Source: a virus
Lineage: Duplodnaviria; Caudoviricetes
DNA length: 64,000 nucleotides
Virus record (IMG/VR): IMGVR_UViG_3300033064_000910
Coordinates: 1-64,000 of that record
Reading direction: 5' to 3' (one strand)
In this document: in pieces, positions 1 to 64,000 of the stretch
Layout of the letters: the number at the start of each line of letters is the position of its first letter
Position numbering within the stretch: position 1 is the stretch's first letter
Notes under the pieces: model-generated
What the model was told of the DNA's origin: nothing
What the model saw: the letters and a program-made list of their open reading frames with translations, nothing else
Database searches by the model: none
Made by a program: the position numbers and the translations under genes

Positions 1-1528
1 TTCCTGAAGTTCCCGATGAACCTTGCACTCCACTTATTCCTGAAGTTCCGCTTGTTCCTGAAGTTCCCGATGTACCGGATGTACCTGAAGTTCCAGAAGT
101 TCCTGATGTACCATTCGAACCGGATGAACCTTGTGCACCGCTTGTTCCAGATGTTCCTGAAGTACCGGAAGTTGCAGATGTACCGGAAGTTCCTGATGTA
201 CCAGAAGTTCCCGAAGTTCCGGATGAACCACTTCCTCCGCCGGCTCCACTTACACCAGAAGTACCAGATGTACCAGAAGTACCAGATGTACCATTAATAC
301 CTGATGTACCAGAAGTTCCCGATGAACCTCCACTACCCGCAGTACCAGTACCTCCACCAGCTCCTGTTAGACCACTAGTACCGGATGTGCCTGAAGTTCC
401 ACTGGTTCCCGAAGTTCCCGATGAACCTCCACTTCCACCGGTACCACTAATTCCTGAACTTCCTGCAGTTCCGGTTGAACCAGATGTTCCCGATGTACCA
501 GAACTTCCTTGTGAACCAGATGTACCCGAAGTACCACTACTTCCATCTGAACCTGAAGTTCCGCTTGTTCCTGAAGTTCCCGATGTACCGGATGTACCAG
601 ATGAACCAGTACTTCCAGATGTTCCGGATGTACCAGATGTTCCCGAAGTTCCTCCTGAACCAGATGTCCCATCAGTTCCACTTGTTCCAGAAGTTCCAGA
701 AGTTCCAGAAGTTCCTCCACTACCAGATGTTCCTGAAGTTCCTGAAGTTCCGGATGTGCCACTAGTCCCTGATGTACCAGATGTACCACTAGTTCCACTA
801 CTTCCTCCACTACCAGATGTTCCTGAAGTTCCTGAAGTGCCCGATGTACCAGAAGTTCCCGATGTACCAGAAGTTCCTTCCGAACCAGTTGTACCAGATG
901 TTCCGGATGTTCCTGATGTACCAGAAGTTGCTGCTGCTGTTTTTATACCAACTTTACCCGTTGATGTGTTATAAACTAATACCTCATCGGTTGTTATATC
1001 TGATTTTAATGAACCAATTCCAAATGATAATGAACCTGTGATACCAACACTTCCAGTAAATTCTTGTTTATCGTTTTGTGCATCACCAAATTTGTTACTT
1101 CCACTTGCGTAGATTATTGATGATGATATATAAATTACTTTTAATTCAGTTGCATTTATTGTACCTGCTACAGTTAAATCAGTATTAACTACTAACCCTC
1201 TATTTGGAGAAATTATTGCGGTTGCCGAACCTGATTTTAATCTATCTAAATCGCCAATTGCTGCTGCATTAATGTTAAACAAACCACCACCATCACCGAT
1301 AAAAAATGAAGAAGTAATTGAACCACTAATTTTTACATTAGAATTTATTTGAATCGAATTTGTTGGTGACCCAATTAAAGATGTTTGTATTCCAGAAGCG
1401 GAAAAATTTGCACCCACATCTATTGAATGAGATGAAAAATTAGCTACACTACTTCCACTTACAAATAAAGAAATTTTATCTTTAGTTTGTTGATTTAAAC
1501 CATTTGGGTTACCACCTAAATATTCCAT
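1..1528 (-). CDS. Gly-Thr-Ser repeat fibre protein, 3'-truncated by the window edge (missing from the ORF track)
   Basis: ATG at 1528 (MEYLGGNPNGLNQQTKDK...). The frame reads through GDGGGLFNI, LKSGSATAIISPNRG and ISSSIIYASGSNKFGDAQNDKQEFTGS modules shared with the 3508-aa and 1000-aa fibres, then enters (GTS)n from about 925 down to position 1; no stop seen in the stretches translated. Confidence 0.9.
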   Translation of the reverse strand, partial: MEYLGGNPNGLNQQTKDKISLFVSGSSVANFSSHSIDVGANFSASGIQTSLIGSPTNSIQINSNVKISGSITSSFFIGDGGGLFNINAAAIGDLDRLKSGSATAIISPNRGLVVNTDLTVAGTINATELKVIYISSSIIYASGSNKFGDAQNDKQEFTGSVGITGSLSFGIGSLKSDITTDEVLVYNTSTGKVGIKTAAATSGTSGTSGTSGTTGSEGTSGTSGTSGTSGTSGTSGTSGSGGSSGTSGTSGTSGTSGTSGTSGTSGTSGSGGTSGTSGTSGTSGTDGTSGSGGTSGTSGTSGTSGSTGSSGTSGTSGTSGTSGTSGSDGSSGTSGTSGSQGSSGTSGTSGSTGTAGSSGISGTGGSGGSSGTSGTSGTSGTSGTSGLTGAGGGTGTAGSGGSSGTSGTSGINGTSGTSGTSGTSGVSGAGGGSGSSGTSGTSGTSGTSGTSATSGTSGTSGTSGAQGSSGSNGTSGTSGTSGTSGTSGTSGTSGTSGISGVQGSSGTSG

Positions 1529-1540
1529 TAATTACAACTT

Positions 1541-1873
1541 TTATGTTATTTCCAATACCGAAACAATTACATCTGCTGAATTGGCTAACGATGATGTTAC
1601 TGATAGAAAATCTCCTGTTTCTAAAACTAACTTTTGTTCACCACCAATCAATACATTAGTACTACCGGGTATAATTAAAGAATCTTTTACAACGTAAACA
1701 CATTTATTTGCTGATGTATCTCTAACCATCACACTAACTGATATATTATTTGTGCTTACATTTGCTACACCAACTCCAATTACAGTTGTTGAAGTTGCCG
1801 CAGGTGTTTCATATATTTTCACACCTACTGTTCCAATTGAACCCGCTATACTATTTTTAAATGCGTTTGCCAT
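1541..1873 (-). CDS. Small beta-rich virion structural/adaptor protein (110 aa), paralog of the 305-aa protein
   Basis: IYETPAATSTTV...KLVLETGDFLSV...VIVSVLE aligns by eye with IYTTPAGVSSIV...KLVLEETYGFIV...VVLSLLE of 14152..15069. Confidence 0.75.
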   Translation of the reverse strand: MANAFKNSIAGSIGTVGVKIYETPAATSTTVIGVGVANVSTNNISVSVMVRDTSANKCVYVVKDSLIIPGSTNVLIGGEQKLVLETGDFLSVTSSLANSADVIVSVLEIT

Positions 1874-1887
1874 TTCTTTTTATTTTT

Positions 1888-2154
1888 TTATCCTAATGCT
1901 ATTGCAAATGCAATAGATGAATCTAATACATCAACTCCGTCTACTAAATATCCACCATCCGTTAAATTCATTGAACCAGTCATTGTTATAGAACCACTTA
2001 CTGCCAAACTATTACCTACAATAAGATTAGTAAATGTTGCTTGTTGAACATCGATAGTTCCTTTAAAAGAACCGGTAAATGAACCACTTAAATTTGCGTA
2101 AGCAGATAATGCCTGTGTAATTGAACCCGAAAATATTGGACTATGTATAATCAT
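1888..2154 (-). CDS. Miniature fibre-like protein (88 aa) with hydrophobic C-terminus SIAFAIALG
   Basis: SGSFTGSF/VSGSITMTGS fibre-type motifs; TATTTATA motif 28 nt upstream. Confidence 0.75.
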   Translation of the reverse strand: MIIHSPIFSGSITQALSAYANLSGSFTGSFKGTIDVQQATFTNLIVGNSLAVSGSITMTGSMNLTDGGYLVDGVDVLDSSIAFAIALG

Positions 2155-2204
2155 CTATATCTATATGCTTTTTGTTATAGGTATAAATATAAATATTTTC
2201 TCTT

Positions 2205-2648
2205 TTAGGGTTTAACCGGCCAAGTTATATTAAATGGATTAGTTTGAGATGTAATATCTCTTAAAGATTGTCTGTATTCAGACCAAATTGATTTTGTTTC
2301 AGTTGGAATATCCGATAATTGCGTCCAATCACATTCTGCTAATAATTCATTTCGAATTTCTCTAACAACACCCCATTGGGTTTCTAATCTATAATCTATT
2401 TCACTTTGAGATGCATCCGTTTGAATCCAATTTTGATAATATACACCATCCGTTAAAACAGGAGTTCCTTCGGTAATATTTTTTGTGTAATCATTTGGTT
2501 TTGGAGTTTGTCCAACTTCATATAAACCAAATTGAGTCATAGTTTCTTCTCCAATTTCATTTGGGAATGTAATATTTCTATGCGCAGCTTTTAAATCCTT
2601 AATTGTATAAGGATAACTGATTTCATTATTTATAATTCGTAAATACAT
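2205..2648 (-). CDS. Phage tail fibre assembly chaperone
   Basis: C-terminal WGVVREIRNELLAECDWTQLSD...WSEYRQSLRDIT...ITWPVKP is the signature of the phage tail assembly chaperone family (PF16778-like). Confidence 0.85.
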   Translation of the reverse strand: MYLRIINNEISYPYTIKDLKAAHRNITFPNEIGEETMTQFGLYEVGQTPKPNDYTKNITEGTPVLTDGVYYQNWIQTDASQSEIDYRLETQWGVVREIRNELLAECDWTQLSDIPTETKSIWSEYRQSLRDITSQTNPFNITWPVKP

Positions 2649-2649
2649 A

Positions 2650-3552
2650 TTAAGTAAATGTTGGTGGTATTGATGCGAAGTTTGTTAAACCGGTGCAATT
2701 TCTAAATGCATCAGTTCCAGCAGGTGTTGGAGTTCTTAACCACAATGTAGGTGCAGTACCTACTAATGCATTTGAAGTTGAACTCATATTATAAACTTGT
2801 GAAAATGTTGTTACCGCTGTATTAAATGTAAATTGTAATACATTTGTCAATGCTCTACAATTTCTAAATGTACCAGAAAAACTTGTTACATTAATATTTA
2901 GGTCAAATATAGTTGATGGTACGGAAGTTAAACCCGCACAAGCAAAGAAACAAGATGCAAAAGATGATACATTTACGGCAGTATCAAATAATCCAGTTGG
3001 TACAGTTGATATCGTATTAATTGTTGCAAATGCACTAGCAAATGATGTTACGTTGGGTGAAAAATCAAATATATCGGCTGGTATGGATGTTATAGCTGTA
3101 CCATTCATAAAATTTGAAAAACTTAATATTTCATTTAATCCATCATACCCACCAACTGCACTTAATGATGCACTACTTGGTATAGAGGTTATGTTTATAC
3201 ACCCATAAAAATTTAATGTCCTCAATCCTACTGTACCAAATTGTACAATACTTGTTATTAAACTTCTTATTCCTACATTATTATTAACTTGAAATCCTGG
3301 CATAAATCCACTAATAGTAACTGTATAAGTTCCAGCTGAAACATATGTATGTATTTTATCTACCGAAGATGATGCTGTTATCAAAGGTGATGTACTACTA
3401 TCTCCCCAATTTATAGTCAATTGTGGTGTAAGTCCACCATAATCGGTAATTGGACATGTAAATACAGTATTACCCGATGTGGTTGTAATTTGAAACACAA
3501 ACGGAAATGCTTGTGTTGAATCTGATTCTGCTAGTCTTCTTGCTATTCCCAT
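2650..3552 (-). CDS. PKD-like domain plus BspA/DUF285-like leucine-rich repeat protein, candidate receptor-binding tip
   Basis: INWGD...HTYVSAGTYTVTISG (PKD-like), followed by ~24-aa repeats ITSIPADIFDFSPNVTSFASAF / ISTVPTGLFDTAVNVSSFASCF / LTSVPSTIFDLNINVTSFSGTF. Confidence 0.75.
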   Translation of the reverse strand: MGIARRLAESDSTQAFPFVFQITTTSGNTVFTCPITDYGGLTPQLTINWGDSSTSPLITASSSVDKIHTYVSAGTYTVTISGFMPGFQVNNNVGIRSLITSIVQFGTVGLRTLNFYGCINITSIPSSASLSAVGGYDGLNEILSFSNFMNGTAITSIPADIFDFSPNVTSFASAFATINTISTVPTGLFDTAVNVSSFASCFFACAGLTSVPSTIFDLNINVTSFSGTFRNCRALTNVLQFTFNTAVTTFSQVYNMSSTSNALVGTAPTLWLRTPTPAGTDAFRNCTGLTNFASIPPTFT

Positions 3553-3556
3553 AATA

Positions 3557-6500
3557 TTAACTTAAATTTTTAGCTATTGTAAATCCATACCAACTTGTTC
3601 CACCATCAAATGTGTAAAATACTAATACATCTTCACCGGATGATGTTAATACAGGTTGAATACCACCTGCCCAATTAACCGTTGCCGGCCATGTAATTAC
3701 ATATGCCCCAGCGTTTACAGTTAATAATGTAAATCCAAATGCTTTACCAACAGGTACGTTGGTAAATGTTACTGTGGCTGTTCCATTAAATTGTCTTCTA
3801 AAATTATTTGCAGTTGAACAATCTATTGCAACACTAGCACCAGTTCCTAAATTATTATAAATTTCTCTATACGCAGTTGCTTCTAAATATGTACTAGCAT
3901 CCAATCCACCAGTCAATGTAATATCACCTGTTTGTGTTGTATTACCAACTATTGTTAACGTAGAACCATCAAAAGTAATATTAGATTCAACATTTGCTCC
4001 AGCTGGTGCGTTTGTATAAGTTAATAATCCATCATTAGTAGTTCCAGTTAAAGCAAATCCATTTGTACCAGATGTTCCGGATGTTACACCCGTTGCTGAT
4101 GTACCTCCACTTCCAGAAGTTCCGGATGAACCACTTACACCTGATGTACCAGATGAAAATCCCGGAGCGTTTGTACCGCTAGTACCAGATGTTCCAGTTT
4201 GTCCAGATGTACCAGAAGTTCCAGATGAAAATCCAGGTGCGTTTGTACCGCTCGTACCAGCACTTCCATCAGTACCACTTATTCCAGAAGTTCCTGATGT
4301 TCCGGAACTAAATCCTGGTGCGTTAGTACCGGATGTACCAGATGTTCCACCAGAACCACCACTACCTTCTGAACCATTAATTCCACTAGTTCCACTACTT
4401 CCAAAGAATGTTCCATTTACTCCAGATGAACCCGAAGTTCCCGAAGTTCCTGAAGTTCCATCAGTTGCTGAAGAACCAGAAGTACCAGATGTGCCACTTT
4501 CTCCACTTGTACCACTACTTCCAAACATTGTTCCATTTAATCCAGATGAACCACTAATACCAGAAGTTCCCGATGTACCGGAAACACCCGAAGTTCCAGA
4601 TGTTCCATCACTTCCTGAAGTACCGCAAGTACCACTACTTCCAAACATTGTTCCATTTAATCCAGATGAACCAGAAACTCCAGAAGTTCCCGATGTACCG
4701 GAAACACCAGAAGTTCCGGATGTTCCATCACTTCCTGAAGTACCCGAAGTACCACTACTTCCAAATAAAGTTCCATCTAAACCACTTGTACCGGAAATTC
4801 CTGAAGTACCCGATGTACCTGAAGTACCCGATGTACCGGAAGTGCCATCTGAGCCAGATATACCTGATGTACCACTACTTCCAAATAAAGTTCCATCTAA
4901 ACCACTTGTACCGGAAATTCCTGAAGTTCCACTTGTACCAGATGTACCCGAAGTACCATCACTACCCGAAGTTCCCGAAGTTCCACTGCTACCAAATAAA
5001 GTTCCATCTAATCCAGATGTTCCGGAAATTCCTGAAGTTCCACTTGTACCGGAAGTTCCATCACTACCGGAAGTTCCCGATGTACCACTTTCACCACTCG
5101 TACCACTACTTCCAAAGAACGTACCATTCAGTCCTGATGTACCACTTGTTCCATCAGTTCCCGATATACCAGATGTACCAGATACACCACTCGTGCCATC
5201 TGAACCAGATGTGCCTGAAGTTCCACTACTTCCAAAGAATGTTCCATTTAAGCCTGATGTTCCCGATGTACCATCAGTTCCGGATACACCAGATGTACCC
5301 GAAGTTCCATCACTACCAGAAGTTCCTGAAGTTCCATTTATACCAGAAGTTCCACTACTACCGAAGAATGTTCCATTTAATCCCGATGTACCATCACTAC
5401 CAGAAGTGCCACTTGTTCCCGAAGTTCCACTACTACCAGATGTTCCGGATGAACCATCTATACCGGAAGTACCACTACTTCCAAAGAATGTTCCATTTAC
5501 TCCGGATGTACCTGAAGTTCCTGAAGTTCCTGAAGTGCCACTTGAACCGGAAGTTCCATCACTACCGGATGTACCAGAAGTTCCTGACGAGCCATCTATG
5601 CCGGAAGTGCCCGATGTACCAGAAGTTCCGTCAGTACCACTTGAACCAGAAGTTCCGGATGTTCCATCACTTCCCGAAGTACCAGAAGTTCCATTACTTC
5701 CCGAAGTACCGGATGTACCACTCGTGCCACTTGAACCTTCACTACCATCAGTACCACTCGTACCCGATGTTCCCGATGTACCTTCGCTACCAGATGTTCC
5801 CGAAGTTCCTGATGTTCCATTTATACCAGAAGTACCAGATGTTCCTGATGTACCCTCACTACCATCAGTTCCAGAAGTACCGGATGTTCCCGATGTACCA
5901 TCAGTACCAGAAGTTCCAGATGAGCCAGAAGATCCTGAAGTTCCACTTGTACCTTCACTACCATCAGTTCCGGATGTTCCCGATGTTCCCGATGTACCAT
6001 CAGTACCAGAAGTTCCAGATGTGCCACTAGTGCCATCTGAACCAGTTGTCCCTGATGTGCCGGATGTTCCGGAAGAACCTGATGTACCCGAAGTACCCGA
6101 AGAACCTGATGTACCATCTATTCCACTTGTTCCAGAACTTCCAGATGTTCCGCTTGTTCCTGAAGTTCCCGATGTTCCTGAGGTTCCCGAAGAACCTTCA
6201 CTTCCTGATGTACCCGAAGTTCCTGAAGTACCCGAAGTACCATCAGAACCAGTACTTCCAGATGTTCCCGAAGTTCCCGAAGTTCCGGAAGTTCCTGAAG
6301 TTCCACTTGAACCAGATGTACCAGCTTCTCCACTACTACCAGAAGTTCCAGAAGTTCCGTTTGAACCATCTATACCAGAAGTTCCCGATGTTCCAGAAGT
6401 TCCCGATGTACCTGAAGTTCCCGATGTTCCAGTTCCACCACTTGTACCAGAAGAACCAGAAGTTCCTGATGTACCACTTGTTCCCGATGAACCACCGGTA

Positions 6501-9500
6501 CCCGTACTACCAGAAGTTCCACTACTTCCCGCAGTACCACCACTACCCGCAGAACCAGATGTACCAGAAGTTCCACTGGTTCCCGAAGTTCCGGATGAAC
6601 CTCCACTACCAGAAGTTCCTGATGAACCTGCACTACCCGAAGTTCCCGAAGTTCCTGATGAACCTCCACTACCCGATGTACCAGATGTTCCAGAAGTTCC
6701 TGATGTACCAGAAGTTCCTGATGTTCCAGAAGTTCCTGATGTTCCAGAAGTTCCAGAAGTTCCTCTAGTTCCCGATGTGCCGGAAGTTCCTGATGTACCA
6801 GAAGTTCCCGATGAACCACCACTACCTGAAGTTCCCGAAGTTCCGGATGTTCCCGATGTTCCAGAAGTTCCCGATGTTCCTTCACTACCGGTTGTACCAG
6901 AAGTACCAGAAGTACCAGAAGTACCAGAAGTACCAGATGTACCAGATGTACCAGATGTTCCTGATGTTCCCGATGTTCCCGATGTTCCCGATGTACCATC
7001 TACACCACTTGTTCCCGAAGTACCAGAAGTTCCAGAAGTTCCTGATGTACCATCTACACCACTTGTTCCGGATGTACCAGAAGTTCCAGATGTACCAGAT
7101 GTACCAGAAGTTCCTTCAGAACCATTTGTACCCGATGCACCAGATGTACCGGATGAACCTTGTACACCCGCTATATTTCTTCTTTCTAATCTTCTATTTG
7201 TAGAATTCCAAACAACTACATCTTCAGCTGAGCCCGATATTAAATTTCCTAAAAATACACTACCACTTATTCCTAAACTTCCACTTATTGTAAGTGATGC
7301 ATTTATTGTTTGATTTGTGTTTATGTTTAAGAACGATGATGTATCAGTATTTGCCGAATTTAATGCGAATGATGCTGTTAGTGCGAAGAATCCAAAAGAT
7401 GAAGTTGCAACAGACATTGATGATGTTACTGCATTTTGAACAAAATTTGCCGAATCCACTGCACCACCTCCACCTAATATAGTTACCAATACCCCATCTG
7501 AACCAGATGGTGTTACATTAACACCAGAACCAGTAAAATGTATTTTTCCTACTTGTGCTTTTACCAATGAGCTGGTTTGGTATATAAATAATTCAGTACC
7601 ACCACCTTGTGCTGCATTTAATGCATATGAAGCTGTTAATGCGTAAGATGAACTTACTGCACTAAACACACTCATTGATGATGTTTGGTCATTTCTTACA
7701 TAAGCATTTGCGTTTGCCAAAGATGCAGATAATGATACCAATGATGCCGAATCAAATCCGGTCACCGCATCTGCTAATAAAGCTTTTCTAGCGAATGATG
7801 CTGAAAGAACCTCACCAAAAACTCTATTTCCATCAATTGTACCACTTATCAAAGAACCACCACTACCAATTACTACATGTCCAGATGTCAATCCAGCAAA
7901 AATAAGTTGAATTGTATCTTCATCAATAGATTTAATAGTACCAGCCATAATCTGGTCTTCCGAACCAGTAGCGTATACCTGAACTATCGGATAACGAATA
8001 TCTAAATTGTGTACAATTGTTAATGTACTAACGTTATTAAATGATACAGTTTCAGTTAATGATGTTTCCGGTTGTGGGATGAAATAACCCTGAGTGTCAT
8101 TGTATCTTAATATTTGATATTCTGCCGATGCAGTAGGTCCTACTCCTTGGAAATTATATGTACCTAAGAAAGAACCAGTAAATAATGCGGATTTTATAAT
8201 ACCACTAGCCGTTACATTACTAAATCTTGCTTTTTCTTGCACAAACATTTCTCCATAAAAGAATGAAGATGTATTAACTACAAATCCATTATTCGGAGAA
8301 ATTGATGCTGTTGCAGAACCACTCTTTAATATAAATGTCTCAAATGATAAATTTGCAATATTAATATTGTTTAAACCACTACCGTCTCCCACATATGTAG
8401 AACCACTTTGGAGTACCATATTTCCACCACTCACAAACACACTTCCACTCACAGTTAATGAACCAGAGAATATTCTTACAGATGTATTTATTTCGAGTCC
8501 TTTATTTGGAGATATTATTGCATTTACAGATCCAGATTGAATTCTATCCAATTGAAGGTCTTGTAATGCGTTTGCAGGAATGTTAAATAATCCACCACCA
8601 TCACCTATATAAAGTGCAGCTGTTATTGGTACGTTTACATCTAATTTAGTTGGGTCAATAATTGCTATACCAGAACCAGAATTAATTTTTGCCAATTCAA
8701 GTCCTTCAATTGATTCGGGTGGAATGTTAAATAAACCACCACCATCTCCATCAAAACGAGATGCTGATATAGAACCACTAATACTTACTGAGCCAGTGAA
8801 TAGAGCTCCATAATAAGAACCCGAGTTAGAACCTACAGTAGAGAAATTTCCCTTTGTTGTTACAATAAATTGTATTCCACTTTGAACTGATGCAGTTGCC
8901 GAACCACTTGCTATTAAAGGTGCTGCTGATGCCTGTACATTTGTTAATTGAGAACCATCTCCACTAAATGAAAATGCTCTAACACTACCGCTAATATCAA
9001 TTGAACCAGTAAATCTAGAACCAATGGCTGAGCCAGTTGCTCCAGTTGTTACTACAAAAGTATCACCACTTTGAACCGATGCAGTTGCCGAACCACTACC
9101 AATGAATGGAGCTGCCGCGGCCTGTACGTTTGTTATAAAAGTACCATCACCTAATATGAATTGGGCTTTGATACTACCACTTATATCAACGGAACCGGTA
9201 AATTTAGAACCAAATTGCACATCCTGTCCGCTTCCGGTTGCAGTGGTTGTTACAATGAATGCATCTCCACTTTGAACCGATGCAGTTGCAGAACCACTTG
9301 CTATCAATGGTGCTGCTGCCGCTTGAACATTGGTTAATTGAGAACCATCTCCTATAAACGTAAATGCCTTAACACTACCACTTACATCAATTGAACCCGT
9401 AATTTGAGAACCTATTTGAGAACCTGTAGCTTTTGTTTGTACTCTAAATCCAAAATCTGGACTTACAGAAGCAGTTACCGAGCCGGATTTAATTTCCGTA

Positions 9501-12500
9501 CTAACAAGTGCATCTTCTGTCAACGCAGAACGAGGAATGTTTCTTAGAAATGTACCCTCGCCATAATATACTGAGGATGATGCTAGAAATAATCCACCAC
9601 TTATTTCATTTATAAATAAACTTCCACTTATATCAACCGAGCCCGTTAAACGTGACCCGATTTGAGTATCATATATAAAGTTTGGATTGCCATCAACTAC
9701 ATTTATACTACCAGACATACTTGAATGTAATTGGCAATTATAATATAATGTATTTGGTGCACTACCAGATACTAAGAATATTATTTGTCCAACATCCTCA
9801 CCATTATTAGTTACCCAACTATTGTATCCATTTGTAACACCAAGTGCACTGGCCGAATTAATCCAAAATGGATGACCGTTTGCATTTACATTAAAAACAT
9901 ATTCATAATTTCTATGTAATGTAAGTGTAGGATTTGAACCACTTATTAACCCGTTACTTATGTTATATACGCCACTTCCATCATTAGTTACAGTGAATAC
10001 GTTATCAAATGATAAAGAAGATGTAAATGGAGTTGTTACTTTAAATCCAAAATCTGGACTAACCGAAGCAGTTACACTACCACTTTTAATTTCAGAAGAT
10101 ACCAATGCATCTTCCGTTAATGCTGCTCTAGGAATGTTTCTTAAAAACGTACCTTCGGAATAAATAAAAGATGATGAATCTATTCTAATACTACCGCTAA
10201 AATCCGAACCACTTACAAATGATGCTACTCTAAATCCAAAAGCGGGTGATACTGATGCGGTTACGCTACCACTAGCAATTCTAACGGTATCACCAGATAT
10301 TGCAGATTGTGGGATATCAAATAACCCTTTACCACTACCACTAAACATTGATGCGGTAATATTTCCAATAACTTTTGTTTCACCAATTAATTTTATTTCA
10401 GCTGGAACATATAAAGCATCAACTACATTGATATCACCTTTCATTGATGAGTGCAATTGGCAGTTGTAATATAACGTATCAGGTGCACTTCCTGAAACTA
10501 AAAATGTTATTACACCACTATCTTCACCATTATTAGTTACCCAATAATCATAAGAATTATTAGTACCAAGACCAGATGTTTCATTAATCCAAAATGGATG
10601 TCCAATTGCATTAATGTTAAACGTATATTCTACATTTCTAACTAAAGTTAAATTTGGGTTTGAACCACTTACCAATCTATTGCTTATATTATATAGACCA
10701 CTACCATCATTTGTTACATTAAACACTTTATCTATATCGTAGCTTGGTATTATTCTTGCTGATGATGATGCTATAAAACTACCACTAATTGTAGAAAATG
10801 TATTTACTCTTAATCCAAAATCGGGTGAGATAGATGCCGTTACCGAACCACTGGCAATTCTATTAATTTTAAATGATAATGCCGATTCAGGAATATCAGA
10901 TAATCCTGCGCCACTACCACTAAAGAATGAACCAGTTTCAACTCTTATATATCCACCACTTACAAATAAACTTCCACTAAACTGAGAACCACTTTCTATT
11001 GATGTTACTTTAAATCCTTCGTTTGGTGATACAGATGCGGTTACCGAACCTGATTTAATTTCAGTAGATATTAAAGCCTCTTCCGTTAATGCATTACGAG
11101 GGATGTTTCTTAAAAACGTACCTTCTGCGTATATAAATGAAGATGAATCAATTCTAATACTTCCACTAAAATCAGAACCGCTTTCAAATGATTCAACCCT
11201 AAACCCAAAGTTAGGGGATACCGATGCTGTTACACTACCACTTGATATTCTAAATACTTCAGATGATAGTGCCGATTGCGGAATATCAAATAGTCCTTTA
11301 CCACTACCACTAAATACCGATGCCGATATTGAGCCAGAAAAATTAGATACGTCTGCAAATACTTCAAATCCTTTATTTGGAGAAATTGATGCAGTTACAC
11401 TACCACTAAATATTTTTGAAGTATCTAAATTAGAAAGTGCGGATATTGGAATATCAAAAAGATTTTTACCACTACCACTAAATGAACCAGAATTCAAAAA
11501 TACACCAGCTCCACTTATAAATAAACTTCCGGTAAATTGAGAACCATTTTCTAATGATTCTACTTTTAATCCAAAATCAGGTGATACGGATGCAGTTACA
11601 CTACCAGATGCAATTTTATTTGGAGAAAATGAAAGGGCAGATTCCGGAATATCAAATAAGTTAGCACCACTACCAGAATAAACTGAACCTGATGTGATTG
11701 AAATATTTCCACTTACAAATAAATTTCCAACAAAAGTAGAACCAGCCGTAACAGATGTTACTACAAATCCCTCAACAGGAGAAACCGATGCAGTTACGGA
11801 TCCAGATACTATTTTTGTTGCTACTTGTGGAGATACTATTATTCCCGTTAACCTACTACCATCTCCTTGAAACGAACCACTAATATCAGAACCACTTACT
11901 TCGTTAGTAAAAACTTGAAATACCCTAAGACTTCCACTTATATCAATACTACCAGTAAATTGAGAACCACTTAAAGGTGATTCTACTTTAAATCCAAAAA
12001 CAGGAGATACCGATGCTGTTATACTACCACTAGCTATTCTAGATGGTGAAAACGATAATGCCGATTCTGGAATATCAAATAAACCAGCACCACTACCAGT
12101 AAACATAGATGCGGTAATAGTTGATTTAAATATTGCCGGTTGGCTTACGTTTAAACTACCACTTACAATTGCATCTCCAATAATTAAAACTTCTGGTCTT
12201 CTTTGTAAAAGAGCATCTACTACATTAATTGTACCCGCCATTGATATGTGGTATTCACAATTGTAATATAGTATTGATGGTGCATCATATGGTACAACAA
12301 ACTCTATTGTTCCAAGATCTTCACCATTGTTTGTAACACCAGTATTATATGCATTATTAGAAGTAGAGCCAGCAATCGTTTTAATCCAAAATGGGTGGCC
12401 GGATGCGTTTATATTAAATGTATAGGTTACTCCTCTTACTAATGTTATTGTAGGATTAGCTACTGTGGTATCACCATTAAATACATAGTTTCCAGTATCA

Positions 12501-14083
12501 ACATTGGTTACATTAAATACTTTATCCAAAGATTCGGATGGATAATATGCAGCTGATGCCGATATTATCATACTTCCGCTAAATGTAGAAAATGTATTTA
12601 CTCTTAATCCAAAATTTGGGCTTATTGATGCGGTTGCACTACCACTGGCAATTTTAGATAGGTCTAAATCTCTAAGAGCTGATATTGGTATATCAAATAA
12701 TCTATCTCCACTACCAGAATAAGATGAACCAGATGCAATTTCAATACCTCTAGCACCACTTACAAATAAAGAGCCTGTAAATTGCGAACCACTATCTATC
12801 GATTGTACTCTAAATCCAAAATCAGGTGTTACGGATGCGGTTACACTACCACTTGTAATTAAAGTACTTAATAATGCGTCCGGTGCTAATGCAGAACGAG
12901 GGATATCAGATAATCCTTTACCACTACCACTAAAGAATGAACCGGTTGCAACTCTTATATTACCACCACTTACAAATAAACTACCAGTAAATTGTGAACC
13001 ACTATTTAATGAAATTACTCTGAATCCGTCACTCGGACTAACCGATGCAGTTACACTTCCAGTTGCTATTAATGTTGCTACTAAAGCATCAGGAGTTAAT
13101 GCGGAACGAGGAATATCAAATAAGCCTCTACCACTACCGCTAAACATAGATGCCGAAACTCCGAATTGAAATGTTGAAAAAGTATTGACTACAAATCCAG
13201 TATTAGGTGCTATTGATGCTGTTGCAGACCCACTAGCTATTCTAGTAGATACTAGCGAATCAATATTAAGTGCTGATAATGGAATATTAAATAATCCCTC
13301 ACCACTACCACTAAAGAATCCACTTCCAGATGGTATTACAACATTTCCACTTACAAAAAGTGAACCAGTAAATTTAGAACCACTAGCTATTGATGTTACT
13401 ACAAATCCAGTATTTGGTGCTACCGATGCTGTTACACTACCACTTGCTAATCTAGTAGCTTGTGGTAAATTAAATAAATCTCTTGCATCTCCAAAAAATG
13501 AACCAGTAAATGAACCAGTAAATGAAGAACCGGTAATATTGTTACCAATTAATTCACTTTGTATTCTTACAGATCCTGTAAATTGTTGTATGTTTTGGTC
13601 TATATTACCAAATATATTTGAACCCGATGAAAATACTATTGACGATGAAACTATATTTACAATAATTTGGTCAGCAAAAATAGATTCATCAACTATTAAA
13701 TTACCTTGAATTCTAGTATTTGTATTAACTAATAAATCACCTTGTTGAAAAGATGCAGTTGCCGAACCACTTGCTATAAATTTTGATACAGGTAAATTAA
13801 CTAAATCTCTACCATCTCCAAAATAGGAGCCGGTAAAAGAACCGGTGAAAGAGCCAGTAAATGTACCAGTCGCTCTATCTAAATCTAAACTTCTTACAAA
13901 TCCTCTATTACCCTGGTCATCCGATACTAATATCGCCGGAGAACCAGAAAGTGAAGCAGAGAAATTTGGAACACCAAAATTCGGTTCAACTTGAGATAAA
14001 TCAATGAACTGATATCTGTCTGCCGTTACATTTTTGGGTGAAATTACCCTTACCCTACCCGTTAATAGATTACTAATTGCCAT
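3557..14083 (-). CDS. Giant fibre protein (3508 aa): ~22 SGSVTASVSP shaft repeats, 3 cupredoxin-like inserts, ~1000-aa (Gly-Thr-Ser)n tract, C-terminal fibre tip domain
   Basis: Repeat unit GSGxGLFDIPxSAL...IASGSVTASVSPxxGFxV...FTGSLxVSG; three HPFWI...YYNCxxHxSMxGxINV modules; C-terminal ITWPATVNWAGGIQPVLT...DVLVFYTFDGGTSWYG typical of phage fibre tips. Confidence 0.85.
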   Translation of the reverse strand: MAISNLLTGRVRVISPKNVTADRYQFIDLSQVEPNFGVPNFSASLSGSPAILVSDDQGNRGFVRSLDLDRATGTFTGSFTGSFTGSYFGDGRDLVNLPVSKFIASGSATASFQQGDLLVNTNTRIQGNLIVDESIFADQIIVNIVSSSIVFSSGSNIFGNIDQNIQQFTGSVRIQSELIGNNITGSSFTGSFTGSFFGDARDLFNLPQATRLASGSVTASVAPNTGFVVTSIASGSKFTGSLFVSGNVVIPSGSGFFSGSGEGLFNIPLSALNIDSLVSTRIASGSATASIAPNTGFVVNTFSTFQFGVSASMFSGSGRGLFDIPRSALTPDALVATLIATGSVTASVSPSDGFRVISLNSGSQFTGSLFVSGGNIRVATGSFFSGSGKGLSDIPRSALAPDALLSTLITSGSVTASVTPDFGFRVQSIDSGSQFTGSLFVSGARGIEIASGSSYSGSGDRLFDIPISALRDLDLSKIASGSATASISPNFGLRVNTFSTFSGSMIISASAAYYPSESLDKVFNVTNVDTGNYVFNGDTTVANPTITLVRGVTYTFNINASGHPFWIKTIAGSTSNNAYNTGVTNNGEDLGTIEFVVPYDAPSILYYNCEYHISMAGTINVVDALLQRRPEVLIIGDAIVSGSLNVSQPAIFKSTITASMFTGSGAGLFDIPESALSFSPSRIASGSITASVSPVFGFKVESPLSGSQFTGSIDISGSLRVFQVFTNEVSGSDISGSFQGDGSRLTGIIVSPQVATKIVSGSVTASVSPVEGFVVTSVTAGSTFVGNLFVSGNISITSGSVYSGSGANLFDIPESALSFSPNKIASGSVTASVSPDFGLKVESLENGSQFTGSLFISGAGVFLNSGSFSGSGKNLFDIPISALSNLDTSKIFSGSVTASISPNKGFEVFADVSNFSGSISASVFSGSGKGLFDIPQSALSSEVFRISSGSVTASVSPNFGFRVESFESGSDFSGSIRIDSSSFIYAEGTFLRNIPRNALTEEALISTEIKSGSVTASVSPNEGFKVTSIESGSQFSGSLFVSGGYIRVETGSFFSGSGAGLSDIPESALSFKINRIASGSVTASISPDFGLRVNTFSTISGSFIASSSARIIPSYDIDKVFNVTNDGSGLYNISNRLVSGSNPNLTLVRNVEYTFNINAIGHPFWINETSGLGTNNSYDYWVTNNGEDSGVITFLVSGSAPDTLYYNCQLHSSMKGDINVVDALYVPAEIKLIGETKVIGNITASMFSGSGKGLFDIPQSAISGDTVRIASGSVTASVSPAFGFRVASFVSGSDFSGSIRIDSSSFIYSEGTFLRNIPRAALTEDALVSSEIKSGSVTASVSPDFGFKVTTPFTSSLSFDNVFTVTNDGSGVYNISNGLISGSNPTLTLHRNYEYVFNVNANGHPFWINSASALGVTNGYNSWVTNNGEDVGQIIFLVSGSAPNTLYYNCQLHSSMSGSINVVDGNPNFIYDTQIGSRLTGSVDISGSLFINEISGGLFLASSSVYYGEGTFLRNIPRSALTEDALVSTEIKSGSVTASVSPDFGFRVQTKATGSQIGSQITGSIDVSGSVKAFTFIGDGSQLTNVQAAAAPLIASGSATASVQSGDAFIVTTTATGSGQDVQFGSKFTGSVDISGSIKAQFILGDGTFITNVQAAAAPFIGSGSATASVQSGDTFVVTTGATGSAIGSRFTGSIDISGSVRAFSFSGDGSQLTNVQASAAPLIASGSATASVQSGIQFIVTTKGNFSTVGSNSGSYYGALFTGSVSISGSISASRFDGDGGGLFNIPPESIEGLELAKINSGSGIAIIDPTKLDVNVPITAALYIGDGGGLFNIPANALQDLQLDRIQSGSVNAIISPNKGLEINTSVRIFSGSLTVSGSVFVSGGNMVLQSGSTYVGDGSGLNNINIANLSFETFILKSGSATASISPNNGFVVNTSSFFYGEMFVQEKARFSNVTASGIIKSALFTGSFLGTYNFQGVGPTASAEYQILRYNDTQGYFIPQPETSLTETVSFNNVSTLTIVHNLDIRYPIVQVYATGSEDQIMAGTIKSIDEDTIQLIFAGLTSGHVVIGSGGSLISGTIDGNRVFGEVLSASFARKALLADAVTGFDSASLVSLSASLANANAYVRNDQTSSMSVFSAVSSSYALTASYALNAAQGGGTELFIYQTSSLVKAQVGKIHFTGSGVNVTPSGSDGVLVTILGGGGAVDSANFVQNAVTSSMSVATSSFGFFALTASFALNSANTDTSSFLNINTNQTINASLTISGSLGISGSVFLGNLISGSAEDVVVWNSTNRRLERRNIAGVQGSSGTSGASGTNGSEGTSGTSGTSGTSGTSGTSGVDGTSGTSGTSGTSGTSGVDGTSGTSGTSGTSGTSGTSGTSGTSGTSGTSGTSGTTGSEGTSGTSGTSGTSGTSGTSGSGGSSGTSGTSGTSGTSGTRGTSGTSGTSGTSGTSGTSGTSGTSGTSGTSGSGGSSGTSGTSGSAGSSGTSGSGGSSGTSGTSGTSGTSGSAGSGGTAGSSGTSGSTGTGGSSGTSGTSGTSGSSGTSGGTGTSGTSGTSGTSGTSGTSGIDGSNGTSGTSGSSGEAGTSGSSGTSGTSGTSGTSGTSGSTGSDGTSGTSGTSGTSGSEGSSGTSGTSGTSGTSGTSGSSGTSGIDGTSGSSGTSGTSGSSGTSGTSGTTGSDGTSGTSGTSGTDGTSGTSGTSGTDGSEGTSGTSGSSGSSGTSGTDGTSGTSGTSGTDGSEGTSGTSGTSGINGTSGTSGTSGSEGTSGTSGTSGTDGSEGSSGTSGTSGTSGSNGTSGTSGSDGTSGTSGSSGTDGTSGTSGTSGIDGSSGTSGTSGSDGTSGSSGTSGTSGTSGTSGVNGTFFGSSGTSGIDGSSGTSGSSGTSGTSGTSGSDGTSGLNGTFFGSSGTSGINGTSGTSGSDGTSGTSGVSGTDGTSGTSGLNGTFFGSSGTSGTSGSDGTSGVSGTSGISGTDGTSGTSGLNGTFFGSSGTSGESGTSGTSGSDGTSGTSGTSGISGTSGLDGTLFGSSGTSGTSGSDGTSGTSGTSGTSGISGTSGLDGTLFGSSGTSGISGSDGTSGTSGTSGTSGTSGISGTSGLDGTLFGSSGTSGTSGSDGTSGTSGVSGTSGTSGVSGSSGLNGTMFGSSGTCGTSGSDGTSGTSGVSGTSGTSGISGSSGLNGTMFGSSGTSGESGTSGTSGSSATDGTSGTSGTSGSSGVNGTFFGSSGTSGINGSEGSGGSGGTSGTSGTNAPGFSSGTSGTSGISGTDGSAGTSGTNAPGFSSGTSGTSGQTGTSGTSGTNAPGFSSGTSGVSGSSGTSGSGGTSATGVTSGTSGTNGFALTGTTNDGLLTYTNAPAGANVESNITFDGSTLTIVGNTTQTGDITLTGGLDASTYLEATAYREIYNNLGTGASVAIDCSTANNFRRQFNGTATVTFTNVPVGKAFGFTLLTVNAGAYVITWPATVNWAGGIQPVLTSSGEDVLVFYTFDGGTSWYGFTIAKNLS
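4060..7165 (-). repeat. Coding tandem repeat (Gly-Thr/Ser-Ser)n, about 3.1 kb, with periodic NGTFFG/DGTLFG/NGTMFG/NAPGF interruptions
   Basis: Plus strand is built from 9-nt units such as GTTCCTGAA/GTACCAGAT; Gly at every third residue in the minus-strand frame. Confidence 0.95.
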
Positions 14084-14103
14084 GCGTTACTTTCCAGCTT
14101 TTT

Positions 14104-14131
14104 TATAAATATCAAAAATCAACTATAAATA
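14104..14131 (-). promoter_or_regulatory. Putative phage late-promoter motif TATTTATA (two copies here; representative of a family across the window)
   Basis: Plus-strand TATAAATA at 2182, 2188, 14104, 14124, 33608, 37066, 38878, 39483, 48626, 56053 and 60535, all intergenic; the copy nearest each minus-strand ATG is 14-44 nt upstream of it. Confidence 0.55.
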
Positions 14132-14151
14132 TTAATAGTAGATATATATCG

Positions 14152-15069
14152 TTATTCGTTTGCACTTTCTAACAAAGAAAGAACCACAGTTAATTGAGAT
14201 GAGCCGGATACTATGAAACCATACGTTTCTTCTAATACCAATTTACCCGAAACTACCGGTGAAAGTGAATCAGCTGCTGGTATTGTCACATTAGTTACCA
14301 ATCTTACAGCTTCTTGTTCAACTAATACAGGAGATTCAATTGTAGTTTTGATAACATCTACTAAAGAATTTACTACATATATAGATGCTGATATTCCTGA
14401 TTGAGTTCCGTTTGTAAATGCACTTAATACTGATTGCGTTACTCCACTTTGAAATAATAATGGAGAAGCATCTGAACCAGTTACCGATTGGTTTTTTATA
14501 ATTTGATTTGATAATACTTTTAAATAATCTAAAGCAAATATAGATGCAGAATATTCAGTAGTATCAATAAGAGATACTCCATTTTTATCAAAATAAGCTT
14601 TTGCTGCTTTGTTTGTTCGGATTGTTGTATTATTAACAATATCATACTTTATTGCATCCACATCATCTAAAGTATTTTGTTCAAAGTAAGATGATATGAA
14701 AGTAAATGGAGTTTCCGATAAACTATTTTGATTTTGAGTATATGCTGCTATTTCTTTTCTTAAAAATTGTCTGTTTGAATTTAGTAATAAAGATGCACTA
14801 GCAAAACTACCACTAAAATTTAGTAAACTTACAGAAGCACTAACAAAAGCACTACCACTATATATGTCACCAAATTCAGGTATAGGTATTTCTTTGTTAG
14901 ATGTTACAAATATAGTTACGGGTTGTGTTACCAAACTATTATTTGTAATTTGACAAGACAATACAATCGATGAAACACCCGCTGGTGTTGTATAGATTTC
15001 ATCAGGTTCTCCAGTCAATCCAACTACTACTGACTGAAACCGATTTAAGGGTACAAAAACTTCTGCCAT
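14152..15069 (-). CDS. Virion adaptor-like protein (305 aa): the 110-aa domain split by an inserted helical (globin-like) repeat
   Basis: N- and C-terminal parts match 1541..1873. The middle LLLNSNRQFLRKEIAAY...DAIKYDIV...ALDYLKVLSNQIIKN resembles the 5016-aa repeat core but lacks the Cys. Confidence 0.75.
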   Translation of the reverse strand: MAEVFVPLNRFQSVVVGLTGEPDEIYTTPAGVSSIVLSCQITNNSLVTQPVTIFVTSNKEIPIPEFGDIYSGSAFVSASVSLLNFSGSFASASLLLNSNRQFLRKEIAAYTQNQNSLSETPFTFISSYFEQNTLDDVDAIKYDIVNNTTIRTNKAAKAYFDKNGVSLIDTTEYSASIFALDYLKVLSNQIIKNQSVTGSDASPLLFQSGVTQSVLSAFTNGTQSGISASIYVVNSLVDVIKTTIESPVLVEQEAVRLVTNVTIPAADSLSPVVSGKLVLEETYGFIVSGSSQLTVVLSLLESANE

Positions 15070-15094
15070 TTTTTTATTTTTTTATTTTCTTTTT

Positions 15095-18000
15095 TTATAT
15101 TTGTAGTGCTAATGAGAACGGAGTTACTAATGAGAATAGAGATTTACTAAATGTTCTACCCACAAGAGTACCAGTTGCCTGATTAATACTTAAACCCGTA
15201 CCAATTCTAAAGTCACCATCCTGATTACCAGATGTGAAGAAGATTCTACCTCCACCCAATTCGGTAATTTCAAATGCCGGGTCTGCAACACCACTACCAC
15301 CCTGATTTGGAGGAAGTGCTTTAAATGTTACACCACTACCATTATAAGAGTAGTCAATACCAGTTGCCACAATTAGAGAACCAAATACTTCTAATGGTGC
15401 TCCAGCTGCTATAAACTCTGCTCTAGTTCTTAGATAACGATTTGTTTCTAATGTTTCTAATAATTGGTCTCTAGTAACAACAACCGCACTTCCGTATTGT
15501 CCATCGTAGTATGAAGATGCTGCTCTAATTCCTCTTTCATTTCCACCATATAATAAATCAGTCACACATGCATCTACAATAAATCCAGTATCACGTGAAC
15601 AACTTGCCTCATTATATACTAAATATGGAAAAGCTCCATTTGTGTATCCGATTGCTCTTTGTTTTAATTCGTCTTTACCGCCTTTTAATCTTTCAGCTGC
15701 TTGTCTTCTCTTAGTTGCAGGTGCTAAATAACTTAATAAAGTATTTGCTACAATTTTTTCAGATATTCCTCTTGCAAAGTTAATACCATCTATCGTTTGC
15801 TTCTTTTGTCCATTATTATCACCATAACTTTCCACAATTGCTACTGATGGGAATTTGTAATAATATGAACCTGCTTCAATACTTCTTTCGTTACCACCAT
15901 AAACTAAGTCAGTTCTGATTGCATCTATAATAAATCCTAAATCTCTACTACAACTTGCTTCATTATATTTCAAATTACTCCAAGAAGAAGATAAGAATGT
16001 TATAGTTTCTTTTTGTATTAATTGTTTATTATCTGTCAACAATTGTGCAGTTGTTAATAAAGAAGCCGATGGTACTAAATAAGTTGGATTGATTATTACC
16101 TTTTTAGATAATTTTCCAGCATATCTGATACCCGTAAGTGTTGGGTCTAATTGATTTTGTGTTGATGGTACACCTTTATTGATTGCGTTAGAAGGATATA
16201 AGTAATAATACTGTCCTGCTATCACACTTCGTTCTTGTCCACCATATAATACATCCGTTGCTGCTGCATCTATTAAATATCCAACATCTCTCTTACAAGT
16301 TGTTTCATTGTAATATACACCACTCCAAGAAGAACTAACATAAGCGATAGTTTCAGCTGCCACAAATGATTTGTTCTTTCTTAATAAATCAAATGATGCT
16401 GATGCCTCTACTGATGCCGTTACGAATAATATATTTTTGGCAATTTTTTGTGCTATTCTACTTGCGTAGTTTATACCATCAATTGTTTGTCCTAATTGTC
16501 CAACACCATCGCCATCTCCCTCTATAATTGCCTTAGATGGATATTTGTAATAGAACTCTCCGTTGAATGAACCTCTTTCATTACCACCATATAATAAGTC
16601 AGTAATAACTCCATCTATAATAAATCCAGTATCTCTCTTACACTTATCTTTATCATATTCAAATGTACTCCAACTAGCAGTTAAGTAAGCTAGGGTTTCA
16701 TTTTGTATAAACTCTCTATTCTTTCTCAACAAATTAACCGATGCTGAAACTATTTGAGATGCTGTCACAAATGTTAATGAAGCCGCAACATTTTTAGAAA
16801 GTTGTCCTGCGTAATTAACACCGGTTAATGTTGCTTGTACTTGCGAACCAGTACCATTTGCCTGAGATGGATATAAATAATAGAATATACCTGCGTATGT
16901 ACTTCTTTCATTTCCACCATATAATAAATCCGTAGAAACTGCATCTATAATATGTCCCACATCTCTCTTACAAGTTGTTTCAACATAAGATGCCGTACTC
17001 CAAGATGATGATAGGTAAGCAATAGTTTCATTTTGTATAAACTCTCTATTCTTTCTAATCAATGCGTATGATGCTGATACATTTGCCGATGCCGTTACAT
17101 AAGTTACGTTTTGTACTATATTTTGTGCTAACTTACTTGCGTAATTGATACCATCTAATGTTTGATTTATTTGTGCTCCTTGCGCCTGTGATGGATATTG
17201 ATAATAGAATATACCATTAAATAATGATGCTGAATTTGCGTTGTATAATAAATCTTCCGCAGAACCACTAAGTATTCCTCTTAAATCACGACCACATTTA
17301 CTTTCATCGTAAGATGCTGTTGACCAAGATGAACTTAAATATGCAATTGATTCCGATACAATGAATCCAATATTTGCTTTTAATAAATTGTATGCGTATA
17401 TTACATTAGTATCAGCCGATGGAGTTACATATGGAATTAAAGTTGGTAATGAACCCGTACCATTTGCTATTATATTTGTTACAATAGAAATAGATGCGGA
17501 TACTTTAGTAGATTCAGCCACAGTTCCAAACAATGATGATGTTACAAGTTGTGTAGCGTTAGTTACTTTAATATTTGCCTGTGTATTAGGTATAACAAGA
17601 GGTGCCGCTATTAATGTACTACTAATAGATGCGGTTGTAAATCTAGCTGCGTACTTAATTGCATCGGTTGTTTGTACCACTTGCGAACCAAATCCATTAG
17701 CTTGTGATGGGAACTGATAATAGTAATCCCCATTATCTCTACTTCTTTCATTTCCACCATAAAGTAAATCAGTTGCTACACCATCAATGATATATCCTAA
17801 ATCTCTATAACATTTACTTTCACTATAATCTAAGTTAGGGTATTTAACGTTTACATATGCAACACTTTCACTTTGTATGAATAGTTTGTTAGCTTTTATT
17901 AAATCGTATGCGTATTGAACTTCCAAAGATGCTGTAAATATCTGCTTATTAACCACTACGTTCATAGCCGTTCCTTTTGCGTATCTTATACCAGTCAATG

Positions 18001-21000
18001 TTGGTTCTAATTGTGCATTTGTAGCTTGAGATGGATAATCATAATAGTATCTACCTGCTACCACACTTCTTTCATTACCACCATATAGTAAATCAGTTGC
18101 TACTGCATCTATAACGTATCCAATATCTCTCTTACAAGTTGTTTCGTTATAATCAAAGTTACTCCAAGAAGAAGATAGATATGCAATTGATTCACTTTGT
18201 ATAAATGCTTTGTTATTTCTTAATGAATTCCAAGATGCCGATGTTGGTTGATTAATTGATGCTGATATGTGTGTGAATACAGTATTCAATACAACCTTTT
18301 CTGCTAATCCACTTGCGTATTTGATTGCCGTAATTGTTTGGTCTAATTGTGAACCGGTAGCGTTTGATGGATAATCGAAATAGAACTTACCATTAAACAA
18401 AGATGCCGAATTACCACCATATAAAAGGTCAAATGCAGAACCACTAAGGATTCCAGTCAAATCTCTTTCACATTTACTTTGTGTATATTCAAACCCACTC
18501 CAAGATGAACTCATATAAGCAATAGTTTCATCAACTATAAATTTAGAGTTACTTATTAATAAGTTATATGCTGAATTTATCTTTGCATTTGAATTTGCTA
18601 TCGGATATGTTGATGGGTTAAACCCAATTGAGCTTGTGCCATTACTTAATAATACATCAATTACCAAAGATAAAGATGATGATATTAATTTACCTTGTAA
18701 TCTTCCAGATGCACTTCCACTTATCAATTGTGGCGTATCGGTTACTTTAATACTTGCTGATGTATTTGATATAATTGTTGGTAGAACCGATGTTCCGTTT
18801 TCAATTACATTTAATATCAAATCAAATCCACTTGCAATCTTATTAGTATCAAAAGATGATGCGGATATTGATTGCTTTATAGGATTTGCATTTGTTACTT
18901 TTAAAGATGATGATGTACTTGCTACTAATGTAGGTAATACACTCAATCCGTTTTTAACAACGTTTACAACAGTACCATAAGAAGAACTTACGTTTGTAAT
19001 TTGAGTTGATAAGTTATATGAACCCGTACCAATTGTTTGCTCTTTAGAACTTATATGTAATAAAGTTGGTGTAGATAATTCAAATCCATAATCATAGTTT
19101 CTTGCTAATGAATCCGGTACAAATGCAACACCTTTTTCAATAATATCAGCTACATGCTTAAATGATGATGTAATAATATCTAATTCAGCTCCACTTGCTG
19201 ATATTGATGATGAGTATTGAGCTGTATTTGTTACTTTAATTAAACTATCTCCATTTTGAACCAATACAGGTATAGTACTTATTGAATTTTTAGTAGTTCT
19301 AATAAATGTATGAGCCGATTGAGGTAAATGTTTAATTGCCCCAGCTGATGCTGATACAAATGTATGTACTGATTGAGGTAAGTGTTGTATAGCGTTTGCT
19401 GATGCCGATACAAATGTATGTATTGAGCCAGAAGCACTTCCAGCATCTCCTACATTAATTGTAAATGTACCAGTTTGTCTTTGTAATCCATTTGCTGTTG
19501 CTGATATAAATGTATGTGCACCAATATAGTTAGATGAACCCACATTGATAGTAAATGTATTCGTTGTTACATTAGATATCTCTAACCATCTTCCAGATGG
19601 GTAATCGTAACCAGGTCTTGGATACGATTTAGAAACACTATAATCATCCAACACACAAGTGTAAGTTAATGAATTGTCAGAAATCTTAATATAATCTCCA
19701 TTACTAAATCCATGTCCTGCTACCGTTAAAGTAACTACTCCCGTTGATGAATTATAAGGAGCGTTAGTTATTGTATGTGATGAAGTACCAACTGAAGTAA
19801 TTACAATTGATTTTCCAGCATATGGGTCACTACCACTTCTTGGGTAACTATGAGTTGTTGCGTTATTGTCTTGGTCACAAGTAAATGCTATTGAAGCACT
19901 TGCTAAAGTAACACTCCTACCAACTCCTAATCCGTGCTGACCAACAGTTACAACCATATCACCTGTTAGGGCGTTGTAGGATGCTGATGTTGGTGTGAAA
20001 TATTTGTTAGCTGCCGATACACCAACGTTAAAAGTTAATGTAGTATCGGTTACAGCGGTAAGTGGAATAGAACGAACTGAATATGGGTCAATACCAAATC
20101 TAGGATAAGATTTAGTAGATTGATTATTATCCATATCACAAGTAAACGCAAATGAACCAGTAGAAAGTACTATACCCTCACCCACACTTAAATTATGAGT
20201 CCCCACAGTGACTACGAAATTACCAGTTGCCGGATTATATGATGCCGATGTTGGAGTAAACTCTACGTTAGGTCCTGATGCTCCAACATTTACAGTTATA
20301 GTATTAGTTGTTACCGATTGTATTTGTAATTTGTTAGAATATGGATATTGTCCAACTCCAGGTAATTTATGTTCCGTTCTGTTACCATCCATTTCACAAG
20401 TGAACACAAATGATTCAGGTCTAATGTAAATACTATTGTATTTTGTCAATGTATGACTTGGTATAGTAATTACAAATTCTCCATCCGCCGGATTGTATGT
20501 TGCGGTAGTTGGTGTAAATGATTTTACCCCATCATTTATAATTCCAGTTACTAAACCAAATGATGAACTAATTTGATTTACTTCAATTATTGATGCTGAT
20601 ATTGATGATGATGTATATTGTGCAGTATTAGTTACTTTAATATTTCCATCAGTATTTGTTGTTAGTGTTGGAGAATTTAATTTAATATTTTGAACGATTG
20701 CTTTAGCAACTGCTTTTGCGTAATCAACACCAGCAACAGTTTCTCTAACTTGCGTACTCTTTGTTGCTAATGATGGATACAAATAATAATATTGTCCAGC
20801 TATAACACTTCTTTGATTTCCACCATAGAAATTATCAGTTATAACTGCATCTAAAATATATCCAACATCACGTCTACACGTTTCTCTTAAATAAACTAAG
20901 TTAGGGAAGAAAGCATCTATGTATTGTACAGTTTCATTTTGTATAAATTTTTTATTCTGTCTTAATAAATTAACTGATGATGTTGTAAATCCAGTTGGTG

Positions 21001-24000
21001 ATATTAATACTTTATTTGCTATTATATTTTCTGCAGTACCAGCTACATATTTTATTCCATCAAGTGTAGGTCCTTTTTGTGTTGCGGCAGTTGGTGAAAC
21101 GGATCCTGTTAGGATTGCTGCCGATGGATATAGGTAATAGTATTCTCCAGCTTTAGAGCTTCTCTCATTACCACCATATACCAAGTCAGTTCTAACAGCA
21201 TCTATAATATGTCCAATATCTCTCTTACAAGTTGTTTCGTTATAATAGAATCCATCACCACCACTCCAAGAAGAAGATAGATAAGCAATTGATTCACTTT
21301 GTATAAACTTCTTATTATCAAGTAATAAATTAAATCCAGTTAATTCAGATGTTGTTGGTGATTGTAATAATAAATTTGCTACAATTTTTTCAGTAATTCC
21401 TTTAGCGTATTTAATACCATCTAAAGTTTGATTTAATTGTCCACCAGTATCACCATCGTTACCCACAGTTGCTAATGAAGGATATAAGTAATAATACTCA
21501 CCGGCTTTAGCTACTCTTTCGTTACCACCATAAAGAATATCAGTTGCTACCGCATCTAATATATAACCAATATCTCTTTTACAAGTAGTTTGGTTATAAC
21601 TGAATGCACTCCAAGAAGAAGATAGATAAGCAATAGTTTCATTTTGTATAAATGCCTTATTATTGAATATCAATTCGTATGCAATAATATTAGAATTAGA
21701 TGCTGATACAAATGTTGAATTTTTTAACACGCTATCGGTTAAATCTTTTGCGTATTTGATTCCACTTAATGTTGGTCCTAATTGAGATGTTGTAGCTTGT
21801 GATGGATATTCATAATAGAATTTTCCAGCATTTATACTTCTCTCATTACCACCATACACTATATCAGTTGTTACCGCATCTAAAATATGTCCTACATCTC
21901 TCTTACAAGTTACTTCATTATAAGATGCTGTACTCCAACTTGCCGAAATATAACTTATAACTTCATTTTGTATAAATGCTCTATTGTTATAAATTAATTC
22001 TTTTGCTTGTAATTTATTTTGTGATACTTTTACGAATGTATTTCCTCTAATAATTTTGAATGCAAGGTTTCTAGCATATTCAATACCTGTTACAGTCTCC
22101 TGTATTTGTGAACCAGTTGCATCGGATGGATATTGATAATAAAATATTCCAGCATTTACAGTTCTTTCATTTCCACCATATAATAAATCGGTAGAAACTG
22201 CATCTATAATATGACCAACATCTCTCTTACAAGTTGTTTCAATATATTGGTGTGTACTCCAAGATGAACTTATATAAGGTATTACTTCATTCTTAATAAG
22301 CTCTTTGTTATTAACCAAAAGAGTATATGCAGTTTGAACTTGCGCCGATTGAGTTACAAATAAAGTATTTAATACTAATTTTTGTGCTAAACGTGATGCG
22401 TATTTAATACCATCTAATGTTTGGTTTAATTGTGCTCCTTGCGCTTGTGATGGGAACTGATAATAAAACTTACCATTGAATACTGATGCTGAATTTGCAT
22501 TGAATATTAAATCTTCAGCCGAACCACTAAGTATTCCTTTTAAATCACGTCTACACTTACTCTCATCATAAGATGCAGTACTCCAAGATGAACTTAAATA
22601 TGCAATACTTTCTGATACTATAAAATCTAAGTTACTTTTTAGTATAGTATAAGCTGCTACTACATTTGAAGATGATATTGATGATGTATATAAAGTTACA
22701 GTTGGTAATGAACCAGTGCCATTTGCTATTATATTTGTTACAATAGAAATAGATGCCGATATTGCGTTAGCTTCAGTTTGTGTTGCCGCGCTTACTCCAA
22801 AATATTGAGTAGCATCAGTTACTTTAATATTTGCACCTGTATTTGGTGTTATTATTATTGGTATAGGAGTTACTGCATTTCTATCAGCTCTTACGAATGT
22901 ATGTGCTGCTTGTGGTAAATGTTTAACTGCTCCAGTTGATGCGGATACAAATGTGTGTACCGATTGTGGTAAGTGTTGTATAGCGTTTGCTGATGCCGAT
23001 ACGAATGTGTGTATAGAACCAGAAGCACTTCCAGCATCTCCTACATTTATTCTAAATATTCCATTTTGTCTTTGTAATCCATTTGCGGTTGCTGATATAA
23101 ATGTATGTGCGCTTGTATATGAAGATGGTCCTACATTGATATTAAATGTATTTGTAGTTACACCTGATATACTTAACCATCTACCACTTGGGTAATCGTA
23201 TCCAGCTCTTGGGTAAGATTTTGAAACTAAATTTTCATCTAATATACAAGTATAAACTAATGAGTTATCCGAAATTTTAATGTAATCACCATTACTAAAT
23301 CCGTGAGATGCTATTGTTATAGTAACATCTCCAGTTTCAGCATTGTAAGGTGCATTTGTTATTGTATGTTGTGTAAATCCAACTGATGTTATCTCAATTG
23401 ATTTTCCAGCATATGGGTCACTACCACTTCTAGGATAACTATGAGTTGTTGCGTTACCATCCTGGTCACAGGTAAACGCTATTGATGAACTTACTAAAAT
23501 AACACTTCTACCAACTCCCAATCCATGCTGCCCAACAGTTACATCCATATCTCCAGTTAGTGCATTGTAATTAACCGCAGATGGTGTAAAGTATTTATTA
23601 GCTGCGGATATTCCAGCATTAACTGTCAATGTAGTATATGTAGTATTTGTTATTTTAAAAGAACGTCCTGCATATGGGTCTATACCAAATCTAGGATAAG
23701 ATTTAGTTGATTGATTATTATCCATATCGCAAGTGAATGCGATTGAACCAGTTGTTATTACAATTCCTTCTCCTATACTTAAAGTGTGCGGTCCAACAGT
23801 CAATACAAAATTACCAGTTGCTGGGTCATAAGTTGCAGCTGTAGGAGTGAAATATACATCAGGACCTGATATACCAACATTTACAGTTATAGTATTAGTT
23901 GTTACTGAAATTATACTTAACCTACTATTATATGCACGCTGTCCAACTGAAGGTAATTTGTGTTCCGTTCTATTACCATCCATTTCACAAGTGAATACAA

Positions 24001-27000
24001 ATGATTCAGGTTTTAAATAAATAAAATCAGATGCTTTATAGCTGTGGTTTGGAATCGTAATTACAAAATTACCATTAGCAGGATTATACGTTGCCGTAGT
24101 TGGTTTAGAACCCGTACCATTTTGTAATATGTTTATAATTGTATCAAAGCTTCCTGATATATGTTTTGCTATTGAAGATGATATAATTACCGAAGATGTA
24201 TATTGATTTGTATTTGTTATTTTTACTAATCCATCAACATTTTTTATTAATGTAGGCAAAGTATCAGTACCATTTTCAACAATATCTAAAACAATATCAA
24301 AACTATTATTTGAAGCCGTAAGATATGTAGATGCTATTGATGCAGTTGTTATATATCTGCTTGTTGCTGTTCTTCTAATTAAAGAATTTACATTTGTTAC
24401 AATAGTTGGAATTGAACCAGTGCCATTTGCTACAATATCAATTACAGTATCAAATCCAGTAGTTACTTTTACTTTTTCAGAAGTATTCGGCGTATTTGAA
24501 GATGTTATTTGTGTACCACCAATAAAGTTTACACCTCTATTTGTATTTTTAAGAATAGTTGTTGGTATTGAACCAGTACCATTTGATACGATATTAAGTA
24601 TATTACCAAATGAAGATGATATAATAGATTTATCAGCTGTTGCTACTGATATTGATGATGTAATTTGTAGAGCAGTAGTTGCTTTGATTCCATCTGCAGT
24701 ATTTAGTACCACAGAAGGTGCAGAATTACTTCCACTTTCAATTACGTTTGCCACAATATCAAAACCATCCTCTATTGATTTTCCACCAATTGCTACTAAC
24801 TTTGCTAAACCTTTTGTGAAGTTTAATGAATCAATTGTTTCTTCAGATTGAACTCCGGTAGCTTGGGATGGATATAAATAATAGAATCTTCCTGCTATTA
24901 CACTTCTTTCATTACCACCATATACTAAATCAGTAATTACAGCATCTACAATAAATCCCGTATCTCTGTAACACTTACTTTCAATATAATCTAAATTAGG
25001 ATATATTTCATTAGCGTAATCAACGGTGTTTTGTTGTAAGAATGCTCTATTTTTTCTTACTAAAGCTGCTGCGTTTGTTATTGCTGAAGATGGTACACTT
25101 AATATATTATTTTTAATTATATTTTGTACTAAACCATTACCATATTCTATACCAGTTATTGTACTATCTAATTGAGAAGTTGCGGATGGTACACCCGCTA
25201 CTATTGCTTTTGATGGATATCTATAATAATATTCGCCGGCAAATCTACTTCTTTCATTTCCACCATATACTAAGTCAGTTCTAACCGCATCTAAAATATA
25301 TTTAATATCCCTTCTACATTTAGTATCATCGTAAGGTGCATCACTCCAAGAAGAACTTACATATTCAACTACTTCGTTTGCAATCAAATCTCTATTCAAT
25401 CTTATTAAGTTACTTGCATTTATTTTATTGCTTTCGGCTTGAATAAATGTTGTATTTAATACTGTCTTTTGTGCTAATCTATTTGCGTAATTAATACCAT
25501 CAATAGTTTGCATTAATTGTGAACCAGTTGCTGCCGAAGGATATGTATAGTAATAGTATGCTGCTACTCTAGTTCTTTCGTTTCCACCATATACCATATC
25601 AGTAATTGCTGCATCTAATATATGTCCTACATCTCTCTTACAAGTTGTTTCGTTATAATCATGCGCAATCCAAGATGATGATAGATATGCTATTGTTTCA
25701 TCTTTAATAAATTGTGTATTATTTCTTAATAATACTTTTGCGTTTGTTACATTAGAAGATGGTGCAGCAAACGGTATATTTTGAATTACTTTTTGTGCCA
25801 AACGTGATGCGTAATTAATTGCATCCAATGTTTGTGCTAATTGCGAATCGTTAGCTTTAGATGGAAACTCTAAATAAAAATTACCATTAAATATAGATGC
25901 AGAATTTGCATTGAATATTAAATCCTCCGCTGAACCACTCAATATACCTGTTAAATCTCTTTTACATTTACTTTCATCATATTCAAATGAAGACCAAGAT
26001 GATGATATGTATGCAATACTTTCTGAAACTATAAATGGTATGTTTAGTTTTAATAAGTTATAAGATGCAATATTAGATGTTGATAATACTGGTGCCGAAT
26101 ATAAAGTAATTGCCGGAGATGCTCCTTCACCAAATTCTATTATTTTTGTTACAATTGAAATAGATGATGATATAAATGCTACATTTTCCAAGCTACCACT
26201 ATACAACGATGATGATACTATTTGAGTTCCAGAAGTTACTTTTATATTTCCGTTTAACGAAGATGTTAATGCTGGTATAACAGATGTTCCATTTATTAAT
26301 ACTCTTTCAACTAAAGCAAATGATGAACTAATACTTGCACTTTCTGCAGTTGTTGCTGCAGAACTTGCTGTAAATACCGTATTAGTAACTTTAATACTTT
26401 GTGATGTATTTAATTTTAATTCTCCTAATGAACCCGTTCCGTTTATTATAATTCTTGCTACTAAAGCGAATGATGATGAAAGTGATGATGTTGCCGAACC
26501 ACTTACAGCAAATGATGCAGTTGTTTGTGTTCCAGTAGTTACTTTAGTTAATCCTACATGTGATGAAGTAAATAAAGGTTCTGCTACTAAACCACCACCA
26601 ATAATAGTATTTACAACATCAAAATTTCTGCCAATTGTAGTTACTTCGTTTGGTGTTGTATTAGATGATGTTATTTGAGAACCAGTGCTTACATTTATTG
26701 GATTGTATTTATTCCAAGTTAATCCAGTATTTTGTGCTAATAAAGATTTAACCGAACTTAATCCTCTTGCTACAATTCCTTCTATAATTGAGAACGTATT
26801 ACCAATAAAAGTTTGCTGCGTTGCCGAACCACTAAATGAAGATGTTGCGTTTGTTAAAGTAGATAATCTAAAGTTCTTTTCATCATTATAAACAATACGT
26901 GGTGTATCTAATATTTGATTTTGAACAATAGTATCTCCAATAATTTTTGCATACTTAACACCAGCAATAGTTGATGTTCTTTGAGTTGTTGTTGCTAAAG

Positions 27001-30000
27001 ATGGATAATCATAATAGTATCTACCAGCAGTTATACCTCTTTCAATTCCACCATATAATAAATCAGTTGCTACATTATCAACAATATACCCAACATCTCT
27101 TTTACAAGTTGCTTGAATATATTTTAAATTTGGAAATGCAACATTAATAAATTGAATTGTTTCGTTTTGAATTAATTCTTTATTATTTATTAAATTATTA
27201 TATGCCGATAATATTGATGCGGTTGGAGCTGTAAATGTTTTTTTCTTTAATAAATTATCAACCAATCCACTTGCGTATCTGATACCATCCGATGTTTGTC
27301 CTAATTGACCAACACCATCTCCATCACCTCTTACGATTGCTAAAGATGGGTATTGATAATAGTATTCACCAGCAATTATACTTCTTTCATTACCACCATA
27401 TTTTGCATCAGTTGCTACTGCATCTAATATATAACCAGTATCACGTCTACATTTTGCTTCGTTATAATAAAAATTAGACCAAGATGATGATAAATAAGTT
27501 ATAACTTCATTTTGTACAAATGTTTTATTATCTCTAATAGTATTCCAAACATCATCTACTTCAGTTGTTGGTTCTGTATATACTTTACCTCTAATTAAAT
27601 TTAATGAAACTCCAGCTGCATGCTTCATAGCAGTTAGCGTTGGTCCTAATTGTGTAGTAGTTGCTTCAGATGGATATTGATAATAAAATAAACCATTTCT
27701 AATACTTTCTTCATTTCCACCAAATAAAAGGTCTTTTGCTACACCATTTACAATATAACCAACATCTCTTTTACAAGTTTCTTCTGGATATGAAAACCCA
27801 CTCCAAGATGATGATACAAATTGTATTACTTCATCTTTGATAAATTCTATGTTACTTACTAATATTTCGTATGCCGTTACAACATCAATACCTGTTTTAG
27901 CTATTGAACCACTTTGTATTGTAGCTGGATATGTTAATGTATTTTTAATTAAGTCAAATGGTGTTGTAGATGAATTTACTATTTCAATCTTACCACCCAT
28001 TAAACTTCTATTCTGCGATACATAATATAATTTGTTTGGTGCGTTATATGGTACTGTAAAGGTTATTGTCCCTCTACTATCGCCATTGTTTACCATACCA
28101 ATATTATAATCATATTTTTCAGTAATACCTTCTAATTGTTCTGTTCTAATCCAAAACGGATATTCGATACCACCAAATATTTCTATTGCATTTACATTAA
28201 ATTTGTAAGTTTCTCCTCTAAATAAAGTTAATGTAGGATTACTACCAAGTCCTTCAAAATCAAATGAAGAACTATTATTATTTGTTATTACAAAAGATTT
28301 TTTATGATTAGCTGGTATTGATAAAATATTACTACCAGTACCATTTGCTAAAATATTATAAACAATACTAAAACTTGCACTTATAGAATTTATTGTTGCT
28401 AAAGATGATGTTACACCCAGCATTATTTGTTCGGTAGTTCCACCCTTTATACTACCACTTGTATTTGCTATGTACGTTGGTTTAACAGAAACGCCTTTTG
28501 TAATAATATTAAGAACCGTTCCAAATGATGAACTAACAGATGCAGTATAGTTTGTTGCAATATTTGTTATTTGCTCAATTACATCAGTACCAATTTGTTT
28601 ACTAGCACTTGTATTTGATTTAAAATTAAATGAACCAGTACCATTTGCTAATATACTTAATAAGGCTGCGTATGATGAACTAATAGTATTTAAATCATGT
28701 TGAGTAGCTGATATAGATGATGTTATTTGCTCTGCTCCTAATATATTATATGGAGAATCAAATCCGTATCCCTTTATAGAACTCTTAGCTAATAGGGTTG
28801 GAAAATTAGTTACACCTTTATCAACTATTTCACTTATTAATGTATAATCAGAAAATATTTCATCTGCTGCAGTAGTTGATAATGTTGTTGTAGCAGATAC
28901 TCTACTTTGTGTATATAATGATGGCGCTGTTATACGAATCCCTTCAGCTGTATTCAATTTTGTTATTGTAGGTAATCCATTTTCTAATCCTTTGTTTAGA
29001 ACATTAACAACACAACTCCAAGTTCCTCTTACACTATCTCTAGCTTGAATATTACCACCACTACCAGAAATAAGACGAGAACCACTAGCGTACATACCAT
29101 ACAAACCAAACGAAATGTTTGAGTTATTTAGGGTAGCTTGTCCGCCATTGTTTACTCTAATTGCATAATATGAGAAGTTATTAAAGAAAGATACCAACTG
29201 AATGAAACCTCTACCATTAACCAAACAACCTACGCCGTTTGGAGAAATTTGAGTGTAAGCATCCAATACCATTGAAGCCAATGGAGAATCGGGATCAATC
29301 ACATCACCATTAACATAAAGACCTCCACCTCCTGGTGGAATATCTTCATAAAGTTCGGTGAATGAATTCTCTTGATTTGAAATTTGAGAACAGTTCTGAA
29401 CATATGGCGAAGTTGTAATAAATGCTCCGGGTTGGAAAGCCACAGCGAATCCTTTTTCAGGATTTATTTGGTCTGGATACAATCTCAATCCTCCCATTGT
29501 TACCTCTGCAATATAACATCCAGCGTTTACTAAGAATAGGTCTTCTGTGGGTGTTTTAGCGTTAATCTTGGTGATACGCAAACCGGCACCCCATATAGTT
29601 GTATTCTTAGGAAGTATCACAGGATTATCCTCTAAATACGTTCCAGCCTGTACTTTAATCACATATCCATTTGATATTGAACCGGTATCGAATCCATATC
29701 TACCATCGTATCCTGGTGCTGCCAATGATGCAGCTCTTTTAATTGTACGAAGTGGAAATTGAATAGTTCTACCATCGTTTGTATCATCACCATCGGTAGA
29801 AGAAACATAAAGAGTAGGTACGTTAGCACCAAAATCTTTTGCAAGAATACCAGCATATCTTTGTGTATCAACTGCTAATATTGAATTGGAAGATGTTACC
29901 GAAAGAATTGTGTTTGGTGCTGCAGTTCTTAATTCCCCATCAATTACCAATGAACCTGTTAAAAATACAGAACCAGTGATTTCACTTTTATCATTTAAAT

Positions 30001-30145
30001 CATTTCCAAAAAAGAAACTCTTAGATACAAACAATGAACCACTTATAATAGCATCTTGTCCAATTTCAACATTTTGTTGTATTGAAAGAGACCCACTAAT
30101 ATTTTGTTGTTCTTCAATTTGTTTACGAGGTATTAATCTTGCCAT
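15095..30145 (-). CDS. Giant virion protein (5016 aa): split pectin-lyase-like beta-helix, 22 CxRD helical repeats, 22 amphipathic helix units, 2 x 4 nested beta domains
   Basis: N-terminal LYVSSTDGDDTNDGRT...PLRTIKRA...IKVQAGTYLE (beta-helix cap), PYVQNCS...SMVLDAYTQ...QLVSFF; C-terminal GGGRIFFTSGNQDGDFRIG; repeats C(K/R)RD(V/I/L/T)G(Y/H/F)IxDAVxTDLLYGGNERS counted by eye. Confidence 0.85.
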   Translation of the reverse strand: MARLIPRKQIEEQQNISGSLSIQQNVEIGQDAIISGSLFVSKSFFFGNDLNDKSEITGSVFLTGSLVIDGELRTAAPNTILSVTSSNSILAVDTQRYAGILAKDFGANVPTLYVSSTDGDDTNDGRTIQFPLRTIKRAASLAAPGYDGRYGFDTGSISNGYVIKVQAGTYLEDNPVILPKNTTIWGAGLRITKINAKTPTEDLFLVNAGCYIAEVTMGGLRLYPDQINPEKGFAVAFQPGAFITTSPYVQNCSQISNQENSFTELYEDIPPGGGGLYVNGDVIDPDSPLASMVLDAYTQISPNGVGCLVNGRGFIQLVSFFNNFSYYAIRVNNGGQATLNNSNISFGLYGMYASGSRLISGSGGNIQARDSVRGTWSCVVNVLNKGLENGLPTITKLNTAEGIRITAPSLYTQSRVSATTTLSTTAADEIFSDYTLISEIVDKGVTNFPTLLAKSSIKGYGFDSPYNILGAEQITSSISATQHDLNTISSSYAALLSILANGTGSFNFKSNTSASKQIGTDVIEQITNIATNYTASVSSSFGTVLNIITKGVSVKPTYIANTSGSIKGGTTEQIMLGVTSSLATINSISASFSIVYNILANGTGSNILSIPANHKKSFVITNNNSSSFDFEGLGSNPTLTLFRGETYKFNVNAIEIFGGIEYPFWIRTEQLEGITEKYDYNIGMVNNGDSRGTITFTVPYNAPNKLYYVSQNRSLMGGKIEIVNSSTTPFDLIKNTLTYPATIQSGSIAKTGIDVVTAYEILVSNIEFIKDEVIQFVSSSWSGFSYPEETCKRDVGYIVNGVAKDLLFGGNEESIRNGLFYYQYPSEATTTQLGPTLTAMKHAAGVSLNLIRGKVYTEPTTEVDDVWNTIRDNKTFVQNEVITYLSSSWSNFYYNEAKCRRDTGYILDAVATDAKYGGNERSIIAGEYYYQYPSLAIVRGDGDGVGQLGQTSDGIRYASGLVDNLLKKKTFTAPTASILSAYNNLINNKELIQNETIQFINVAFPNLKYIQATCKRDVGYIVDNVATDLLYGGIERGITAGRYYYDYPSLATTTQRTSTIAGVKYAKIIGDTIVQNQILDTPRIVYNDEKNFRLSTLTNATSSFSGSATQQTFIGNTFSIIEGIVARGLSSVKSLLAQNTGLTWNKYNPINVSTGSQITSSNTTPNEVTTIGRNFDVVNTIIGGGLVAEPLFTSSHVGLTKVTTGTQTTASFAVSGSATSSLSSSFALVARIIINGTGSLGELKLNTSQSIKVTNTVFTASSAATTAESASISSSFALVERVLINGTSVIPALTSSLNGNIKVTSGTQIVSSSLYSGSLENVAFISSSISIVTKIIEFGEGASPAITLYSAPVLSTSNIASYNLLKLNIPFIVSESIAYISSSWSSFEYDESKCKRDLTGILSGSAEDLIFNANSASIFNGNFYLEFPSKANDSQLAQTLDAINYASRLAQKVIQNIPFAAPSSNVTNAKVLLRNNTQFIKDETIAYLSSSWIAHDYNETTCKRDVGHILDAAITDMVYGGNERTRVAAYYYYTYPSAATGSQLMQTIDGINYANRLAQKTVLNTTFIQAESNKINASNLIRLNRDLIANEVVEYVSSSWSDAPYDDTKCRRDIKYILDAVRTDLVYGGNERSRFAGEYYYRYPSKAIVAGVPSATSQLDSTITGIEYGNGLVQNIIKNNILSVPSSAITNAAALVRKNRAFLQQNTVDYANEIYPNLDYIESKCYRDTGFIVDAVITDLVYGGNERSVIAGRFYYLYPSQATGVQSEETIDSLNFTKGLAKLVAIGGKSIEDGFDIVANVIESGSNSAPSVVLNTADGIKATTALQITSSISVATADKSIISSSFGNILNIVSNGTGSIPTTILKNTNRGVNFIGGTQITSSNTPNTSEKVKVTTGFDTVIDIVANGTGSIPTIVTNVNSLIRRTATSRYITTASIASTYLTASNNSFDIVLDIVENGTDTLPTLIKNVDGLVKITNTNQYTSSVIISSSIAKHISGSFDTIINILQNGTGSKPTTATYNPANGNFVITIPNHSYKASDFIYLKPESFVFTCEMDGNRTEHKLPSVGQRAYNSRLSIISVTTNTITVNVGISGPDVYFTPTAATYDPATGNFVLTVGPHTLSIGEGIVITTGSIAFTCDMDNNQSTKSYPRFGIDPYAGRSFKITNTTYTTLTVNAGISAANKYFTPSAVNYNALTGDMDVTVGQHGLGVGRSVILVSSSIAFTCDQDGNATTHSYPRSGSDPYAGKSIEITSVGFTQHTITNAPYNAETGDVTITIASHGFSNGDYIKISDNSLVYTCILDENLVSKSYPRAGYDYPSGRWLSISGVTTNTFNINVGPSSYTSAHTFISATANGLQRQNGIFRINVGDAGSASGSIHTFVSASANAIQHLPQSVHTFVSASTGAVKHLPQAAHTFVRADRNAVTPIPIIITPNTGANIKVTDATQYFGVSAATQTEANAISASISIVTNIIANGTGSLPTVTLYTSSISSSNVVAAYTILKSNLDFIVSESIAYLSSSWSTASYDESKCRRDLKGILSGSAEDLIFNANSASVFNGKFYYQFPSQAQGAQLNQTLDGIKYASRLAQKLVLNTLFVTQSAQVQTAYTLLVNNKELIKNEVIPYISSSWSTHQYIETTCKRDVGHIIDAVSTDLLYGGNERTVNAGIFYYQYPSDATGSQIQETVTGIEYARNLAFKIIRGNTFVKVSQNKLQAKELIYNNRAFIQNEVISYISASWSTASYNEVTCKRDVGHILDAVTTDIVYGGNERSINAGKFYYEYPSQATTSQLGPTLSGIKYAKDLTDSVLKNSTFVSASNSNIIAYELIFNNKAFIQNETIAYLSSSWSAFSYNQTTCKRDIGYILDAVATDILYGGNERVAKAGEYYYLYPSLATVGNDGDTGGQLNQTLDGIKYAKGITEKIVANLLLQSPTTSELTGFNLLLDNKKFIQSESIAYLSSSWSGGDGFYYNETTCKRDIGHIIDAVRTDLVYGGNERSSKAGEYYYLYPSAAILTGSVSPTAATQKGPTLDGIKYVAGTAENIIANKVLISPTGFTTSSVNLLRQNKKFIQNETVQYIDAFFPNLVYLRETCRRDVGYILDAVITDNFYGGNQRSVIAGQYYYLYPSLATKSTQVRETVAGVDYAKAVAKAIVQNIKLNSPTLTTNTDGNIKVTNTAQYTSSSISASIIEVNQISSSFGLVTGIINDGVKSFTPTTATYNPADGEFVITIPSHTLTKYNSIYIRPESFVFTCEMDGNRTEHKLPGVGQYPYSNKLQIQSVTTNTITVNVGASGPNVEFTPTSASYNPATGNFVVTVGTHNLSVGEGIVLSTGSFAFTCDMDNNQSTKSYPRFGIDPYSVRSIPLTAVTDTTLTFNVGVSAANKYFTPTSASYNALTGDMVVTVGQHGLGVGRSVTLASASIAFTCDQDNNATTHSYPRSGSDPYAGKSIVITSVGTSSHTITNAPYNSSTGVVTLTVAGHGFSNGDYIKISDNSLTYTCVLDDYSVSKSYPRPGYDYPSGRWLEISNVTTNTFTINVGSSNYIGAHTFISATANGLQRQTGTFTINVGDAGSASGSIHTFVSASANAIQHLPQSVHTFVSASAGAIKHLPQSAHTFIRTTKNSISTIPVLVQNGDSLIKVTNTAQYSSSISASGAELDIITSSFKHVADIIEKGVAFVPDSLARNYDYGFELSTPTLLHISSKEQTIGTGSYNLSTQITNVSSSYGTVVNVVKNGLSVLPTLVASTSSSLKVTNANPIKQSISASSFDTNKIASGFDLILNVIENGTSVLPTIISNTSASIKVTDTPQLISGSASGRLQGKLISSSLSLVIDVLLSNGTSSIGFNPSTYPIANSNAKINSAYNLLISNSKFIVDETIAYMSSSWSGFEYTQSKCERDLTGILSGSAFDLLYGGNSASLFNGKFYFDYPSNATGSQLDQTITAIKYASGLAEKVVLNTVFTHISASINQPTSASWNSLRNNKAFIQSESIAYLSSSWSNFDYNETTCKRDIGYVIDAVATDLLYGGNERSVVAGRYYYDYPSQATNAQLEPTLTGIRYAKGTAMNVVVNKQIFTASLEVQYAYDLIKANKLFIQSESVAYVNVKYPNLDYSESKCYRDLGYIIDGVATDLLYGGNERSRDNGDYYYQFPSQANGFGSQVVQTTDAIKYAARFTTASISSTLIAAPLVIPNTQANIKVTNATQLVTSSLFGTVAESTKVSASISIVTNIIANGTGSLPTLIPYVTPSADTNVIYAYNLLKANIGFIVSESIAYLSSSWSTASYDESKCGRDLRGILSGSAEDLLYNANSASLFNGIFYYQYPSQAQGAQINQTLDGINYASKLAQNIVQNVTYVTASANVSASYALIRKNREFIQNETIAYLSSSWSTASYVETTCKRDVGHIIDAVSTDLLYGGNERSTYAGIFYYLYPSQANGTGSQVQATLTGVNYAGQLSKNVAASLTFVTASQIVSASVNLLRKNREFIQNETLAYLTASWSTFEYDKDKCKRDTGFIIDGVITDLLYGGNERGSFNGEFYYKYPSKAIIEGDGDGVGQLGQTIDGINYASRIAQKIAKNILFVTASVEASASFDLLRKNKSFVAAETIAYVSSSWSGVYYNETTCKRDVGYLIDAAATDVLYGGQERSVIAGQYYYLYPSNAINKGVPSTQNQLDPTLTGIRYAGKLSKKVIINPTYLVPSASLLTTAQLLTDNKQLIQKETITFLSSSWSNLKYNEASCSRDLGFIIDAIRTDLVYGGNERSIEAGSYYYKFPSVAIVESYGDNNGQKKQTIDGINFARGISEKIVANTLLSYLAPATKRRQAAERLKGGKDELKQRAIGYTNGAFPYLVYNEASCSRDTGFIVDACVTDLLYGGNERGIRAASSYYDGQYGSAVVVTRDQLLETLETNRYLRTRAEFIAAGAPLEVFGSLIVATGIDYSYNGSGVTFKALPPNQGGSGVADPAFEITELGGGRIFFTSGNQDGDFRIGTGLSINQATGTLVGRTFSKSLFSLVTPFSLALQI

Positions 30146-30148
30146 TTA

Positions 30149-30535
30149 TTATAATATTTCTGCTATTTTTCCTTTTATTTCAAAATCATTTACACTAACT
30201 TCACCAGGTAATCTAGTTACATCAGAAACAAATGTTATAACAATATTATTACCACTAATTACAACATTGTATTTATCCTGTGGTTGCTTTATCCCAAATA
30301 AATATACATCTACATAATCTGATACATCATCTAATTCTAAAATATCGAAAATAAATTTTTTATTTATCAAAGTTAAAATAATTAATCTACCATCTTCGTT
30401 TAATTCAATAGTTGATGGGATATAGTTATAAATAAATGTATCAGTATTTACCTGTAATACAAATTGTTTAAATCCCAATCTATCTCTTAATTTTTGAGTA
30501 GTATCTATGTTAATATTTGGTGTACTTCTTGCCAT
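30149..30535 (-). CDS. Small neck/tail-associated beta-domain protein (128 aa)
   Basis: VDVYLFG...YNVVISGNNIVITF...NDFEIKGKI resembles 30535..30897 and the C-terminal extension of the gp15-like protein. Confidence 0.65.
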   Translation of the reverse strand: MARSTPNINIDTTQKLRDRLGFKQFVLQVNTDTFIYNYIPSTIELNEDGRLIILTLINKKFIFDILELDDVSDYVDVYLFGIKQPQDKYNVVISGNNIVITFVSDVTRLPGEVSVNDFEIKGKIAEIL

Positions 30536-30897
30536 TATTGATTTCTAAATGTTTCTAAATCGCCGTTTATTTTAACCTCATCATTTTCATCCAAAGTATA
30601 AGGATTACCAAATCTATCAAATTCAGGAAAATTTACTTTTATAAATTTAATATAAAACGCATTTCCTTTATTTTCAACTATATAATCATTTTCAGATATA
30701 AATAACCCATTTATAAAAACATCGAATCTTGCAGATGGATTTCTTAAAGATTCTAGTTTTGAAAATAATGTCTTAACTCTAACATTTTCAATTTTATAAA
30801 TCCAATAGTAAGGGTGTGATAAATCGTGCGCAAATAATTCAAATTCATTTGGCTCATTTATTTCCTTCATTATATTTTTTAATTGTCTTATATTCAT
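30535..30897 (-). CDS. Small neck/tail-associated beta-domain protein (120 aa)
   Basis: FDVFINGLFISENDYIVE...YIKF...LDENDEVKINGDL; stop/start overlap with the next gene. Confidence 0.65.
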   Translation of the reverse strand: MNIRQLKNIMKEINEPNEFELFAHDLSHPYYWIYKIENVRVKTLFSKLESLRNPSARFDVFINGLFISENDYIVENKGNAFYIKFIKVNFPEFDRFGNPYTLDENDEVKINGDLETFRNQ

Positions 30898-30898
30898 G

Positions 30899-31957
30899 TT
30901 ATAATTCTTGGAATTTACCTGTTATTGCAATTTCATCATTAGCATCTAAAGGATATGTCAAACTAAAAACAAATACAATTTCATTAGTAGCCCCGTTGTA
31001 TGAATATGTATAATATGTAGGAGAAACAAAATCCCCATTAACATAAACTCTAAACCAATTATCGGTATCAAATACACCAACTAATTCCGATGGAAGTAGT
31101 GGTTTTTTAACATTAGTTAATTTAACAGTTGTTGCGTTTACAAAAGTTGCCATCTGAGAACTTCTTATTGCCACAAAATCTATAATTTGAGCATATTCAT
31201 TATACAATGAAGGTTGATTAAATAAATTACCAGTCAAATCAGTTTCAATACCAAACACAACTCTTTTTTTAGAACGTTCCTTTTTAACCACAGGATTTTC
31301 ATTAAACGTTTCAGGAAGAAGATATGCGTTTACTTGCATTGTAAACGTTGTTCTTATAATTCTTTCCGAACCCTGCCCTACTTCTTGTTGATTATCAAAT
31401 GAATTTATTCTAACTCTAAATTTATATTTTTCCTCACTACCCCAATATCTATCAGTAGCGTATTGAAATGCTTCTACAATTTTATTCATATGTTCGGTAA
31501 AAGAAGTCCATATCATAACTTCGTATGTCAAAGTTACATAATCTGGAATCTTTACACTATATAATTCCATAACAGGTTTTATATTATTTTGTAAAGTAAA
31601 TCTTTCATATCTATTTTTAGAAGAATATTGTTGAAATGCCGGTAATATTCCCGCATCTTTAAAATGTTGTAATGATTCATCTCTTTCAATAGAATTTCTT
31701 TTAAACATTACTAAAGGAATTTGAATTTTTCCTCTTTCATCTCTTAAATATCCATCTTTTCTAGCACCTTTCCATCTTTCAGCATTACCATAAATTAAAG
31801 GAACTTTTATTTTTTTCTCATGTTCTTCTACATCAGGAATAATAATTTCTGACATGTATTCCGCAATAGTAGTATCTATATCAATAAGTTTTACACCTTT
31901 GATATATTTTTTCTCAATAGAAAGTTGATTGGCTCTATTTGTATCTTTTTTTTCCAT
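30899..31957 (-). CDS. gp15: T4 gp15-like tail terminator / sheath stabiliser with C-terminal extension
   Basis: KVPLIYGNAERW, IPLVMFKR and PDYVTLTYEVMIWT...MNKIVE motifs; position after the gp13/gp14-like genes. Confidence 0.7.
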   Translation of the reverse strand: MEKKDTNRANQLSIEKKYIKGVKLIDIDTTIAEYMSEIIIPDVEEHEKKIKVPLIYGNAERWKGARKDGYLRDERGKIQIPLVMFKRNSIERDESLQHFKDAGILPAFQQYSSKNRYERFTLQNNIKPVMELYSVKIPDYVTLTYEVMIWTSFTEHMNKIVEAFQYATDRYWGSEEKYKFRVRINSFDNQQEVGQGSERIIRTTFTMQVNAYLLPETFNENPVVKKERSKKRVVFGIETDLTGNLFNQPSLYNEYAQIIDFVAIRSSQMATFVNATTVKLTNVKKPLLPSELVGVFDTDNWFRVYVNGDFVSPTYYTYSYNGATNEIVFVFSLTYPLDANDEIAITGKFQEL

Positions 31958-32412
31958 TATATTGTTCTCATTTCAGTTTGTATAGAACTACGTCTAGTCA
32001 TAAATGTTGAACAAATTAATGAAAATGTATTTCCGGTTTGTCCACCGATTAAAAAATCTTCTGTTACATTATCAATTTCAAAATATCCATCATTATGATA
32101 AATAATATCACCAATTTCAGGATAGAATCCTTTATCTTCTAAAGTAAATCTATTAAAACGAAATTGTACAGTTTGAGATGAATCTGCACCAAATCCTTCG
32201 TAATTAGATTGAGTATCTTCTCTTTGTATTATTGCGTTACATTCTACACCTTGATAATAAGTTTTATTTAATGATTCTCCATATAAATTTGTTTTAGAAT
32301 CTTCTATGACAAGTTTATATAATACCACAGCCGTTTCTATAACTGCATCTACTAATTCTCTGGATATTCCTTCAAAAAATTTAATATCTCTACTTAGTGC
32401 AAATCTTGCCAT
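31957..32412 (-). CDS. gp14: T4 gp14-like neck (head closure) protein
   Basis: FYPEIGDIIYHNDGYFEIDNVTE resembles the gp14 P.EGDLIY...FEI..VE motif; synteny. Confidence 0.65.
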   Translation of the reverse strand: MARFALSRDIKFFEGISRELVDAVIETAVVLYKLVIEDSKTNLYGESLNKTYYQGVECNAIIQREDTQSNYEGFGADSSQTVQFRFNRFTLEDKGFYPEIGDIIYHNDGYFEIDNVTEDFLIGGQTGNTFSLICSTFMTRRSSIQTEMRTI

Positions 32413-32414
32413 AA

Positions 32415-33581
32415 TTAACCTATATAAATTGGAAGTGGAACTTTTCGTAACATTTCTTGATGTTGATTAGCTTCCGTATTTCTGTTATCAAATTGCTTTG
32501 TTCTTCCCAATTCTTCCAATGTTTCTCTTAATTGAGTCATTAACGCTTCCTTTTCAGTTTGTGCCTCACTTCTCAATGCAGCTCCATCTAAACTAATTTC
32601 AGAACCAGGAATTGGAATTTGTGAATATTTTTCTCTAACAGCTCCTAACATTTCTTTAACTAATGCAAGGGTATATTTTCTAATCCACTGCTTACCCACA
32701 TCATTAATTCCACTATATTCCATAAAATCATAAGGAACATCAGAATAATCAGAAATTACATTTGCGGTTACTGTTGTTGAATTATTAGTAAAATCATCTT
32801 TTACAAAATAGTCAAAATATAATTTTCCATAAAGATTTACATTTTGAGAAGTTGGTACCGGAAATACTCTAATTTTACCATTTACAATATTAAAAGTAAA
32901 TGCGGATTTTCTGAATTGGTCATTAAATTCAATTGCTTGGATTCTTAAAATATCTTCAAACATTGGCATTAACACAAATTGTGCTGCCGGTGAATATGAA
33001 CCAAATCCAAATTCATCAATTAAGTTTAAAGTACCTTGTCCAGAAACCGAATAAGGGTCAAAGAATCTATTGATTGCAGGTGTTGGTTCTTGGAATACTC
33101 TTACTACCTCTATTCTTTTACTACTTTCAGAAACCGCAGACCATAGTGTATCTAAATTATATTCTTGTTGTCCTGGTACTAATTCAATAAATCCTTTTTT
33201 AATATCAGTATTACCCCCTACTCCAGCCAATGTCCCATATGCATCGGAAATTGAAATAAGAGTAGCAAGATTTGTACCATCAACTAATTTACTTGTTAGT
33301 GAAGTTGCTTTAGATTTTCCTCTTAGGCTATCTAAATTATTACGAATATTGAATTGATTTACTTGCGCTCCATATTCTGATACGGATTCTTCAAGACATG
33401 CATAGAAGTTTTCATCTATCAATTCTATGTTTTGTATAGGGTATCCTAATCTTCTAGCACACCATAGTGCTACTCTAGGAGCTTCTTCTTGAAAGATATA
33501 ATCATCATCGTATATTCCAAAGGGAGTTTGTCCCGGAAAGAACGAAGATGAACCAGGATATATTAATGTTTCTAATGCCAT
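32415..33581 (-). CDS. gp13: T4 gp13-like neck (head-tail adaptor) protein
   Basis: RRLGYPIQNIEL near the N-terminus; WIRKYTLALVKEMLGAVREKY..IPIPGSEISLDGAALRSEAQTEKEAL matches the gp13 C-terminal pattern. Confidence 0.8.
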   Translation of the reverse strand: MALETLIYPGSSSFFPGQTPFGIYDDDYIFQEEAPRVALWCARRLGYPIQNIELIDENFYACLEESVSEYGAQVNQFNIRNNLDSLRGKSKATSLTSKLVDGTNLATLISISDAYGTLAGVGGNTDIKKGFIELVPGQQEYNLDTLWSAVSESSKRIEVVRVFQEPTPAINRFFDPYSVSGQGTLNLIDEFGFGSYSPAAQFVLMPMFEDILRIQAIEFNDQFRKSAFTFNIVNGKIRVFPVPTSQNVNLYGKLYFDYFVKDDFTNNSTTVTANVISDYSDVPYDFMEYSGINDVGKQWIRKYTLALVKEMLGAVREKYSQIPIPGSEISLDGAALRSEAQTEKEALMTQLRETLEELGRTKQFDNRNTEANQHQEMLRKVPLPIYIG

Positions 33582-33658
33582 TATAAGTACTTTTTTTAAT
33601 CGTTACCTATAAATATTAAGAATCAAAAGAATAGTGTTTAGAATCGGATTATCTTAAA

Positions 33659-36600
33659 TTATGCGATTGAACCCGTCACTAACCATTTCCAATCAGAGCC
33701 ATCATACATATATAAATTTGTTTTACCATACGATGCTGATGCTACTAACATTCCAGCTTGTCCACTTGGGAAAGATGTTACCGGTGTTAGTTTAACAACA
33801 TTATTAATATTTAAACTACCTGTAATATTAACCGAACCAGTAAAATTAGATGAACCACTTACATATAATGCGTTTTGTGTACCACTACTTATAATTTGTA
33901 ATCTAGAACCATTATCAGTTGGAGATGTTAAGTTGGATATTGCAACATTACCCGGTGATGGGAATATTCTCATATAATTACCACCTATCTCATCACCAAA
34001 ATTTAATTGAGTACCTCTAACAGAACCAACATATAAAGTACCAGCAGAATATATATTTGCAAATCGAAATGATGGAGTACCAATTGTATATGTGTTATTT
34101 GATGATGGTGCTATTACTCCAGCGATTGTCAATGAACCAGTCATATTTACCGAACCAGTAAATGATGATGAACCACTTACTTGCAGTTTATCATTTCCGT
34201 TATCAATTGTCTGTCCTAATAATAAATCTCCGTATATTGCAGTTAATGTTGTTGATGAATTACCTAATACAGTAGTGTTTGAGCCTAAGCCTGTGGAGTT
34301 GTAGCCTATTACTATTTGATTGGTTTGAGCATTTGCCAAAGGCATAGCTAGTTGTCCAATCAAAATTGAGTTATCAATAGTAGTTAATGAGTTAGAAGTT
34401 GAACCACCAAAGTATCTGCCTGCCGTAGCACCAAAAGCAACATTATTTGAACCGCCTGAAACGCTTAAAAAAGTTTGAGAACCTAATGCAGCATTATTTG
34501 TACCTGTGCCTAGTAGTTGTAATGAATTATGTCCTACTGCAGTATTGGATACAGTAGTAGTATTTGCGGATAAAGCAAGTTGTCCAATTGCAATATTCAG
34601 ATTGCCTGTTGTATTATTTAGTCCTGCACTAGTACCCAAAAATACGTTATTAAAACCTGTTGTATTATCTCTACCAGCAGCTTGTCCAATGAAAGTATTT
34701 GACTGACCTGTTGTATTAGATTGTCCTGCAAGATACGAAACAAATGTATTATTTTGCCCTGTTGTATTTCTTCTACCTGCATTTTGTCCTATAAATGTAT
34801 TACTAATAATACTACTTGCTCTTATTCCTATACTTTCTGTACCAGCACTATTAGCAAAAATAGATGAAGCAGAACTTGTGCCAATAATCTTAATACTGAA
34901 TACAACAGTACCATCAAAGTCAGTCGTAGGTGTTATAGTTAAAACACTTGTTGTGGTTGCTAATGGACCTATATTTCCTGACGCATTAACACCACTTACA
35001 AAAGTAGGTCCGCCATAAGCAATGGATATAGAGCCTGCGGTTCTTCCTGTTATAGTATAAGTAACTTGATAGTAAGTTCCAATTACCGCTGCTAATGTTG
35101 TTGTTAAAGAAGTTGTTGAACCTGCCGTATGCGTATAACCACCTACGTTTAAGTTAGTACCTGCTAATGTCCAATTCGTACCTGTTCCTGTTACCGCAGC
35201 TAACTCTGAACCTAATGGTGCAGTATCTGAAGCAGTAGTTCCTGTGAAACGAGTTAATCCAAAGGTAGTTAATGACCCACTTATATTTACCGAACCAGTT
35301 ATAGTTTGATTACCATAGAAAGTATTTGCCGATTCCGTTTGTGCGAATAAATTATAGTTTTGTATTTGTGCTGACGAACTTACTAATCCAACTGCTTTTA
35401 ATGATGCCGTATATGCTTCAATACCATTTACCTCACCTATTATAGAACCAGTGAAAGTATTTAAAGATGCGGTTGTTTGTAGTATTCTATTTCCAACACT
35501 ATCGTTTAATGATGTGTAAGTATTTAAAGATGATGTTGTTACAAATGTTGTTGGAACAAATGCCGTTGTTTGTACCGTTTCATCGGCGAATCCAATTGCT
35601 AATGTATTAATACCAATTTCCCTAGTTAATGGCTTTTGAAATTCTATATCCAAACTAAGTTGAGGTCCTCCATTATAAGAAGAATGCTGAAACGCCTCAG
35701 TTCTTTTATTTACGAATACACCACCTTGTTCTACAGTGTTTGATATGGTTTCGGAACCTTGAGTACTTGTATCACCACCAATACTTAAAGTACCACTTAC
35801 GTTTAATGAACCTGTTATTGTTTGATTTCCTATAAATGTATTTGAACCAATGAAATTTGCAGGTCCGATATTTGTGAAAGTACCCGATGATGATACTGTT
35901 AATGAACCAATAATAGTTGTTGAGCCACTTATATTAACTGAACCAGTAAATTCTTGCTTATCACTACTTGCATCACCAAATTTGTTACTTCCACTTGAGT
36001 AAATGATTGAGGACGAAATAAAAGTTACAAATAATTCACTTGTTTGAATTTTACCATTAACATTTAAATTCCCACTTATAGTTTCATTTCCGGTTACCGT
36101 TAAAGTAGTACCATCAAATTTAAGATTACTTTCAACCGTTGCGTTTGGTGCTGACCCATTTAAAGTTAATATACCATTATCAGTTGTACCACTTATAGAT
36201 AATGCTCCACTAGTCCCAGAAGTTCCAGAAGTTCCTGATGTACCACTACTTCCGCTTGTGCCAGAAGAACCCGATGTACCACTACTTCCACTTGAACCAG
36301 ACGTTCCTGATGTTCCACTACTTCCACTAGTCCCAGAAGAACCTGATGTACCACTACTTCCACTAGTCCCAGAAGAACCCGATGTACCACTACTTCCAAA
36401 GAAAGTTCCATTTACACCACTAGTCCCACTTGTTCCAGAAGTTCCCGATGTTCCATTTACTCCGCTTGTTCCAGAAGTTCCTGAAGTACCAGTATCAAAA
36501 CCTCTCGGTCCTGTTGGTCCTTGAACTCCTGCCGTTGCTATTACTATTTCCGGTCTTGAAGTTTGGACAGTTATTTCCGTTATCGCAGTTTCAATTGCAA

Positions 36601-36661
36601 CATTGGTTTTTGGTACTTCAACTTGGACAGTTGTTATATCTTTGTTTATCTGTATTGACAT
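33659..36661 (-). CDS. Fibre/adhesin-like protein (1000 aa): short collagen segment, (GTS)n tract, YadA-head-like NTFIG repeats
   Basis: GVQGPTGPRG; GTSGTSG tract at about 36200-36490; ISSSIIYSSGSNKFGD module; 14-aa repeats NTFIGQNAGRRNTTG / NTFVSYLAGQSNTTG / NVFLGTSAGLNNTTG. Confidence 0.75.
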   Translation of the reverse strand: MSIQINKDITTVQVEVPKTNVAIETAITEITVQTSRPEIVIATAGVQGPTGPRGFDTGTSGTSGTSGVNGTSGTSGTSGTSGVNGTFFGSSGTSGSSGTSGSSGTSGSSGTSGSSGTSGTSGSSGSSGTSGSSGTSGSSGTSGTSGTSGTSGALSISGTTDNGILTLNGSAPNATVESNLKFDGTTLTVTGNETISGNLNVNGKIQTSELFVTFISSSIIYSSGSNKFGDASSDKQEFTGSVNISGSTTIIGSLTVSSSGTFTNIGPANFIGSNTFIGNQTITGSLNVSGTLSIGGDTSTQGSETISNTVEQGGVFVNKRTEAFQHSSYNGGPQLSLDIEFQKPLTREIGINTLAIGFADETVQTTAFVPTTFVTTSSLNTYTSLNDSVGNRILQTTASLNTFTGSIIGEVNGIEAYTASLKAVGLVSSSAQIQNYNLFAQTESANTFYGNQTITGSVNISGSLTTFGLTRFTGTTASDTAPLGSELAAVTGTGTNWTLAGTNLNVGGYTHTAGSTTSLTTTLAAVIGTYYQVTYTITGRTAGSISIAYGGPTFVSGVNASGNIGPLATTTSVLTITPTTDFDGTVVFSIKIIGTSSASSIFANSAGTESIGIRASSIISNTFIGQNAGRRNTTGQNNTFVSYLAGQSNTTGQSNTFIGQAAGRDNTTGFNNVFLGTSAGLNNTTGNLNIAIGQLALSANTTTVSNTAVGHNSLQLLGTGTNNAALGSQTFLSVSGGSNNVAFGATAGRYFGGSTSNSLTTIDNSILIGQLAMPLANAQTNQIVIGYNSTGLGSNTTVLGNSSTTLTAIYGDLLLGQTIDNGNDKLQVSGSSSFTGSVNMTGSLTIAGVIAPSSNNTYTIGTPSFRFANIYSAGTLYVGSVRGTQLNFGDEIGGNYMRIFPSPGNVAISNLTSPTDNGSRLQIISSGTQNALYVSGSSNFTGSVNITGSLNINNVVKLTPVTSFPSGQAGMLVASASYGKTNLYMYDGSDWKWLVTGSIA

Positions 36662-36662
36662 C

Positions 36663-37043
36663 CTATCGAGTTACGTTTTTAGATAACTTAACTTTACCTT
36701 CTAATAATCTCGTAACTTCATTTCCTTTTATCAATTCTATATCGTAAAATGCTTCACCAAAATTTAATACTGACGAAGATACTGCAGAAATATATACTCC
36801 AATCGAACCACTTGCCAATGGAGTTATGAAATTAGAACCACTTAAATTGATTCCAGTATTATCGGACTTTAAAGATGATGATAGTGAAAGAAAGACATCG
36901 GATGATTCAACACCCGGTCTGATTTGCATTCTTGCATGATAACCACTCAAATCAACTGCTGAACCTGATTCATCGTTCCAATTGATTTGAAAATTTGTTG
37001 TTGCTCCTTGCTCTATTATAAAAGAGTATTTTCCTGCTGCCAT
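36663..37043 (-). CDS. Conserved phage structural protein (BppU-like Ig fold), possible fibre attachment
   Basis: IEQGATTNF...VDLSGYHARMQIR...YDIELI...RLLEGKVKLSKNVTR pattern, common in genes that precede phage fibre genes. Confidence 0.6.
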   Translation of the reverse strand: MAAGKYSFIIEQGATTNFQINWNDESGSAVDLSGYHARMQIRPGVESSDVFLSLSSSLKSDNTGINLSGSNFITPLASGSIGVYISAVSSSVLNFGEAFYDIELIKGNEVTRLLEGKVKLSKNVTR

Positions 37044-37095
37044 ATATGAAATAGTTTAATACTCTTATAAATATTAAAATGTTGGAAAGGGGTAA

Positions 37096-37130
37096 AAATA
37101 AAAAAGGAGATAGTATTAGTATCTCCTTTT
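37096..37130 (-). terminator. Rho-independent terminator
   Basis: Perfect inverted repeat AAAAGGAGATA (37102-37112) / TATCTCCTTTT (37120-37130), 7-nt loop, T-run on the minus strand, after 37152..37691. Confidence 0.85.
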
Positions 37131-37151
37131 ATGTATAATTTGTGAAAGTTA

Positions 37152-37691
37152 TTAATTACTTGCGAATATACCAGATTGTGCAATACCATACCAAGTTGTA
37201 ATACCATCAGATACCAATGTGATAGTATCTCCTAATACATTTGTTGCTGAAGTATTTTTAATACCAGTGTCAGCTGCTACACTTACACTTGCTCCTGCAT
37301 TAGCTGCTTTACAATTAATAGTATTTCCAGCTATTCCCAAAATTTTAATTTCCCCACCTGCATTTCCACAAATAAATGTGTATTGAAGTCCTGCAGTTGA
37401 TGCTGCTGGTAATGTGAATGTTTGTGTTGCTGAAGCTTTAGTAGCTATAAATACTTTACCATTAATAGCTGCCGATACTGCTACTGTTGCATCCACATCT
37501 GCATATATTGGTCTAACTGGATTTTGTGCATCAGTTGCAAATGTTGCATCAATTACTGCGGTTAATGTTGTAGTATGGTTAATCATAGCTGGAGTTGTAC
37601 CACTATTTGTTCTTGCTGCAGATTCTCCGTATTTATCCATATACGCTTGTTGTTGAACGGTTGGCGTTGGAGTTCCTTTTCTTTGTCCCAT
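37152..37691 (-). CDS. Putative capsid decoration / head fibre protein (179 aa, MGQRK N-terminus)
   Basis: Beta-rich C-terminal domain TFTLPAASTAGLQYTFIC...GDTITLVSDGITTWY; lies in the cluster downstream of the major capsid gene. Confidence 0.55.
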   Translation of the reverse strand: MGQRKGTPTPTVQQQAYMDKYGESAARTNSGTTPAMINHTTTLTAVIDATFATDAQNPVRPIYADVDATVAVSAAINGKVFIATKASATQTFTLPAASTAGLQYTFICGNAGGEIKILGIAGNTINCKAANAGASVSVAADTGIKNTSATNVLGDTITLVSDGITTWYGIAQSGIFASN

Positions 37692-37773
37692 TTTATTTTT
37701 TATTTAGTTTTTTATAATATAACGATATATGAATAAATATCAAAGCTTTTATAAAAAATAATTTATTTACTTT

Positions 37774-38148
37774 TTAGTATGAATTGTTATCTGCCCACAT
37801 TACTGCTTCGTTAAAAGTTGAACCAGTTGATAATGCGTAATTTAATTGATATTTTTTATATAACTCTGGATTTAATCTTCTATCATATAATCCTATAATT
37901 TCGGATATATCCAATGAAGATGAACCCGCTGCTTTTAATTGTTCCTTTAATGAATTTGAATTGCGGACTGCAGTATTAGAAATAAAAGTATTATTAACTG
38001 AATCAAAAGAAGCGCTAGAATAAATTTCTCTTTCTAATGAAGCAGATTGAATAGTATTACCATACACTTTACTACCAACTGTTGTATAGTTTACATACTG
38101 TGCTACATTTTTAGCTTGTAATATTTGATGTGTTGGTTGCTTGCTCAT
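37774..38148 (-). CDS. Hypothetical protein (124 aa from ATG 38148)
   Basis: ATG at 38148 (MSKQPTHQ) sits 3 nt after the upstream stop and is preferred to the TTG at 38184 in the ORF track. Confidence 0.6.
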   Translation of the reverse strand: MSKQPTHQILQAKNVAQYVNYTTVGSKVYGNTIQSASLEREIYSSASFDSVNNTFISNTAVRNSNSLKEQLKAAGSSSLDISEIIGLYDRRLNPELYKKYQLNYALSTGSTFNEAVMWADNNSY

Positions 38149-38150
38149 TA

Positions 38151-38624
38151 TTATTGATTTTTTGGAGATACACCACCAACCCAACCAACTTTAGTTGTAT
38201 TGTTTGGATATCTTAATTCGTTTGCTTGCTTAGATGAACTAATTAATACACCATTATCATATAGAGGTGCGTTATATGCAGCTGACCCAGAGTTTGTTTC
38301 AAATGGATATTGTACATATAATCCTATTGGTCTTTGTACAGTTGTTGATGGATATCCGTAAGTAGTTCCTTTATTAGTTCTATTTGTATTGGTTGGATAT
38401 TTTGTTGCAAATGCCATAGATTCACTAACATTTGTAGTAGAATCATTACCATTACGAGTTGCTGAACTTAATTGATAACTTCCATTAACTATACTATGAT
38501 AATTTGTACCATTTCGTTTATTATCAGTTGTTGGATATTGAGCCATACTAGCTGAAGCTTGCAAACTATATCCAAAACTTGGTGACCATGTACCTGTTTG
38601 TATGGTTGTTTTCTTTTGTCCCAT
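38151..38624 (-). CDS. Small virion-associated protein (157 aa), MGQKK...YPNNTTKVGWVGGVSPK
   Basis: Shares N- and C-terminal motifs, and a DNA-level repeat, with 38631..38834. Confidence 0.7.
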   Translation of the reverse strand: MGQKKTTIQTGTWSPSFGYSLQASASMAQYPTTDNKRNGTNYHSIVNGSYQLSSATRNGNDSTTNVSESMAFATKYPTNTNRTNKGTTYGYPSTTVQRPIGLYVQYPFETNSGSAAYNAPLYDNGVLISSSKQANELRYPNNTTKVGWVGGVSPKNQ

Positions 38625-38630
38625 TTTTAA

Positions 38631-38834
38631 TTACTTTTGTTTTGGAGATACACCATTAGCCCAACCAGCTTTAGTTGTGTTATTTGGATATTTTGCTGCA
38701 ATTGCATTTGGTTGTGTTATTGCTGCAGTTCTTGCGAATCTTAAAGTTGATGCGGTTGTTGCTCCAGATAGATATGTTGTACCTAAATCTCTATTAGTTA
38801 AACCAGCTACTCTTGCTACTTTTGCTTGTCCCAT
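38631..38834 (-). CDS. Small virion-associated protein (67 aa), MGQAK...YPNNTTKAGWANGVSPK
   Basis: Paralogous termini with 38151..38624; TATTTATA motif upstream at 38878. Confidence 0.7.
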   Translation of the reverse strand: MGQAKVARVAGLTNRDLGTTYLSGATTASTLRFARTAAITQPNAIAAKYPNNTTKAGWANGVSPKQK

Positions 38835-38905
38835 TTTATTTTCTTATTTATTTTTATTAAACTATAACCAATACATCTATAAATATAAGAATGTTTAAGA
38901 AACCT

Positions 38906-39469
38906 TTACTTTGCTTTTAAAAATCTACCATTCTCATCTTTCTTCAAATTTCTACTCTTTAACCACATTCTCCTTTCCTCATATAATCTCTCACCTTCTA
39001 CATCACCATTTCTTTCCTTATACCAATCTAATGTGAAACGGCCTTTGGCTCTTTCTTTTAGTTTATCCCTTGATTCATCGGAGTGTGTCTTTCCGTACAT
39101 ACCATTATTTTTGCCTGTACTGATTTTTTTCATATGAGATATCCATTCCATATATTCTTTAGTATCTCGTCTATCTACCCATATATCTCCACCTCCGCCG
39201 GTATAGGTATCGTTGTACCCTTTTCTAACTGAATTATGTGCTTTGATTAATTCTTCTTCTAACATTTGCGCTTTTTCGGTTTCAACTTCGCAAATAATTT
39301 CTTTTGTCATATTATCCCACCCATACTTTCTAATAGCTTTATATAATGAGTTTTTCATTTTCTTTGTTAGAGCACAATGCTTATGCTCGGCCATTCTACC
39401 ATTAAAATTGTTTGTTCTACCAATATATACCTTTCCTCTTGGTGAACTAATTTTGTAAATTACATCCAT
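38906..39469 (-). CDS. Free-standing GIY-YIG homing endonuclease with NUMOD3 motif
   Basis: VIYKISSPRGKVYIGRT...RMAEH...E (GIY-YIG); MYGKTHSDESRDKLKE (NUMOD3). Confidence 0.9.
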   Translation of the reverse strand: MDVIYKISSPRGKVYIGRTNNFNGRMAEHKHCALTKKMKNSLYKAIRKYGWDNMTKEIICEVETEKAQMLEEELIKAHNSVRKGYNDTYTGGGGDIWVDRRDTKEYMEWISHMKKISTGKNNGMYGKTHSDESRDKLKERAKGRFTLDWYKERNGDVEGERLYEERRMWLKSRNLKKDENGRFLKAK

Positions 39470-39512
39470 AAAACTTCTTTTATATAAATATCAAAGTTTT
39501 ACCGAAAGGAGC

Positions 39513-39543
39513 AAAAAAAAAGGGGAAGAATTTCTTCTCCCCC
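39513..39543 (-). terminator. Rho-independent terminator after the major capsid gene
   Basis: Minus strand reads GGGGGAGAAGAAATTCTTCCCC followed by nine T. Confidence 0.85.
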
Positions 39544-39604
39544 AATTTTATAGATTATATCTAAGATTATTAGAATTATCTAATCATTAATTCAATTGAT
39601 ATCC

Positions 39605-41260
39605 TTAGATAGCATTTAAATCTTTGATGTAGATTTTTCCATAATATTCCGGTCTGACCATCTTCTTAGCGTATCTAGTCATCACCCCGCGTCTTGGAGT
39701 GAAATTTTGAGGGTCATACACTAATGGAGTCATAATCAATGGTACATATGGAGCGTAAACAGCACCAGTCTCTAAGAAGTTGTTACCTCTATAACCCATC
39801 AAGATTTCGTTAGAAGTCATGTAAGGGTTTTTGTAAACTGTGTATCTATTGCTCATAGAACCTACTGCAGTAACACCAGCTGCGAATTGAGCTGCGTCTT
39901 TATCTGCATTTACTGTGAATCCAGGAATTGATTCCAAAATAGTACAAACATCTGGAGAAGCAACTACGAAGTTAGCTCCACCTCTAAGTGTCAATTGATG
40001 AATCTTGTTAGAAACTTTGTTCAATTTGATACCTAATGTTTGAAACCATGCATTCTTAGTGTATGCGTTAGAAGCACCACCGATGTTACCCCAAGCGTTT
40101 TGACCTGATGTACCATTGTTTAGGTATTCTTCACCTACAGTTGTAGACCAATATTCAGTTGTTAAAGCGTTTGATTTTAACATATCTAAGATTTCTAAAT
40201 CAATCTCTAAAGAGATATAATCAGATAACATAGAAGTTAATTCAGCTTCTGCATCAATTGAATGGTAAGCGTTCAAATCTTGTGCTAATTCAGGAGTCCA
40301 TACTGCTTTCAACTTACGAGTCTTAGCAACGATAGCCTCTGATTTCAATTCTAAGTCGATTTCAGGAATATCTAATGCAGTTGTTGTGTTACCAGCAGAG
40401 TTTGCAGTTGAATCTTCGAAATCACCTCTGTCATAAGCAACAGGTACTTCAGAATAGATAACGTCAAGATGACCACCAGCTAATGCCAATGAAGATGCAG
40501 ATACATATAATGCAACGTTAGTACCAGATACATAACTAAATTGACCTAAAGTACTTACAATTCCAAAACCTGCAGTTGCGTGTCCTTTCTGAACTTGGAA
40601 GCTTCTTACAGCTTCAGTATCAGCAGTTGCTGAAATGTTAGCTTTAGTTACAATGAATTTAACAATTTTACTAGCTGCTACAGAAGCTGAGTAAGCTTGG
40701 TCATATCCTAAATCAGCCCATGTTGCAGATGCTGAAGTGATATTTGCTGGTGCTACCGATGCAGTTGCATCATTTACTGAATAGCCATAACGTCCTTCAC
40801 CATAAAGACCGTTTGAAGCTGCGTCAGTTCTACCGAAGTTAGTAGCTGAACCAGTTGCGTTAGTACCACCAAAAAGTGATTTACCACCGAACTGTCCTGC
40901 TCCACCTTGTGCAGAACCATATTTGAAGTCTAAGAAGAAGATAAGACCTGAAGGTAAGTTCATAGGTTGTACACTTACGAATTCCTTAGATGCGATTTCT
41001 CCGAAGATTCTTCTTACTAATGGTAAAGCAACACCAGACCATTCTTCTGATCCTGATGATGTACCTGTTTGAGTTGCCTCATCCAACAATTGTTTTGCTT
41101 GGTTCTCTAATAGAACTGCCATAGAGTGTTGGTCTCTTTCTTTCATACCTTCTAGAAGACCTGTTTTCTCCCATTTGCTTTTCAATTGACGTGTTTCAGC
41201 CAACATTACTGCTTGTGGGTTCTTGCCTTCCATAAGTTTACTTAAATCAAAATTTGCCAT
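39605..41260 (-). CDS. gp23: Major capsid protein, T4 gp23-like
   Basis: VSVQPMNLPSGLIFFLDFKY; KTRKLKAVWTPELAQDLNAYHSIDAEAELTSMLSDYISLEIDLEIL; YAPYVPL...FTPRRGVMTRYA. Confidence 0.97.
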   Translation of the reverse strand: MANFDLSKLMEGKNPQAVMLAETRQLKSKWEKTGLLEGMKERDQHSMAVLLENQAKQLLDEATQTGTSSGSEEWSGVALPLVRRIFGEIASKEFVSVQPMNLPSGLIFFLDFKYGSAQGGAGQFGGKSLFGGTNATGSATNFGRTDAASNGLYGEGRYGYSVNDATASVAPANITSASATWADLGYDQAYSASVAASKIVKFIVTKANISATADTEAVRSFQVQKGHATAGFGIVSTLGQFSYVSGTNVALYVSASSLALAGGHLDVIYSEVPVAYDRGDFEDSTANSAGNTTTALDIPEIDLELKSEAIVAKTRKLKAVWTPELAQDLNAYHSIDAEAELTSMLSDYISLEIDLEILDMLKSNALTTEYWSTTVGEEYLNNGTSGQNAWGNIGGASNAYTKNAWFQTLGIKLNKVSNKIHQLTLRGGANFVVASPDVCTILESIPGFTVNADKDAAQFAAGVTAVGSMSNRYTVYKNPYMTSNEILMGYRGNNFLETGAVYAPYVPLIMTPLVYDPQNFTPRRGVMTRYAKKMVRPEYYGKIYIKDLNAI

Positions 41261-41285
41261 TTTATTTATTTGTTTTTATGGATTG

Positions 41286-42365
41286 TTATTTTATGATACC
41301 AGCTAATTGCTTAAAGCGATTTGCTAATTCATTACTTTCAGAAATAATTTCTTTCTTAGGAGCTGTTGTTGCTTGTGGTTTAGAAGCAAACCCTTCGGTC
41401 ATTGTCTTCTTAGCCGCAACTTTTCTTTCAGTTCCAGTAAATTTCATTGATTCTGCAAGTGTAGCGTAAACTAATTTAACTTCTCTTACGTTAGAAGTTC
41501 TGTCCAAATTCTCAACAACTTTAACCTTTTGTTCATTAGTTAAGTTATAAGAACGGAACAATTTGTTTGCATAAAGTAATTTTGCGTTTAACAAATTTAC
41601 TTCATTAATAGTGCCTTTTAAAGATTTAATAGTAGAAATTGCTTCTGCTAATTCTGATTGAAGTTTTTCTTTTTCTTCATCGTGATTTGCTTCTTCAGCT
41701 TCTGTTACTTCTTCTTCATCTTCACCATAACCCATTTCACGAAGGATTTCATCTAAATCGATTTCTTCCTCATCGTGTGCTGGTTCTTCGGCTTCCATAG
41801 CTGGTTCTTCAGCAGGAATTTCTTCTTCTGCATCGAACTCATGTTCGCCTTCTAATGCTGGTTCTTCAATGTGAGCTTCCTCACCTTCTTCACCTGCGAT
41901 TTGTGCTTCTAATTCTCTGATGATAGATTCTAAATCTAATTCATCTTCATCTTCTGCACCGAATTCACCTTCTGTTGCTACTGGTTCTTCTGCAGGAATT
42001 TCTTCTTCTGCACCGAACTCATCTTCATTTTCAGTTAGGTCTTTAACTTTATCGTAGTCTTCTACTTCGCTTCCAGCTTCGCCAGATTGCTTAGAGATAC
42101 CACTTAGGTCAGTTTGTGCTGAGTTTGCTTTGTCTGTAGGTTGTTTGTTATCACCAGTACCAATACCAGTAGAGATATCATTATCTTCATTCACATCTGC
42201 TTCTTCTTCTTCACCTTCCATTTCAGCGGTTAGTTTTTTAGAAAGAATAGATTGTAAACGAGGAGTAAATGCTTCTTCTAATGCGATTTTAGCGTTAGCG
42301 ATAGCAGTTTCACGTACAGCTTTAGCATCAGCAATTGCTTCTTTCAACAATTTTGAACTTGCCAT
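41286..42365 (-). CDS. gp22: Prohead core scaffold protein, T4 gp22-like
   Basis: Very acidic centre, coiled-coil ends (AKIALEEAF; NEVNLLNAKLLYANKLF); directly upstream of the capsid gene. Confidence 0.85.
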   Translation of the reverse strand: MASSKLLKEAIADAKAVRETAIANAKIALEEAFTPRLQSILSKKLTAEMEGEEEEADVNEDNDISTGIGTGDNKQPTDKANSAQTDLSGISKQSGEAGSEVEDYDKVKDLTENEDEFGAEEEIPAEEPVATEGEFGAEDEDELDLESIIRELEAQIAGEEGEEAHIEEPALEGEHEFDAEEEIPAEEPAMEAEEPAHDEEEIDLDEILREMGYGEDEEEVTEAEEANHDEEKEKLQSELAEAISTIKSLKGTINEVNLLNAKLLYANKLFRSYNLTNEQKVKVVENLDRTSNVREVKLVYATLAESMKFTGTERKVAAKKTMTEGFASKPQATTAPKKEIISESNELANRFKQLAGIIK

Positions 42366-42555
42366 TTGTTTTCCTTATTTATCGGATTTCTGAAGTCATT
42401 GTATTTGTGGACTTCAATAGAATGTTTTTATTGGCTTTTTGGTCACTACACATAAAGGTGAGTATTCATTACCAATGTAAAAACCTATATGAAATAGGTT
42501 ATTGTATCAATAAATATAATAAAATTAATAAAAACGTAATTTTCTAAAAAATTCT

Positions 42556-43878
42556 TTAGAATAAATAAATGTAATCAGTATATTTTTCTGATTTGAGCTT
42601 TTGACGAATACGCTCATCCGAACAACCAAAGAAGTTGGCGGCATCTATAATTGAATAAAATTGTTTACCATCACAACTTATGATAGGTAATTCTAAACGG
42701 ATATTGTTTCCCCATAAATCTTCCATTTCTTCGTAGGTAATATCCCAACCATCTGCTTTCTTCCAATGACGGTATTTGGGATTGTTTGATTCTATATAAT
42801 TTCTAGCTATTGATTCACTTATATCACCACCAATCAATTCTGCTACCTGTTTTGGATTCTCAAAAGGAACTCCATCAACTTCGTATTTAATATCGGGCTT
42901 TGTTTCCTCACCAATGATTTGCCACTCTTTGTATTTGGATTTGGTTGAACGGCATCTTCTTTGGACTTCGGTAGCTACTAATTCATTTGGGTCTATTGAT
43001 ATAGCTGCTTCTCTAAATGATTTGTATTGTTTACCATCAACCACGCATTCATAAGTCCCATCCCATTCAATATCTTCTGCAGCAATATCAGGGTTTCCTT
43101 TTACAAATACTAATATGTTTTGATGAACTGATGCTACCTTACGATTTCTTTTAAAGTATGTATCAACCACTCTAGCAGCCTGATGTTGGGAGTTGAATAG
43201 AATCATATCGTTATAGAAGTGTAGTCCAGCTTCTTCACATGCTCTAATTGTTTTCCAAACCAACCCTTTGTATTTACCGATTTTATAATTTCCGGTTACC
43301 GATTGTTCTCTTACTTCGGATACTACAACTGCAAAGAAACGATTATCTTTTAATTTTGCTGCAGCTTTTTTAAGAATTGAATAATATTTTTTATCAAATG
43401 AATCTGCATTCATATTTGATAGGTCTGCAGGATTATCGGTATATTTTTCCAAATCATAATACGGTGGACAAGTAAACACAAAATCCTGTGTTTTATCATA
43501 TATTGAATCAATAACCCACTCACTATCACCAGTAATCCAATTTGGTTTATCTGATTGTTTTTTATTTGCTTCTATTTGTTCATCGGAAAGGTCAATACCA
43601 TTATAGATAAATCCCATTTCAGTTGCAACTATACCCCTAACACTACCACCAGCAAAAGGGTCTAATACTCTACCTTCTTTTGGACAAAACCATTCATACA
43701 TCTTTTCACAAAGTGTAGCATCAAATATAGAAACGGTATTATCTTCCCAAAAACGTGCTCTTGATTCGGTATCTTCTCTACCTAATTCCGATTGGATATT
43801 ATAGGTGTTAATCCACCATCTTTTACGTTCTTGCCACTCTTTAGAACGAGTATCTAAAATTGAAAAAGGCTTAATCAT
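42556..43878 (-). CDS. Amino-type (N6A/N4C) DNA methyltransferase fused to three NUMOD1-like DNA-binding repeats
   Basis: VLDPFAGGS (SAM motif I) and FTCPPYY (motif IV variant); C-terminal VDGKQYKSFREAA / VDGVPFENPKQVA / CDGKQFYSIIDAANFFG. ATG at 43878 preferred to the TTG at 43884. Confidence 0.8.
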   Translation of the reverse strand: MIKPFSILDTRSKEWQERKRWWINTYNIQSELGREDTESRARFWEDNTVSIFDATLCEKMYEWFCPKEGRVLDPFAGGSVRGIVATEMGFIYNGIDLSDEQIEANKKQSDKPNWITGDSEWVIDSIYDKTQDFVFTCPPYYDLEKYTDNPADLSNMNADSFDKKYYSILKKAAAKLKDNRFFAVVVSEVREQSVTGNYKIGKYKGLVWKTIRACEEAGLHFYNDMILFNSQHQAARVVDTYFKRNRKVASVHQNILVFVKGNPDIAAEDIEWDGTYECVVDGKQYKSFREAAISIDPNELVATEVQRRCRSTKSKYKEWQIIGEETKPDIKYEVDGVPFENPKQVAELIGGDISESIARNYIESNNPKYRHWKKADGWDITYEEMEDLWGNNIRLELPIISCDGKQFYSIIDAANFFGCSDERIRQKLKSEKYTDYIYLF

Positions 43879-43881
43879 ATG

Positions 43882-43893
43882 CAAATATACGAA
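43882..43893 (-). promoter_or_regulatory. Bacteroidota-type -7 promoter element (TTCGTATATTTG, contains TAnnTTTG)
   Basis: Identical 12-mer also at 60227..60238; both lie directly upstream of accessory enzyme genes. Confidence 0.65.
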
Positions 43894-43918
43894 AAAAGCT
43901 TGGAATAACCAAGCTTTT
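43892..43918 (-). terminator. Rho-independent terminator ending the internal-head-protein operon
   Basis: Perfect 10-bp inverted repeat AAAAGCTTGG (43894-43903) / CCAAGCTTTT (43909-43918), 5-nt loop, T-run on the minus strand. Confidence 0.85.
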
Positions 43919-43929
43919 ATTTATATTTT

Positions 43930-45582
43930 TTAATCTATTGCCGATACATCTAATTGTGCATCTGCATTCATTTGTTGTATATATTCTTCTTCTTTATCTC
44001 TCAATTGAATTAAATTCTTTTCATATCCTTGAATTTGTTTAGTTAGTTTAATCAGGATTTGTTTTAAACTTTCTTTTTTCGTAGGGTCTTTCTCACTATT
44101 ATAAGGAACTACTGCTTTCTTTCTATCAGCCATTAATTCTTTAATCTTCTTTTCAACTGCTCCTGTTTTTAAAAATATTTGTGGAACTCTACCACTTGCT
44201 TCGTTTACTGATTCTAATTTCAAACTACGTTGTGCATTAGTTAAACCACTAATAATAGATTCGATAGCTTTTTTAGTTGCAGCTTCATCTCTCATCATAA
44301 CTCTTATTTCTAAAGCTTTAGTGTTTGCTTTTAAAAACTTAACAAATACGTTATAAATAGTTTTCCAATCTTTTTCTTTAATTTCTTCGTTTACTACCGA
44401 TTCATTAGGTACACAATTTGGAACTTGTCTACCACCCTTATCTTTCATACCAACTTGCTTATATCCTTTCCAACAAGGACCTTTATCTTCTTTAATAGAG
44501 TTACCCTCCATCACACCAACTGCAATATCACCTACTACAAAATCAGGCTTAGATACATATTTTTTATTTACGATAGCAACTTTGTTATTTGGAGTTGGTT
44601 GTATAATATAGATTGCCAATGGTTCGGTAGCGAAAGTATATTTCATACCTAATTTTTTCAATTCTGCACCAACATTCATAAATGATTTTGCTGCTTCAAC
44701 TGCTCCTTTGATTTTATCCATATCAGCAGAAGAAACTCCCTCACTTACACTTTCTTTACTAATGTTTTGTTTTTTGTAATTAGATAATGATTGTAATGCG
44801 TTTTTTAATCTTTGTTGAATAAGGTTTTTTTGTTCAGATGATTTTGTTGCTGCCATCTTATCTTTTAGTGCCTTAATTCTATTATTTAAATTTTGTATTT
44901 TTTCACCAGTGTTTGGTGCTTCGTTTACCGATTCATCTACGATTTGTACACCTTGTAAATATGTTCCAATTTTATCATCATACTTCATAATATAATGAAC
45001 GCCATCCATTCCAATATGTTTATTATATTTAGGAATTTTAGACCATTCTTTTTTACTAATAGTATGTTTTAATTTAGCAGGTGCTTCGTTTACTGATTCT
45101 TTGAATAAATTTGTAATTAATCCACCCGAAACATAATCCGGTAATATTTTTTCTAAATCTTTATGGGATACTTTACCCATTTTTTCAACTTTATTTGCGA
45201 AAGCTTTAGTTGATTGATTTTTTCTCATTTTATTTGCAATAACTTTTGCATCAACTTTTTTATCAGAAACAGTTTCGTTTACACTTTCGTTTGAATCACC
45301 ATATTCGTGATAGTTTCCAGATGCTTGAGAAATTAAGTTTTCTGCTTTAGCTATATGGTCTTGAATCCAAGCTGGGATTTGTTTTTCATCCTCACCCATT
45401 TTAGCTTTCAATTCAGTTGCCATCTTAATAATGATATCTATTGAATTATTTGCCATAGAAACTTCGTGGTCTTCACCCTCACCTTCTTTAATGAATGCGT
45501 TTGCAAATGGATTAGAAATTACTTTACCCATTTCAAATTTACCAAATGCTTTTTGAGATACCAATCCTGCTAAACTAATCAT
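43930..45582 (-). CDS. Putative internal head polyprotein (550 aa) of small modules separated by ESVNE motifs
   Basis: ESVNE x4, ESVSE and ESVVNE at module junctions; modules include EDHEVSMA...PAWIQDHIAKA and PCWKGYKQVGMK...VPNCVP. Confidence 0.65.
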   Translation of the reverse strand: MISLAGLVSQKAFGKFEMGKVISNPFANAFIKEGEGEDHEVSMANNSIDIIIKMATELKAKMGEDEKQIPAWIQDHIAKAENLISQASGNYHEYGDSNESVNETVSDKKVDAKVIANKMRKNQSTKAFANKVEKMGKVSHKDLEKILPDYVSGGLITNLFKESVNEAPAKLKHTISKKEWSKIPKYNKHIGMDGVHYIMKYDDKIGTYLQGVQIVDESVNEAPNTGEKIQNLNNRIKALKDKMAATKSSEQKNLIQQRLKNALQSLSNYKKQNISKESVSEGVSSADMDKIKGAVEAAKSFMNVGAELKKLGMKYTFATEPLAIYIIQPTPNNKVAIVNKKYVSKPDFVVGDIAVGVMEGNSIKEDKGPCWKGYKQVGMKDKGGRQVPNCVPNESVVNEEIKEKDWKTIYNVFVKFLKANTKALEIRVMMRDEAATKKAIESIISGLTNAQRSLKLESVNEASGRVPQIFLKTGAVEKKIKELMADRKKAVVPYNSEKDPTKKESLKQILIKLTKQIQGYEKNLIQLRDKEEEYIQQMNADAQLDVSAID

Positions 45583-45583
45583 A

Positions 45584-46132
45584 TTATTTCTTTTTATTAC
45601 CTAATCTTTCATGCATTGTATCAGTACTGATATCTGCTATCTCATAGTAACGATTTAAGATGTGACCCATATCTTCATATAAAGAATGTAGTCTTTCATC
45701 CATTTGTTTTGCTTCTACAGCGAATTTATCAAATGATTTACCCATCTTATCTAATTCCTGCATATTTCTTTTTACAGTCACATTATCAAACCAATCACCA
45801 CTTTCTCTCAGGGTCATTTCTTTTGCAGCCTCAACGATAGCACCTAAAGTATTTGCTACTTCAGTTACATCCGATTGTCTTTTCATTTGGTCTTGGAAAG
45901 TGTTGTAAGTAGAAATTATTTCTAAGAAGTGTTTTTTAACTTCGTTTGATAATTTTCTATCTCCTAAGTTTTCAGCTAAGCTGAATTTACCATTTACTAT
46001 TTTTACTTCTTTCAAGTTAGTTTTACGGATATCATTATATGCTTTATGCACAGTAGTTCCTTTTGGTGCATCAACTTTTAAGGTTATCTTATTGTTGTGT
46101 ACGAAATCGTATATATCAAAATTATTTGCCAT
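45584..46132 (-). CDS. Hypothetical head-module protein (182 aa, helical)
   Basis: Long ORF tightly packed between the protease and the polyprotein. Confidence 0.7.
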   Translation of the reverse strand: MANNFDIYDFVHNNKITLKVDAPKGTTVHKAYNDIRKTNLKEVKIVNGKFSLAENLGDRKLSNEVKKHFLEIISTYNTFQDQMKRQSDVTEVANTLGAIVEAAKEMTLRESGDWFDNVTVKRNMQELDKMGKSFDKFAVEAKQMDERLHSLYEDMGHILNRYYEIADISTDTMHERLGNKKK

Positions 46133-46134
46133 TT

Positions 46135-46728
46135 TTATGCTATTTCAGTTATTATTTCTCTCATTAAATCCTGTGCTTTACAGTATTCACCACAAGCATC
46201 AGTACCAATTTGTTTTAGTGGATTTACGGATTCGTTCATTGGGACCATAAATGCACCATGCGTTGATGGGTTTGAAACAAAGTCCCAACCAATCAATTCA
46301 AAATCGTCTGCCACTTCTACTTTATTTCCACTCAAAGGTTTAGTTGAACCCATACCTCTTGATGAAATACCCAATAGGATACCAGCTTTTAGTAGTTCTT
46401 TAAGTATATTACCAGATGGTGTGGATAAAACCTCAACGGTTCCACATAAATCATCACCATCCCACCATATTTCTTTAATATTGTGTGAAACATTCTTTAA
46501 GTTGATTACAGTAGAATCCGGATGGTCTAATTCACCCAATGCTCTACGCTCTTTAATGAACGTTTCGTATTTCTTAGCTTCTCTTTCTAATATAGGCTTT
46601 GGATAAACTCTACCATTTTGATTTTCGGCACCAGCTCTTTGCAAGACACCTTTAACAAGGGTTCTCCCACCTTCATCTTCTTGTACCTTAGCCTCAAATA
46701 ATTTCGTTTCTATTAAAAGTCCTTTCAT
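46135..46728 (-). CDS. gp21: Prohead core protease, T4 gp21-like
   Basis: GVLQRAGAENQNGRVYP, GELDHP, VSHNI, TPSGNI and GISSRGMGS motifs. Confidence 0.95.
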   Translation of the reverse strand: MKGLLIETKLFEAKVQEDEGGRTLVKGVLQRAGAENQNGRVYPKPILEREAKKYETFIKERRALGELDHPDSTVINLKNVSHNIKEIWWDGDDLCGTVEVLSTPSGNILKELLKAGILLGISSRGMGSTKPLSGNKVEVADDFELIGWDFVSNPSTHGAFMVPMNESVNPLKQIGTDACGEYCKAQDLMREIITEIA

Positions 46729-46737
46729 TATATATTC

Positions 46738-47157
46738 TTATTTCTTTGATTCCATTTTGCTCCTAATCTTATTAGCAATAGTACCTAATTGAGTTTTATC
46801 AATACCTAAACTATCAACTACTTGTGCTACCAATTGTAATTTTTGAGTAGGGTTTAATTTAGCATCTTTGATTTTATCAATTGCTAATTCCAATTTTTGT
46901 TTAACAGCTGATGGGATTACCGCTTTTGGTAACTCTGCTGAAATATCTTCGCTTACTGATTCATTCTTTTCACCTTTACCATTCCATGCAGAATCTACTT
47001 TATTAAAGAATGCTTTCTTTTCTTCATCAGACATGTCATTGATACCTTTACCTGCTTTTTCTAAAGCTTTAGCAAAAAACGCCTGATATTCGTTTTCTTC
47101 TACCATTACTTCTTTAACTAATTCTTTTAGTCTTGATTTTGTAATTGATGTGTTCAT
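46738..47157 (-). CDS. Putative internal head protein (139 aa)
   Basis: N-terminal ITKSRLKELVKEVMVEE and internal NESVSE; position equivalent to T4 gp67/gp68. Confidence 0.6.
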   Translation of the reverse strand: MNTSITKSRLKELVKEVMVEENEYQAFFAKALEKAGKGINDMSDEEKKAFFNKVDSAWNGKGEKNESVSEDISAELPKAVIPSAVKQKLELAIDKIKDAKLNPTQKLQLVAQVVDSLGIDKTQLGTIANKIRSKMESKK

Positions 47158-47158
47158 A

Positions 47159-47716
47159 TTATAGTGTTCTAATTTTTTCTGAAAGGTTCATTAACCTTTC
47201 TTTGATTTTATGTAAACTTTTGTGTGTTCTTTTATAGTAATCATCTCTCTTAACTCCATTCTCATTCTTTATTTTAGAATACCAGTTAACAAACTTTTCT
47301 ACTTCACCCAATTGTTGTTTGATGCTTGTCACACCTTTACTCATTTTAGCTTTAGGGGATGCATCTCCGTTTTTAATATCTAACCAACGATTTTCAGCCA
47401 AATGTAAATTCTTTTCAGCTAATTCCATACCACTAATAACTGCAATTTCTGCACCTGGTTCTTTTTTAGCTGCTGTTGGTTTTTCTTTTTCTTGCTTTAG
47501 ATTTAATATCTTTGCTTCCTCTAAATCATCAACAACCTCACCACCAGTTACGTTAGCCAATCTTTTGTTTTTCTTTGCAGTTTGACCTGGTTTTGAAAAT
47601 GCGTTTGGAGTATCATACCCAGCAACATTAGCCGTTGCAGACATTTCATCCAAAGTTTTTTGAATGTTTCGTTCTCTAACGTATTTACGAATTACTTCTT
47701 TTAATCTTGCTTCCAT
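47159..47716 (-). CDS. Putative prohead core/internal protein (185 aa)
   Basis: N-terminal MEARLKEVIRKYVRE; located between portal and protease; stop/start overlap at 47716. Confidence 0.6.
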   Translation of the reverse strand: MEARLKEVIRKYVRERNIQKTLDEMSATANVAGYDTPNAFSKPGQTAKKNKRLANVTGGEVVDDLEEAKILNLKQEKEKPTAAKKEPGAEIAVISGMELAEKNLHLAENRWLDIKNGDASPKAKMSKGVTSIKQQLGEVEKFVNWYSKIKNENGVKRDDYYKRTHKSLHKIKERLMNLSEKIRTL

Positions 47717-48585
47717 TATTTTACTTTAGATTTAAGTTCTTTAATTAGCTCATAAGAAAGCATAATAGATGAAACTTGAGAATCAGATACAGTTTTTCCA
47801 ATTTTCATTTTTTCTAAAAGGGAAATAGTTTCTGATAATTTAATTTGTGTAACTTTATCTTTTAGTTTTGATTTAATACCATTTAATTCTGCAATTATGT
47901 TTGGTAATTCCTTTCCGATATAATCTACGAATTTGGTAGTATTTGTAATGTTGTTTATATATTCTTTCAACAAATTCTTTTGAGAATCATCTAAATTTGT
48001 ATATTTTTTGTTAAAAGTTTCCACTAGAATCTTATAGGTAAGTAATCTAAGGTCTTTATCTTGTTGTTTATAAGTTTCAATCAACCTTTTTTCTTCAGTT
48101 GGTTGAATTTTTTGGGCGGGCTTTGATGTAATGTTTTCGATTAGGGTAATCTTTGAATTAAATATATCTTTAATATCATATCCATCTGCTCTTTTAGATT
48201 CGAATACTTTATATATAGATGCTAATGTTTTATAATTAGAAATAGGGGATGCTAGAAATTGTTCAATTTCAAATTTTTCTGAAATTTCCTTAATAAGATT
48301 GAATTTTTCTTTAGAAAGTGTAACGTGATTTAGCTTATTATGAGCATCACATACAGTTTCTACCAATCTATCCGCTTTTGTTTCAGAACTATACTTTTCT
48401 TTTAACAATATATCATAAAGACGTAATTCTTTGTTTAACTCCGTATTTGGAGAAAAGAATTCTCTTAAGATATTCTTTGCGTTTTCAGTCTTATCGCCAT
48501 TAAGAACTTCCAATGTTATTTGTCTTACTAATAATTCAAATAACACACCAGTATTCTTAAATTTGGAATGTTTTATTTTTTTCAT
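47716..48585 (-). CDS. Conserved hypothetical head-module protein (289 aa)
   Basis: Long ORF KIKHSKFKNTGVLFELLVRQ...; TATTTATA upstream at 48626. Confidence 0.7.
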   Translation of the reverse strand: MKKIKHSKFKNTGVLFELLVRQITLEVLNGDKTENAKNILREFFSPNTELNKELRLYDILLKEKYSSETKADRLVETVCDAHNKLNHVTLSKEKFNLIKEISEKFEIEQFLASPISNYKTLASIYKVFESKRADGYDIKDIFNSKITLIENITSKPAQKIQPTEEKRLIETYKQQDKDLRLLTYKILVETFNKKYTNLDDSQKNLLKEYINNITNTTKFVDYIGKELPNIIAELNGIKSKLKDKVTQIKLSETISLLEKMKIGKTVSDSQVSSIMLSYELIKELKSKVK

Positions 48586-48651
48586 TTACTTACCCTATAT
48601 TTATTCTACCCTATAAACTAACACATATAAATATAAACAAATTTTTCTTTA

Positions 48652-50427
48652 TCAAATTTTACTATCATCTAATAGATTTTTTTCATCAAGCATACCCGCT
48701 TTTTCAATTAAAACTTGTTTTTTTGATGAAATTCCGTTTATATATTCTCTTGCTAGCTTCTTAGCGTTTGTGTTTAGTACTCTATCCTCTCTTTTTCTCT
48801 CTTTCTCATTTTCTTTATTACCTAATGGGTCTCTACCATATGGATGTTTATCTTTACCATAAGTATTACCTTCTCTAGGTCTACCAATTCCTCTGTTTAA
48901 TTCAATCTCAGTTTTTAATTTACTGATTTCTTCTTCCACATTTTGTTGTTCTGGTGGATTTGCTGGGTCTTGTCCTTGCTGTTCAATTGAATTATGTCTG
49001 AAACGGTCTTTAAGGTCTAAAACTACTTTAGCCCTTTCCATATCAATCTCATCTTCGGATAGTCCAAATACATTGTGATAAGCCCAATCGGAAGATAACA
49101 TATTAAGTGCTTTTACGTCAGTTGCTAATCTTACTTTTTCAGACCACAAATTAACCTTCTCTTGCTCATAGATTGTAGATGCGTTGGTTAGAGTTAATTC
49201 AAAATTAGTCATTTCAGAATCATCAATACCTTGAGCTGCTAAATGTACGATTGCTATTTTAGTTAATTCACTAACAACTGTTCTTTGAATTCTTTCGATA
49301 GTTCTAGCAAAACGAACATCTTCCGCCGCCAAAGTAGCTTTACCATTAACGTTCTCATCATATGATAAGTAAGCCTTTGGAACTCTTAATGCTGCAAATA
49401 ATTTATTCTTTAAGTAATCGATATCTTCAATAGCTGCATATTCTAAACCTTGTAGGTTATCAATGGTTGTACCACTATCACTACCACGTACAGGTAAGAA
49501 AAAATCTTCAGTAAGGTTTTGTATGTTGTATTTTAAATTATAATCACCGGTATCTTTATTAACAAATGGAGTTTTCTTCATTTTATTAATAATCTTCTGC
49601 ATATAGTTATCAACTTCTTGCGGTGGGATGTTACCTATATCAATTTTGAACACTCTCTTTTCAGGTGCTCTCATAATACGATGAATTAACATCGCATCTT
49701 CCATAAGGGATAATTGTTTCCAAATTCTCCTAGCTCCCTCTACCATTGATTTACCATATGGGAGAAAGTTTGTATCGGATAACATTCTAAAGTGAGCCAT
49801 TTCATACTGCTCATACTCTTTTTTACCCAAACGGTCCATTTCAACCTTATACTTTACATAATCAGGATTATTAGGGTCAGTACCTTCTAATCTTTCTACA
49901 TTATAGATTGAATGTGGAGCAACATTAATAATACCTTTACCAGGCATAATTTCTAATGCTATAAAAGCATCACCATATTTTACTAAATTTCTAATCCAAG
50001 GCCATAAATTAAATTCTATGTTCATTATATCATAGAATAAATTATGTAACATATCTCTTACATTTTCATTTGTAGATTTGATTTGAAGAACATCACCATA
50101 TTCATTCTTAGTTGTAGATTCATCTGCGTATATATCTAAAGCCGACCCAATGATTGGGTCTGAATCCATTGCATCGTAATCTCTAAAAAGTTCTCTACGA
50201 ACCTGATGATATGCCATTGACTGTGCTCCCGCATTACTATCGTAATAAGAGCGTTGTAATTTTGTATATCTATCTTTAAGATTTACAAAGTTTGTGCTTT
50301 GTTGGCGTTCTTCGGTATCAACAACCGTACGCTTACCATCTTTATCAACGGTTACAATTGCGTTTGTTGAAAATAATTTCTTTAACCTACCAAAAAAACT
50401 TCTATCATCCAATTCTTGTTCTGCCAT
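48652..50427 (-). CDS. gp20: Portal protein, T4 gp20-like
   Basis: WKQLSLMEDAMLIHRIMRAPEKRVFKIDIGNIP; EDFFLPVRG; IEDIDYLKNKLFAALRVP. Confidence 0.96.
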   Translation of the reverse strand: MAEQELDDRSFFGRLKKLFSTNAIVTVDKDGKRTVVDTEERQQSTNFVNLKDRYTKLQRSYYDSNAGAQSMAYHQVRRELFRDYDAMDSDPIIGSALDIYADESTTKNEYGDVLQIKSTNENVRDMLHNLFYDIMNIEFNLWPWIRNLVKYGDAFIALEIMPGKGIINVAPHSIYNVERLEGTDPNNPDYVKYKVEMDRLGKKEYEQYEMAHFRMLSDTNFLPYGKSMVEGARRIWKQLSLMEDAMLIHRIMRAPEKRVFKIDIGNIPPQEVDNYMQKIINKMKKTPFVNKDTGDYNLKYNIQNLTEDFFLPVRGSDSGTTIDNLQGLEYAAIEDIDYLKNKLFAALRVPKAYLSYDENVNGKATLAAEDVRFARTIERIQRTVVSELTKIAIVHLAAQGIDDSEMTNFELTLTNASTIYEQEKVNLWSEKVRLATDVKALNMLSSDWAYHNVFGLSEDEIDMERAKVVLDLKDRFRHNSIEQQGQDPANPPEQQNVEEEISKLKTEIELNRGIGRPREGNTYGKDKHPYGRDPLGNKENEKERKREDRVLNTNAKKLAREYINGISSKKQVLIEKAGMLDEKNLLDDSKI

Positions 50428-50435
50428 AATTTATT

Positions 50436-50873
50436 TTACCATTTACGGCAACTCCAATAGTTTGCCTTTGTTCTTGGACCCGGATTATCACAATTCATTC
50501 TTGCTCTAAATGATTTTCTAGCAGCAGGATTATCTTTTTTAATTACCATTCCTTTTTGTCCGAAGTTTACTTTAATGATTTTACCAGTCTTAGGATTCTT
50601 TACATATACCTTAAACTTTTTAACATCACCTTGAGTTGGTTTACCTAACTTCACTTCTCTACCCTGATATTCTGCTTCATATACACAATTACAATTTGCT
50701 TCTTCTAATTGAGTTGAATATCCTTTTAAGAAATTTATAAAATCATCCATATCTTCTTGCTCAACATCCAATTCATCATAATCATCAATTGGATTGTCTT
50801 GTGGTGTATCCCCCAAAGAATATGCGTTATCTACATATTCATCTTCGTTTAAGATATTTTTAAGTCTAATCAT
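50436..50873 (-). CDS. Basic head-associated protein (DUF6321-like C-terminal domain)
   Basis: KKFKVYVKNPKTGKIIKVNFG...ARKSFRARMNCD...KANYWSCRKW; N-terminal MIRLKNILNE. Confidence 0.55.
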   Translation of the reverse strand: MIRLKNILNEDEYVDNAYSLGDTPQDNPIDDYDELDVEQEDMDDFINFLKGYSTQLEEANCNCVYEAEYQGREVKLGKPTQGDVKKFKVYVKNPKTGKIIKVNFGQKGMVIKKDNPAARKSFRARMNCDNPGPRTKANYWSCRKW

Positions 50874-50935
50874 TTTAGTTTACTTTATTTTGACATATAC
50901 CATAAATATCGTAAATTGTCAAAACACTACATTTT

Positions 50936-52531
50936 TTACAACCACTGTGTTAGGTCTTCAATATCATCTCCAATTTTCATTTTCCAAGGGTTATCAACCA
51001 TTTCGTTTCCTCCATATACTCCTTCGTATTGTTGATTAGAACTTATACCACCTAAAGCTCTTTTAGTAAGGTCTATTCCTTCCTGTCTTAAACGAAGTGC
51101 AGTATCTCTAACCCACAACCCAATACACAATGCCATAACCAAATCATCATTATAACTTTTCATAGCTTCCGCTCTACCATTTATAAATATAAAAGTAAAT
51201 AACTCATCTATTAAACGATTGGAACGAATGGTTACTGATTTCTCTCTAAAATACTCATCCAATTTAGAAATAATAAGTGGACGGGTTTTAGAGGTTGTTG
51301 AAAATCCAGCTACCATTTGTCTTTCATCCGCTCGATATTTGTTTCTCATTTGATTTTCTACATCCACATACTTTAAATCCTTACTCATATAGAATAGATT
51401 TTTGTATGCTCTATCAATTACCTGTTGAATACACGCCCAACCAATGTTTGCATTCTCTATTACAAGAAGTGCATCATTATATTGTGTAGATAATTCAACT
51501 AAGAAGTTTCCAAAATCTTTTGTATCAACCTTACCTTTATATTCCGCAACCTGTGTACACGTGTTTATTTCTATAACATGAGCTGCGGAATAATCCGAGC
51601 CATCTCCTCTTGCTACGTCCGCAATAACCATATAAGAACCACCTACGGTTGGGTATTCCCATCTCCATAAGTTACCATCAAATCCAGTTTTTTCTAATGG
51701 CTCTTTACAAAATGATTCTTTATAAAACATCAATAGCTCCGGCTCAATTACGGTATCACCAGATGAAACAAAGTCACAATCACATTCTTGTGCTGCTTTC
51801 TTTATTCCTAATAGTTTCTCCTGCTCAGCCCTCCAAGCCTCACCTCTTTCAGGATGTAAGCTCCAATGTAATTTAATTGTATTGAATGGGCTACTACCTT
51901 CTTCAGCACTTAACCAAGTTTTATGAAACCAATTACCCACGCCATTTGGAGTAGAAAGTGCTATACAAGCTCCACCCGTTGATAGTGTTGATTGTGCCGC
52001 TACCCAAATCTCATCGATATCATCAATGAAAGCTGCTTCATCAAATATTAAAAGTGATAAGGCTTCAGAACGTCCTGCATCAGCAGAAGATGCAATAGCC
52101 TTAATTTGAGAACCGTTATGCAAACGAAGGGAAAGTTTATTATCTTCCAAAGAACCGCCTTTTAACCAACCTGGAAGTAATTCATGCATTACTCTAACCT
52201 TTGTTACTAAGTTCTTTGCAACATCTTGCTTTGTTGCAATAACCAATACGTTAAAATCAGAATTAAATATCATTTTCCAAAGTGCGTATCCAGCCGATAA
52301 AGTTGAGATACCAGTTTGTCGTGATTTAAGTACTATATTAAATCGGTTATCTTTAAATTGAGTTAGTGTTTTTTCCTGAAATGGAAATAAGTGAAATGGT
52401 ATCTTACCTCTAACCGGATGTTGAATCATGCAATACTTCTTCATAAAGTGAATCGGGTCTACCGCGCACTTTTTGTATTCTTCTGCTACTATCTCTTTTA
52501 GAGTTTTCTTTTGTGTTATACCAGTACTCAT
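50936..52531 (-). CDS. gp17: Terminase large subunit, T4 gp17-like
   Basis: IVLKSRQTGIST (Walker A), LLIFDEAAF (Walker B), IADVARGDGSDYSA and DDLVMA (RNase H-like nuclease). Confidence 0.96.
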   Translation of the reverse strand: MSTGITQKKTLKEIVAEEYKKCAVDPIHFMKKYCMIQHPVRGKIPFHLFPFQEKTLTQFKDNRFNIVLKSRQTGISTLSAGYALWKMIFNSDFNVLVIATKQDVAKNLVTKVRVMHELLPGWLKGGSLEDNKLSLRLHNGSQIKAIASSADAGRSEALSLLIFDEAAFIDDIDEIWVAAQSTLSTGGACIALSTPNGVGNWFHKTWLSAEEGSSPFNTIKLHWSLHPERGEAWRAEQEKLLGIKKAAQECDCDFVSSGDTVIEPELLMFYKESFCKEPLEKTGFDGNLWRWEYPTVGGSYMVIADVARGDGSDYSAAHVIEINTCTQVAEYKGKVDTKDFGNFLVELSTQYNDALLVIENANIGWACIQQVIDRAYKNLFYMSKDLKYVDVENQMRNKYRADERQMVAGFSTTSKTRPLIISKLDEYFREKSVTIRSNRLIDELFTFIFINGRAEAMKSYNDDLVMALCIGLWVRDTALRLRQEGIDLTKRALGGISSNQQYEGVYGGNEMVDNPWKMKIGDDIEDLTQWL

Positions 52532-52532
52532 A

Positions 52533-53216
52533 TTAATCGTTAAGTGGTCTTACTAAATCGTAATTTTTATCTTTTAATTTTTCGTAAGCCTCATTTCTTA
52601 ATTTAGTAGCTTGTTCAATCTCACCTTCAAATTTAACAATATCTAAAAGTATTTCTGCTTTTAATTCATTAACATCTCTTTCCATACTCCATTTTTCAAT
52701 TGTGCCATCTTCTTGAACTACTTCGTATGTTTGTTTAGCATCGTTATATGCTTGCTTAAATTGTGCTACCACATCATTACCATATGCAATCATATTAGAA
52801 TATATTTTATAATCTTCATATTCTTTCCACAATCCATCATATTTTATCTGAGCTTCTCTCAATGTAAGACAATGTAAACAATATCCAGTTTTAGATATTA
52901 ATTTTTTATCAACTCTACCTATTTTGATTGTTTTACAATTATCCGATTTACAACTATTCAACTTATCTAAGTAAGCTCTTGTTTCGGCCATTATATCACC
53001 AAGTTCCGAAAATTCTATTCTACCACCTTCAGATTGTTCCCAAGACCTACCATTTTCATCAGTCCATTTTTCACCAACCTTATGTTTTATAATTTTTTTA
53101 TCTGCACCAGAAAATGAAATAAATGAGTCCTTTTCATATTCAGCCCCATGCATTACCATATCAACCAACTTCCTACGAGTTGGATGCATAAACTTTTTCT
53201 TGAATTCTCTTGCCAT
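52533..53216 (-). CDS. Hypothetical protein (227 aa) with a possible Zn-binding Cys cluster
   Basis: CKSDNC...CLHC; immediately upstream of terminase. Confidence 0.6.
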   Translation of the reverse strand: MAREFKKKFMHPTRRKLVDMVMHGAEYEKDSFISFSGADKKIIKHKVGEKWTDENGRSWEQSEGGRIEFSELGDIMAETRAYLDKLNSCKSDNCKTIKIGRVDKKLISKTGYCLHCLTLREAQIKYDGLWKEYEDYKIYSNMIAYGNDVVAQFKQAYNDAKQTYEVVQEDGTIEKWSMERDVNELKAEILLDIVKFEGEIEQATKLRNEAYEKLKDKNYDLVRPLND

Positions 53217-53271
53217 ATTAGGTTTGATATATTTGTATATATAAGTATATCAAAATTCGAAAAACAATTAA

Positions 53272-56037
53272 TTATCTTGAAAATTTAAAAATACCAAGTA
53301 TTTGATTAAGAGGTGCAAATGCTCCGGTTAATTTGTATGTATTACCATTATACACAAAAACTAACCCCTCATTAGGAACAATTTTATCAAATCCCCCCAA
53401 AGAATTTAATCTTTGTAATTCTATTTTTAACTTATCTAATTGAGATGCAGTACCAGTTGCTTTTAATGATTTAATAGCACTACCCAATTCAGCTCTCATC
53501 TTTTTAGTTGCATCTGATGGGTTTGCTGTAAGTACCGATTGCGCAAATGCTAATACATCTGCACCAACACCTAAGAATATCTCCTCAAATTTCATTATGT
53601 TTTCCTTTGATATCTTAGCTTGGTCTTTTTTATCCATATTATCAGCCCATGCTTTTATTTTAGCATCTTGTATTGTAGCGATACGAAATCCCTTATCACC
53701 AAACGCCCATCGTTTAACTAATCCTATTTTTTGTTGTGCATCTAAACCCTTTGCATTTTTATTTACCAAATCGGTCCAATATGCTTGATGGTAATCAGCA
53801 ACACCCGCTGAATCTGATAATTTATATTCCGATTGTAATTTATTTATCATTGAAATATATTTACCTTGCTTTTTAGTCAATTCTTCGGATTTTGGCAATG
53901 ATAACATTGGTGGTCCTTGTATTGTGTATGTCGATTGTACATGCTTATTAACCTGCTTAATCATTCCAGCCAATATACTTGCAGCTTGTTGGTTTTCACC
54001 AATTACCTCACCACTTTCATCATATTCAAATGTACCATGAAATACTAAAAGATTTTGGCCATATGGGATTACGTTTGCATTCTTAGGATATATTACTTCC
54101 AAATTCATAAAACATGCACCATCTTTAAATATCTTTTTCTTTTGTGGTTCGGATAATGCAGATACTGCTGCAGACAAATCTTTCATTGCAAATGTATATG
54201 CATCGGTTAATGCACCCCTATTAGCAAAGTTAGTAGCTACTTGCCCTATTGTCATAGCACCCTCACCTTTGTTCTTTAAATGTGATTTATTTCTAGCTGC
54301 AACCAATCTACCATTTACCCAACTAATTGCCAATGCTTGCCCATCAGTCTTTTCTCTTGCTAATTCTAAATCACCATTCAATGCTCTTACCACAATTTGC
54401 TTTAAATCACCAAATGTAAGATTCATTTCAATATCAAACGGATGGTTCATATGTCCATAAGCCCCACCTTCTAATAATAATGATTCGTTTACTGATTCTT
54501 TCTTCAAACTTCTTTTTTGTTGAATCAATTGTTGTATTTCTGAAAATAAATCTGCAATTTCTTTATTTAATTTCTTTTCATCTGTACTCATTGGGGATTC
54601 TATATCAACATTAGAATAAAGTTTTTTCTTTTTTGCAATTAAAATATCTGCTTTTTTAAGTAAATCATTTTTTACCTTATCTAAATCTTTTATAATTTCC
54701 GATGAAGTTGCTTCTTTTACCGGAGTGTATTCATCACTATCATCACCATCTAATTTAGATTTTAATTTCTTAACATCTTTAGTATCAGGTGCTCCATTGA
54801 TATATCCACCTGGTAAACTTAAACCTACACCAGCTCCACCACCTAATCCCATCTCATCTAATAGGTTATCAAAATCCTCAACTATTTCTTTAATATCTTC
54901 TTTTGAAATTATTGTATCTTTTTGATTTTCAGGAAGTTCCCAAAATCTTTTAGGTTTTTTTACTGTTTTTTTAGGTTTTACTTCTTTCCAATCTTCTACC
55001 TTAAAAGGGTCATCTGCTGGATTTAATGTACTTTTTTCTACATTATTTATTTTGTAATACGATTTTCTAAATTGAGTTTCAGTATCTTTTGTCTTACCAA
55101 CTCCTCTCATATTATCCGCTTTGGGTTTATCTAATTGAATGTATCCACCTTGCTTATACCAATTTTCAGGCTTTTCTTTATTTAATATTCGTTTTTGTCT
55201 ATCTGCTACAAATGATGTATCAGGTTCATCCGCTCCACTAAATCCACTATTAGATGCAGCTTCTTTTAATTCTTCTTTTTTAGGAATTCTAAATGTTGCT
55301 ACCTTCTTACCATTAATTGTTGGCATTCCCCAATCATCTGTACCTATTGTTTTTACTACTACTTTTTTGTTTTTGAATCTTCCCATTAGAATAGTATCTC
55401 CAATTTTGACATTTATTTTAATTTCCTCATTAATACATTCTTTTAAACTCTTTAACTTAAGAGTGATTAATTTGAATATTTGAGAATCAAATTTAGGATA
55501 TGCTTTTGTAAAATTCTTTTTTCTTTCTTCCTCACTACCAGCACTTAACCAATAACGAACATCAGTACCACTAATAGGATTTGCTGTTGCGGGTGAAGCG
55601 TACACATATCCTTTATCTAAATACCCTTGCTCTACTTTACCTTTATATGGAGTGAAGTATTTACCACTTAATCGGTTTTGGTCCTTTTCACCAACTACAA
55701 CAATTAAACCAGTTGTATCAGAATCATACTTATTTAGTATTTCTTCGGGTCTATATGGATTTTTGACATTAACAATTTTAGATGATGGTATCCCAAACAT
55801 CTGCATCATTATTGCTTTCTTTTCCTTAAAATTAAATGGAGATTTCTTTGAATCGGTAACATTAGAAGTTCCGATATATACGCTATCCTTTCCGAATTTG
55901 CGTATTAAATTTTCATAAGTTGCGTAATGGCCCTTATGAAATGGTTGAAAGCGGCCAGAATAGACAACAACTACTTTGTCCATTTCAGCCGCTTCATCCA
56001 ATATTGTTTCTACTAAAAATTTTGCTAATCCTTTCAT
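53272..56037 (-). CDS. Fusion of a HIGH-motif nucleotidyltransferase and a KxDG ligase-like nucleotidyltransferase (921 aa)
   Basis: N-terminal YSGRFQPFHKGH (HxGH). C-terminal domain has EKTDG (motif I), NLEVI (III), EGLVF (IV) and YKL (V). ESVNE/LKE-type junctions in between. Confidence 0.7.
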   Translation of the reverse strand: MKGLAKFLVETILDEAAEMDKVVVVYSGRFQPFHKGHYATYENLIRKFGKDSVYIGTSNVTDSKKSPFNFKEKKAIMMQMFGIPSSKIVNVKNPYRPEEILNKYDSDTTGLIVVVGEKDQNRLSGKYFTPYKGKVEQGYLDKGYVYASPATANPISGTDVRYWLSAGSEEERKKNFTKAYPKFDSQIFKLITLKLKSLKECINEEIKINVKIGDTILMGRFKNKKVVVKTIGTDDWGMPTINGKKVATFRIPKKEELKEAASNSGFSGADEPDTSFVADRQKRILNKEKPENWYKQGGYIQLDKPKADNMRGVGKTKDTETQFRKSYYKINNVEKSTLNPADDPFKVEDWKEVKPKKTVKKPKRFWELPENQKDTIISKEDIKEIVEDFDNLLDEMGLGGGAGVGLSLPGGYINGAPDTKDVKKLKSKLDGDDSDEYTPVKEATSSEIIKDLDKVKNDLLKKADILIAKKKKLYSNVDIESPMSTDEKKLNKEIADLFSEIQQLIQQKRSLKKESVNESLLLEGGAYGHMNHPFDIEMNLTFGDLKQIVVRALNGDLELAREKTDGQALAISWVNGRLVAARNKSHLKNKGEGAMTIGQVATNFANRGALTDAYTFAMKDLSAAVSALSEPQKKKIFKDGACFMNLEVIYPKNANVIPYGQNLLVFHGTFEYDESGEVIGENQQAASILAGMIKQVNKHVQSTYTIQGPPMLSLPKSEELTKKQGKYISMINKLQSEYKLSDSAGVADYHQAYWTDLVNKNAKGLDAQQKIGLVKRWAFGDKGFRIATIQDAKIKAWADNMDKKDQAKISKENIMKFEEIFLGVGADVLAFAQSVLTANPSDATKKMRAELGSAIKSLKATGTASQLDKLKIELQRLNSLGGFDKIVPNEGLVFVYNGNTYKLTGAFAPLNQILGIFKFSR

Positions 56038-56067
56038 ATAGTTATCTTACTATATAAATATTGGATA

Positions 56068-56469
56068 TTATTCTTTTACAACTTTCATACCAGAACTAGC
56101 CGGTTGTTGAGCTTGTTGTCTTTGCTGTTCAGCTTGTTGTTTTCTAGTAGGTGCTCCAGGTTGGTATTGAATTGTACCATCCTGTATATTAACTCTACCT
56201 TGAGGATATTGCTCATCTAAAGCATCGAGTATATCTCTTAATTCTTTATTAGTAGCTGCTAATTCTTCTTGTCCTTGTACTAAAAATTCATCCATAGAGA
56301 TTATATCTAATTCAATTTCTTTTTTCCTAACATAGATTTTTCCAAATTCTTGAATAATCGATGCCGCTTTATCGTTTAGCTCGGTGATGCTTTTTAATAC
56401 ACCTTCATCTAATTTTACCGATTCAATCTCAATTGATTGTTTTTGTGGGATTTTATCTAATTCTGCCAT
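56068..56469 (-). CDS. Small coiled-coil protein (133 aa), paralog of 60265..60516
   Basis: LDALDEQYPQGRVNIQDGTIQY vs LADLNQKYPNGEINLVEGNVTF; Gln-rich tail. Confidence 0.7.
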   Translation of the reverse strand: MAELDKIPQKQSIEIESVKLDEGVLKSITELNDKAASIIQEFGKIYVRKKEIELDIISMDEFLVQGQEELAATNKELRDILDALDEQYPQGRVNIQDGTIQYQPGAPTRKQQAEQQRQQAQQPASSGMKVVKE

Positions 56470-56504
56470 AAGTTTTTGTTTTTGTTTTTATATATATAAG
56501 TATA

Positions 56505-56894
56505 TTACTTTTTATTTTTTAATATATTAGTTGTACTAAATCCTTCTATTTTTTCAAAAAATTCAATACTAGGTACATTCTCCAATCCTATTATTTCTTT
56601 ATATTTGTATTCACCACCAATAACCATTATATCCGTATCCCATTCTTTTATACAATTACGAAGTTCATCATCTGTATCAAACGATACAACTGAATTAACA
56701 CCAGCAATAGCAGATAAGAATTCCATACGGTCATCTAATTTATTAAAAGGTCTTTCTATTCCTTTCTTTGAACGAACTCTTTCATCAGTATCGATACCCA
56801 CTCTTAATACACCCAAAGATGCTGCGTGTAATATAAGTCTAATATGTCCAATGTGTAACACATCAAATGTTCCATTTACCCAAATCTTTTTCAT
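56505..56894 (-). CDS. rfaE: HldE/RfaE domain II-like adenylyltransferase (heptose-1-phosphate to ADP-heptose)
   Basis: WVNGTFDVLHIGHI...VGIDTDERVRSKKGIERPFNKLDDRMEFLSAI..V..V..F...DIMVIGGEY follows the RfaE domain II pattern (NGCFD.LH.GH...G..SD......KG..RP.....R...L). Confidence 0.75.
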   Translation of the reverse strand: MKKIWVNGTFDVLHIGHIRLILHAASLGVLRVGIDTDERVRSKKGIERPFNKLDDRMEFLSAIAGVNSVVSFDTDDELRNCIKEWDTDIMVIGGEYKYKEIIGLENVPSIEFFEKIEGFSTTNILKNKK

Positions 56895-58042
56895 TACAAA
56901 AATTTTTCTAATTCTTTTATTACCGTTTCAGATGTTATCAATTTTGTACATTCAAATTGTCTTTCAGTACCTTTGTGGTCTGGACACCAATTCCAATCAG
57001 ATGGGTCTAATCTCACTCTATTAAAACAACCTTCACATTTTCCTTTTGGTGCAGCAATTCTTACACAATCTTCCATTTCTGCCCAATCGTATGAGAATCC
57101 ACTTATTAAAACAGTTGGTACATTTAAACTCCAACTTAACCAACTTAATCCACTACCTATACCAATAAATGCTTTTGATTTTAACATTTCATCCATAACT
57201 AATTCCAAAGGACCGTGTGGATGTTGAACTACTCCTTTTGGTAATTTGTTTCCCATATAATCATCCCCTTCCTTTGAAAGTAATTTTACCGTATATCCTT
57301 TGTTATTTAACCAATCAACAACAGTCTGCCATCCTGTTGGATTATTCCAAAATTTGGATTGTGCTGTACCAAATACACCGATACAAACTTGTTTAAGTGA
57401 TGGGTCTATTTGTAAGTTTCTTTTTTTAATTTTAGGTTTTACTTCTACAAAATCTAATCCCAATATATCAGAACACATTTTTTGCATTGTTTGTGCTTTT
57501 GGGTCTATTGGATTTTTATAAAGATTAATTCTACTATCATCGTTATAAAACAATCCAATTTTATACATTGCATATAGTCCTTCTACATTTGTTCCTGGCT
57601 CCACAAATGATATTTCAGGATATTGGTCTATAAACATATGATTCATAAATGTTGAAGTTATTACCTTACAATTATGTTTTTTTCTAAATTCATCTACATA
57701 TGCAAACCAAGCCAATGAATCTCCTAATGCCTTTGAATCTATTGCTATATATACACGTTTATCCTTTGCATCGTAAAGATATTCATACCACAATTTTCCA
57801 TTTTCATAAATTTTTATATTCCACTCTACAAAATATTCTATACTACATTTACACCAACAATTATTTTTTATTGTAGTTGAATAATAAATTTTTCCACTTT
57901 TGTTATCTATAAATTCAACGGTATAATCAGAACTTATATTTCCCTGTACTTCCACATATGGACCATTGACAAAATAAATTATTACTTTATTTTTTACTTC
58001 AACTATATTGTTTTTATTTTTCTTTAAATTATCGTATATCAT
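56894..58042 (-). CDS. Aah/TibC-type (autotransporter strand-loop-strand) O-heptosyltransferase
   Basis: KDKRVYIAIDSKALGDSLAWFAYVDEF (LGD catalytic-base motif); FIGIGSGLSWLSW; LISGFS; four-Cys iron finger CEGC...WCPDHKGTERQFEC. ATG at 58042 overlaps the upstream TAA. Confidence 0.85.
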   Translation of the reverse strand: MIYDNLKKNKNNIVEVKNKVIIYFVNGPYVEVQGNISSDYTVEFIDNKSGKIYYSTTIKNNCWCKCSIEYFVEWNIKIYENGKLWYEYLYDAKDKRVYIAIDSKALGDSLAWFAYVDEFRKKHNCKVITSTFMNHMFIDQYPEISFVEPGTNVEGLYAMYKIGLFYNDDSRINLYKNPIDPKAQTMQKMCSDILGLDFVEVKPKIKKRNLQIDPSLKQVCIGVFGTAQSKFWNNPTGWQTVVDWLNNKGYTVKLLSKEGDDYMGNKLPKGVVQHPHGPLELVMDEMLKSKAFIGIGSGLSWLSWSLNVPTVLISGFSYDWAEMEDCVRIAAPKGKCEGCFNRVRLDPSDWNWCPDHKGTERQFECTKLITSETVIKELEKFL

Positions 58043-60219
58043 TAACTCCAAGTTTTAACTGTTAAATCTAATAAAGAAAATCCTTCCGCTTGTTTACTAT
58101 ACAATTTGTTAGTTGTATAACGTGGTCTTGGATAATTAGCAAATACGTGATTATACCAAAGGTCTCCAACATCCCAACCACAATCTTTTAATCTATCTGC
58201 CCACCATTGCTTTTCTCTATTTGGAATTAAATAACAATGTGCAAGGTCTTGATTCGGTGCTGTTTTTGAAAACAACTCATCTATTTTTTCTTTACTTCTC
58301 GATGGATTATCTGCGAATGAAATGAATGGTACATCATCTCTTTCCGATAAGAAACATGCTCTATGTACTATCTCAACAAATTCTTCTAATCCAGTATAGA
58401 TAAATGCATCTGCTTCAAATACTAAAGTGTAATCAAAGTTTTCAGTATCCATAGTTTCTAATGCCATTCTATGTGCCAAATAACATCCGTAGTGTCTACC
58501 TGTCATCCATCCTAAACCTGCACCAGGATATAATTCTCCCGGTTTATTATCTTTACTTATATGTTCAGGCCTTCTACAATTCTCAGCAGGCGCAAATCCT
58601 TCGTATGGTTGGTTTACAATTGGTTCATAATACATTCCATATTTTTCCAATTGTTTAATAGATTGAATAGATACTCTTTCTCTCATATCATCCGGTCTAG
58701 TCAACATATGCTTTATTTGAATACGAGGTTTCTTACGATACCAAGTTCTAAATCCTCTACTAAATTGTTTATAAAAGAATTCATCTGCCGCTTGTGTTAC
58801 GCCTGGAAAATAACTTCCACCATAATCATCCCCACTAATAATACCACCTGGTTTTATTTTATTATACCATATTTTTATATCATTAGTAACATCTTCGTAT
58901 GAATGTCCAGCATCTAACATTATATAATCAATACTATTATTTGTAAATTGATTAGCTGCATTATGTGAAGTATCTTTTATAATATCAAACGAACCATAAT
59001 TATTTGAAAGAACTGTATTATCTATAAATTCATAAAATATATCTCCATTAAATGCTCCTACAATATTTTGGTGCAACTCCTCATCATCAGTTCCTTTGAA
59101 AGTATCTATTGTTACAAAATTAACTTCTTTTTTTAATTCTTTAAGTTTATCTAACAAATAGTTTGCGGATTTACCAAGCCAAGTTCCAACCTCAACCAAT
59201 GTAGAATTAGGTGTAACATTATCAGCAACATAATCGTATAAATCATTGTAAGAAAAATAACCAGGTACTTCATTAAATTCAGGTTGTAATTTTTCTAAAA
59301 TAATTCGTTTAGTTAATTTTAAATCATCATCTATATAAGTTACTAATGGATTGGTATCGTATGTATCCAAATATGTATATAACTTTCTAAATATAGAAGG
59401 TAATTTATAACTCAATGCTTCTTTTACAGACAATGGGTTTAATTCTAATTTAGAACTAAAATAAAACATATCACACGCTGAATAGAATTTATCCACATCA
59501 TTTCTTTCTCCCCATATAATACAATTATCAGGAACAAATTTCATCAATGGACCCCAATAATGTTCAAAATTACCAGCTTGATTTCCTACAAAGTGAAATT
59601 TAATTTTATACTTTTCTAATTGTCTTGCTATTGCAAATATTTCAGCCTGATTTTTACCAGGTGCAAATAATCCAACATTAAGTATGTGTTTCCAAGTTGG
59701 GTCTAATCCTAATTCTTTTTGAGCAGCTGATTTATCAAATGCATATTCTTCAATAGGGTATTCCCATACATCAGTTTCTACTCCAGTATCAATAAATTTC
59801 TGTCTACTCCATTCGGATACTAAAACATATCTATCAGGATGATAAGATATTTCAGATGGATTTGTCAATGAACCATGTGTTGATGCTACTATAAAATACT
59901 TTCGTTTATCTGAAAATATTCTGTCTAATATGTTTGTTGCTAAATCGAATTGTGGTATCTCTTGAAAATGTATAATATCAGGTTGGAATACATTTATAAT
60001 ATCAACTATTTGTGATTTGTTATCTCCAAGTGTGTGTATAGGTACTAATGATTTGATTCTATTTTTTTGAACCACGAAAGCATCACCACCACTATTGTTT
60101 ATTTCAACAATTTCGATTTCAAACTCATTGATAAAATGCTTTACCTGTTTGTATGTATATTGAGGTTGTCCGCCGGTAGAAAGATGTGGACAGACATAAA
60201 GTAACTTTTTCTTTGCCAT
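58042..60219 (-). CDS. Three-domain glycan enzyme: GT4 + class I SAM methyltransferase + GT25-like
   Basis: GT4: PHLSTGG...VG.FAPGKN...ELNPLSVKE (E-X7-E). MTase: VEVGTWLGKS...LDAGHSYE...KPGGIISGDDY. GT25-like: HYGCYLAH...LVFEADA. Confidence 0.85.
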   Translation of the reverse strand: MAKKKLLYVCPHLSTGGQPQYTYKQVKHFINEFEIEIVEINNSGGDAFVVQKNRIKSLVPIHTLGDNKSQIVDIINVFQPDIIHFQEIPQFDLATNILDRIFSDKRKYFIVASTHGSLTNPSEISYHPDRYVLVSEWSRQKFIDTGVETDVWEYPIEEYAFDKSAAQKELGLDPTWKHILNVGLFAPGKNQAEIFAIARQLEKYKIKFHFVGNQAGNFEHYWGPLMKFVPDNCIIWGERNDVDKFYSACDMFYFSSKLELNPLSVKEALSYKLPSIFRKLYTYLDTYDTNPLVTYIDDDLKLTKRIILEKLQPEFNEVPGYFSYNDLYDYVADNVTPNSTLVEVGTWLGKSANYLLDKLKELKKEVNFVTIDTFKGTDDEELHQNIVGAFNGDIFYEFIDNTVLSNNYGSFDIIKDTSHNAANQFTNNSIDYIMLDAGHSYEDVTNDIKIWYNKIKPGGIISGDDYGGSYFPGVTQAADEFFYKQFSRGFRTWYRKKPRIQIKHMLTRPDDMRERVSIQSIKQLEKYGMYYEPIVNQPYEGFAPAENCRRPEHISKDNKPGELYPGAGLGWMTGRHYGCYLAHRMALETMDTENFDYTLVFEADAFIYTGLEEFVEIVHRACFLSERDDVPFISFADNPSRSKEKIDELFSKTAPNQDLAHCYLIPNREKQWWADRLKDCGWDVGDLWYNHVFANYPRPRYTTNKLYSKQAEGFSLLDLTVKTWS

Positions 60220-60226
60220 ATTGTAA

Positions 60227-60238
60227 CAAATATACGAA
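60227..60238 (-). promoter_or_regulatory. Bacteroidota-type -7 promoter element (TTCGTATATTTG) heading the glycosylation cassette
   Basis: Identical to 43882..43893; ends 7 nt before the ATG at 60219. Confidence 0.65.
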
Positions 60239-60264
60239 TTTTTTTTAAAATAACCAAATTTATT

Positions 60265-60516
60265 TTAGAAAGTTACATTACCTTCTACTAAATTAATTTC
60301 TCCGTTTGGATATTTTTGATTTAAATCGGCTAAGATTATATTTAATTCTTTATTTGTTTGAACATATTCATCTTCTATAACTAATATGATTTTATTCAAT
60401 TCAGCTACATCCAAATGCAATTGTCCTGCATTTGCAATTAGTTCGTTTTTGCGGTTATTAAGTTCTTTTATCTTTGATAAAATACTTTCTTCTAATTTTT
60501 CAGTTTGTAATCCCAT
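60265..60516 (-). CDS. Small coiled-coil protein (83 aa), paralog of 56068..56469
   Basis: Shared KLxExILxxIxELN N-terminal part and LxxxYPxGxxNxxxG C-terminus. Confidence 0.7.
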   Translation of the reverse strand: MGLQTEKLEESILSKIKELNNRKNELIANAGQLHLDVAELNKIILVIEDEYVQTNKELNIILADLNQKYPNGEINLVEGNVTF

Positions 60517-60550
60517 AATATTATTTTTTATATATATAAATATATAGTTT

Positions 60551-63500
60551 TTATATTTTTGAAGAACTTATGTATGCTTCTAAAGCTTCCACTTTATCCA
60601 TTAATATTTGAACTGCTTTTGTTAGTGGAACTACTATTTTGTCATAAGATAATGAATCTGTTGTTACTAGACTTCCACTAACTCCATAAGAAACATATCT
60701 TCTTAATTCAGGATCCTCATCTAACCATTCTGCTATAAATCCACCCATTTTACCAATGTATTCTTTTGCGTTTGGCATCGGATATGTCATCGAATAATCT
60801 TCTTTACCATTTGTTTCGTATGTAGTACTATTAACTACTTGCAAAGGTGTATATAAAATAGGTTTTAATTTTTTTATACTATCATATGCACTATTTGGAT
60901 AATCTTCTATATCCGTTTTAATTCTTATAGTAGATGAATCAAATATCAATTCTCTACCAGATATACCAAATACGGTATTACCAGGTCTTAAGCGTGCGGT
61001 TGCAACGTTTGCTGTTTGCGATGGCCAATTTTGCCCAGTCATCTTTGAATTAGTTCCATCTGTTCCAAAACGAATACCACCACTTGTGTTGGATGTTCCA
61101 ATGTAACCACCCGCTATCAATATGTTATTTCCAGCACCAGATACGGTCACATCACCCGCCAATACCTCAATTGCTTTTGCTGTTGCTGATACGTTGGTGT
61201 TTGTAATTTGTATACCAGGATAGGACCCATCTGTTGCTATTTGTATGATTGGTGTAGTTGTAGTTCTTTTAACTGAAGCGTAGTTTGTGGCATTTGATAG
61301 AACAATCAATCCATCTCTGCCAATTTCAGTTTGCGCGAATTGTAGTGATGGTGCTATCGAAGCTGGGTCTATCTGTCCATAAACAATCAAGGTTGCCGTA
61401 TAGGGAATGTATCCATATAGACTTGTCACTGTATGGAAATAATAAGTACCCGCCGTTGGAAACGTCACCGAAAACGTTCCACCACTCATAGAAGTGTAAT
61501 CAGTTTCGGATGGACCAGTCATGCCACTATTATACGCTATGGTTTGATTTGAAATATTCGTACCACTGCGTGCGGCAGTTGTCCAACATTCTATTGATAC
61601 ACTAACGCTTGCATATCCATTAATAAAATTACTATCCGATTCCAATGTTATATAATCACTTCCAAAGTTTGGGGAAGCTAAAACATATGTACCTGCATCT
61701 GCAATAACAACTCCAACAGTATCAAGTGTCTCTTGTTGTACATATAGACTTCCCAAACTCGTATATGTACTGGTGCCATAACTTCCAAAGTTATATGATG
61801 CAGGAGCATCAATGTTAACTGAGGTGCCTGATGATGGGATTGTAACTTCACCTTGCTTAATAAATACTCTTGGTACATTACTAGAATCGGAAATCTTAAT
61901 TTGTTTAAGAGATGCATCTAAAACAATTTGTTCACTATTATGTTGAAAATTTCCGTCCGAAACTTCCCAATCACCAATTTGAGAAACAGTATTCGCATCG
62001 GTTTCGATTTTTCCTCTAATTGTTAAAGTTGCATTATCCCAACGCATATATGGTGGTTTACTACCTACTGCGAAGTGAACATCATCAGGATTATTTCCAA
62101 ATCTAAATTGTCCATCTTCTGCTAAATAAAATCCTGGAGCTGAACCCGTTATCAATGATGATACATCTGCACTCCTTATAAATCCACTCGTACTACTTTC
62201 TTGTCCTAATACTAAACCACGAGTAATAGTTGCATCTTGCGCTAATAAAATATCAGTTGCAACCGAACTAAATGTTGCTCCAAATGATTCCCAATATGTT
62301 GTGTAACTACCACCAGTAGTAGGTTTTGTAGTTGTATCAGCTGGGGTATGTGTTACTTTACAAAGATAGTATTGCCCATCACTTCCTTTTACAACATCAC
62401 GTCTTGTAGATAATGCTGGAGATGCTGGGTCTCTAAAATATTGTACACCCTGAGTCCACGGTCCTCTATATACTACACCAGGACCGGGTCCACCTGCAGT
62501 TCCGGCAGTTCCCGCAGTACCACCACTACCCGCAGTACCGGATGTTCCTGCTGAGGCCGCAATTGACCAAGGACCTGAACCAGGATATCCTGTTAGTGCG
62601 TTTGTATTATTTGTTGCAATGTGTTGATAATTTTGTGCTTGAGCCGATGTACATTGCCAACTCTGGCCGGCATATGAAACTATATCATTTGTGAAATAGG
62701 TATCACCAGCCGTCCAAGCTCCTCTTAATGAACCTTCACTAACTCCTGGTTCAAGTTGTCTAATTGCTCCTATAATTGTTAAAGTATCACCATCCCAAAA
62801 CATTCCCTTTCCAGAAGTAGAAGTGGTTTTGATTGAGAGCCTACCGGTAGTACCAGCTGCGCCATTTTCATATATTCCTAAAAATACACCCGGTCTATCA
62901 TATCCTATAACTCCGGTAGCTGCTGCCGATGAACCCGCAGTTCCCGCAGTTCCCGCAGTACCAGTTTGTCCAATTGCAATATATGGGTCAGTTCTTCCAC
63001 CCGCAATTACAATATTTGCGAATGGAGTGTTTATATCTTTAACTCCAACGTTAATTGTATTTTTTACAAATGATTCTTCAAATATTGCAATCTTAGCTGC
63101 TACAAAGAATTCTTCTTCACCCAAATATTGCCAATGGTCACTATCAACCCAAGGTGCCGCAGAACCACCATTATCCGGTTGTTGAGGTCCTACAATTATT
63201 GCTGGGTTGTGTTTTTTTCCAGTATTAGGACCCGAGCCACTTGCAGCTGCCCAATAATGAGTTTCGTTATTATAGTTTGATGGATTAGGCCATATTACCG
63301 CATCTCTACGTTTATTTGTAGTTTCAACCGCACCGATGTAATCAACACTACCACTCCAAATACCTCTCATTACAATACCAGGTCCTGTATTACCTTCATA
63401 TTGTATTGATAATGATTGTGTTTTAAATATAGTGCTTCCACTTACAATACTTCCAGAATATTCACAATCTATTTGATAAACAATTTCTGCGGTTGGATTA

Positions 63501-64000
63501 TTTACAGGATCATCCCAACCGGTAATACTTCCAATTGTTGCAGGAGTTCCACTTATGAATCCGCCGGCAGTTAAACCGCCGGCTAAAGTAATATGACCTG
63601 GTTTTGATGATAAACTTACTCTACATTTATTTGGAAATCCAAATGTACCAAAAGCATCATATTGTCCACCGCCAGGTCCAACAAAAGATGCCGTATTTGT
63701 TAATTCAAGATTACCCCTATATGCTCTAATAATGTTACTTGTTCCTGTTATATCATATTCTCCGGATACCTTATAAACTACTGATGCATTTTCATTTGTC
63801 ATTGTCACCGCATAAGGAGCAGGTGGTGTAAATTGTACAGATATTGATTGAGTTACAAATTGTATTTGTCTAGCTAATGGTCTTACCAGCACATTAGTTG
63901 ATGAGGAATCTCCTTCAAAATCTACTCTATATACAATTTTTCCAGATGTATTTACAGCTGGTGAAGTCCAACTAATTATATCTCCAATTGTTGCCGGATT
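60551..64000 (-). CDS. Tail fibre, 5'-truncated, with CBM5/12-like modules and a C-terminal intramolecular chaperone (Peptidase_S74-like)
   Basis: Frame stays open from 63892 to the window end (checked). DSSTIRIKTDI...GFIAEWL...LSYDKIVVPLTKAVQILMDKVEALE; GAWTAGDTYFTNDIVSYAGQSWQC and two related repeats. Confidence 0.85.
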   Translation of the reverse strand, partial: NPATIGDIISWTSPAVNTSGKIVYRVDFEGDSSSTNVLVRPLARQIQFVTQSISVQFTPPAPYAVTMTNENASVVYKVSGEYDITGTSNIIRAYRGNLELTNTASFVGPGGGQYDAFGTFGFPNKCRVSLSSKPGHITLAGGLTAGGFISGTPATIGSITGWDDPVNNPTAEIVYQIDCEYSGSIVSGSTIFKTQSLSIQYEGNTGPGIVMRGIWSGSVDYIGAVETTNKRRDAVIWPNPSNYNNETHYWAAASGSGPNTGKKHNPAIIVGPQQPDNGGSAAPWVDSDHWQYLGEEEFFVAAKIAIFEESFVKNTINVGVKDINTPFANIVIAGGRTDPYIAIGQTGTAGTAGTAGSSAAATGVIGYDRPGVFLGIYENGAAGTTGRLSIKTTSTSGKGMFWDGDTLTIIGAIRQLEPGVSEGSLRGAWTAGDTYFTNDIVSYAGQSWQCTSAQAQNYQHIATNNTNALTGYPGSGPWSIAASAGTSGTAGSGGTAGTAGTAGGPGPGVVYRGPWTQGVQYFRDPASPALSTRRDVVKGSDGQYYLCKVTHTPADTTTKPTTGGSYTTYWESFGATFSSVATDILLAQDATITRGLVLGQESSTSGFIRSADVSSLITGSAPGFYLAEDGQFRFGNNPDDVHFAVGSKPPYMRWDNATLTIRGKIETDANTVSQIGDWEVSDGNFQHNSEQIVLDASLKQIKISDSSNVPRVFIKQGEVTIPSSGTSVNIDAPASYNFGSYGTSTYTSLGSLYVQQETLDTVGVVIADAGTYVLASPNFGSDYITLESDSNFINGYASVSVSIECWTTAARSGTNISNQTIAYNSGMTGPSETDYTSMSGGTFSVTFPTAGTYYFHTVTSLYGYIPYTATLIVYGQIDPASIAPSLQFAQTEIGRDGLIVLSNATNYASVKRTTTTPIIQIATDGSYPGIQITNTNVSATAKAIEVLAGDVTVSGAGNNILIAGGYIGTSNTSGGIRFGTDGTNSKMTGQNWPSQTANVATARLRPGNTVFGISGRELIFDSSTIRIKTDIEDYPNSAYDSIKKLKPILYTPLQVVNSTTYETNGKEDYSMTYPMPNAKEYIGKMGGFIAEWLDEDPELRRYVSYGVSGSLVTTDSLSYDKIVVPLTKAVQILMDKVEALEAYISSSKI

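Follow-up and report, generated by a model that had tools for sequence, protein, structure and literature searches.

Results

The window analysed here, a 64,000-nucleotide stretch of the virus record IMGVR_UViG_3300033064_000910 (Duplodnaviria; Caudoviricetes), carries on its minus strand an ORF at positions 15095-30145 that encodes a protein of 5016 residues (P0001 in our set). The gene lies in a phage structural module, whose other members include a major head protein, a head-tail adaptor, collagen-like tail-fibre proteins and a second giant ORF of 3508 aa. PHROG profiles for giant tail-fibre and virion structural proteins (phrog_5342, phrog_4527 and phrog_701) matched its repeats and termini with E values of 4e-129, 2.9e-71 and 1.2e-61, placing it among these proteins, whereas Pfam gave only a sub-threshold Phycobilisome (PF00502) hit. 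The closest cultured relatives are T4-like Synechococcus phages, at 21-34% identity over the cores, and more than 340 close relatives come from metagenomes. The protein is organized as follows, where C denotes a core with a CxRD motif and H a smaller helix-containing unit:

29036..30145 (-), N-terminal part of the split beta-helix anchor domain (residues 1-370)
28328..29032 (-), H block 1: helix-only H1 (about residues 372-390) plus H2-H5 (397-606)
27971..28312 (-), cupredoxin-like / baseplate-connector-like beta domain (residues 612-725), a lateral insert (phrog_677, E 6.6e-15)
26909..27901 (-), core block 1: C1-C3
26108..26896 (-), H block 2: H6-H10
24779..26089 (-), core block 2: C4-C7
24098..24781 (-), H block 3, first part: helix-only H11 plus H12-H15
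22853..24097 (-), beta-rich insert 1 (residues 2017-2431), four roughly 88-aa repeats followed by four short HTFVSA-type strands, between H15 and H16 (phrog_1276)
22700..22852 (-), H16, a turn-type H unit (62 bits)
20675..22681 (-), core block 3: C8-C13
20516..20662 (-), H17
19265..20515 (-), beta-rich insert 2 (residues 3211-3627), between H17 and H18
18626..19264 (-), H18-H21
17609..18601 (-), core block 4: C14-C16
17438..17593 (-), H22, the single H unit of the small side hairpin (61 bits)
15398..17422 (-), core block 5: C17-C22, with C17 as the turn core and C18-C22 as the proposed partners of the leftover units H18, H17, H6, H2 and H1
15098..15397 (-), C-terminal part of the split beta-helix anchor domain (last 100 residues; C-termini of phrog_3442 and phrog_17885)

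A regular expression and an HMM each found exactly 22 CxRD cores of 108-115 residues, with their Cys residues at positions 791, 899, 1014; 1394, 1502, 1610, 1725; 2531-3090; 3892, 4004, 4112; and 4284-4849, that is, in blocks of 3, 4, 6, 3 and 6. The H element, which the sequence-only reading had described as an amphipathic helix of the type ISSSFxxVxxIIxNG, was found to be larger: it is a 51-residue tandem unit comprising a short IKVT-type strand, a loop and a 20-residue amphipathic helix ending in NG-TGS-LP. An HMM refined on homologs detected 20 full units plus one helix-only unit after C7 (1789-1810), the latter at a borderline 9.0 bits. The 22nd unit is a helix-only segment directly after the beta-helix; the HMM does not score it in this protein, but the segment is present in all 123 full-length homologs and is scored in 55 of them. 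A helix-only HMM and a helix regular expression, meant to count H units more objectively, were too insensitive, the latter finding 10 of 22 in this protein. With the two marginal units included, the order H5 C3 H5 C4 H6 C6 H5 C3 H1 C6 and the running count 5,2,7,3,9,3,8,5,6,0, read as opening and closing brackets, are correct. The subtype rules proposed from the sequence also held: the four GILSGSA-type cores (1394, 2531, 3892 and 4284) each follow an ISxSISIV / ISSSLSLV-type H unit, and the last core of every block has (F/Y)P(N/Y)LxY in place of SSSW. Thus, the observation made by the sequence-only reading was confirmed, although it had left out the two roughly 415-aa beta-rich inserts, lying between H units, and the cupredoxin-like domain.

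Unequal numbers of H units and cores among homologs had been named in advance as a result that would refute the bracket model, and we therefore counted both units with HMMs in every homolog retrieved. All strongly unequal proteins turned out to be ORFs truncated at contig ends. Among 123 full-length proteins with 4 to 28 cores, 110 had H = C, and eleven differed by one, always where the borderline helix-only H11 was missed. Of 33 distinct architectures 27 were balanced, whereas permutation of the totals gave 2.8 on average and never more than 11 in 10,000 trials. The two units thus keep a one-to-one stoichiometry across relatives, and the balance is far beyond chance. At a 4-bit cutoff the running count became negative in 2 of the 123 proteins; in the final count it did so in 12, and in 11 of these it fell by one unit only at the final core, these being the same proteins in which H11 was missed. 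The thresholds were chosen by us, one unit is counted by rule, and recombination can move a whole block, so that the number of independent events is smaller than the number of proteins. Block offsets were conserved while block sizes changed; block 2 occurs as H4C3, H5C4, H6C5, H7C6 and H8C7. In 103 proteins the last block occurs only as (H0,C5), (1,6), (2,7) or (3,8), the relatives having 0, 1, 2 or 3 units at the position of H22, each time with a matching change in core number. There, the extra H and the extra core are not adjacent, so each step needs two indels. Most telling, the surplus of cores in the last block (2, 3 or 5) always equals the number of H units left over from earlier blocks, in subfamilies with two, three, five or six blocks, as closure of outer brackets predicts. 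A sign test on a tree of the terminal domains gave 11-12 independent pairs, all concordant, but we do not lean on it because the H and C changes in the last block lie in one cassette of roughly 1 kb that recombination can move as a unit. A mutual-information or DCA test of H-core contacts was not run, as there are too few effective sequences and it is confounded by block duplication and mosaic recombination. The position of the beta-rich inserts also differed between homologs.

A search for shorter relatives of the N-terminal 280 residues identified proteins of 441-905 aa with no cores and no H units, such as P0226, P0198 and P0206. In these, the part matching residues about 110-362 is followed after only 70-180 residues by the part matching the last 100 residues. 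In P0226 (441 aa), for example, the N-part 63-278 matches residues 111-362 of the query and the C-part 350-440 matches its last 100 aa, and the same holds in about 15 further proteins of 552-905 aa. In the window protein the same two parts are about 4550 residues apart. The whole array is therefore an insertion into one domain, and the chain must return to its start. A 1086-aa relative, P0181, carries a single H4 C4 hairpin at this site.

The H-first nested order is a feature of the close family. In a more distant subfamily (P0223 and P0229, about 35% identity in the anchor) cores and H-like helices alternate and begin with a core, inside a different loop of the beta-helix. By eye the counts are 5:5 and 3:3, but our HMM and regular expression were too insensitive to confirm them; one-to-one stoichiometry may nevertheless be general.

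Two segments were folded with AlphaFold2. Model 1 comprised H6-H10 plus C4-C7 (717 aa, with a 43-row alignment) and was compact, with a mean pLDDT of 79.9 and a pTM of 0.74, which is too high for nine independent beads. H6, which under the bracket model has no partner core in this construct, had pLDDT below 50 and is disordered, whereas everything from the H7 helix onward scored 85-96. DSSP showed isolated bridges only at the strands of H8, H9 and H10 (117, 168-169 and 218) and at the three inter-core linkers (377, 485-486 and 600). Model 2 was a homolog segment without the beta inserts, H17-H21 C14-C16 H22 C17-C19, with six H units and six cores in 1000 aa. Its mean pLDDT was 85.9 and its pTM 0.73; all six H units scored 75-94, and there were five two-residue H-strand bridges and five linker bridges.

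Alignments of both models against 48,161 PDB representatives were used as an indirect read-out of pairing, since atomic contacts were not inspected. Nearly all of the nine hits at Z 8 or more were phycobiliproteins or related bilin-binding domains (Z 8.1-10.1), the VIA alignments to phycobiliproteins reaching Z 9.6-10.1 at rmsd 2.3-2.9 A over 103-116 residues. Their model ranges start at the beginning of an H unit and end at the end of a non-adjacent core: 109..714 (H8 + C7), 214..495 (H21 + C15, skipping C14) and 52..992 (H18 + C19, across two hairpins). Other hits spanned 53..877 (H18 + C18), 18..994 (H17 + C19) and 135..600 (H19 + C16), while first-type cores aligned on their own, at 263..379 and 654..771. 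So, in the models, an H unit and a core up to about 780 residues away, across two complete hairpins, form one globin-like domain; the first core of a block is the turn, each H unit sits at the boundary of two cores, and the three-way junction predicted by the bracket string is reproduced. However, pairing is inferred from pLDDT, pTM, DSSP bridges, which do not name partners, and the first and last residues of the alignments, and AlphaFold2 could pair any free H unit with any free core; the models thus favour, but leave undecided, whether the two pieces meet in three dimensions. Likewise, for helical domains a Z under about 13 may reflect only a common arrangement, and as these are models and not structures, the alignments leave it undecided whether the modules have a globin-type fold with an N-terminal extension. 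A Foldseek search of the PDB with the 717-aa model returned only meaningless helical-transporter rows, none at E <= 0.001.

By sequence, the protein did not qualify as a member of PF00502. The best score, on a 1000-aa piece, was 18.3 bits against a gathering cut-off of 22.2, with E values of 0.002-0.08 overall; only 1 of 22 single cores gave a hit, at E 0.077, and a profile of the 22 cores against PDB sequences found no phycobiliprotein or globin (best E 0.3, unrelated), although precomputed PF00502 hits exist on several homologs. The CxRD motif is invariant in 22/22 cores, but is lost in many cores of some relatives (2 of 11 in P0173). It sits where the Pfam match puts the region of the bilin-binding Cys (core positions 40-102 on profile 73-135), resembling the Cys84-x-Arg-Asp site of phycobiliproteins. 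There is no evidence of a chromophore, whose covalent attachment was not assayed here.

Discussion

The sequence-only reading had proposed that each core is completed in cis by a distant H helix, taken as the missing globin helix H, so that the chain runs out and back like RNA secondary structure and gives a dendritic protein with five tips, inserted into a split beta-helix. Our data support this interpretation only in part. The comparative data and the AlphaFold2 models support antiparallel pairing in cis of H units with distant cores, nested and branched pairing, and insertion of the whole array into a split beta-helix domain. Identification of the H unit as globin helix H was not supported, and we reject it. 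The last helix of the reference proteins is never matched (alignments end at residues 127-153 of 149-184), so the cores do look one helix short, as had been supposed; but sequential alignments place the H unit on the N-terminal (X/Y/A) side of phycobiliproteins. In addition, in p091 of the cultured phage S-PM2 an H-like helix lies directly upstream of each CxRD core. We therefore read the H unit as the N-terminal piece of the module, without assigning its helix to an exact site. The register also differs from a simple one-to-one bracket, and the terms 'five tips' and 'dendritic' follow from the bracket string and one modelled junction only.

We consider the best explanation, to which we give a probability of roughly 0.6, to be a virion appendage whose conserved anchor is one right-handed beta-helix-type domain, with about 4550 residues inserted into a loop of it. 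In this view the insert is built from one kind of two-piece module, an N-terminal 51-residue H unit and a 108-115-residue four/five-helix CxRD core with a phycobiliprotein/globin-like fold, the two pieces being separated by further complete modules nested between them. The chain would lay down a run of H units, turn at a special first-type core and come back as a run of cores that zip antiparallel onto the H units, with the H strand pairing with the linker before a core and the H helix packing on that core and touching its neighbour. H units left unpaired at the base of one hairpin would be closed later by the surplus cores at the C-terminus, giving stems, three junctions and five hairpin tips and returning the chain to the beta-helix. 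Of this picture, the counts, their conservation and the split anchor were demonstrated by the analysis; the H-core contacts and one junction exist only in models; and it is an inference that the ladder serves as a rigid scaffold of adjustable length (4 to 28 modules in relatives), displaying laterally inserted beta domains for contact with the host surface. The beta-rich inserts would sit as bulges in the H strand, which together with their variable position fits lateral display modules. That this is a host-contact fibre rests on PHROG names and gene context only. It should also be borne in mind that equality at exactly 22 = 22 needs the two helix-only units, and that truly independent origins of the balanced changes in the last block may be few. 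The evidence is computational throughout.

Other explanations are less likely but not excluded. The protein might be a chain of separate hairpins, in which each run of cores zips back onto the H units just before it while H1, H2, H6, H17 and H18 and the last five cores do not pair with each other. Local pairing is indeed the best-supported part, from model 1 and the block offsets, and distal pairing rests on one model in which the only free partners were the ones that paired. Nevertheless, we regard this alternative as unlikely, since the surplus of cores in the last block equals the summed leftover H units in every balanced architecture, the N- and C-terminal parts must meet to form one domain, and model 2 places H18 with C18/C19 at high confidence. 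Pairing in trans, in a domain-swapped oligomer, seems less likely still. Phage fibres are commonly oligomers, usually trimers, and only monomer models were run, the oligomeric state being unknown; H units of one chain would then complement cores of another, and the balance would reflect stoichiometry between chains, not a cis tree. However, a running count that almost never goes negative and conserved per-block offsets are what cis hairpins require and are not needed for trans pairing, the run lengths are not palindromic as an antiparallel dimer would need, and the monomer models are already compact.

Least likely among these alternatives, and the one against which the count data argue most strongly, is the absence of any pairing, with H and core arrays as independent tandem-repeat rods in series, equal numbers as a by-product of duplication history and the AlphaFold2 packing as an artefact. 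Tandem repeats expand and contract easily, several blocks look like duplicates of each other (they share first- and last-core subtypes), and the Foldseek search of the PDB found nothing. On the other hand, independent arrays should drift to unequal numbers, yet balance is kept over a 4-28 range, and the extra H and the extra C are non-adjacent. Moreover, an H helix alone has no hydrophobic core, yet it is predicted at pLDDT 85-95 only when a partner core is in the construct.

With respect to known systems, the predicted fold of an H unit plus a core aligns best to phycobiliproteins (phycoerythrin, allophycocyanin, the ApcE bilin domain) and sensor globins, in two independent models. It differs from them in its failure of sequence membership, in the unmatched last helix, and in being split, with other domains nested inside it, and repeated 22 times in one chain of a virion protein. 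The giant tail fiber / virion structural proteins of T4-like cyanophages, such as S-PM2 p091, share the CxRD cores and H-like helices, are annotated as virion proteins and gave structural hits in BFVD reaching E 2e-9. In S-PM2 p091, however, helix and core form contiguous 131-aa tandem units with only five cores, and there are no separate H and C arrays and no nesting. Discontinuous domains made by domain insertion, of which the beta-helix anchor is a clear case, are interrupted by another domain that folds independently before the chain returns to finish the first, and known cases are one to a few levels deep; here the same module would be nested recursively (running count up to 9) and would also branch, under a grammar conserved while copy number varies from 4 to 28. 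In out-and-back fibre tips such as the T4 long-tail-fibre needle, which was not compared directly, the chain also runs to a tip and returns antiparallel, but these are short trimeric beta structures with one turn, as opposed to a helical ladder of globin-like modules with several turns and junctions. Our literature searches on phycobiliprotein-like phage virion proteins and on nested domain insertion found nothing relevant, and to our knowledge this repeat-protein layout has not been described.

A more speculative possibility, which we consider improbable but which would be of great interest if true, is that each invariant Cys-x-Arg-Asp site of such a branched tree of 22 split phycobiliprotein-like domains carries a bilin. 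The phage virion would then bear a pigmented, antenna-like or light-sensing appendage, giving a role to the bilin-synthesis genes that cyanophages carry. The phycobiliprotein-like fold predicted for a cyanophage-type virion protein with this motif is a separate, testable lead.

In summary, known repeat proteins are linear (solenoids, rods or beads on a string), whereas this family appears to place the two halves of a repeated domain as opening and closing brackets, the balance being kept by selection while copy number ranges from 4 to 28. If confirmed by a structure, this would be a new class of repeat architecture, namely recursive and branched domain nesting. It raises a sharp folding problem, because the first H unit would wait for a partner made about 4,600 residues later. 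It also gives a rule that can be checked on any new homolog, and a minimal relative, P0181, suited to structural work. Furthermore, balanced gain and loss of H units and cores would explain how phages can grow or shrink a huge appendage without breaking either the modules or the anchor domain.

The following features of the window accompany the giant gene or lie within it:
3557-14083 (-), a second giant ORF of 3508 aa
14152-15069 (-), a 305-aa ORF just downstream of the giant gene
19265-20515 (-), a beta-rich insert of roughly 415 aa within the giant gene
22853-24097 (-), a beta-rich insert of roughly 415 aa within the giant gene
39605-41260, the major head protein gene
42556-43884 (-), a DNA methyltransferase-like ORF

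The second giant ORF, especially at positions 4000-8000, has a GC-rich stretch (0.44-0.46 against about 0.32 elsewhere), and the long overlapping plus-strand ORFs found there suggest a simple Gly-rich repeat tract. The DNA methyltransferase-like ORF (phrog_498, E 5e-62) sits among the structural genes, next to the major head protein gene. The 305-aa ORF showed one weak match to the core HMM (residues 90-200, 21.7 bits), whereas no other ORF in the window had matches to the cores or to the H units.

The 3338-aa protein p091 of Synechococcus phage S-PM2, annotated as a tail fiber protein (L008, the S-PM2 sequence, 6922-16938, +), has five CxRD cores. The last four are spaced exactly 131 aa apart, and three of them (1151, 1282, 1413) have an H-like helix directly before the core. 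Of note, a match to the C-terminal domain of the window protein lies in the middle of p091 (1810-1877, E 1.4e-8). In addition, the two AlphaFold2 models (mca74cffe3423 and m550edd4c966b) gave a weak structural match of an H unit plus core to a 973-aa protein of the cyanophage A4 pre-ejectosome (9k3a_A; Z 5.4-5.7, 115 residues).

Even though some full-length relatives keep the cores as judged by HMM, they have lost the CxRD motif in many of them; the motif was retained in 2 of 11 cores in P0173, 6 of 11 in P0142, 7 of 11 in P0139 and 8 of 12 in P0174. This result implies that the motif is not needed for the fold. The beta-rich insert, which comprises four repeats followed by four short HTFVSA-type strands, itself a 4+4 pattern, sits between different H units in different homologs. 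It lies between H8 and H9 in the homologs L003 and L006, and between H15 and H16 and between H17 and H18 in the window protein, while it is absent in the homologs L001, L002 and L005. The insert behaves as a movable module.

What the first reader, a model, noticed from the sequence alone, without database searches (positions are those of the whole stretch)
56505..60238. Phage-encoded protein O-heptosylation cassette beside giant Ser/Thr-rich virion proteins
Seen: three genes joined by TAATG stop/start overlaps (at 58042 and 56894) behind one host-type promoter: a GT4-MTase-GT25 fusion, an Aah/TibC-like heptosyltransferase that keeps the LGD motif and the four-Cys iron finger, and an RfaE domain II-like adenylyltransferase. 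Established: Aah/TibC transfer heptose from ADP-heptose onto Ser residues of bacterial autotransporter adhesins (AIDA-I, TibA), and HldE domain II makes ADP-heptose. Inference: the phage makes its own donor and heptosylates virion proteins, possibly extending and O-methylating the glycan. Candidate acceptors sit in the same region: over 1000 aa of (Gly-Thr-Ser)n and dozens of Ser-rich xSGSxT beta-turn repeats. This would be a glycan-coated virion (shielding, stability or receptor mimicry), a use of this enzyme family I do not know to be characterised in phages.
Basis: partly seen in the sequence, partly recalled or inferred. Interest (0 to 1): 0.85.

Follow-up and report, generated by a model that had tools for sequence, protein, structure and literature searches.

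The report
Phage fibre-glycosylation cassette with TibC-like enzyme
An uncultured T4-like freshwater phage carries a true relative of the bacterial enzyme that puts heptose sugars on adhesins, plus partner sugar-handling enzymes; comparison with other phages and bacteria suggests it sugar-coats the phage's own collagen-like (Gly-Thr-Ser)n fibres, but no experiment has shown the sugar.

Summary
Three minus-strand genes are joined by TAATG overlaps:
- a GT4 / sugar-O-methyltransferase / GT25-like fusion;
- a TibC/Aah-family (BAHT) O-heptosyltransferase: TIGR04414 281 bits against a cutoff of 200, TM 0.83-0.85 to TibC, catalytic Asp and four-Cys iron finger kept;
- a 129-aa HldE-domain-II-like nucleotidyltransferase.

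The "host-type promoter" is not supported. The cassette follows a phage-specific motif that it shares with structural genes.

The GT fusion and BAHT are found in every relative with enough flanking sequence, including a complete 266-kb genome. The nucleotidyltransferase is optional (27 of 80 loci). In 16 of 80 it is followed by an RfaE-domain-I-like kinase, making a split HldE. No relative has gmhA or gmhB, so the phage makes at most part of its donor.

The best acceptor candidate is the proline-free (Gly-Thr-Ser)n tract. In prokaryote genomes, the BAHT clade nearest the phage enzyme lies beside (GTS)n/(GSS)n proteins in 17 of 29 loci, against 3 of 51 for classical BAHTs (p = 3e-7). Two other phage lineages show the same link.

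Against the ADP-heptose reading: the adenine-reading Arg286 is lost, and Microcystis phage Mel-JY01 has no activation genes although cyanobacterial LPS is reported to lack heptose.

This scan has noted the same theme on many other genomes (324 notes). I found no paper describing it. Nothing here is shown biochemically.

The parts
60525..60543 (-). Phage-specific promoter-like motif (ATATTTATA overlapping TATATATATAAAAA) upstream of g83; probable start of the transcription unit g83 / GT fusion / BAHT / nucleotidyltransferase
   Evidence: ATATTTATA: 12 exact copies, all on the coding strand, 5.4 expected over both strands, 0 of 100 shuffles reach 12. Nearly all lie just upstream of gene starts, including the 3508-aa fibre and g921. 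No terminator-like site in 56000-60700.
60265..60516 (-). g83, an 83-aa helical protein of unknown function; paralogue of g133; present at this place in related loci
   Evidence: BLASTP against g133: 30% identity, E=3e-15. Synteny. No Pfam or PHROG match.
59260..60219 (-). GT4 (GT-B) glycosyltransferase domain of the 725-aa fusion (about aa 1-320)
   Evidence: PF00534 38.6 bits (cutoff 26.4) and PF13692 30.5 bits (cutoff 27); phrog_2170. Fused directly to BAHT domains in many relatives.
58765..59247 (-). Class I SAM methyltransferase domain (Methyltransf_24, TylF/CmcI-like sugar O-methyltransferase type; about aa 325-485)
   Evidence: PF13578 68.4 bits (cutoff 26.3) with a weak TylF match. TylF reaches 27.4 bits in the G001 orthologue.
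58045..58749 (-). GT25-like GT-A glycosyltransferase domain (aa 491-725) with invariant FEADAF (DxD-type) motif
   Evidence: PF01755 18.9 bits, below cutoff 24. Atlas: 21 of 30 nearest clusters carry PF01755, all viral. AF2 model pLDDT 80.7. Best PDB matches are COLGALT1/GLT25D1, E=2.5e-8, TM about 0.6, and Mimivirus R655. Invariant E112-A-D114 in alignment A3.
56894..58042 (-). BAHT-family (TibC/Aah-like) protein O-heptosyltransferase, 382 aa
   Evidence: TIGR04414 281.5 bits (cutoff 200). TibC 4rap E=6e-52. AF2 pLDDT 89.9; TM 0.83-0.85 to TibC over 373-377 columns, against 0.40-0.50 for WaaC/WaaF. D110, T226, K230, W305, four Cys and F368 kept; R286 is Val, P300 is Gly.
56505..56894 (-). 129-aa HldE-domain-II-like nucleotidyltransferase (probable heptose-1-phosphate adenylyltransferase); an accessory gene in this lineage
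   Evidence: TIGR02199 88.8 bits (cutoff 181.5), against 52.5 for TagD. phrog_7878 121.9 bits, full length. Motifs GTFDVLHIGH and KIEGFSTT, with no STTR5 Arg. Followed by an RfaE-domain-I-like kinase in 16 of 80 relatives.
56068..56469 (-). g133, paralogue of g83, closing the cassette; preceded by the same AT-rich motif (56485-56498)
   Evidence: synteny.
3557..14083 (-). 3508-aa fibre protein; the proline-free (Gly-Thr-Ser)n tract at 4097-7168 is the main candidate acceptor
   Evidence: 330 Gly-X-Y triplets, 316 Ser, 226 Thr, 0 Pro, 0 Lys. Pfam Collagen 335 bits; no AIDA repeat.
2..1528 (-). Fibre protein (runs off the window) with at least 99 (G-T/S-S) triplets; candidate acceptor
33659..36661 (-). 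1000-aa tail fibre/spike protein with 32 (G-T/S-S) triplets; candidate acceptor
60551..63892 (-). Fibre-type gene immediately upstream of the cassette (1113 aa from the first GTG; the frame is open to the window end); only 11 Gly-X-Y triplets
   Evidence: Homologues of 2300-3300 aa occupy this place in relatives.

Best explanation
This is a phage-encoded protein O-glycosylation cassette that sits in the structural-gene region of an uncultured T4-like freshwater phage.

Proposed mechanism:
- The 382-aa enzyme is a real member of the TibC/Aah (BAHT) family: soluble, cytoplasmic and iron-finger-containing. [quoted passage not shown]
- The most likely acceptors are the phage's own proline-free collagen-like (Gly-Thr-Ser)n tracts. 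There are about 460 triplets in the fibre proteins of this window, each with a Ser.
- The adjacent three-domain protein (GT4, sugar O-methyltransferase, GT25-like GT-A) probably extends and methyl-caps the glycan.
- The 129-aa nucleotidyltransferase is an optional booster of the last step of donor synthesis. The isomerase, the phosphatase and, in this phage, the kinase must come from the host.

Shown here: the enzyme family, fold and catalytic residues; the synteny; the optional split-HldE genes; the genomic link between this BAHT clade and (GTS)n/(GSS)n proteins.

Inferred: the donor, the acceptor, glycan extension, and timing with virion assembly.
For: 1. Family: TIGR04414 above cutoff. 180 bits to TibC with Asp110, Thr226, Lys230, Trp305, four Cys and Phe368 kept. 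Model TM 0.83-0.85 to TibC including the N-terminal beta-barrel, far above the LPS heptosyltransferases. No membrane segment.
2. The only characterised acceptors of this family are proteins, on Ser (PMC4358343).
3. Position: in all 80 BAHT-selected loci, and in every terminase-selected locus with at least 7 kb upstream, the GT fusion and BAHT lie between a giant fibre gene and g921/terminase. The same holds in a CheckV-complete 266-kb relative and in cultured Microcystis phage Mel-JY01.
4. Gene fusions link the partners: the nearest 50%-cluster representatives are single-chain GT4(+methyltransferase)+BAHT proteins.
5. Donor: the nucleotidyltransferase matches HldE domain II best. In 16 of 80 relatives an RfaE-domain-I-like kinase follows it. 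Viruses are known to carry such enzymes and to lack the phosphatase (PMC11461863).
6. Acceptor: 17 of 29 genome loci of the nearest BAHT clade have a (GTS)n/(GSS)n protein within 77-5500 bp, against 3 of 51 for classical BAHTs; Fisher p=3.2e-7. Several of these are signal-peptide or lipobox proteins in large bacterial contigs. Mel-JY01 and the 735-kb phage LR756501 also have (G-T/S-S)n proteins 1.7 and 3.7 kb from their BAHT.
7. The cassette follows the same coding-strand motif as structural genes, with no terminator in between.
Against: - No biochemical or proteomic evidence exists for any phage of this kind.
- TibC Arg286, which reads adenine N1 and whose Ala mutant is largely inactive, is Val here. 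It is kept in only 40 of 167 nearest representatives, so the nucleotide of the donor is uncertain.
- The nucleotidyltransferase scores far below the equivalog cutoff (88.8 against 181.5), and its margin over TagD-type enzymes is modest.
- 53 of 80 relatives lack it at this place. Mel-JY01 has none, while cyanobacterial LPS is reported to lack heptose (PMC4515613).
- In this lineage the fibre next to the cassette has only 0-14 Gly-X-Y triplets. The large (GTS)n fibres lie 45-55 kb away.
- (GTS)n fibres are common in large phages, and I found no close relative lacking the cassette to serve as a control.
- TibC's known substrate is a beta-helix, not a collagen-like rod.
Confidence: 0.55

Rival explanations
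1. The cassette glycosylates host proteins or host envelope components rather than virion proteins, to block superinfection or remodel the cell surface. Possible targets are exported (GSS)n surface lipoproteins or adhesins of the host. This is what has been proposed for glycosyltransferases in the fibre region of pelagimyophages.
For: In bacteria the partner (GSS)n/(GTS)n proteins carry signal peptides or lipoboxes, so they are cell-surface proteins. PMC7029224 interprets glycosyltransferases and rfaE in the fibre region of T4-like pelagiphages as O-chain modification. The host is unknown.
Against: The BAHT fold matches the protein-specific TibC with its barrel, thumb and iron finger, not WaaC/WaaF. 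The infected cell would contain hundreds of phage-encoded GTS triplets per fibre chain. The cassette sits in the structural region behind a motif shared with structural genes, in a phage with no sign of lysogeny in this window. All its proteins are soluble.
Confidence: 0.15
2. The enzymes are right but the sugar is wrong. This BAHT clade uses a donor other than ADP-heptose (another NDP-heptose or a different NDP-sugar), and the 129-aa enzyme activates a different phosphate ester, as a TagD-like glycerol-3-phosphate cytidylyltransferase would.
For: Arg286 is lost here and in most of the clade. The nucleotidyltransferase is below the equivalog cutoff and also matches TagD at 52.5 bits (1coz 44 bits against 55.7 for the top PDB hit). 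Mel-JY01 has no activation genes and a host whose LPS is reported to lack heptose. Many relatives lack the gene.
Against: Trp305 (heptose O4) and Thr226/Lys230 are invariant. The best HMM, PHROG and PDB matches are all on the heptose side. An RfaE-domain-I-like kinase follows the gene in 16 of 80 relatives and in the 266-kb genome, recreating a split HldE. The STTR5 Arg that marks CTP/UTP-promiscuous enzymes is absent.
Confidence: 0.2
3. The acceptors are the Ser-rich 'SGSxTAS / SSSIIYxSGSxKFGD..FTGS' beta-strand repeats of the fibres, which resemble the strand-loop-strand sites of TibA, rather than the (GTS)n tract.
For: TibC sites are Ser at turns followed by small residues and a strand, as in QNSGGAVITNTSAAV. 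The window's fibres have 20-21 such motifs in one protein. Mel-JY01's 18%-Ser structural protein with the same motif family lies immediately upstream of its GT-BAHT fusion.
Against: The repeat region has no tblastn match in GenBank phages, with the low-complexity filter on. The bacterial loci and the 735-kb phage have (GTS)n/(GSS)n partners but no such repeats. The resemblance to TibA sites is loose.
Confidence: 0.15

Closest known systems
TibC-TibA and Aah-AIDA-I of E. coli (bacterial autotransporter heptosyltransferases, BAHT; TIGR04414; PDB 4RAP/4RB4; eLife 2014, PMC4358343)
   Same: Same family and fold (281 bits; TM 0.83-0.85). Soluble cytoplasmic enzyme encoded next to a repetitive Ser-rich surface or fibre protein.
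   Different: Only 30-38% identical. Arg286 (adenine contact) is Val and Pro300 is Gly; the thumb is 3 residues shorter. There is no autotransporter and no AIDA repeat anywhere in the window. The gene is phage-encoded and partnered with, and in relatives fused to, GT4/methyltransferase/GT25 modules. The likely acceptor is a proline-free collagen-like (GTS)n tract rather than a beta-helix.
HldE domain II / HldC (heptose-1-phosphate adenylyltransferase) and the viral NDP-heptose biosynthetic enzymes of Tang et al., Science 2024 (read through PMC11461863 and PMC11573728)
   Same: Monodomain cytidylyltransferase-fold enzyme with HxGH and xSTT motifs. Best HMM, PHROG and PDB matches are on the heptose side. 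Paired with an RfaE-domain-I-like kinase in relatives. No phosphatase, as reported for viruses.
   Different: Below the equivalog cutoff (88.8 against 181.5). Lys rather than F/L at motif position 1, and no STTR5 Arg. Optional within the lineage. Here it has a plausible consumer next door, a phage BAHT, whereas the commentaries leave the role of viral NDP-heptose open.
Mycobacteriophage virion glycosylation (Freeman et al. 2023, cited in PMC12619734) and glycosylated collagen-like fibres such as Mimivirus fibrils and Bacillus BclA (from my own knowledge)
   Same: Virus-encoded glycosyltransferases next to structural genes that O-glycosylate virion proteins in the cytoplasm. Ser/Thr-rich or collagen-like acceptors.
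   Different: Different enzyme families and sugars. No BAHT or heptose is reported there. Here the acceptor would be a tract of up to about 1000 residues, giving hundreds of sites per chain.
COLGALT1/GLT25D1 (GT25 collagen galactosyltransferase) and Mimivirus R655
   Same: Best structural matches of the fusion's third domain (E=2.5e-8, TM about 0.6). GT-A fold with a DxD-type motif. These enzymes work on collagen or collagen-like proteins.
   Different: 12-15% identity. The Pfam GT25 match is below cutoff. The phage tract has no Lys or hydroxylysine, so the chemistry cannot be the same. The domain more likely extends a glycan.

Membership tests
BAHT (TibC/Aah, TIGR04414) | Score above the curated equivalog cutoff | tested here: met
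   281.5 bits against 200, covering 359 of 374 profile positions
BAHT (TibC/Aah, TIGR04414) | Catalytic base Asp110 | tested here: met
   Asp108 in 'ALGDSLAW' aligns with Asp110 (Ala in the D110A entry 4rb4). D in 158 of 167 representatives
BAHT (TibC/Aah, TIGR04414) | Donor-binding Thr226, Lys230 (beta-phosphate) and Trp305 (heptose O4) | tested here: met
   All three are identical in the query and nearly invariant in the clade
BAHT (TibC/Aah, TIGR04414) | Arg286 contacting adenine N1 (basis of ADP specificity) | tested here: not met
   Val in the query, Leu in G001, Ile in Mel-JY01; R in 40 of 167 representatives; R in classical plasmid BAHTs
BAHT (TibC/Aah, TIGR04414) | 1Fe-0S iron finger (Cys339, 342, 358, 370) | tested here: met
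   Four aligned Cys, C in 147-148 of 167 representatives. Iron binding itself is not testable here
BAHT (TibC/Aah, TIGR04414) | Protomer architecture: N-terminal beta-barrel, GT-B-like core, beta-hairpin thumb | tested here: met
   AF2 pLDDT 89.9; TM 0.83-0.85 over 373-377 columns to 4rap/4rb4. The thumb is 3 residues shorter
BAHT (TibC/Aah, TIGR04414) | Ring-shaped dodecamer | not tested
   Interface residues are partly kept (Phe368 kept; thumb tip Tyr-Met for Phe-Val). No assembly prediction was run
BAHT (TibC/Aah, TIGR04414) | Gene followed by an autotransporter with AIDA-type repeats as acceptor | tested here: not met
   No AIDA or autotransporter domain in the window's fibres, only Pfam Collagen. 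Classical plasmid loci do have one
BAHT (TibC/Aah, TIGR04414) | Heptosyl transfer to protein Ser | not testable with these tools
   Needs enzyme assay and mass spectrometry
HldE domain II / heptose-1-phosphate adenylyltransferase (TIGR02199) | Score above the curated equivalog-domain cutoff | tested here: not met
   88.8 bits against 181.5. It is still the best-scoring family, ahead of TagD at 52.5
HldE domain II / heptose-1-phosphate adenylyltransferase (TIGR02199) | HxGH and (F/L)xxGxSTT motifs | tested here: met
   GTFDVLHIGH and KIEGFSTT. Position 1 is Lys, not F/L; no STTR5 Arg
HldE domain II / heptose-1-phosphate adenylyltransferase (TIGR02199) | Partnered with a heptose-7-phosphate kinase (RfaE domain I) | tested here: inconclusive
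   Absent from this window. Present directly downstream in 16 of 80 relatives and in the 266-kb genome: best match TIGR02198, 99.6 bits, below cutoff 345
GT25 (PF01755) | Pfam gathering score | tested here: not met
   18.9 bits against 24
GT25 (PF01755) | GT-A fold with DxD-type motif, closest to GT25 structures | tested here: met
   Top Foldseek matches are COLGALT1 (E=2.5e-8). Invariant E-A-D in FEADAF. Atlas: 21 of 30 nearest clusters carry PF01755
GT4 (PF00534) and Methyltransf_24 (PF13578) | Pfam gathering scores | tested here: met
   38.6 against 26.4, and 68.4 against 26.3

The most novel reading that the evidence does not exclude
A widespread and so far undescribed protein-glycosylation system pairs a distinct BAHT clade with proline-free collagen-like (Gly-Ser/Thr-Ser)n proteins, in both bacteria (exported surface lipoproteins) and large phages (tail fibres).

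In this phage a ring-shaped iron-finger heptosyltransferase would thread the roughly 1000-residue (GTS)n rod and heptosylate Ser in triplet after triplet. GT4, GT25 and methyltransferase domains would then build a methyl-capped side chain. The result would be a bottlebrush, mucin-like glycan coat on the virion fibres.

This would also give viral NDP-heptose enzymes their first concrete function.
Probability: 0.4. Interest if true: 0.8.

Novelty: new variant of a known kind. Interest (0 to 1): 0.62.

Why it matters
- **Substrate range.** If true, it extends the BAHT family from a handful of pathogen autotransporters to a very large environmental clade: 1515 clusters at 50% identity, and at least 154 viral contigs for this lineage alone. 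That clade would have a different substrate class, collagen-like (GTS)n tracts.
- **Phage biology.** It would show that abundant freshwater T4-like phages carry heavily glycosylated fibres. That bears on host recognition, particle stability, and resistance to proteases or grazers.
- **An open question.** It would answer why viruses encode NDP-heptose biosynthetic enzymes, which recent work leaves open.
- **Practical value.** A soluble enzyme that decorates a simple tripeptide repeat would be a useful glyco-engineering tool.
- **Annotation.** The enzyme in a cultured phage (Mel-JY01) is labelled only 'methyltransferase FkbM', and its collagen-like fibre gene is called on the wrong strand.

Tried and rejected
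- **Own genome:** none is held for this window, so pathway genes were sought in relatives instead: G001 (266 kb, complete), G002, G004 and Mel-JY01.
- **The look-up of encoding contigs:** I used genome-contig loci instead.
- **Sigma-70 promoter:** rejected, no enrichment over shuffles.
- **STTR5:** I first misread it as an Arg/Lys at motif position 1. The commentary PMC11573728 defines it as G-R-STT, which the phage enzyme lacks, so I dropped the idea that it marks CDP- or UDP-heptose synthesis.
- **tblastn of the SGS-repeat region against GenBank phages:** no match, but the low-complexity filter may hide repeats.
- **Methylomicrobium lacus chromosome:** uninformative, because the BAHT stands alone among housekeeping genes.
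- **Relatives lacking the cassette:** L159 and L160 seemed to lack it within 10 kb of TerL, but the L159 genome has it 13 kb upstream. L160 is a 24%-complete fragment. No cassette-free control was obtained.
- **PDB profile search with the GT25-like domain:** nothing; fold search was needed.
- **Complex prediction:** not used. An enzyme with a low-complexity substrate is a poor case for it, and copies of the BAHT would pass simply by likeness to 4RAP.
- **Literature:** searches for a phage-encoded BAHT found nothing relevant. No paper on Mel-JY01 is in the library.

Full report
**What the window is**

All sizeable genes lie on the minus strand and form a phage structural region. It contains the large terminase (50936-52531), portal (48652-50427), a T4-type prohead protease S77 (46135-46728), the major head protein (39605-41260) and several tail-fibre proteins. 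No whole genome is held for it. GC is about 30-34%.

**The observation**

The three ORFs and both TAATG overlaps are as described. The middle gene is better started at the ATG of the overlap (58042) than at the TTG listed by the ORF finder.

The 725-aa protein has three domains:
- GT4 and a Methyltransf_24/TylF-like methyltransferase, both above Pfam cutoffs.
- A third domain whose GT25 match is sub-threshold (18.9 against 24 bits). Three further results support the GT25 call. The protein atlas finds 21 of 30 nearest clusters carrying PF01755, all viral. The related sequences share an invariant FEADAF motif. An AlphaFold model (pLDDT 80.7) has the collagen galactosyltransferase COLGALT1 and Mimivirus R655 as its best PDB matches (E=2.5e-8, TM about 0.6).

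The 382-aa protein passes the curated TIGR04414 model (281.5 bits against 200) and aligns with TibC at E=6e-52. Its model (pLDDT 89.9) superposes on TibC over the whole chain, N-terminal beta-barrel included, with TM 0.83-0.85. WaaC and WaaF reach only 0.40-0.50.

The 129-aa protein is a cytidylyltransferase-fold enzyme. Its best HMM is RfaE domain II (88.8 bits, below the 181.5 cutoff; TagD scores 52.5) and its best PHROG is the HldE-named phrog_7878 (121.9 bits, full length). Its top PDB hit is 5x9q. That entry is deposited as 'putative cytidylyltransferase'; I recall it as Burkholderia HldC, but I did not check this.

None of the cassette proteins has a membrane-spanning segment.

Instead, the 9-mer ATATTTATA occurs 12 times, always on the coding strand. 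The expectation is 5.4 over both strands, and 0 of 100 shuffles reach 12. Nearly all copies lie just upstream of gene starts, including the 3508-aa fibre, g921 and g83. With no terminator-like site in between, the likely transcription unit is g83 / GT fusion / BAHT / nucleotidyltransferase. That is an inference, not a measurement.

**Functional residues**

The TibC structure paper (PMC4358343) names these residues:

| TibC residue | Role | Phage enzyme |
|---|---|---|
| Asp110 | Catalytic base | Kept |
| Thr226, Lys230 | Beta-phosphate binding | Kept |
| Trp305 | Heptose O4 | Kept |
| Cys339/342/358/370 | Iron finger | Kept |
| Arg286 | Adenine N1 | Val |
| Pro300 | D,D- versus L,D-heptose selectivity | Gly |

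The kept residues are also nearly invariant in the 150 nearest 50%-identity cluster representatives. Arg286 is kept in only 40 of the 167 aligned BAHT domains from those representatives, yet it is present in the classical plasmid BAHTs. So the sugar and phosphate side of the donor site is conserved, while the base-reading contact is not.

**Distribution and synteny**

- At least 154 IMG/VR contigs encode relatives at 73% identity or more.
- The big protein collection holds 2563 proteins at E<=1e-10.
- The 50%-identity library holds 1515 clusters, 711 of them at E<=1e-30.
- In all 80 BAHT-selected loci, and in every terminase-selected locus with at least 7 kb upstream, the GT fusion and BAHT lie between a giant fibre gene plus g83 and g133/g921/g227/terminase.
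- A CheckV-complete 266-kb relative (G001) has the same order, a little further from the terminase.
- Cultured Microcystis phage Mel-JY01 has the BAHT as the C-terminal domain of a 1226-aa GT4-containing fusion, annotated only as 'methyltransferase FkbM', in the equivalent place.
- The nearest cluster representatives are mostly 600-1800-aa fusions of GT4, an FkbM or Methyltransf_24 methyltransferase, and BAHT. The repeated fusion of these modules into one chain argues that the window's two adjacent genes work in one pathway.

**The donor pathway**

- The 129-aa gene is optional: present in 27 of 80 loci.
- In 16 of 80 loci it is followed by a 247-aa PfkB kinase whose best match is RfaE domain I (99.6 bits, below cutoff). 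Together they make a split HldE. G001 has both. This window has no kinase.
- None of G001, G002, G004 or Mel-JY01 has gmhA/SIS or gmhB. The window's other mid-sized ORFs have no such domains.
- So the phage supplies at most the two HldE steps and depends on the host for the rest.
- This fits the report that viruses carry NDP-heptose enzymes but lack the phosphatase (PMC11461863).
- The STTR5 hallmark of CTP/UTP-promiscuous enzymes (G-R-STT, PMC11573728) is absent: the phage enzyme has KIEGFSTT, and none of the 22 unique phage homologues in which the motif could be read has Arg there.
- Against ADP-heptose as the clade's general donor: Arg286 is lost, and Mel-JY01 carries no nucleotidyltransferase while a review states that cyanobacterial LPS lacks heptose (PMC4515613).

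**The acceptor**

The window's fibres contain no AIDA or autotransporter repeats, only Pfam Collagen.

I tested the two candidate acceptors by comparison. I scanned one genome per prokaryote species with an alignment of stand-alone members and obtained 80 loci.

| BAHT clade | Loci with a Gly-X-Y repeat protein within 8 kb |
|---|---|
| Nearest the phage enzyme (33-55% identity, L173-L201) | 17 of 29 |
| Classical (Burkholderia, Lentisphaeria, enterobacteria; L202-L252) | 3 of 51 |

- Fisher p=3.2e-7.
- The repeat proteins in the near clade are nearly all proline-free (G-T-S)n or (G-S-S)n, mostly 77-1500 bp from the BAHT.
- The classical loci carry 1000-2600-aa autotransporter-sized genes instead.
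- The positive loci include large bacterial contigs: a 2.67-Mb Methylococcales contig, an Arenicellales chromosome, 290-308-kb Gammaproteobacteria contigs and Bordetella sputigena.
- Their repeat proteins start with Sec or lipoprotein signal peptides, so they are exported surface proteins. That matches the classical BAHT logic of glycosylating in the cytoplasm before export.
- These bacterial loci lack the GT4 partner. It appears only in phage-like contigs and in the 735-kb phage.
- Mel-JY01 has a (G-T/S-S)n gene of at least 1016 aa, 1.7 kb upstream of its fusion, on the strand opposite to the GenBank CDS. The 735-kb phage LR756501 has a 699-aa (G-T/S-S)n protein 3.7 kb from its BAHT fusion.
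- The window itself encodes 330 + 99 + 32 such triplets with no Pro or Lys.
- The SGSxTAS repeats loosely resemble TibA's Ser sites, and a related motif occurs in Mel-JY01's neighbouring structural protein. They have no counterpart in the bacterial loci or the 735-kb phage.

I therefore rank the (GTS)n tract first and the SGS repeats second.

**Limits of that test**

- Some 'MAG' contigs in the near clade are probably phage.
- The 17 positive loci are not all independent.
- (GTS)n fibres are common in large phages.
- In this lineage the fibre next to the cassette has only 0-14 triplets.
- I found no close relative lacking the cassette to use as a control.

**Comparison with what is known**

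- The enzyme is a BAHT by sequence, fold and catalytic residues. It fails two family features: the adenine-reading Arg and an adjacent autotransporter.
- Virion glycosylation by phage-encoded enzymes is known in mycobacteriophages (Freeman 2023, cited in PMC12619734).
- Viral NDP-heptose enzymes are known, but their role is left open.
- I found no paper on a phage-encoded BAHT or on BAHT-collagen-like pairs.
- This scan has flagged the same theme repeatedly on other DNA: 324 notes in at least 273 genomes, several followed up with the same tentative reading. The finding is therefore not unique to this window. Those notes are not independent evidence.

**Verdict**

- The enzyme assignments are solid.
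- Protein O-glycosylation of the phage's own (GTS)n fibres with heptose is the best-supported mechanism, at a confidence of about 0.55. It is not demonstrated.
- It is a new variant of known kinds (BAHT glycosylation; phage virion glycosylation), of moderate to high interest.

Noticed in passing
L081:2-3049 (+), Microcystis phage Mel-JY01 PP395634.1: A + strand frame of at least 1016 aa with 199 Gly-X-Y triplets (36% G, 32% S, 21% T) overlaps GenBank CDSs called on the opposite strand (1-651 and 739-2298). The translation of the 739-2298 CDS is a 'PEVPxVPLVPE' repeat. The collagen-like fibre gene is probably the real one and is mis-annotated.
   Followed up: partly
window 60265-60516 and 56068-56469 (-): g83 and g133, the small helical proteins bracketing the cassette, are paralogues (30% identity, E=3e-15). 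Each follows the same TTATATATATAAAAA motif. They could be recombination handles for a swappable cassette, or fibre-assembly factors. Function unknown.
   Followed up: partly
window, 12 sites (e.g. 14104, 14124, 33608, 37066, 38878, 39483, 48626, 56053, 60535): ATATTTATA occurs only on the coding strand and almost always just upstream of gene starts. It is a candidate late-promoter element of this phage lineage, reminiscent of T4's TATAAATA.
   Followed up: partly
L169:14860-19999 (G001, 266-kb relative): The homologue of the window's 921-aa NMNAT-like protein is larger and appears interrupted by a GIY-YIG/NUMOD3 homing endonuclease gene. The Poly(A)-polymerase/CCA-adding head domain is split between the ORFs on either side.
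   Followed up: no
window 38906-39469 (-): A GIY-YIG plus NUMOD3 homing endonuclease gene sits just downstream of the major head protein gene.
   Followed up: no
L052:8355-10001, also L055 and L059: A shorter 548-aa variant of the partner protein keeps GT4 but lacks the methyltransferase and GT25-like domains. The C-terminal part of about 230 aa has no Pfam match, which suggests module swapping in the glycan-extending enzyme.
   Followed up: no
L199, L200, L197, L195, L194 (Gammaproteobacteria, Arenicellales, Acidiferrobacterales): In four of these five loci, bacterial BAHT genes are flanked on both sides by small (130-210 aa) proteins with (GSS)n/(GTS)n tails; in L194 and L195 both repeat proteins lie on one side. 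The three inspected (L199, L200) have lipobox-type signal peptides and acidic C-termini. This looks like an undescribed surface-lipoprotein glycosylation module.
   Followed up: partly
window 60551-63892 (-), aa 392-419: The fibre next to the cassette has a sub-threshold match to carbohydrate-binding module CBM_5_12 (24.2 bits against cutoff 26.2).
   Followed up: no
window 42556-43884 (-): A 442-aa protein between the head genes matches DNA-methyltransferase PHROGs strongly (phrog_12517 258 bits, phrog_498 211 bits).
   Followed up: no
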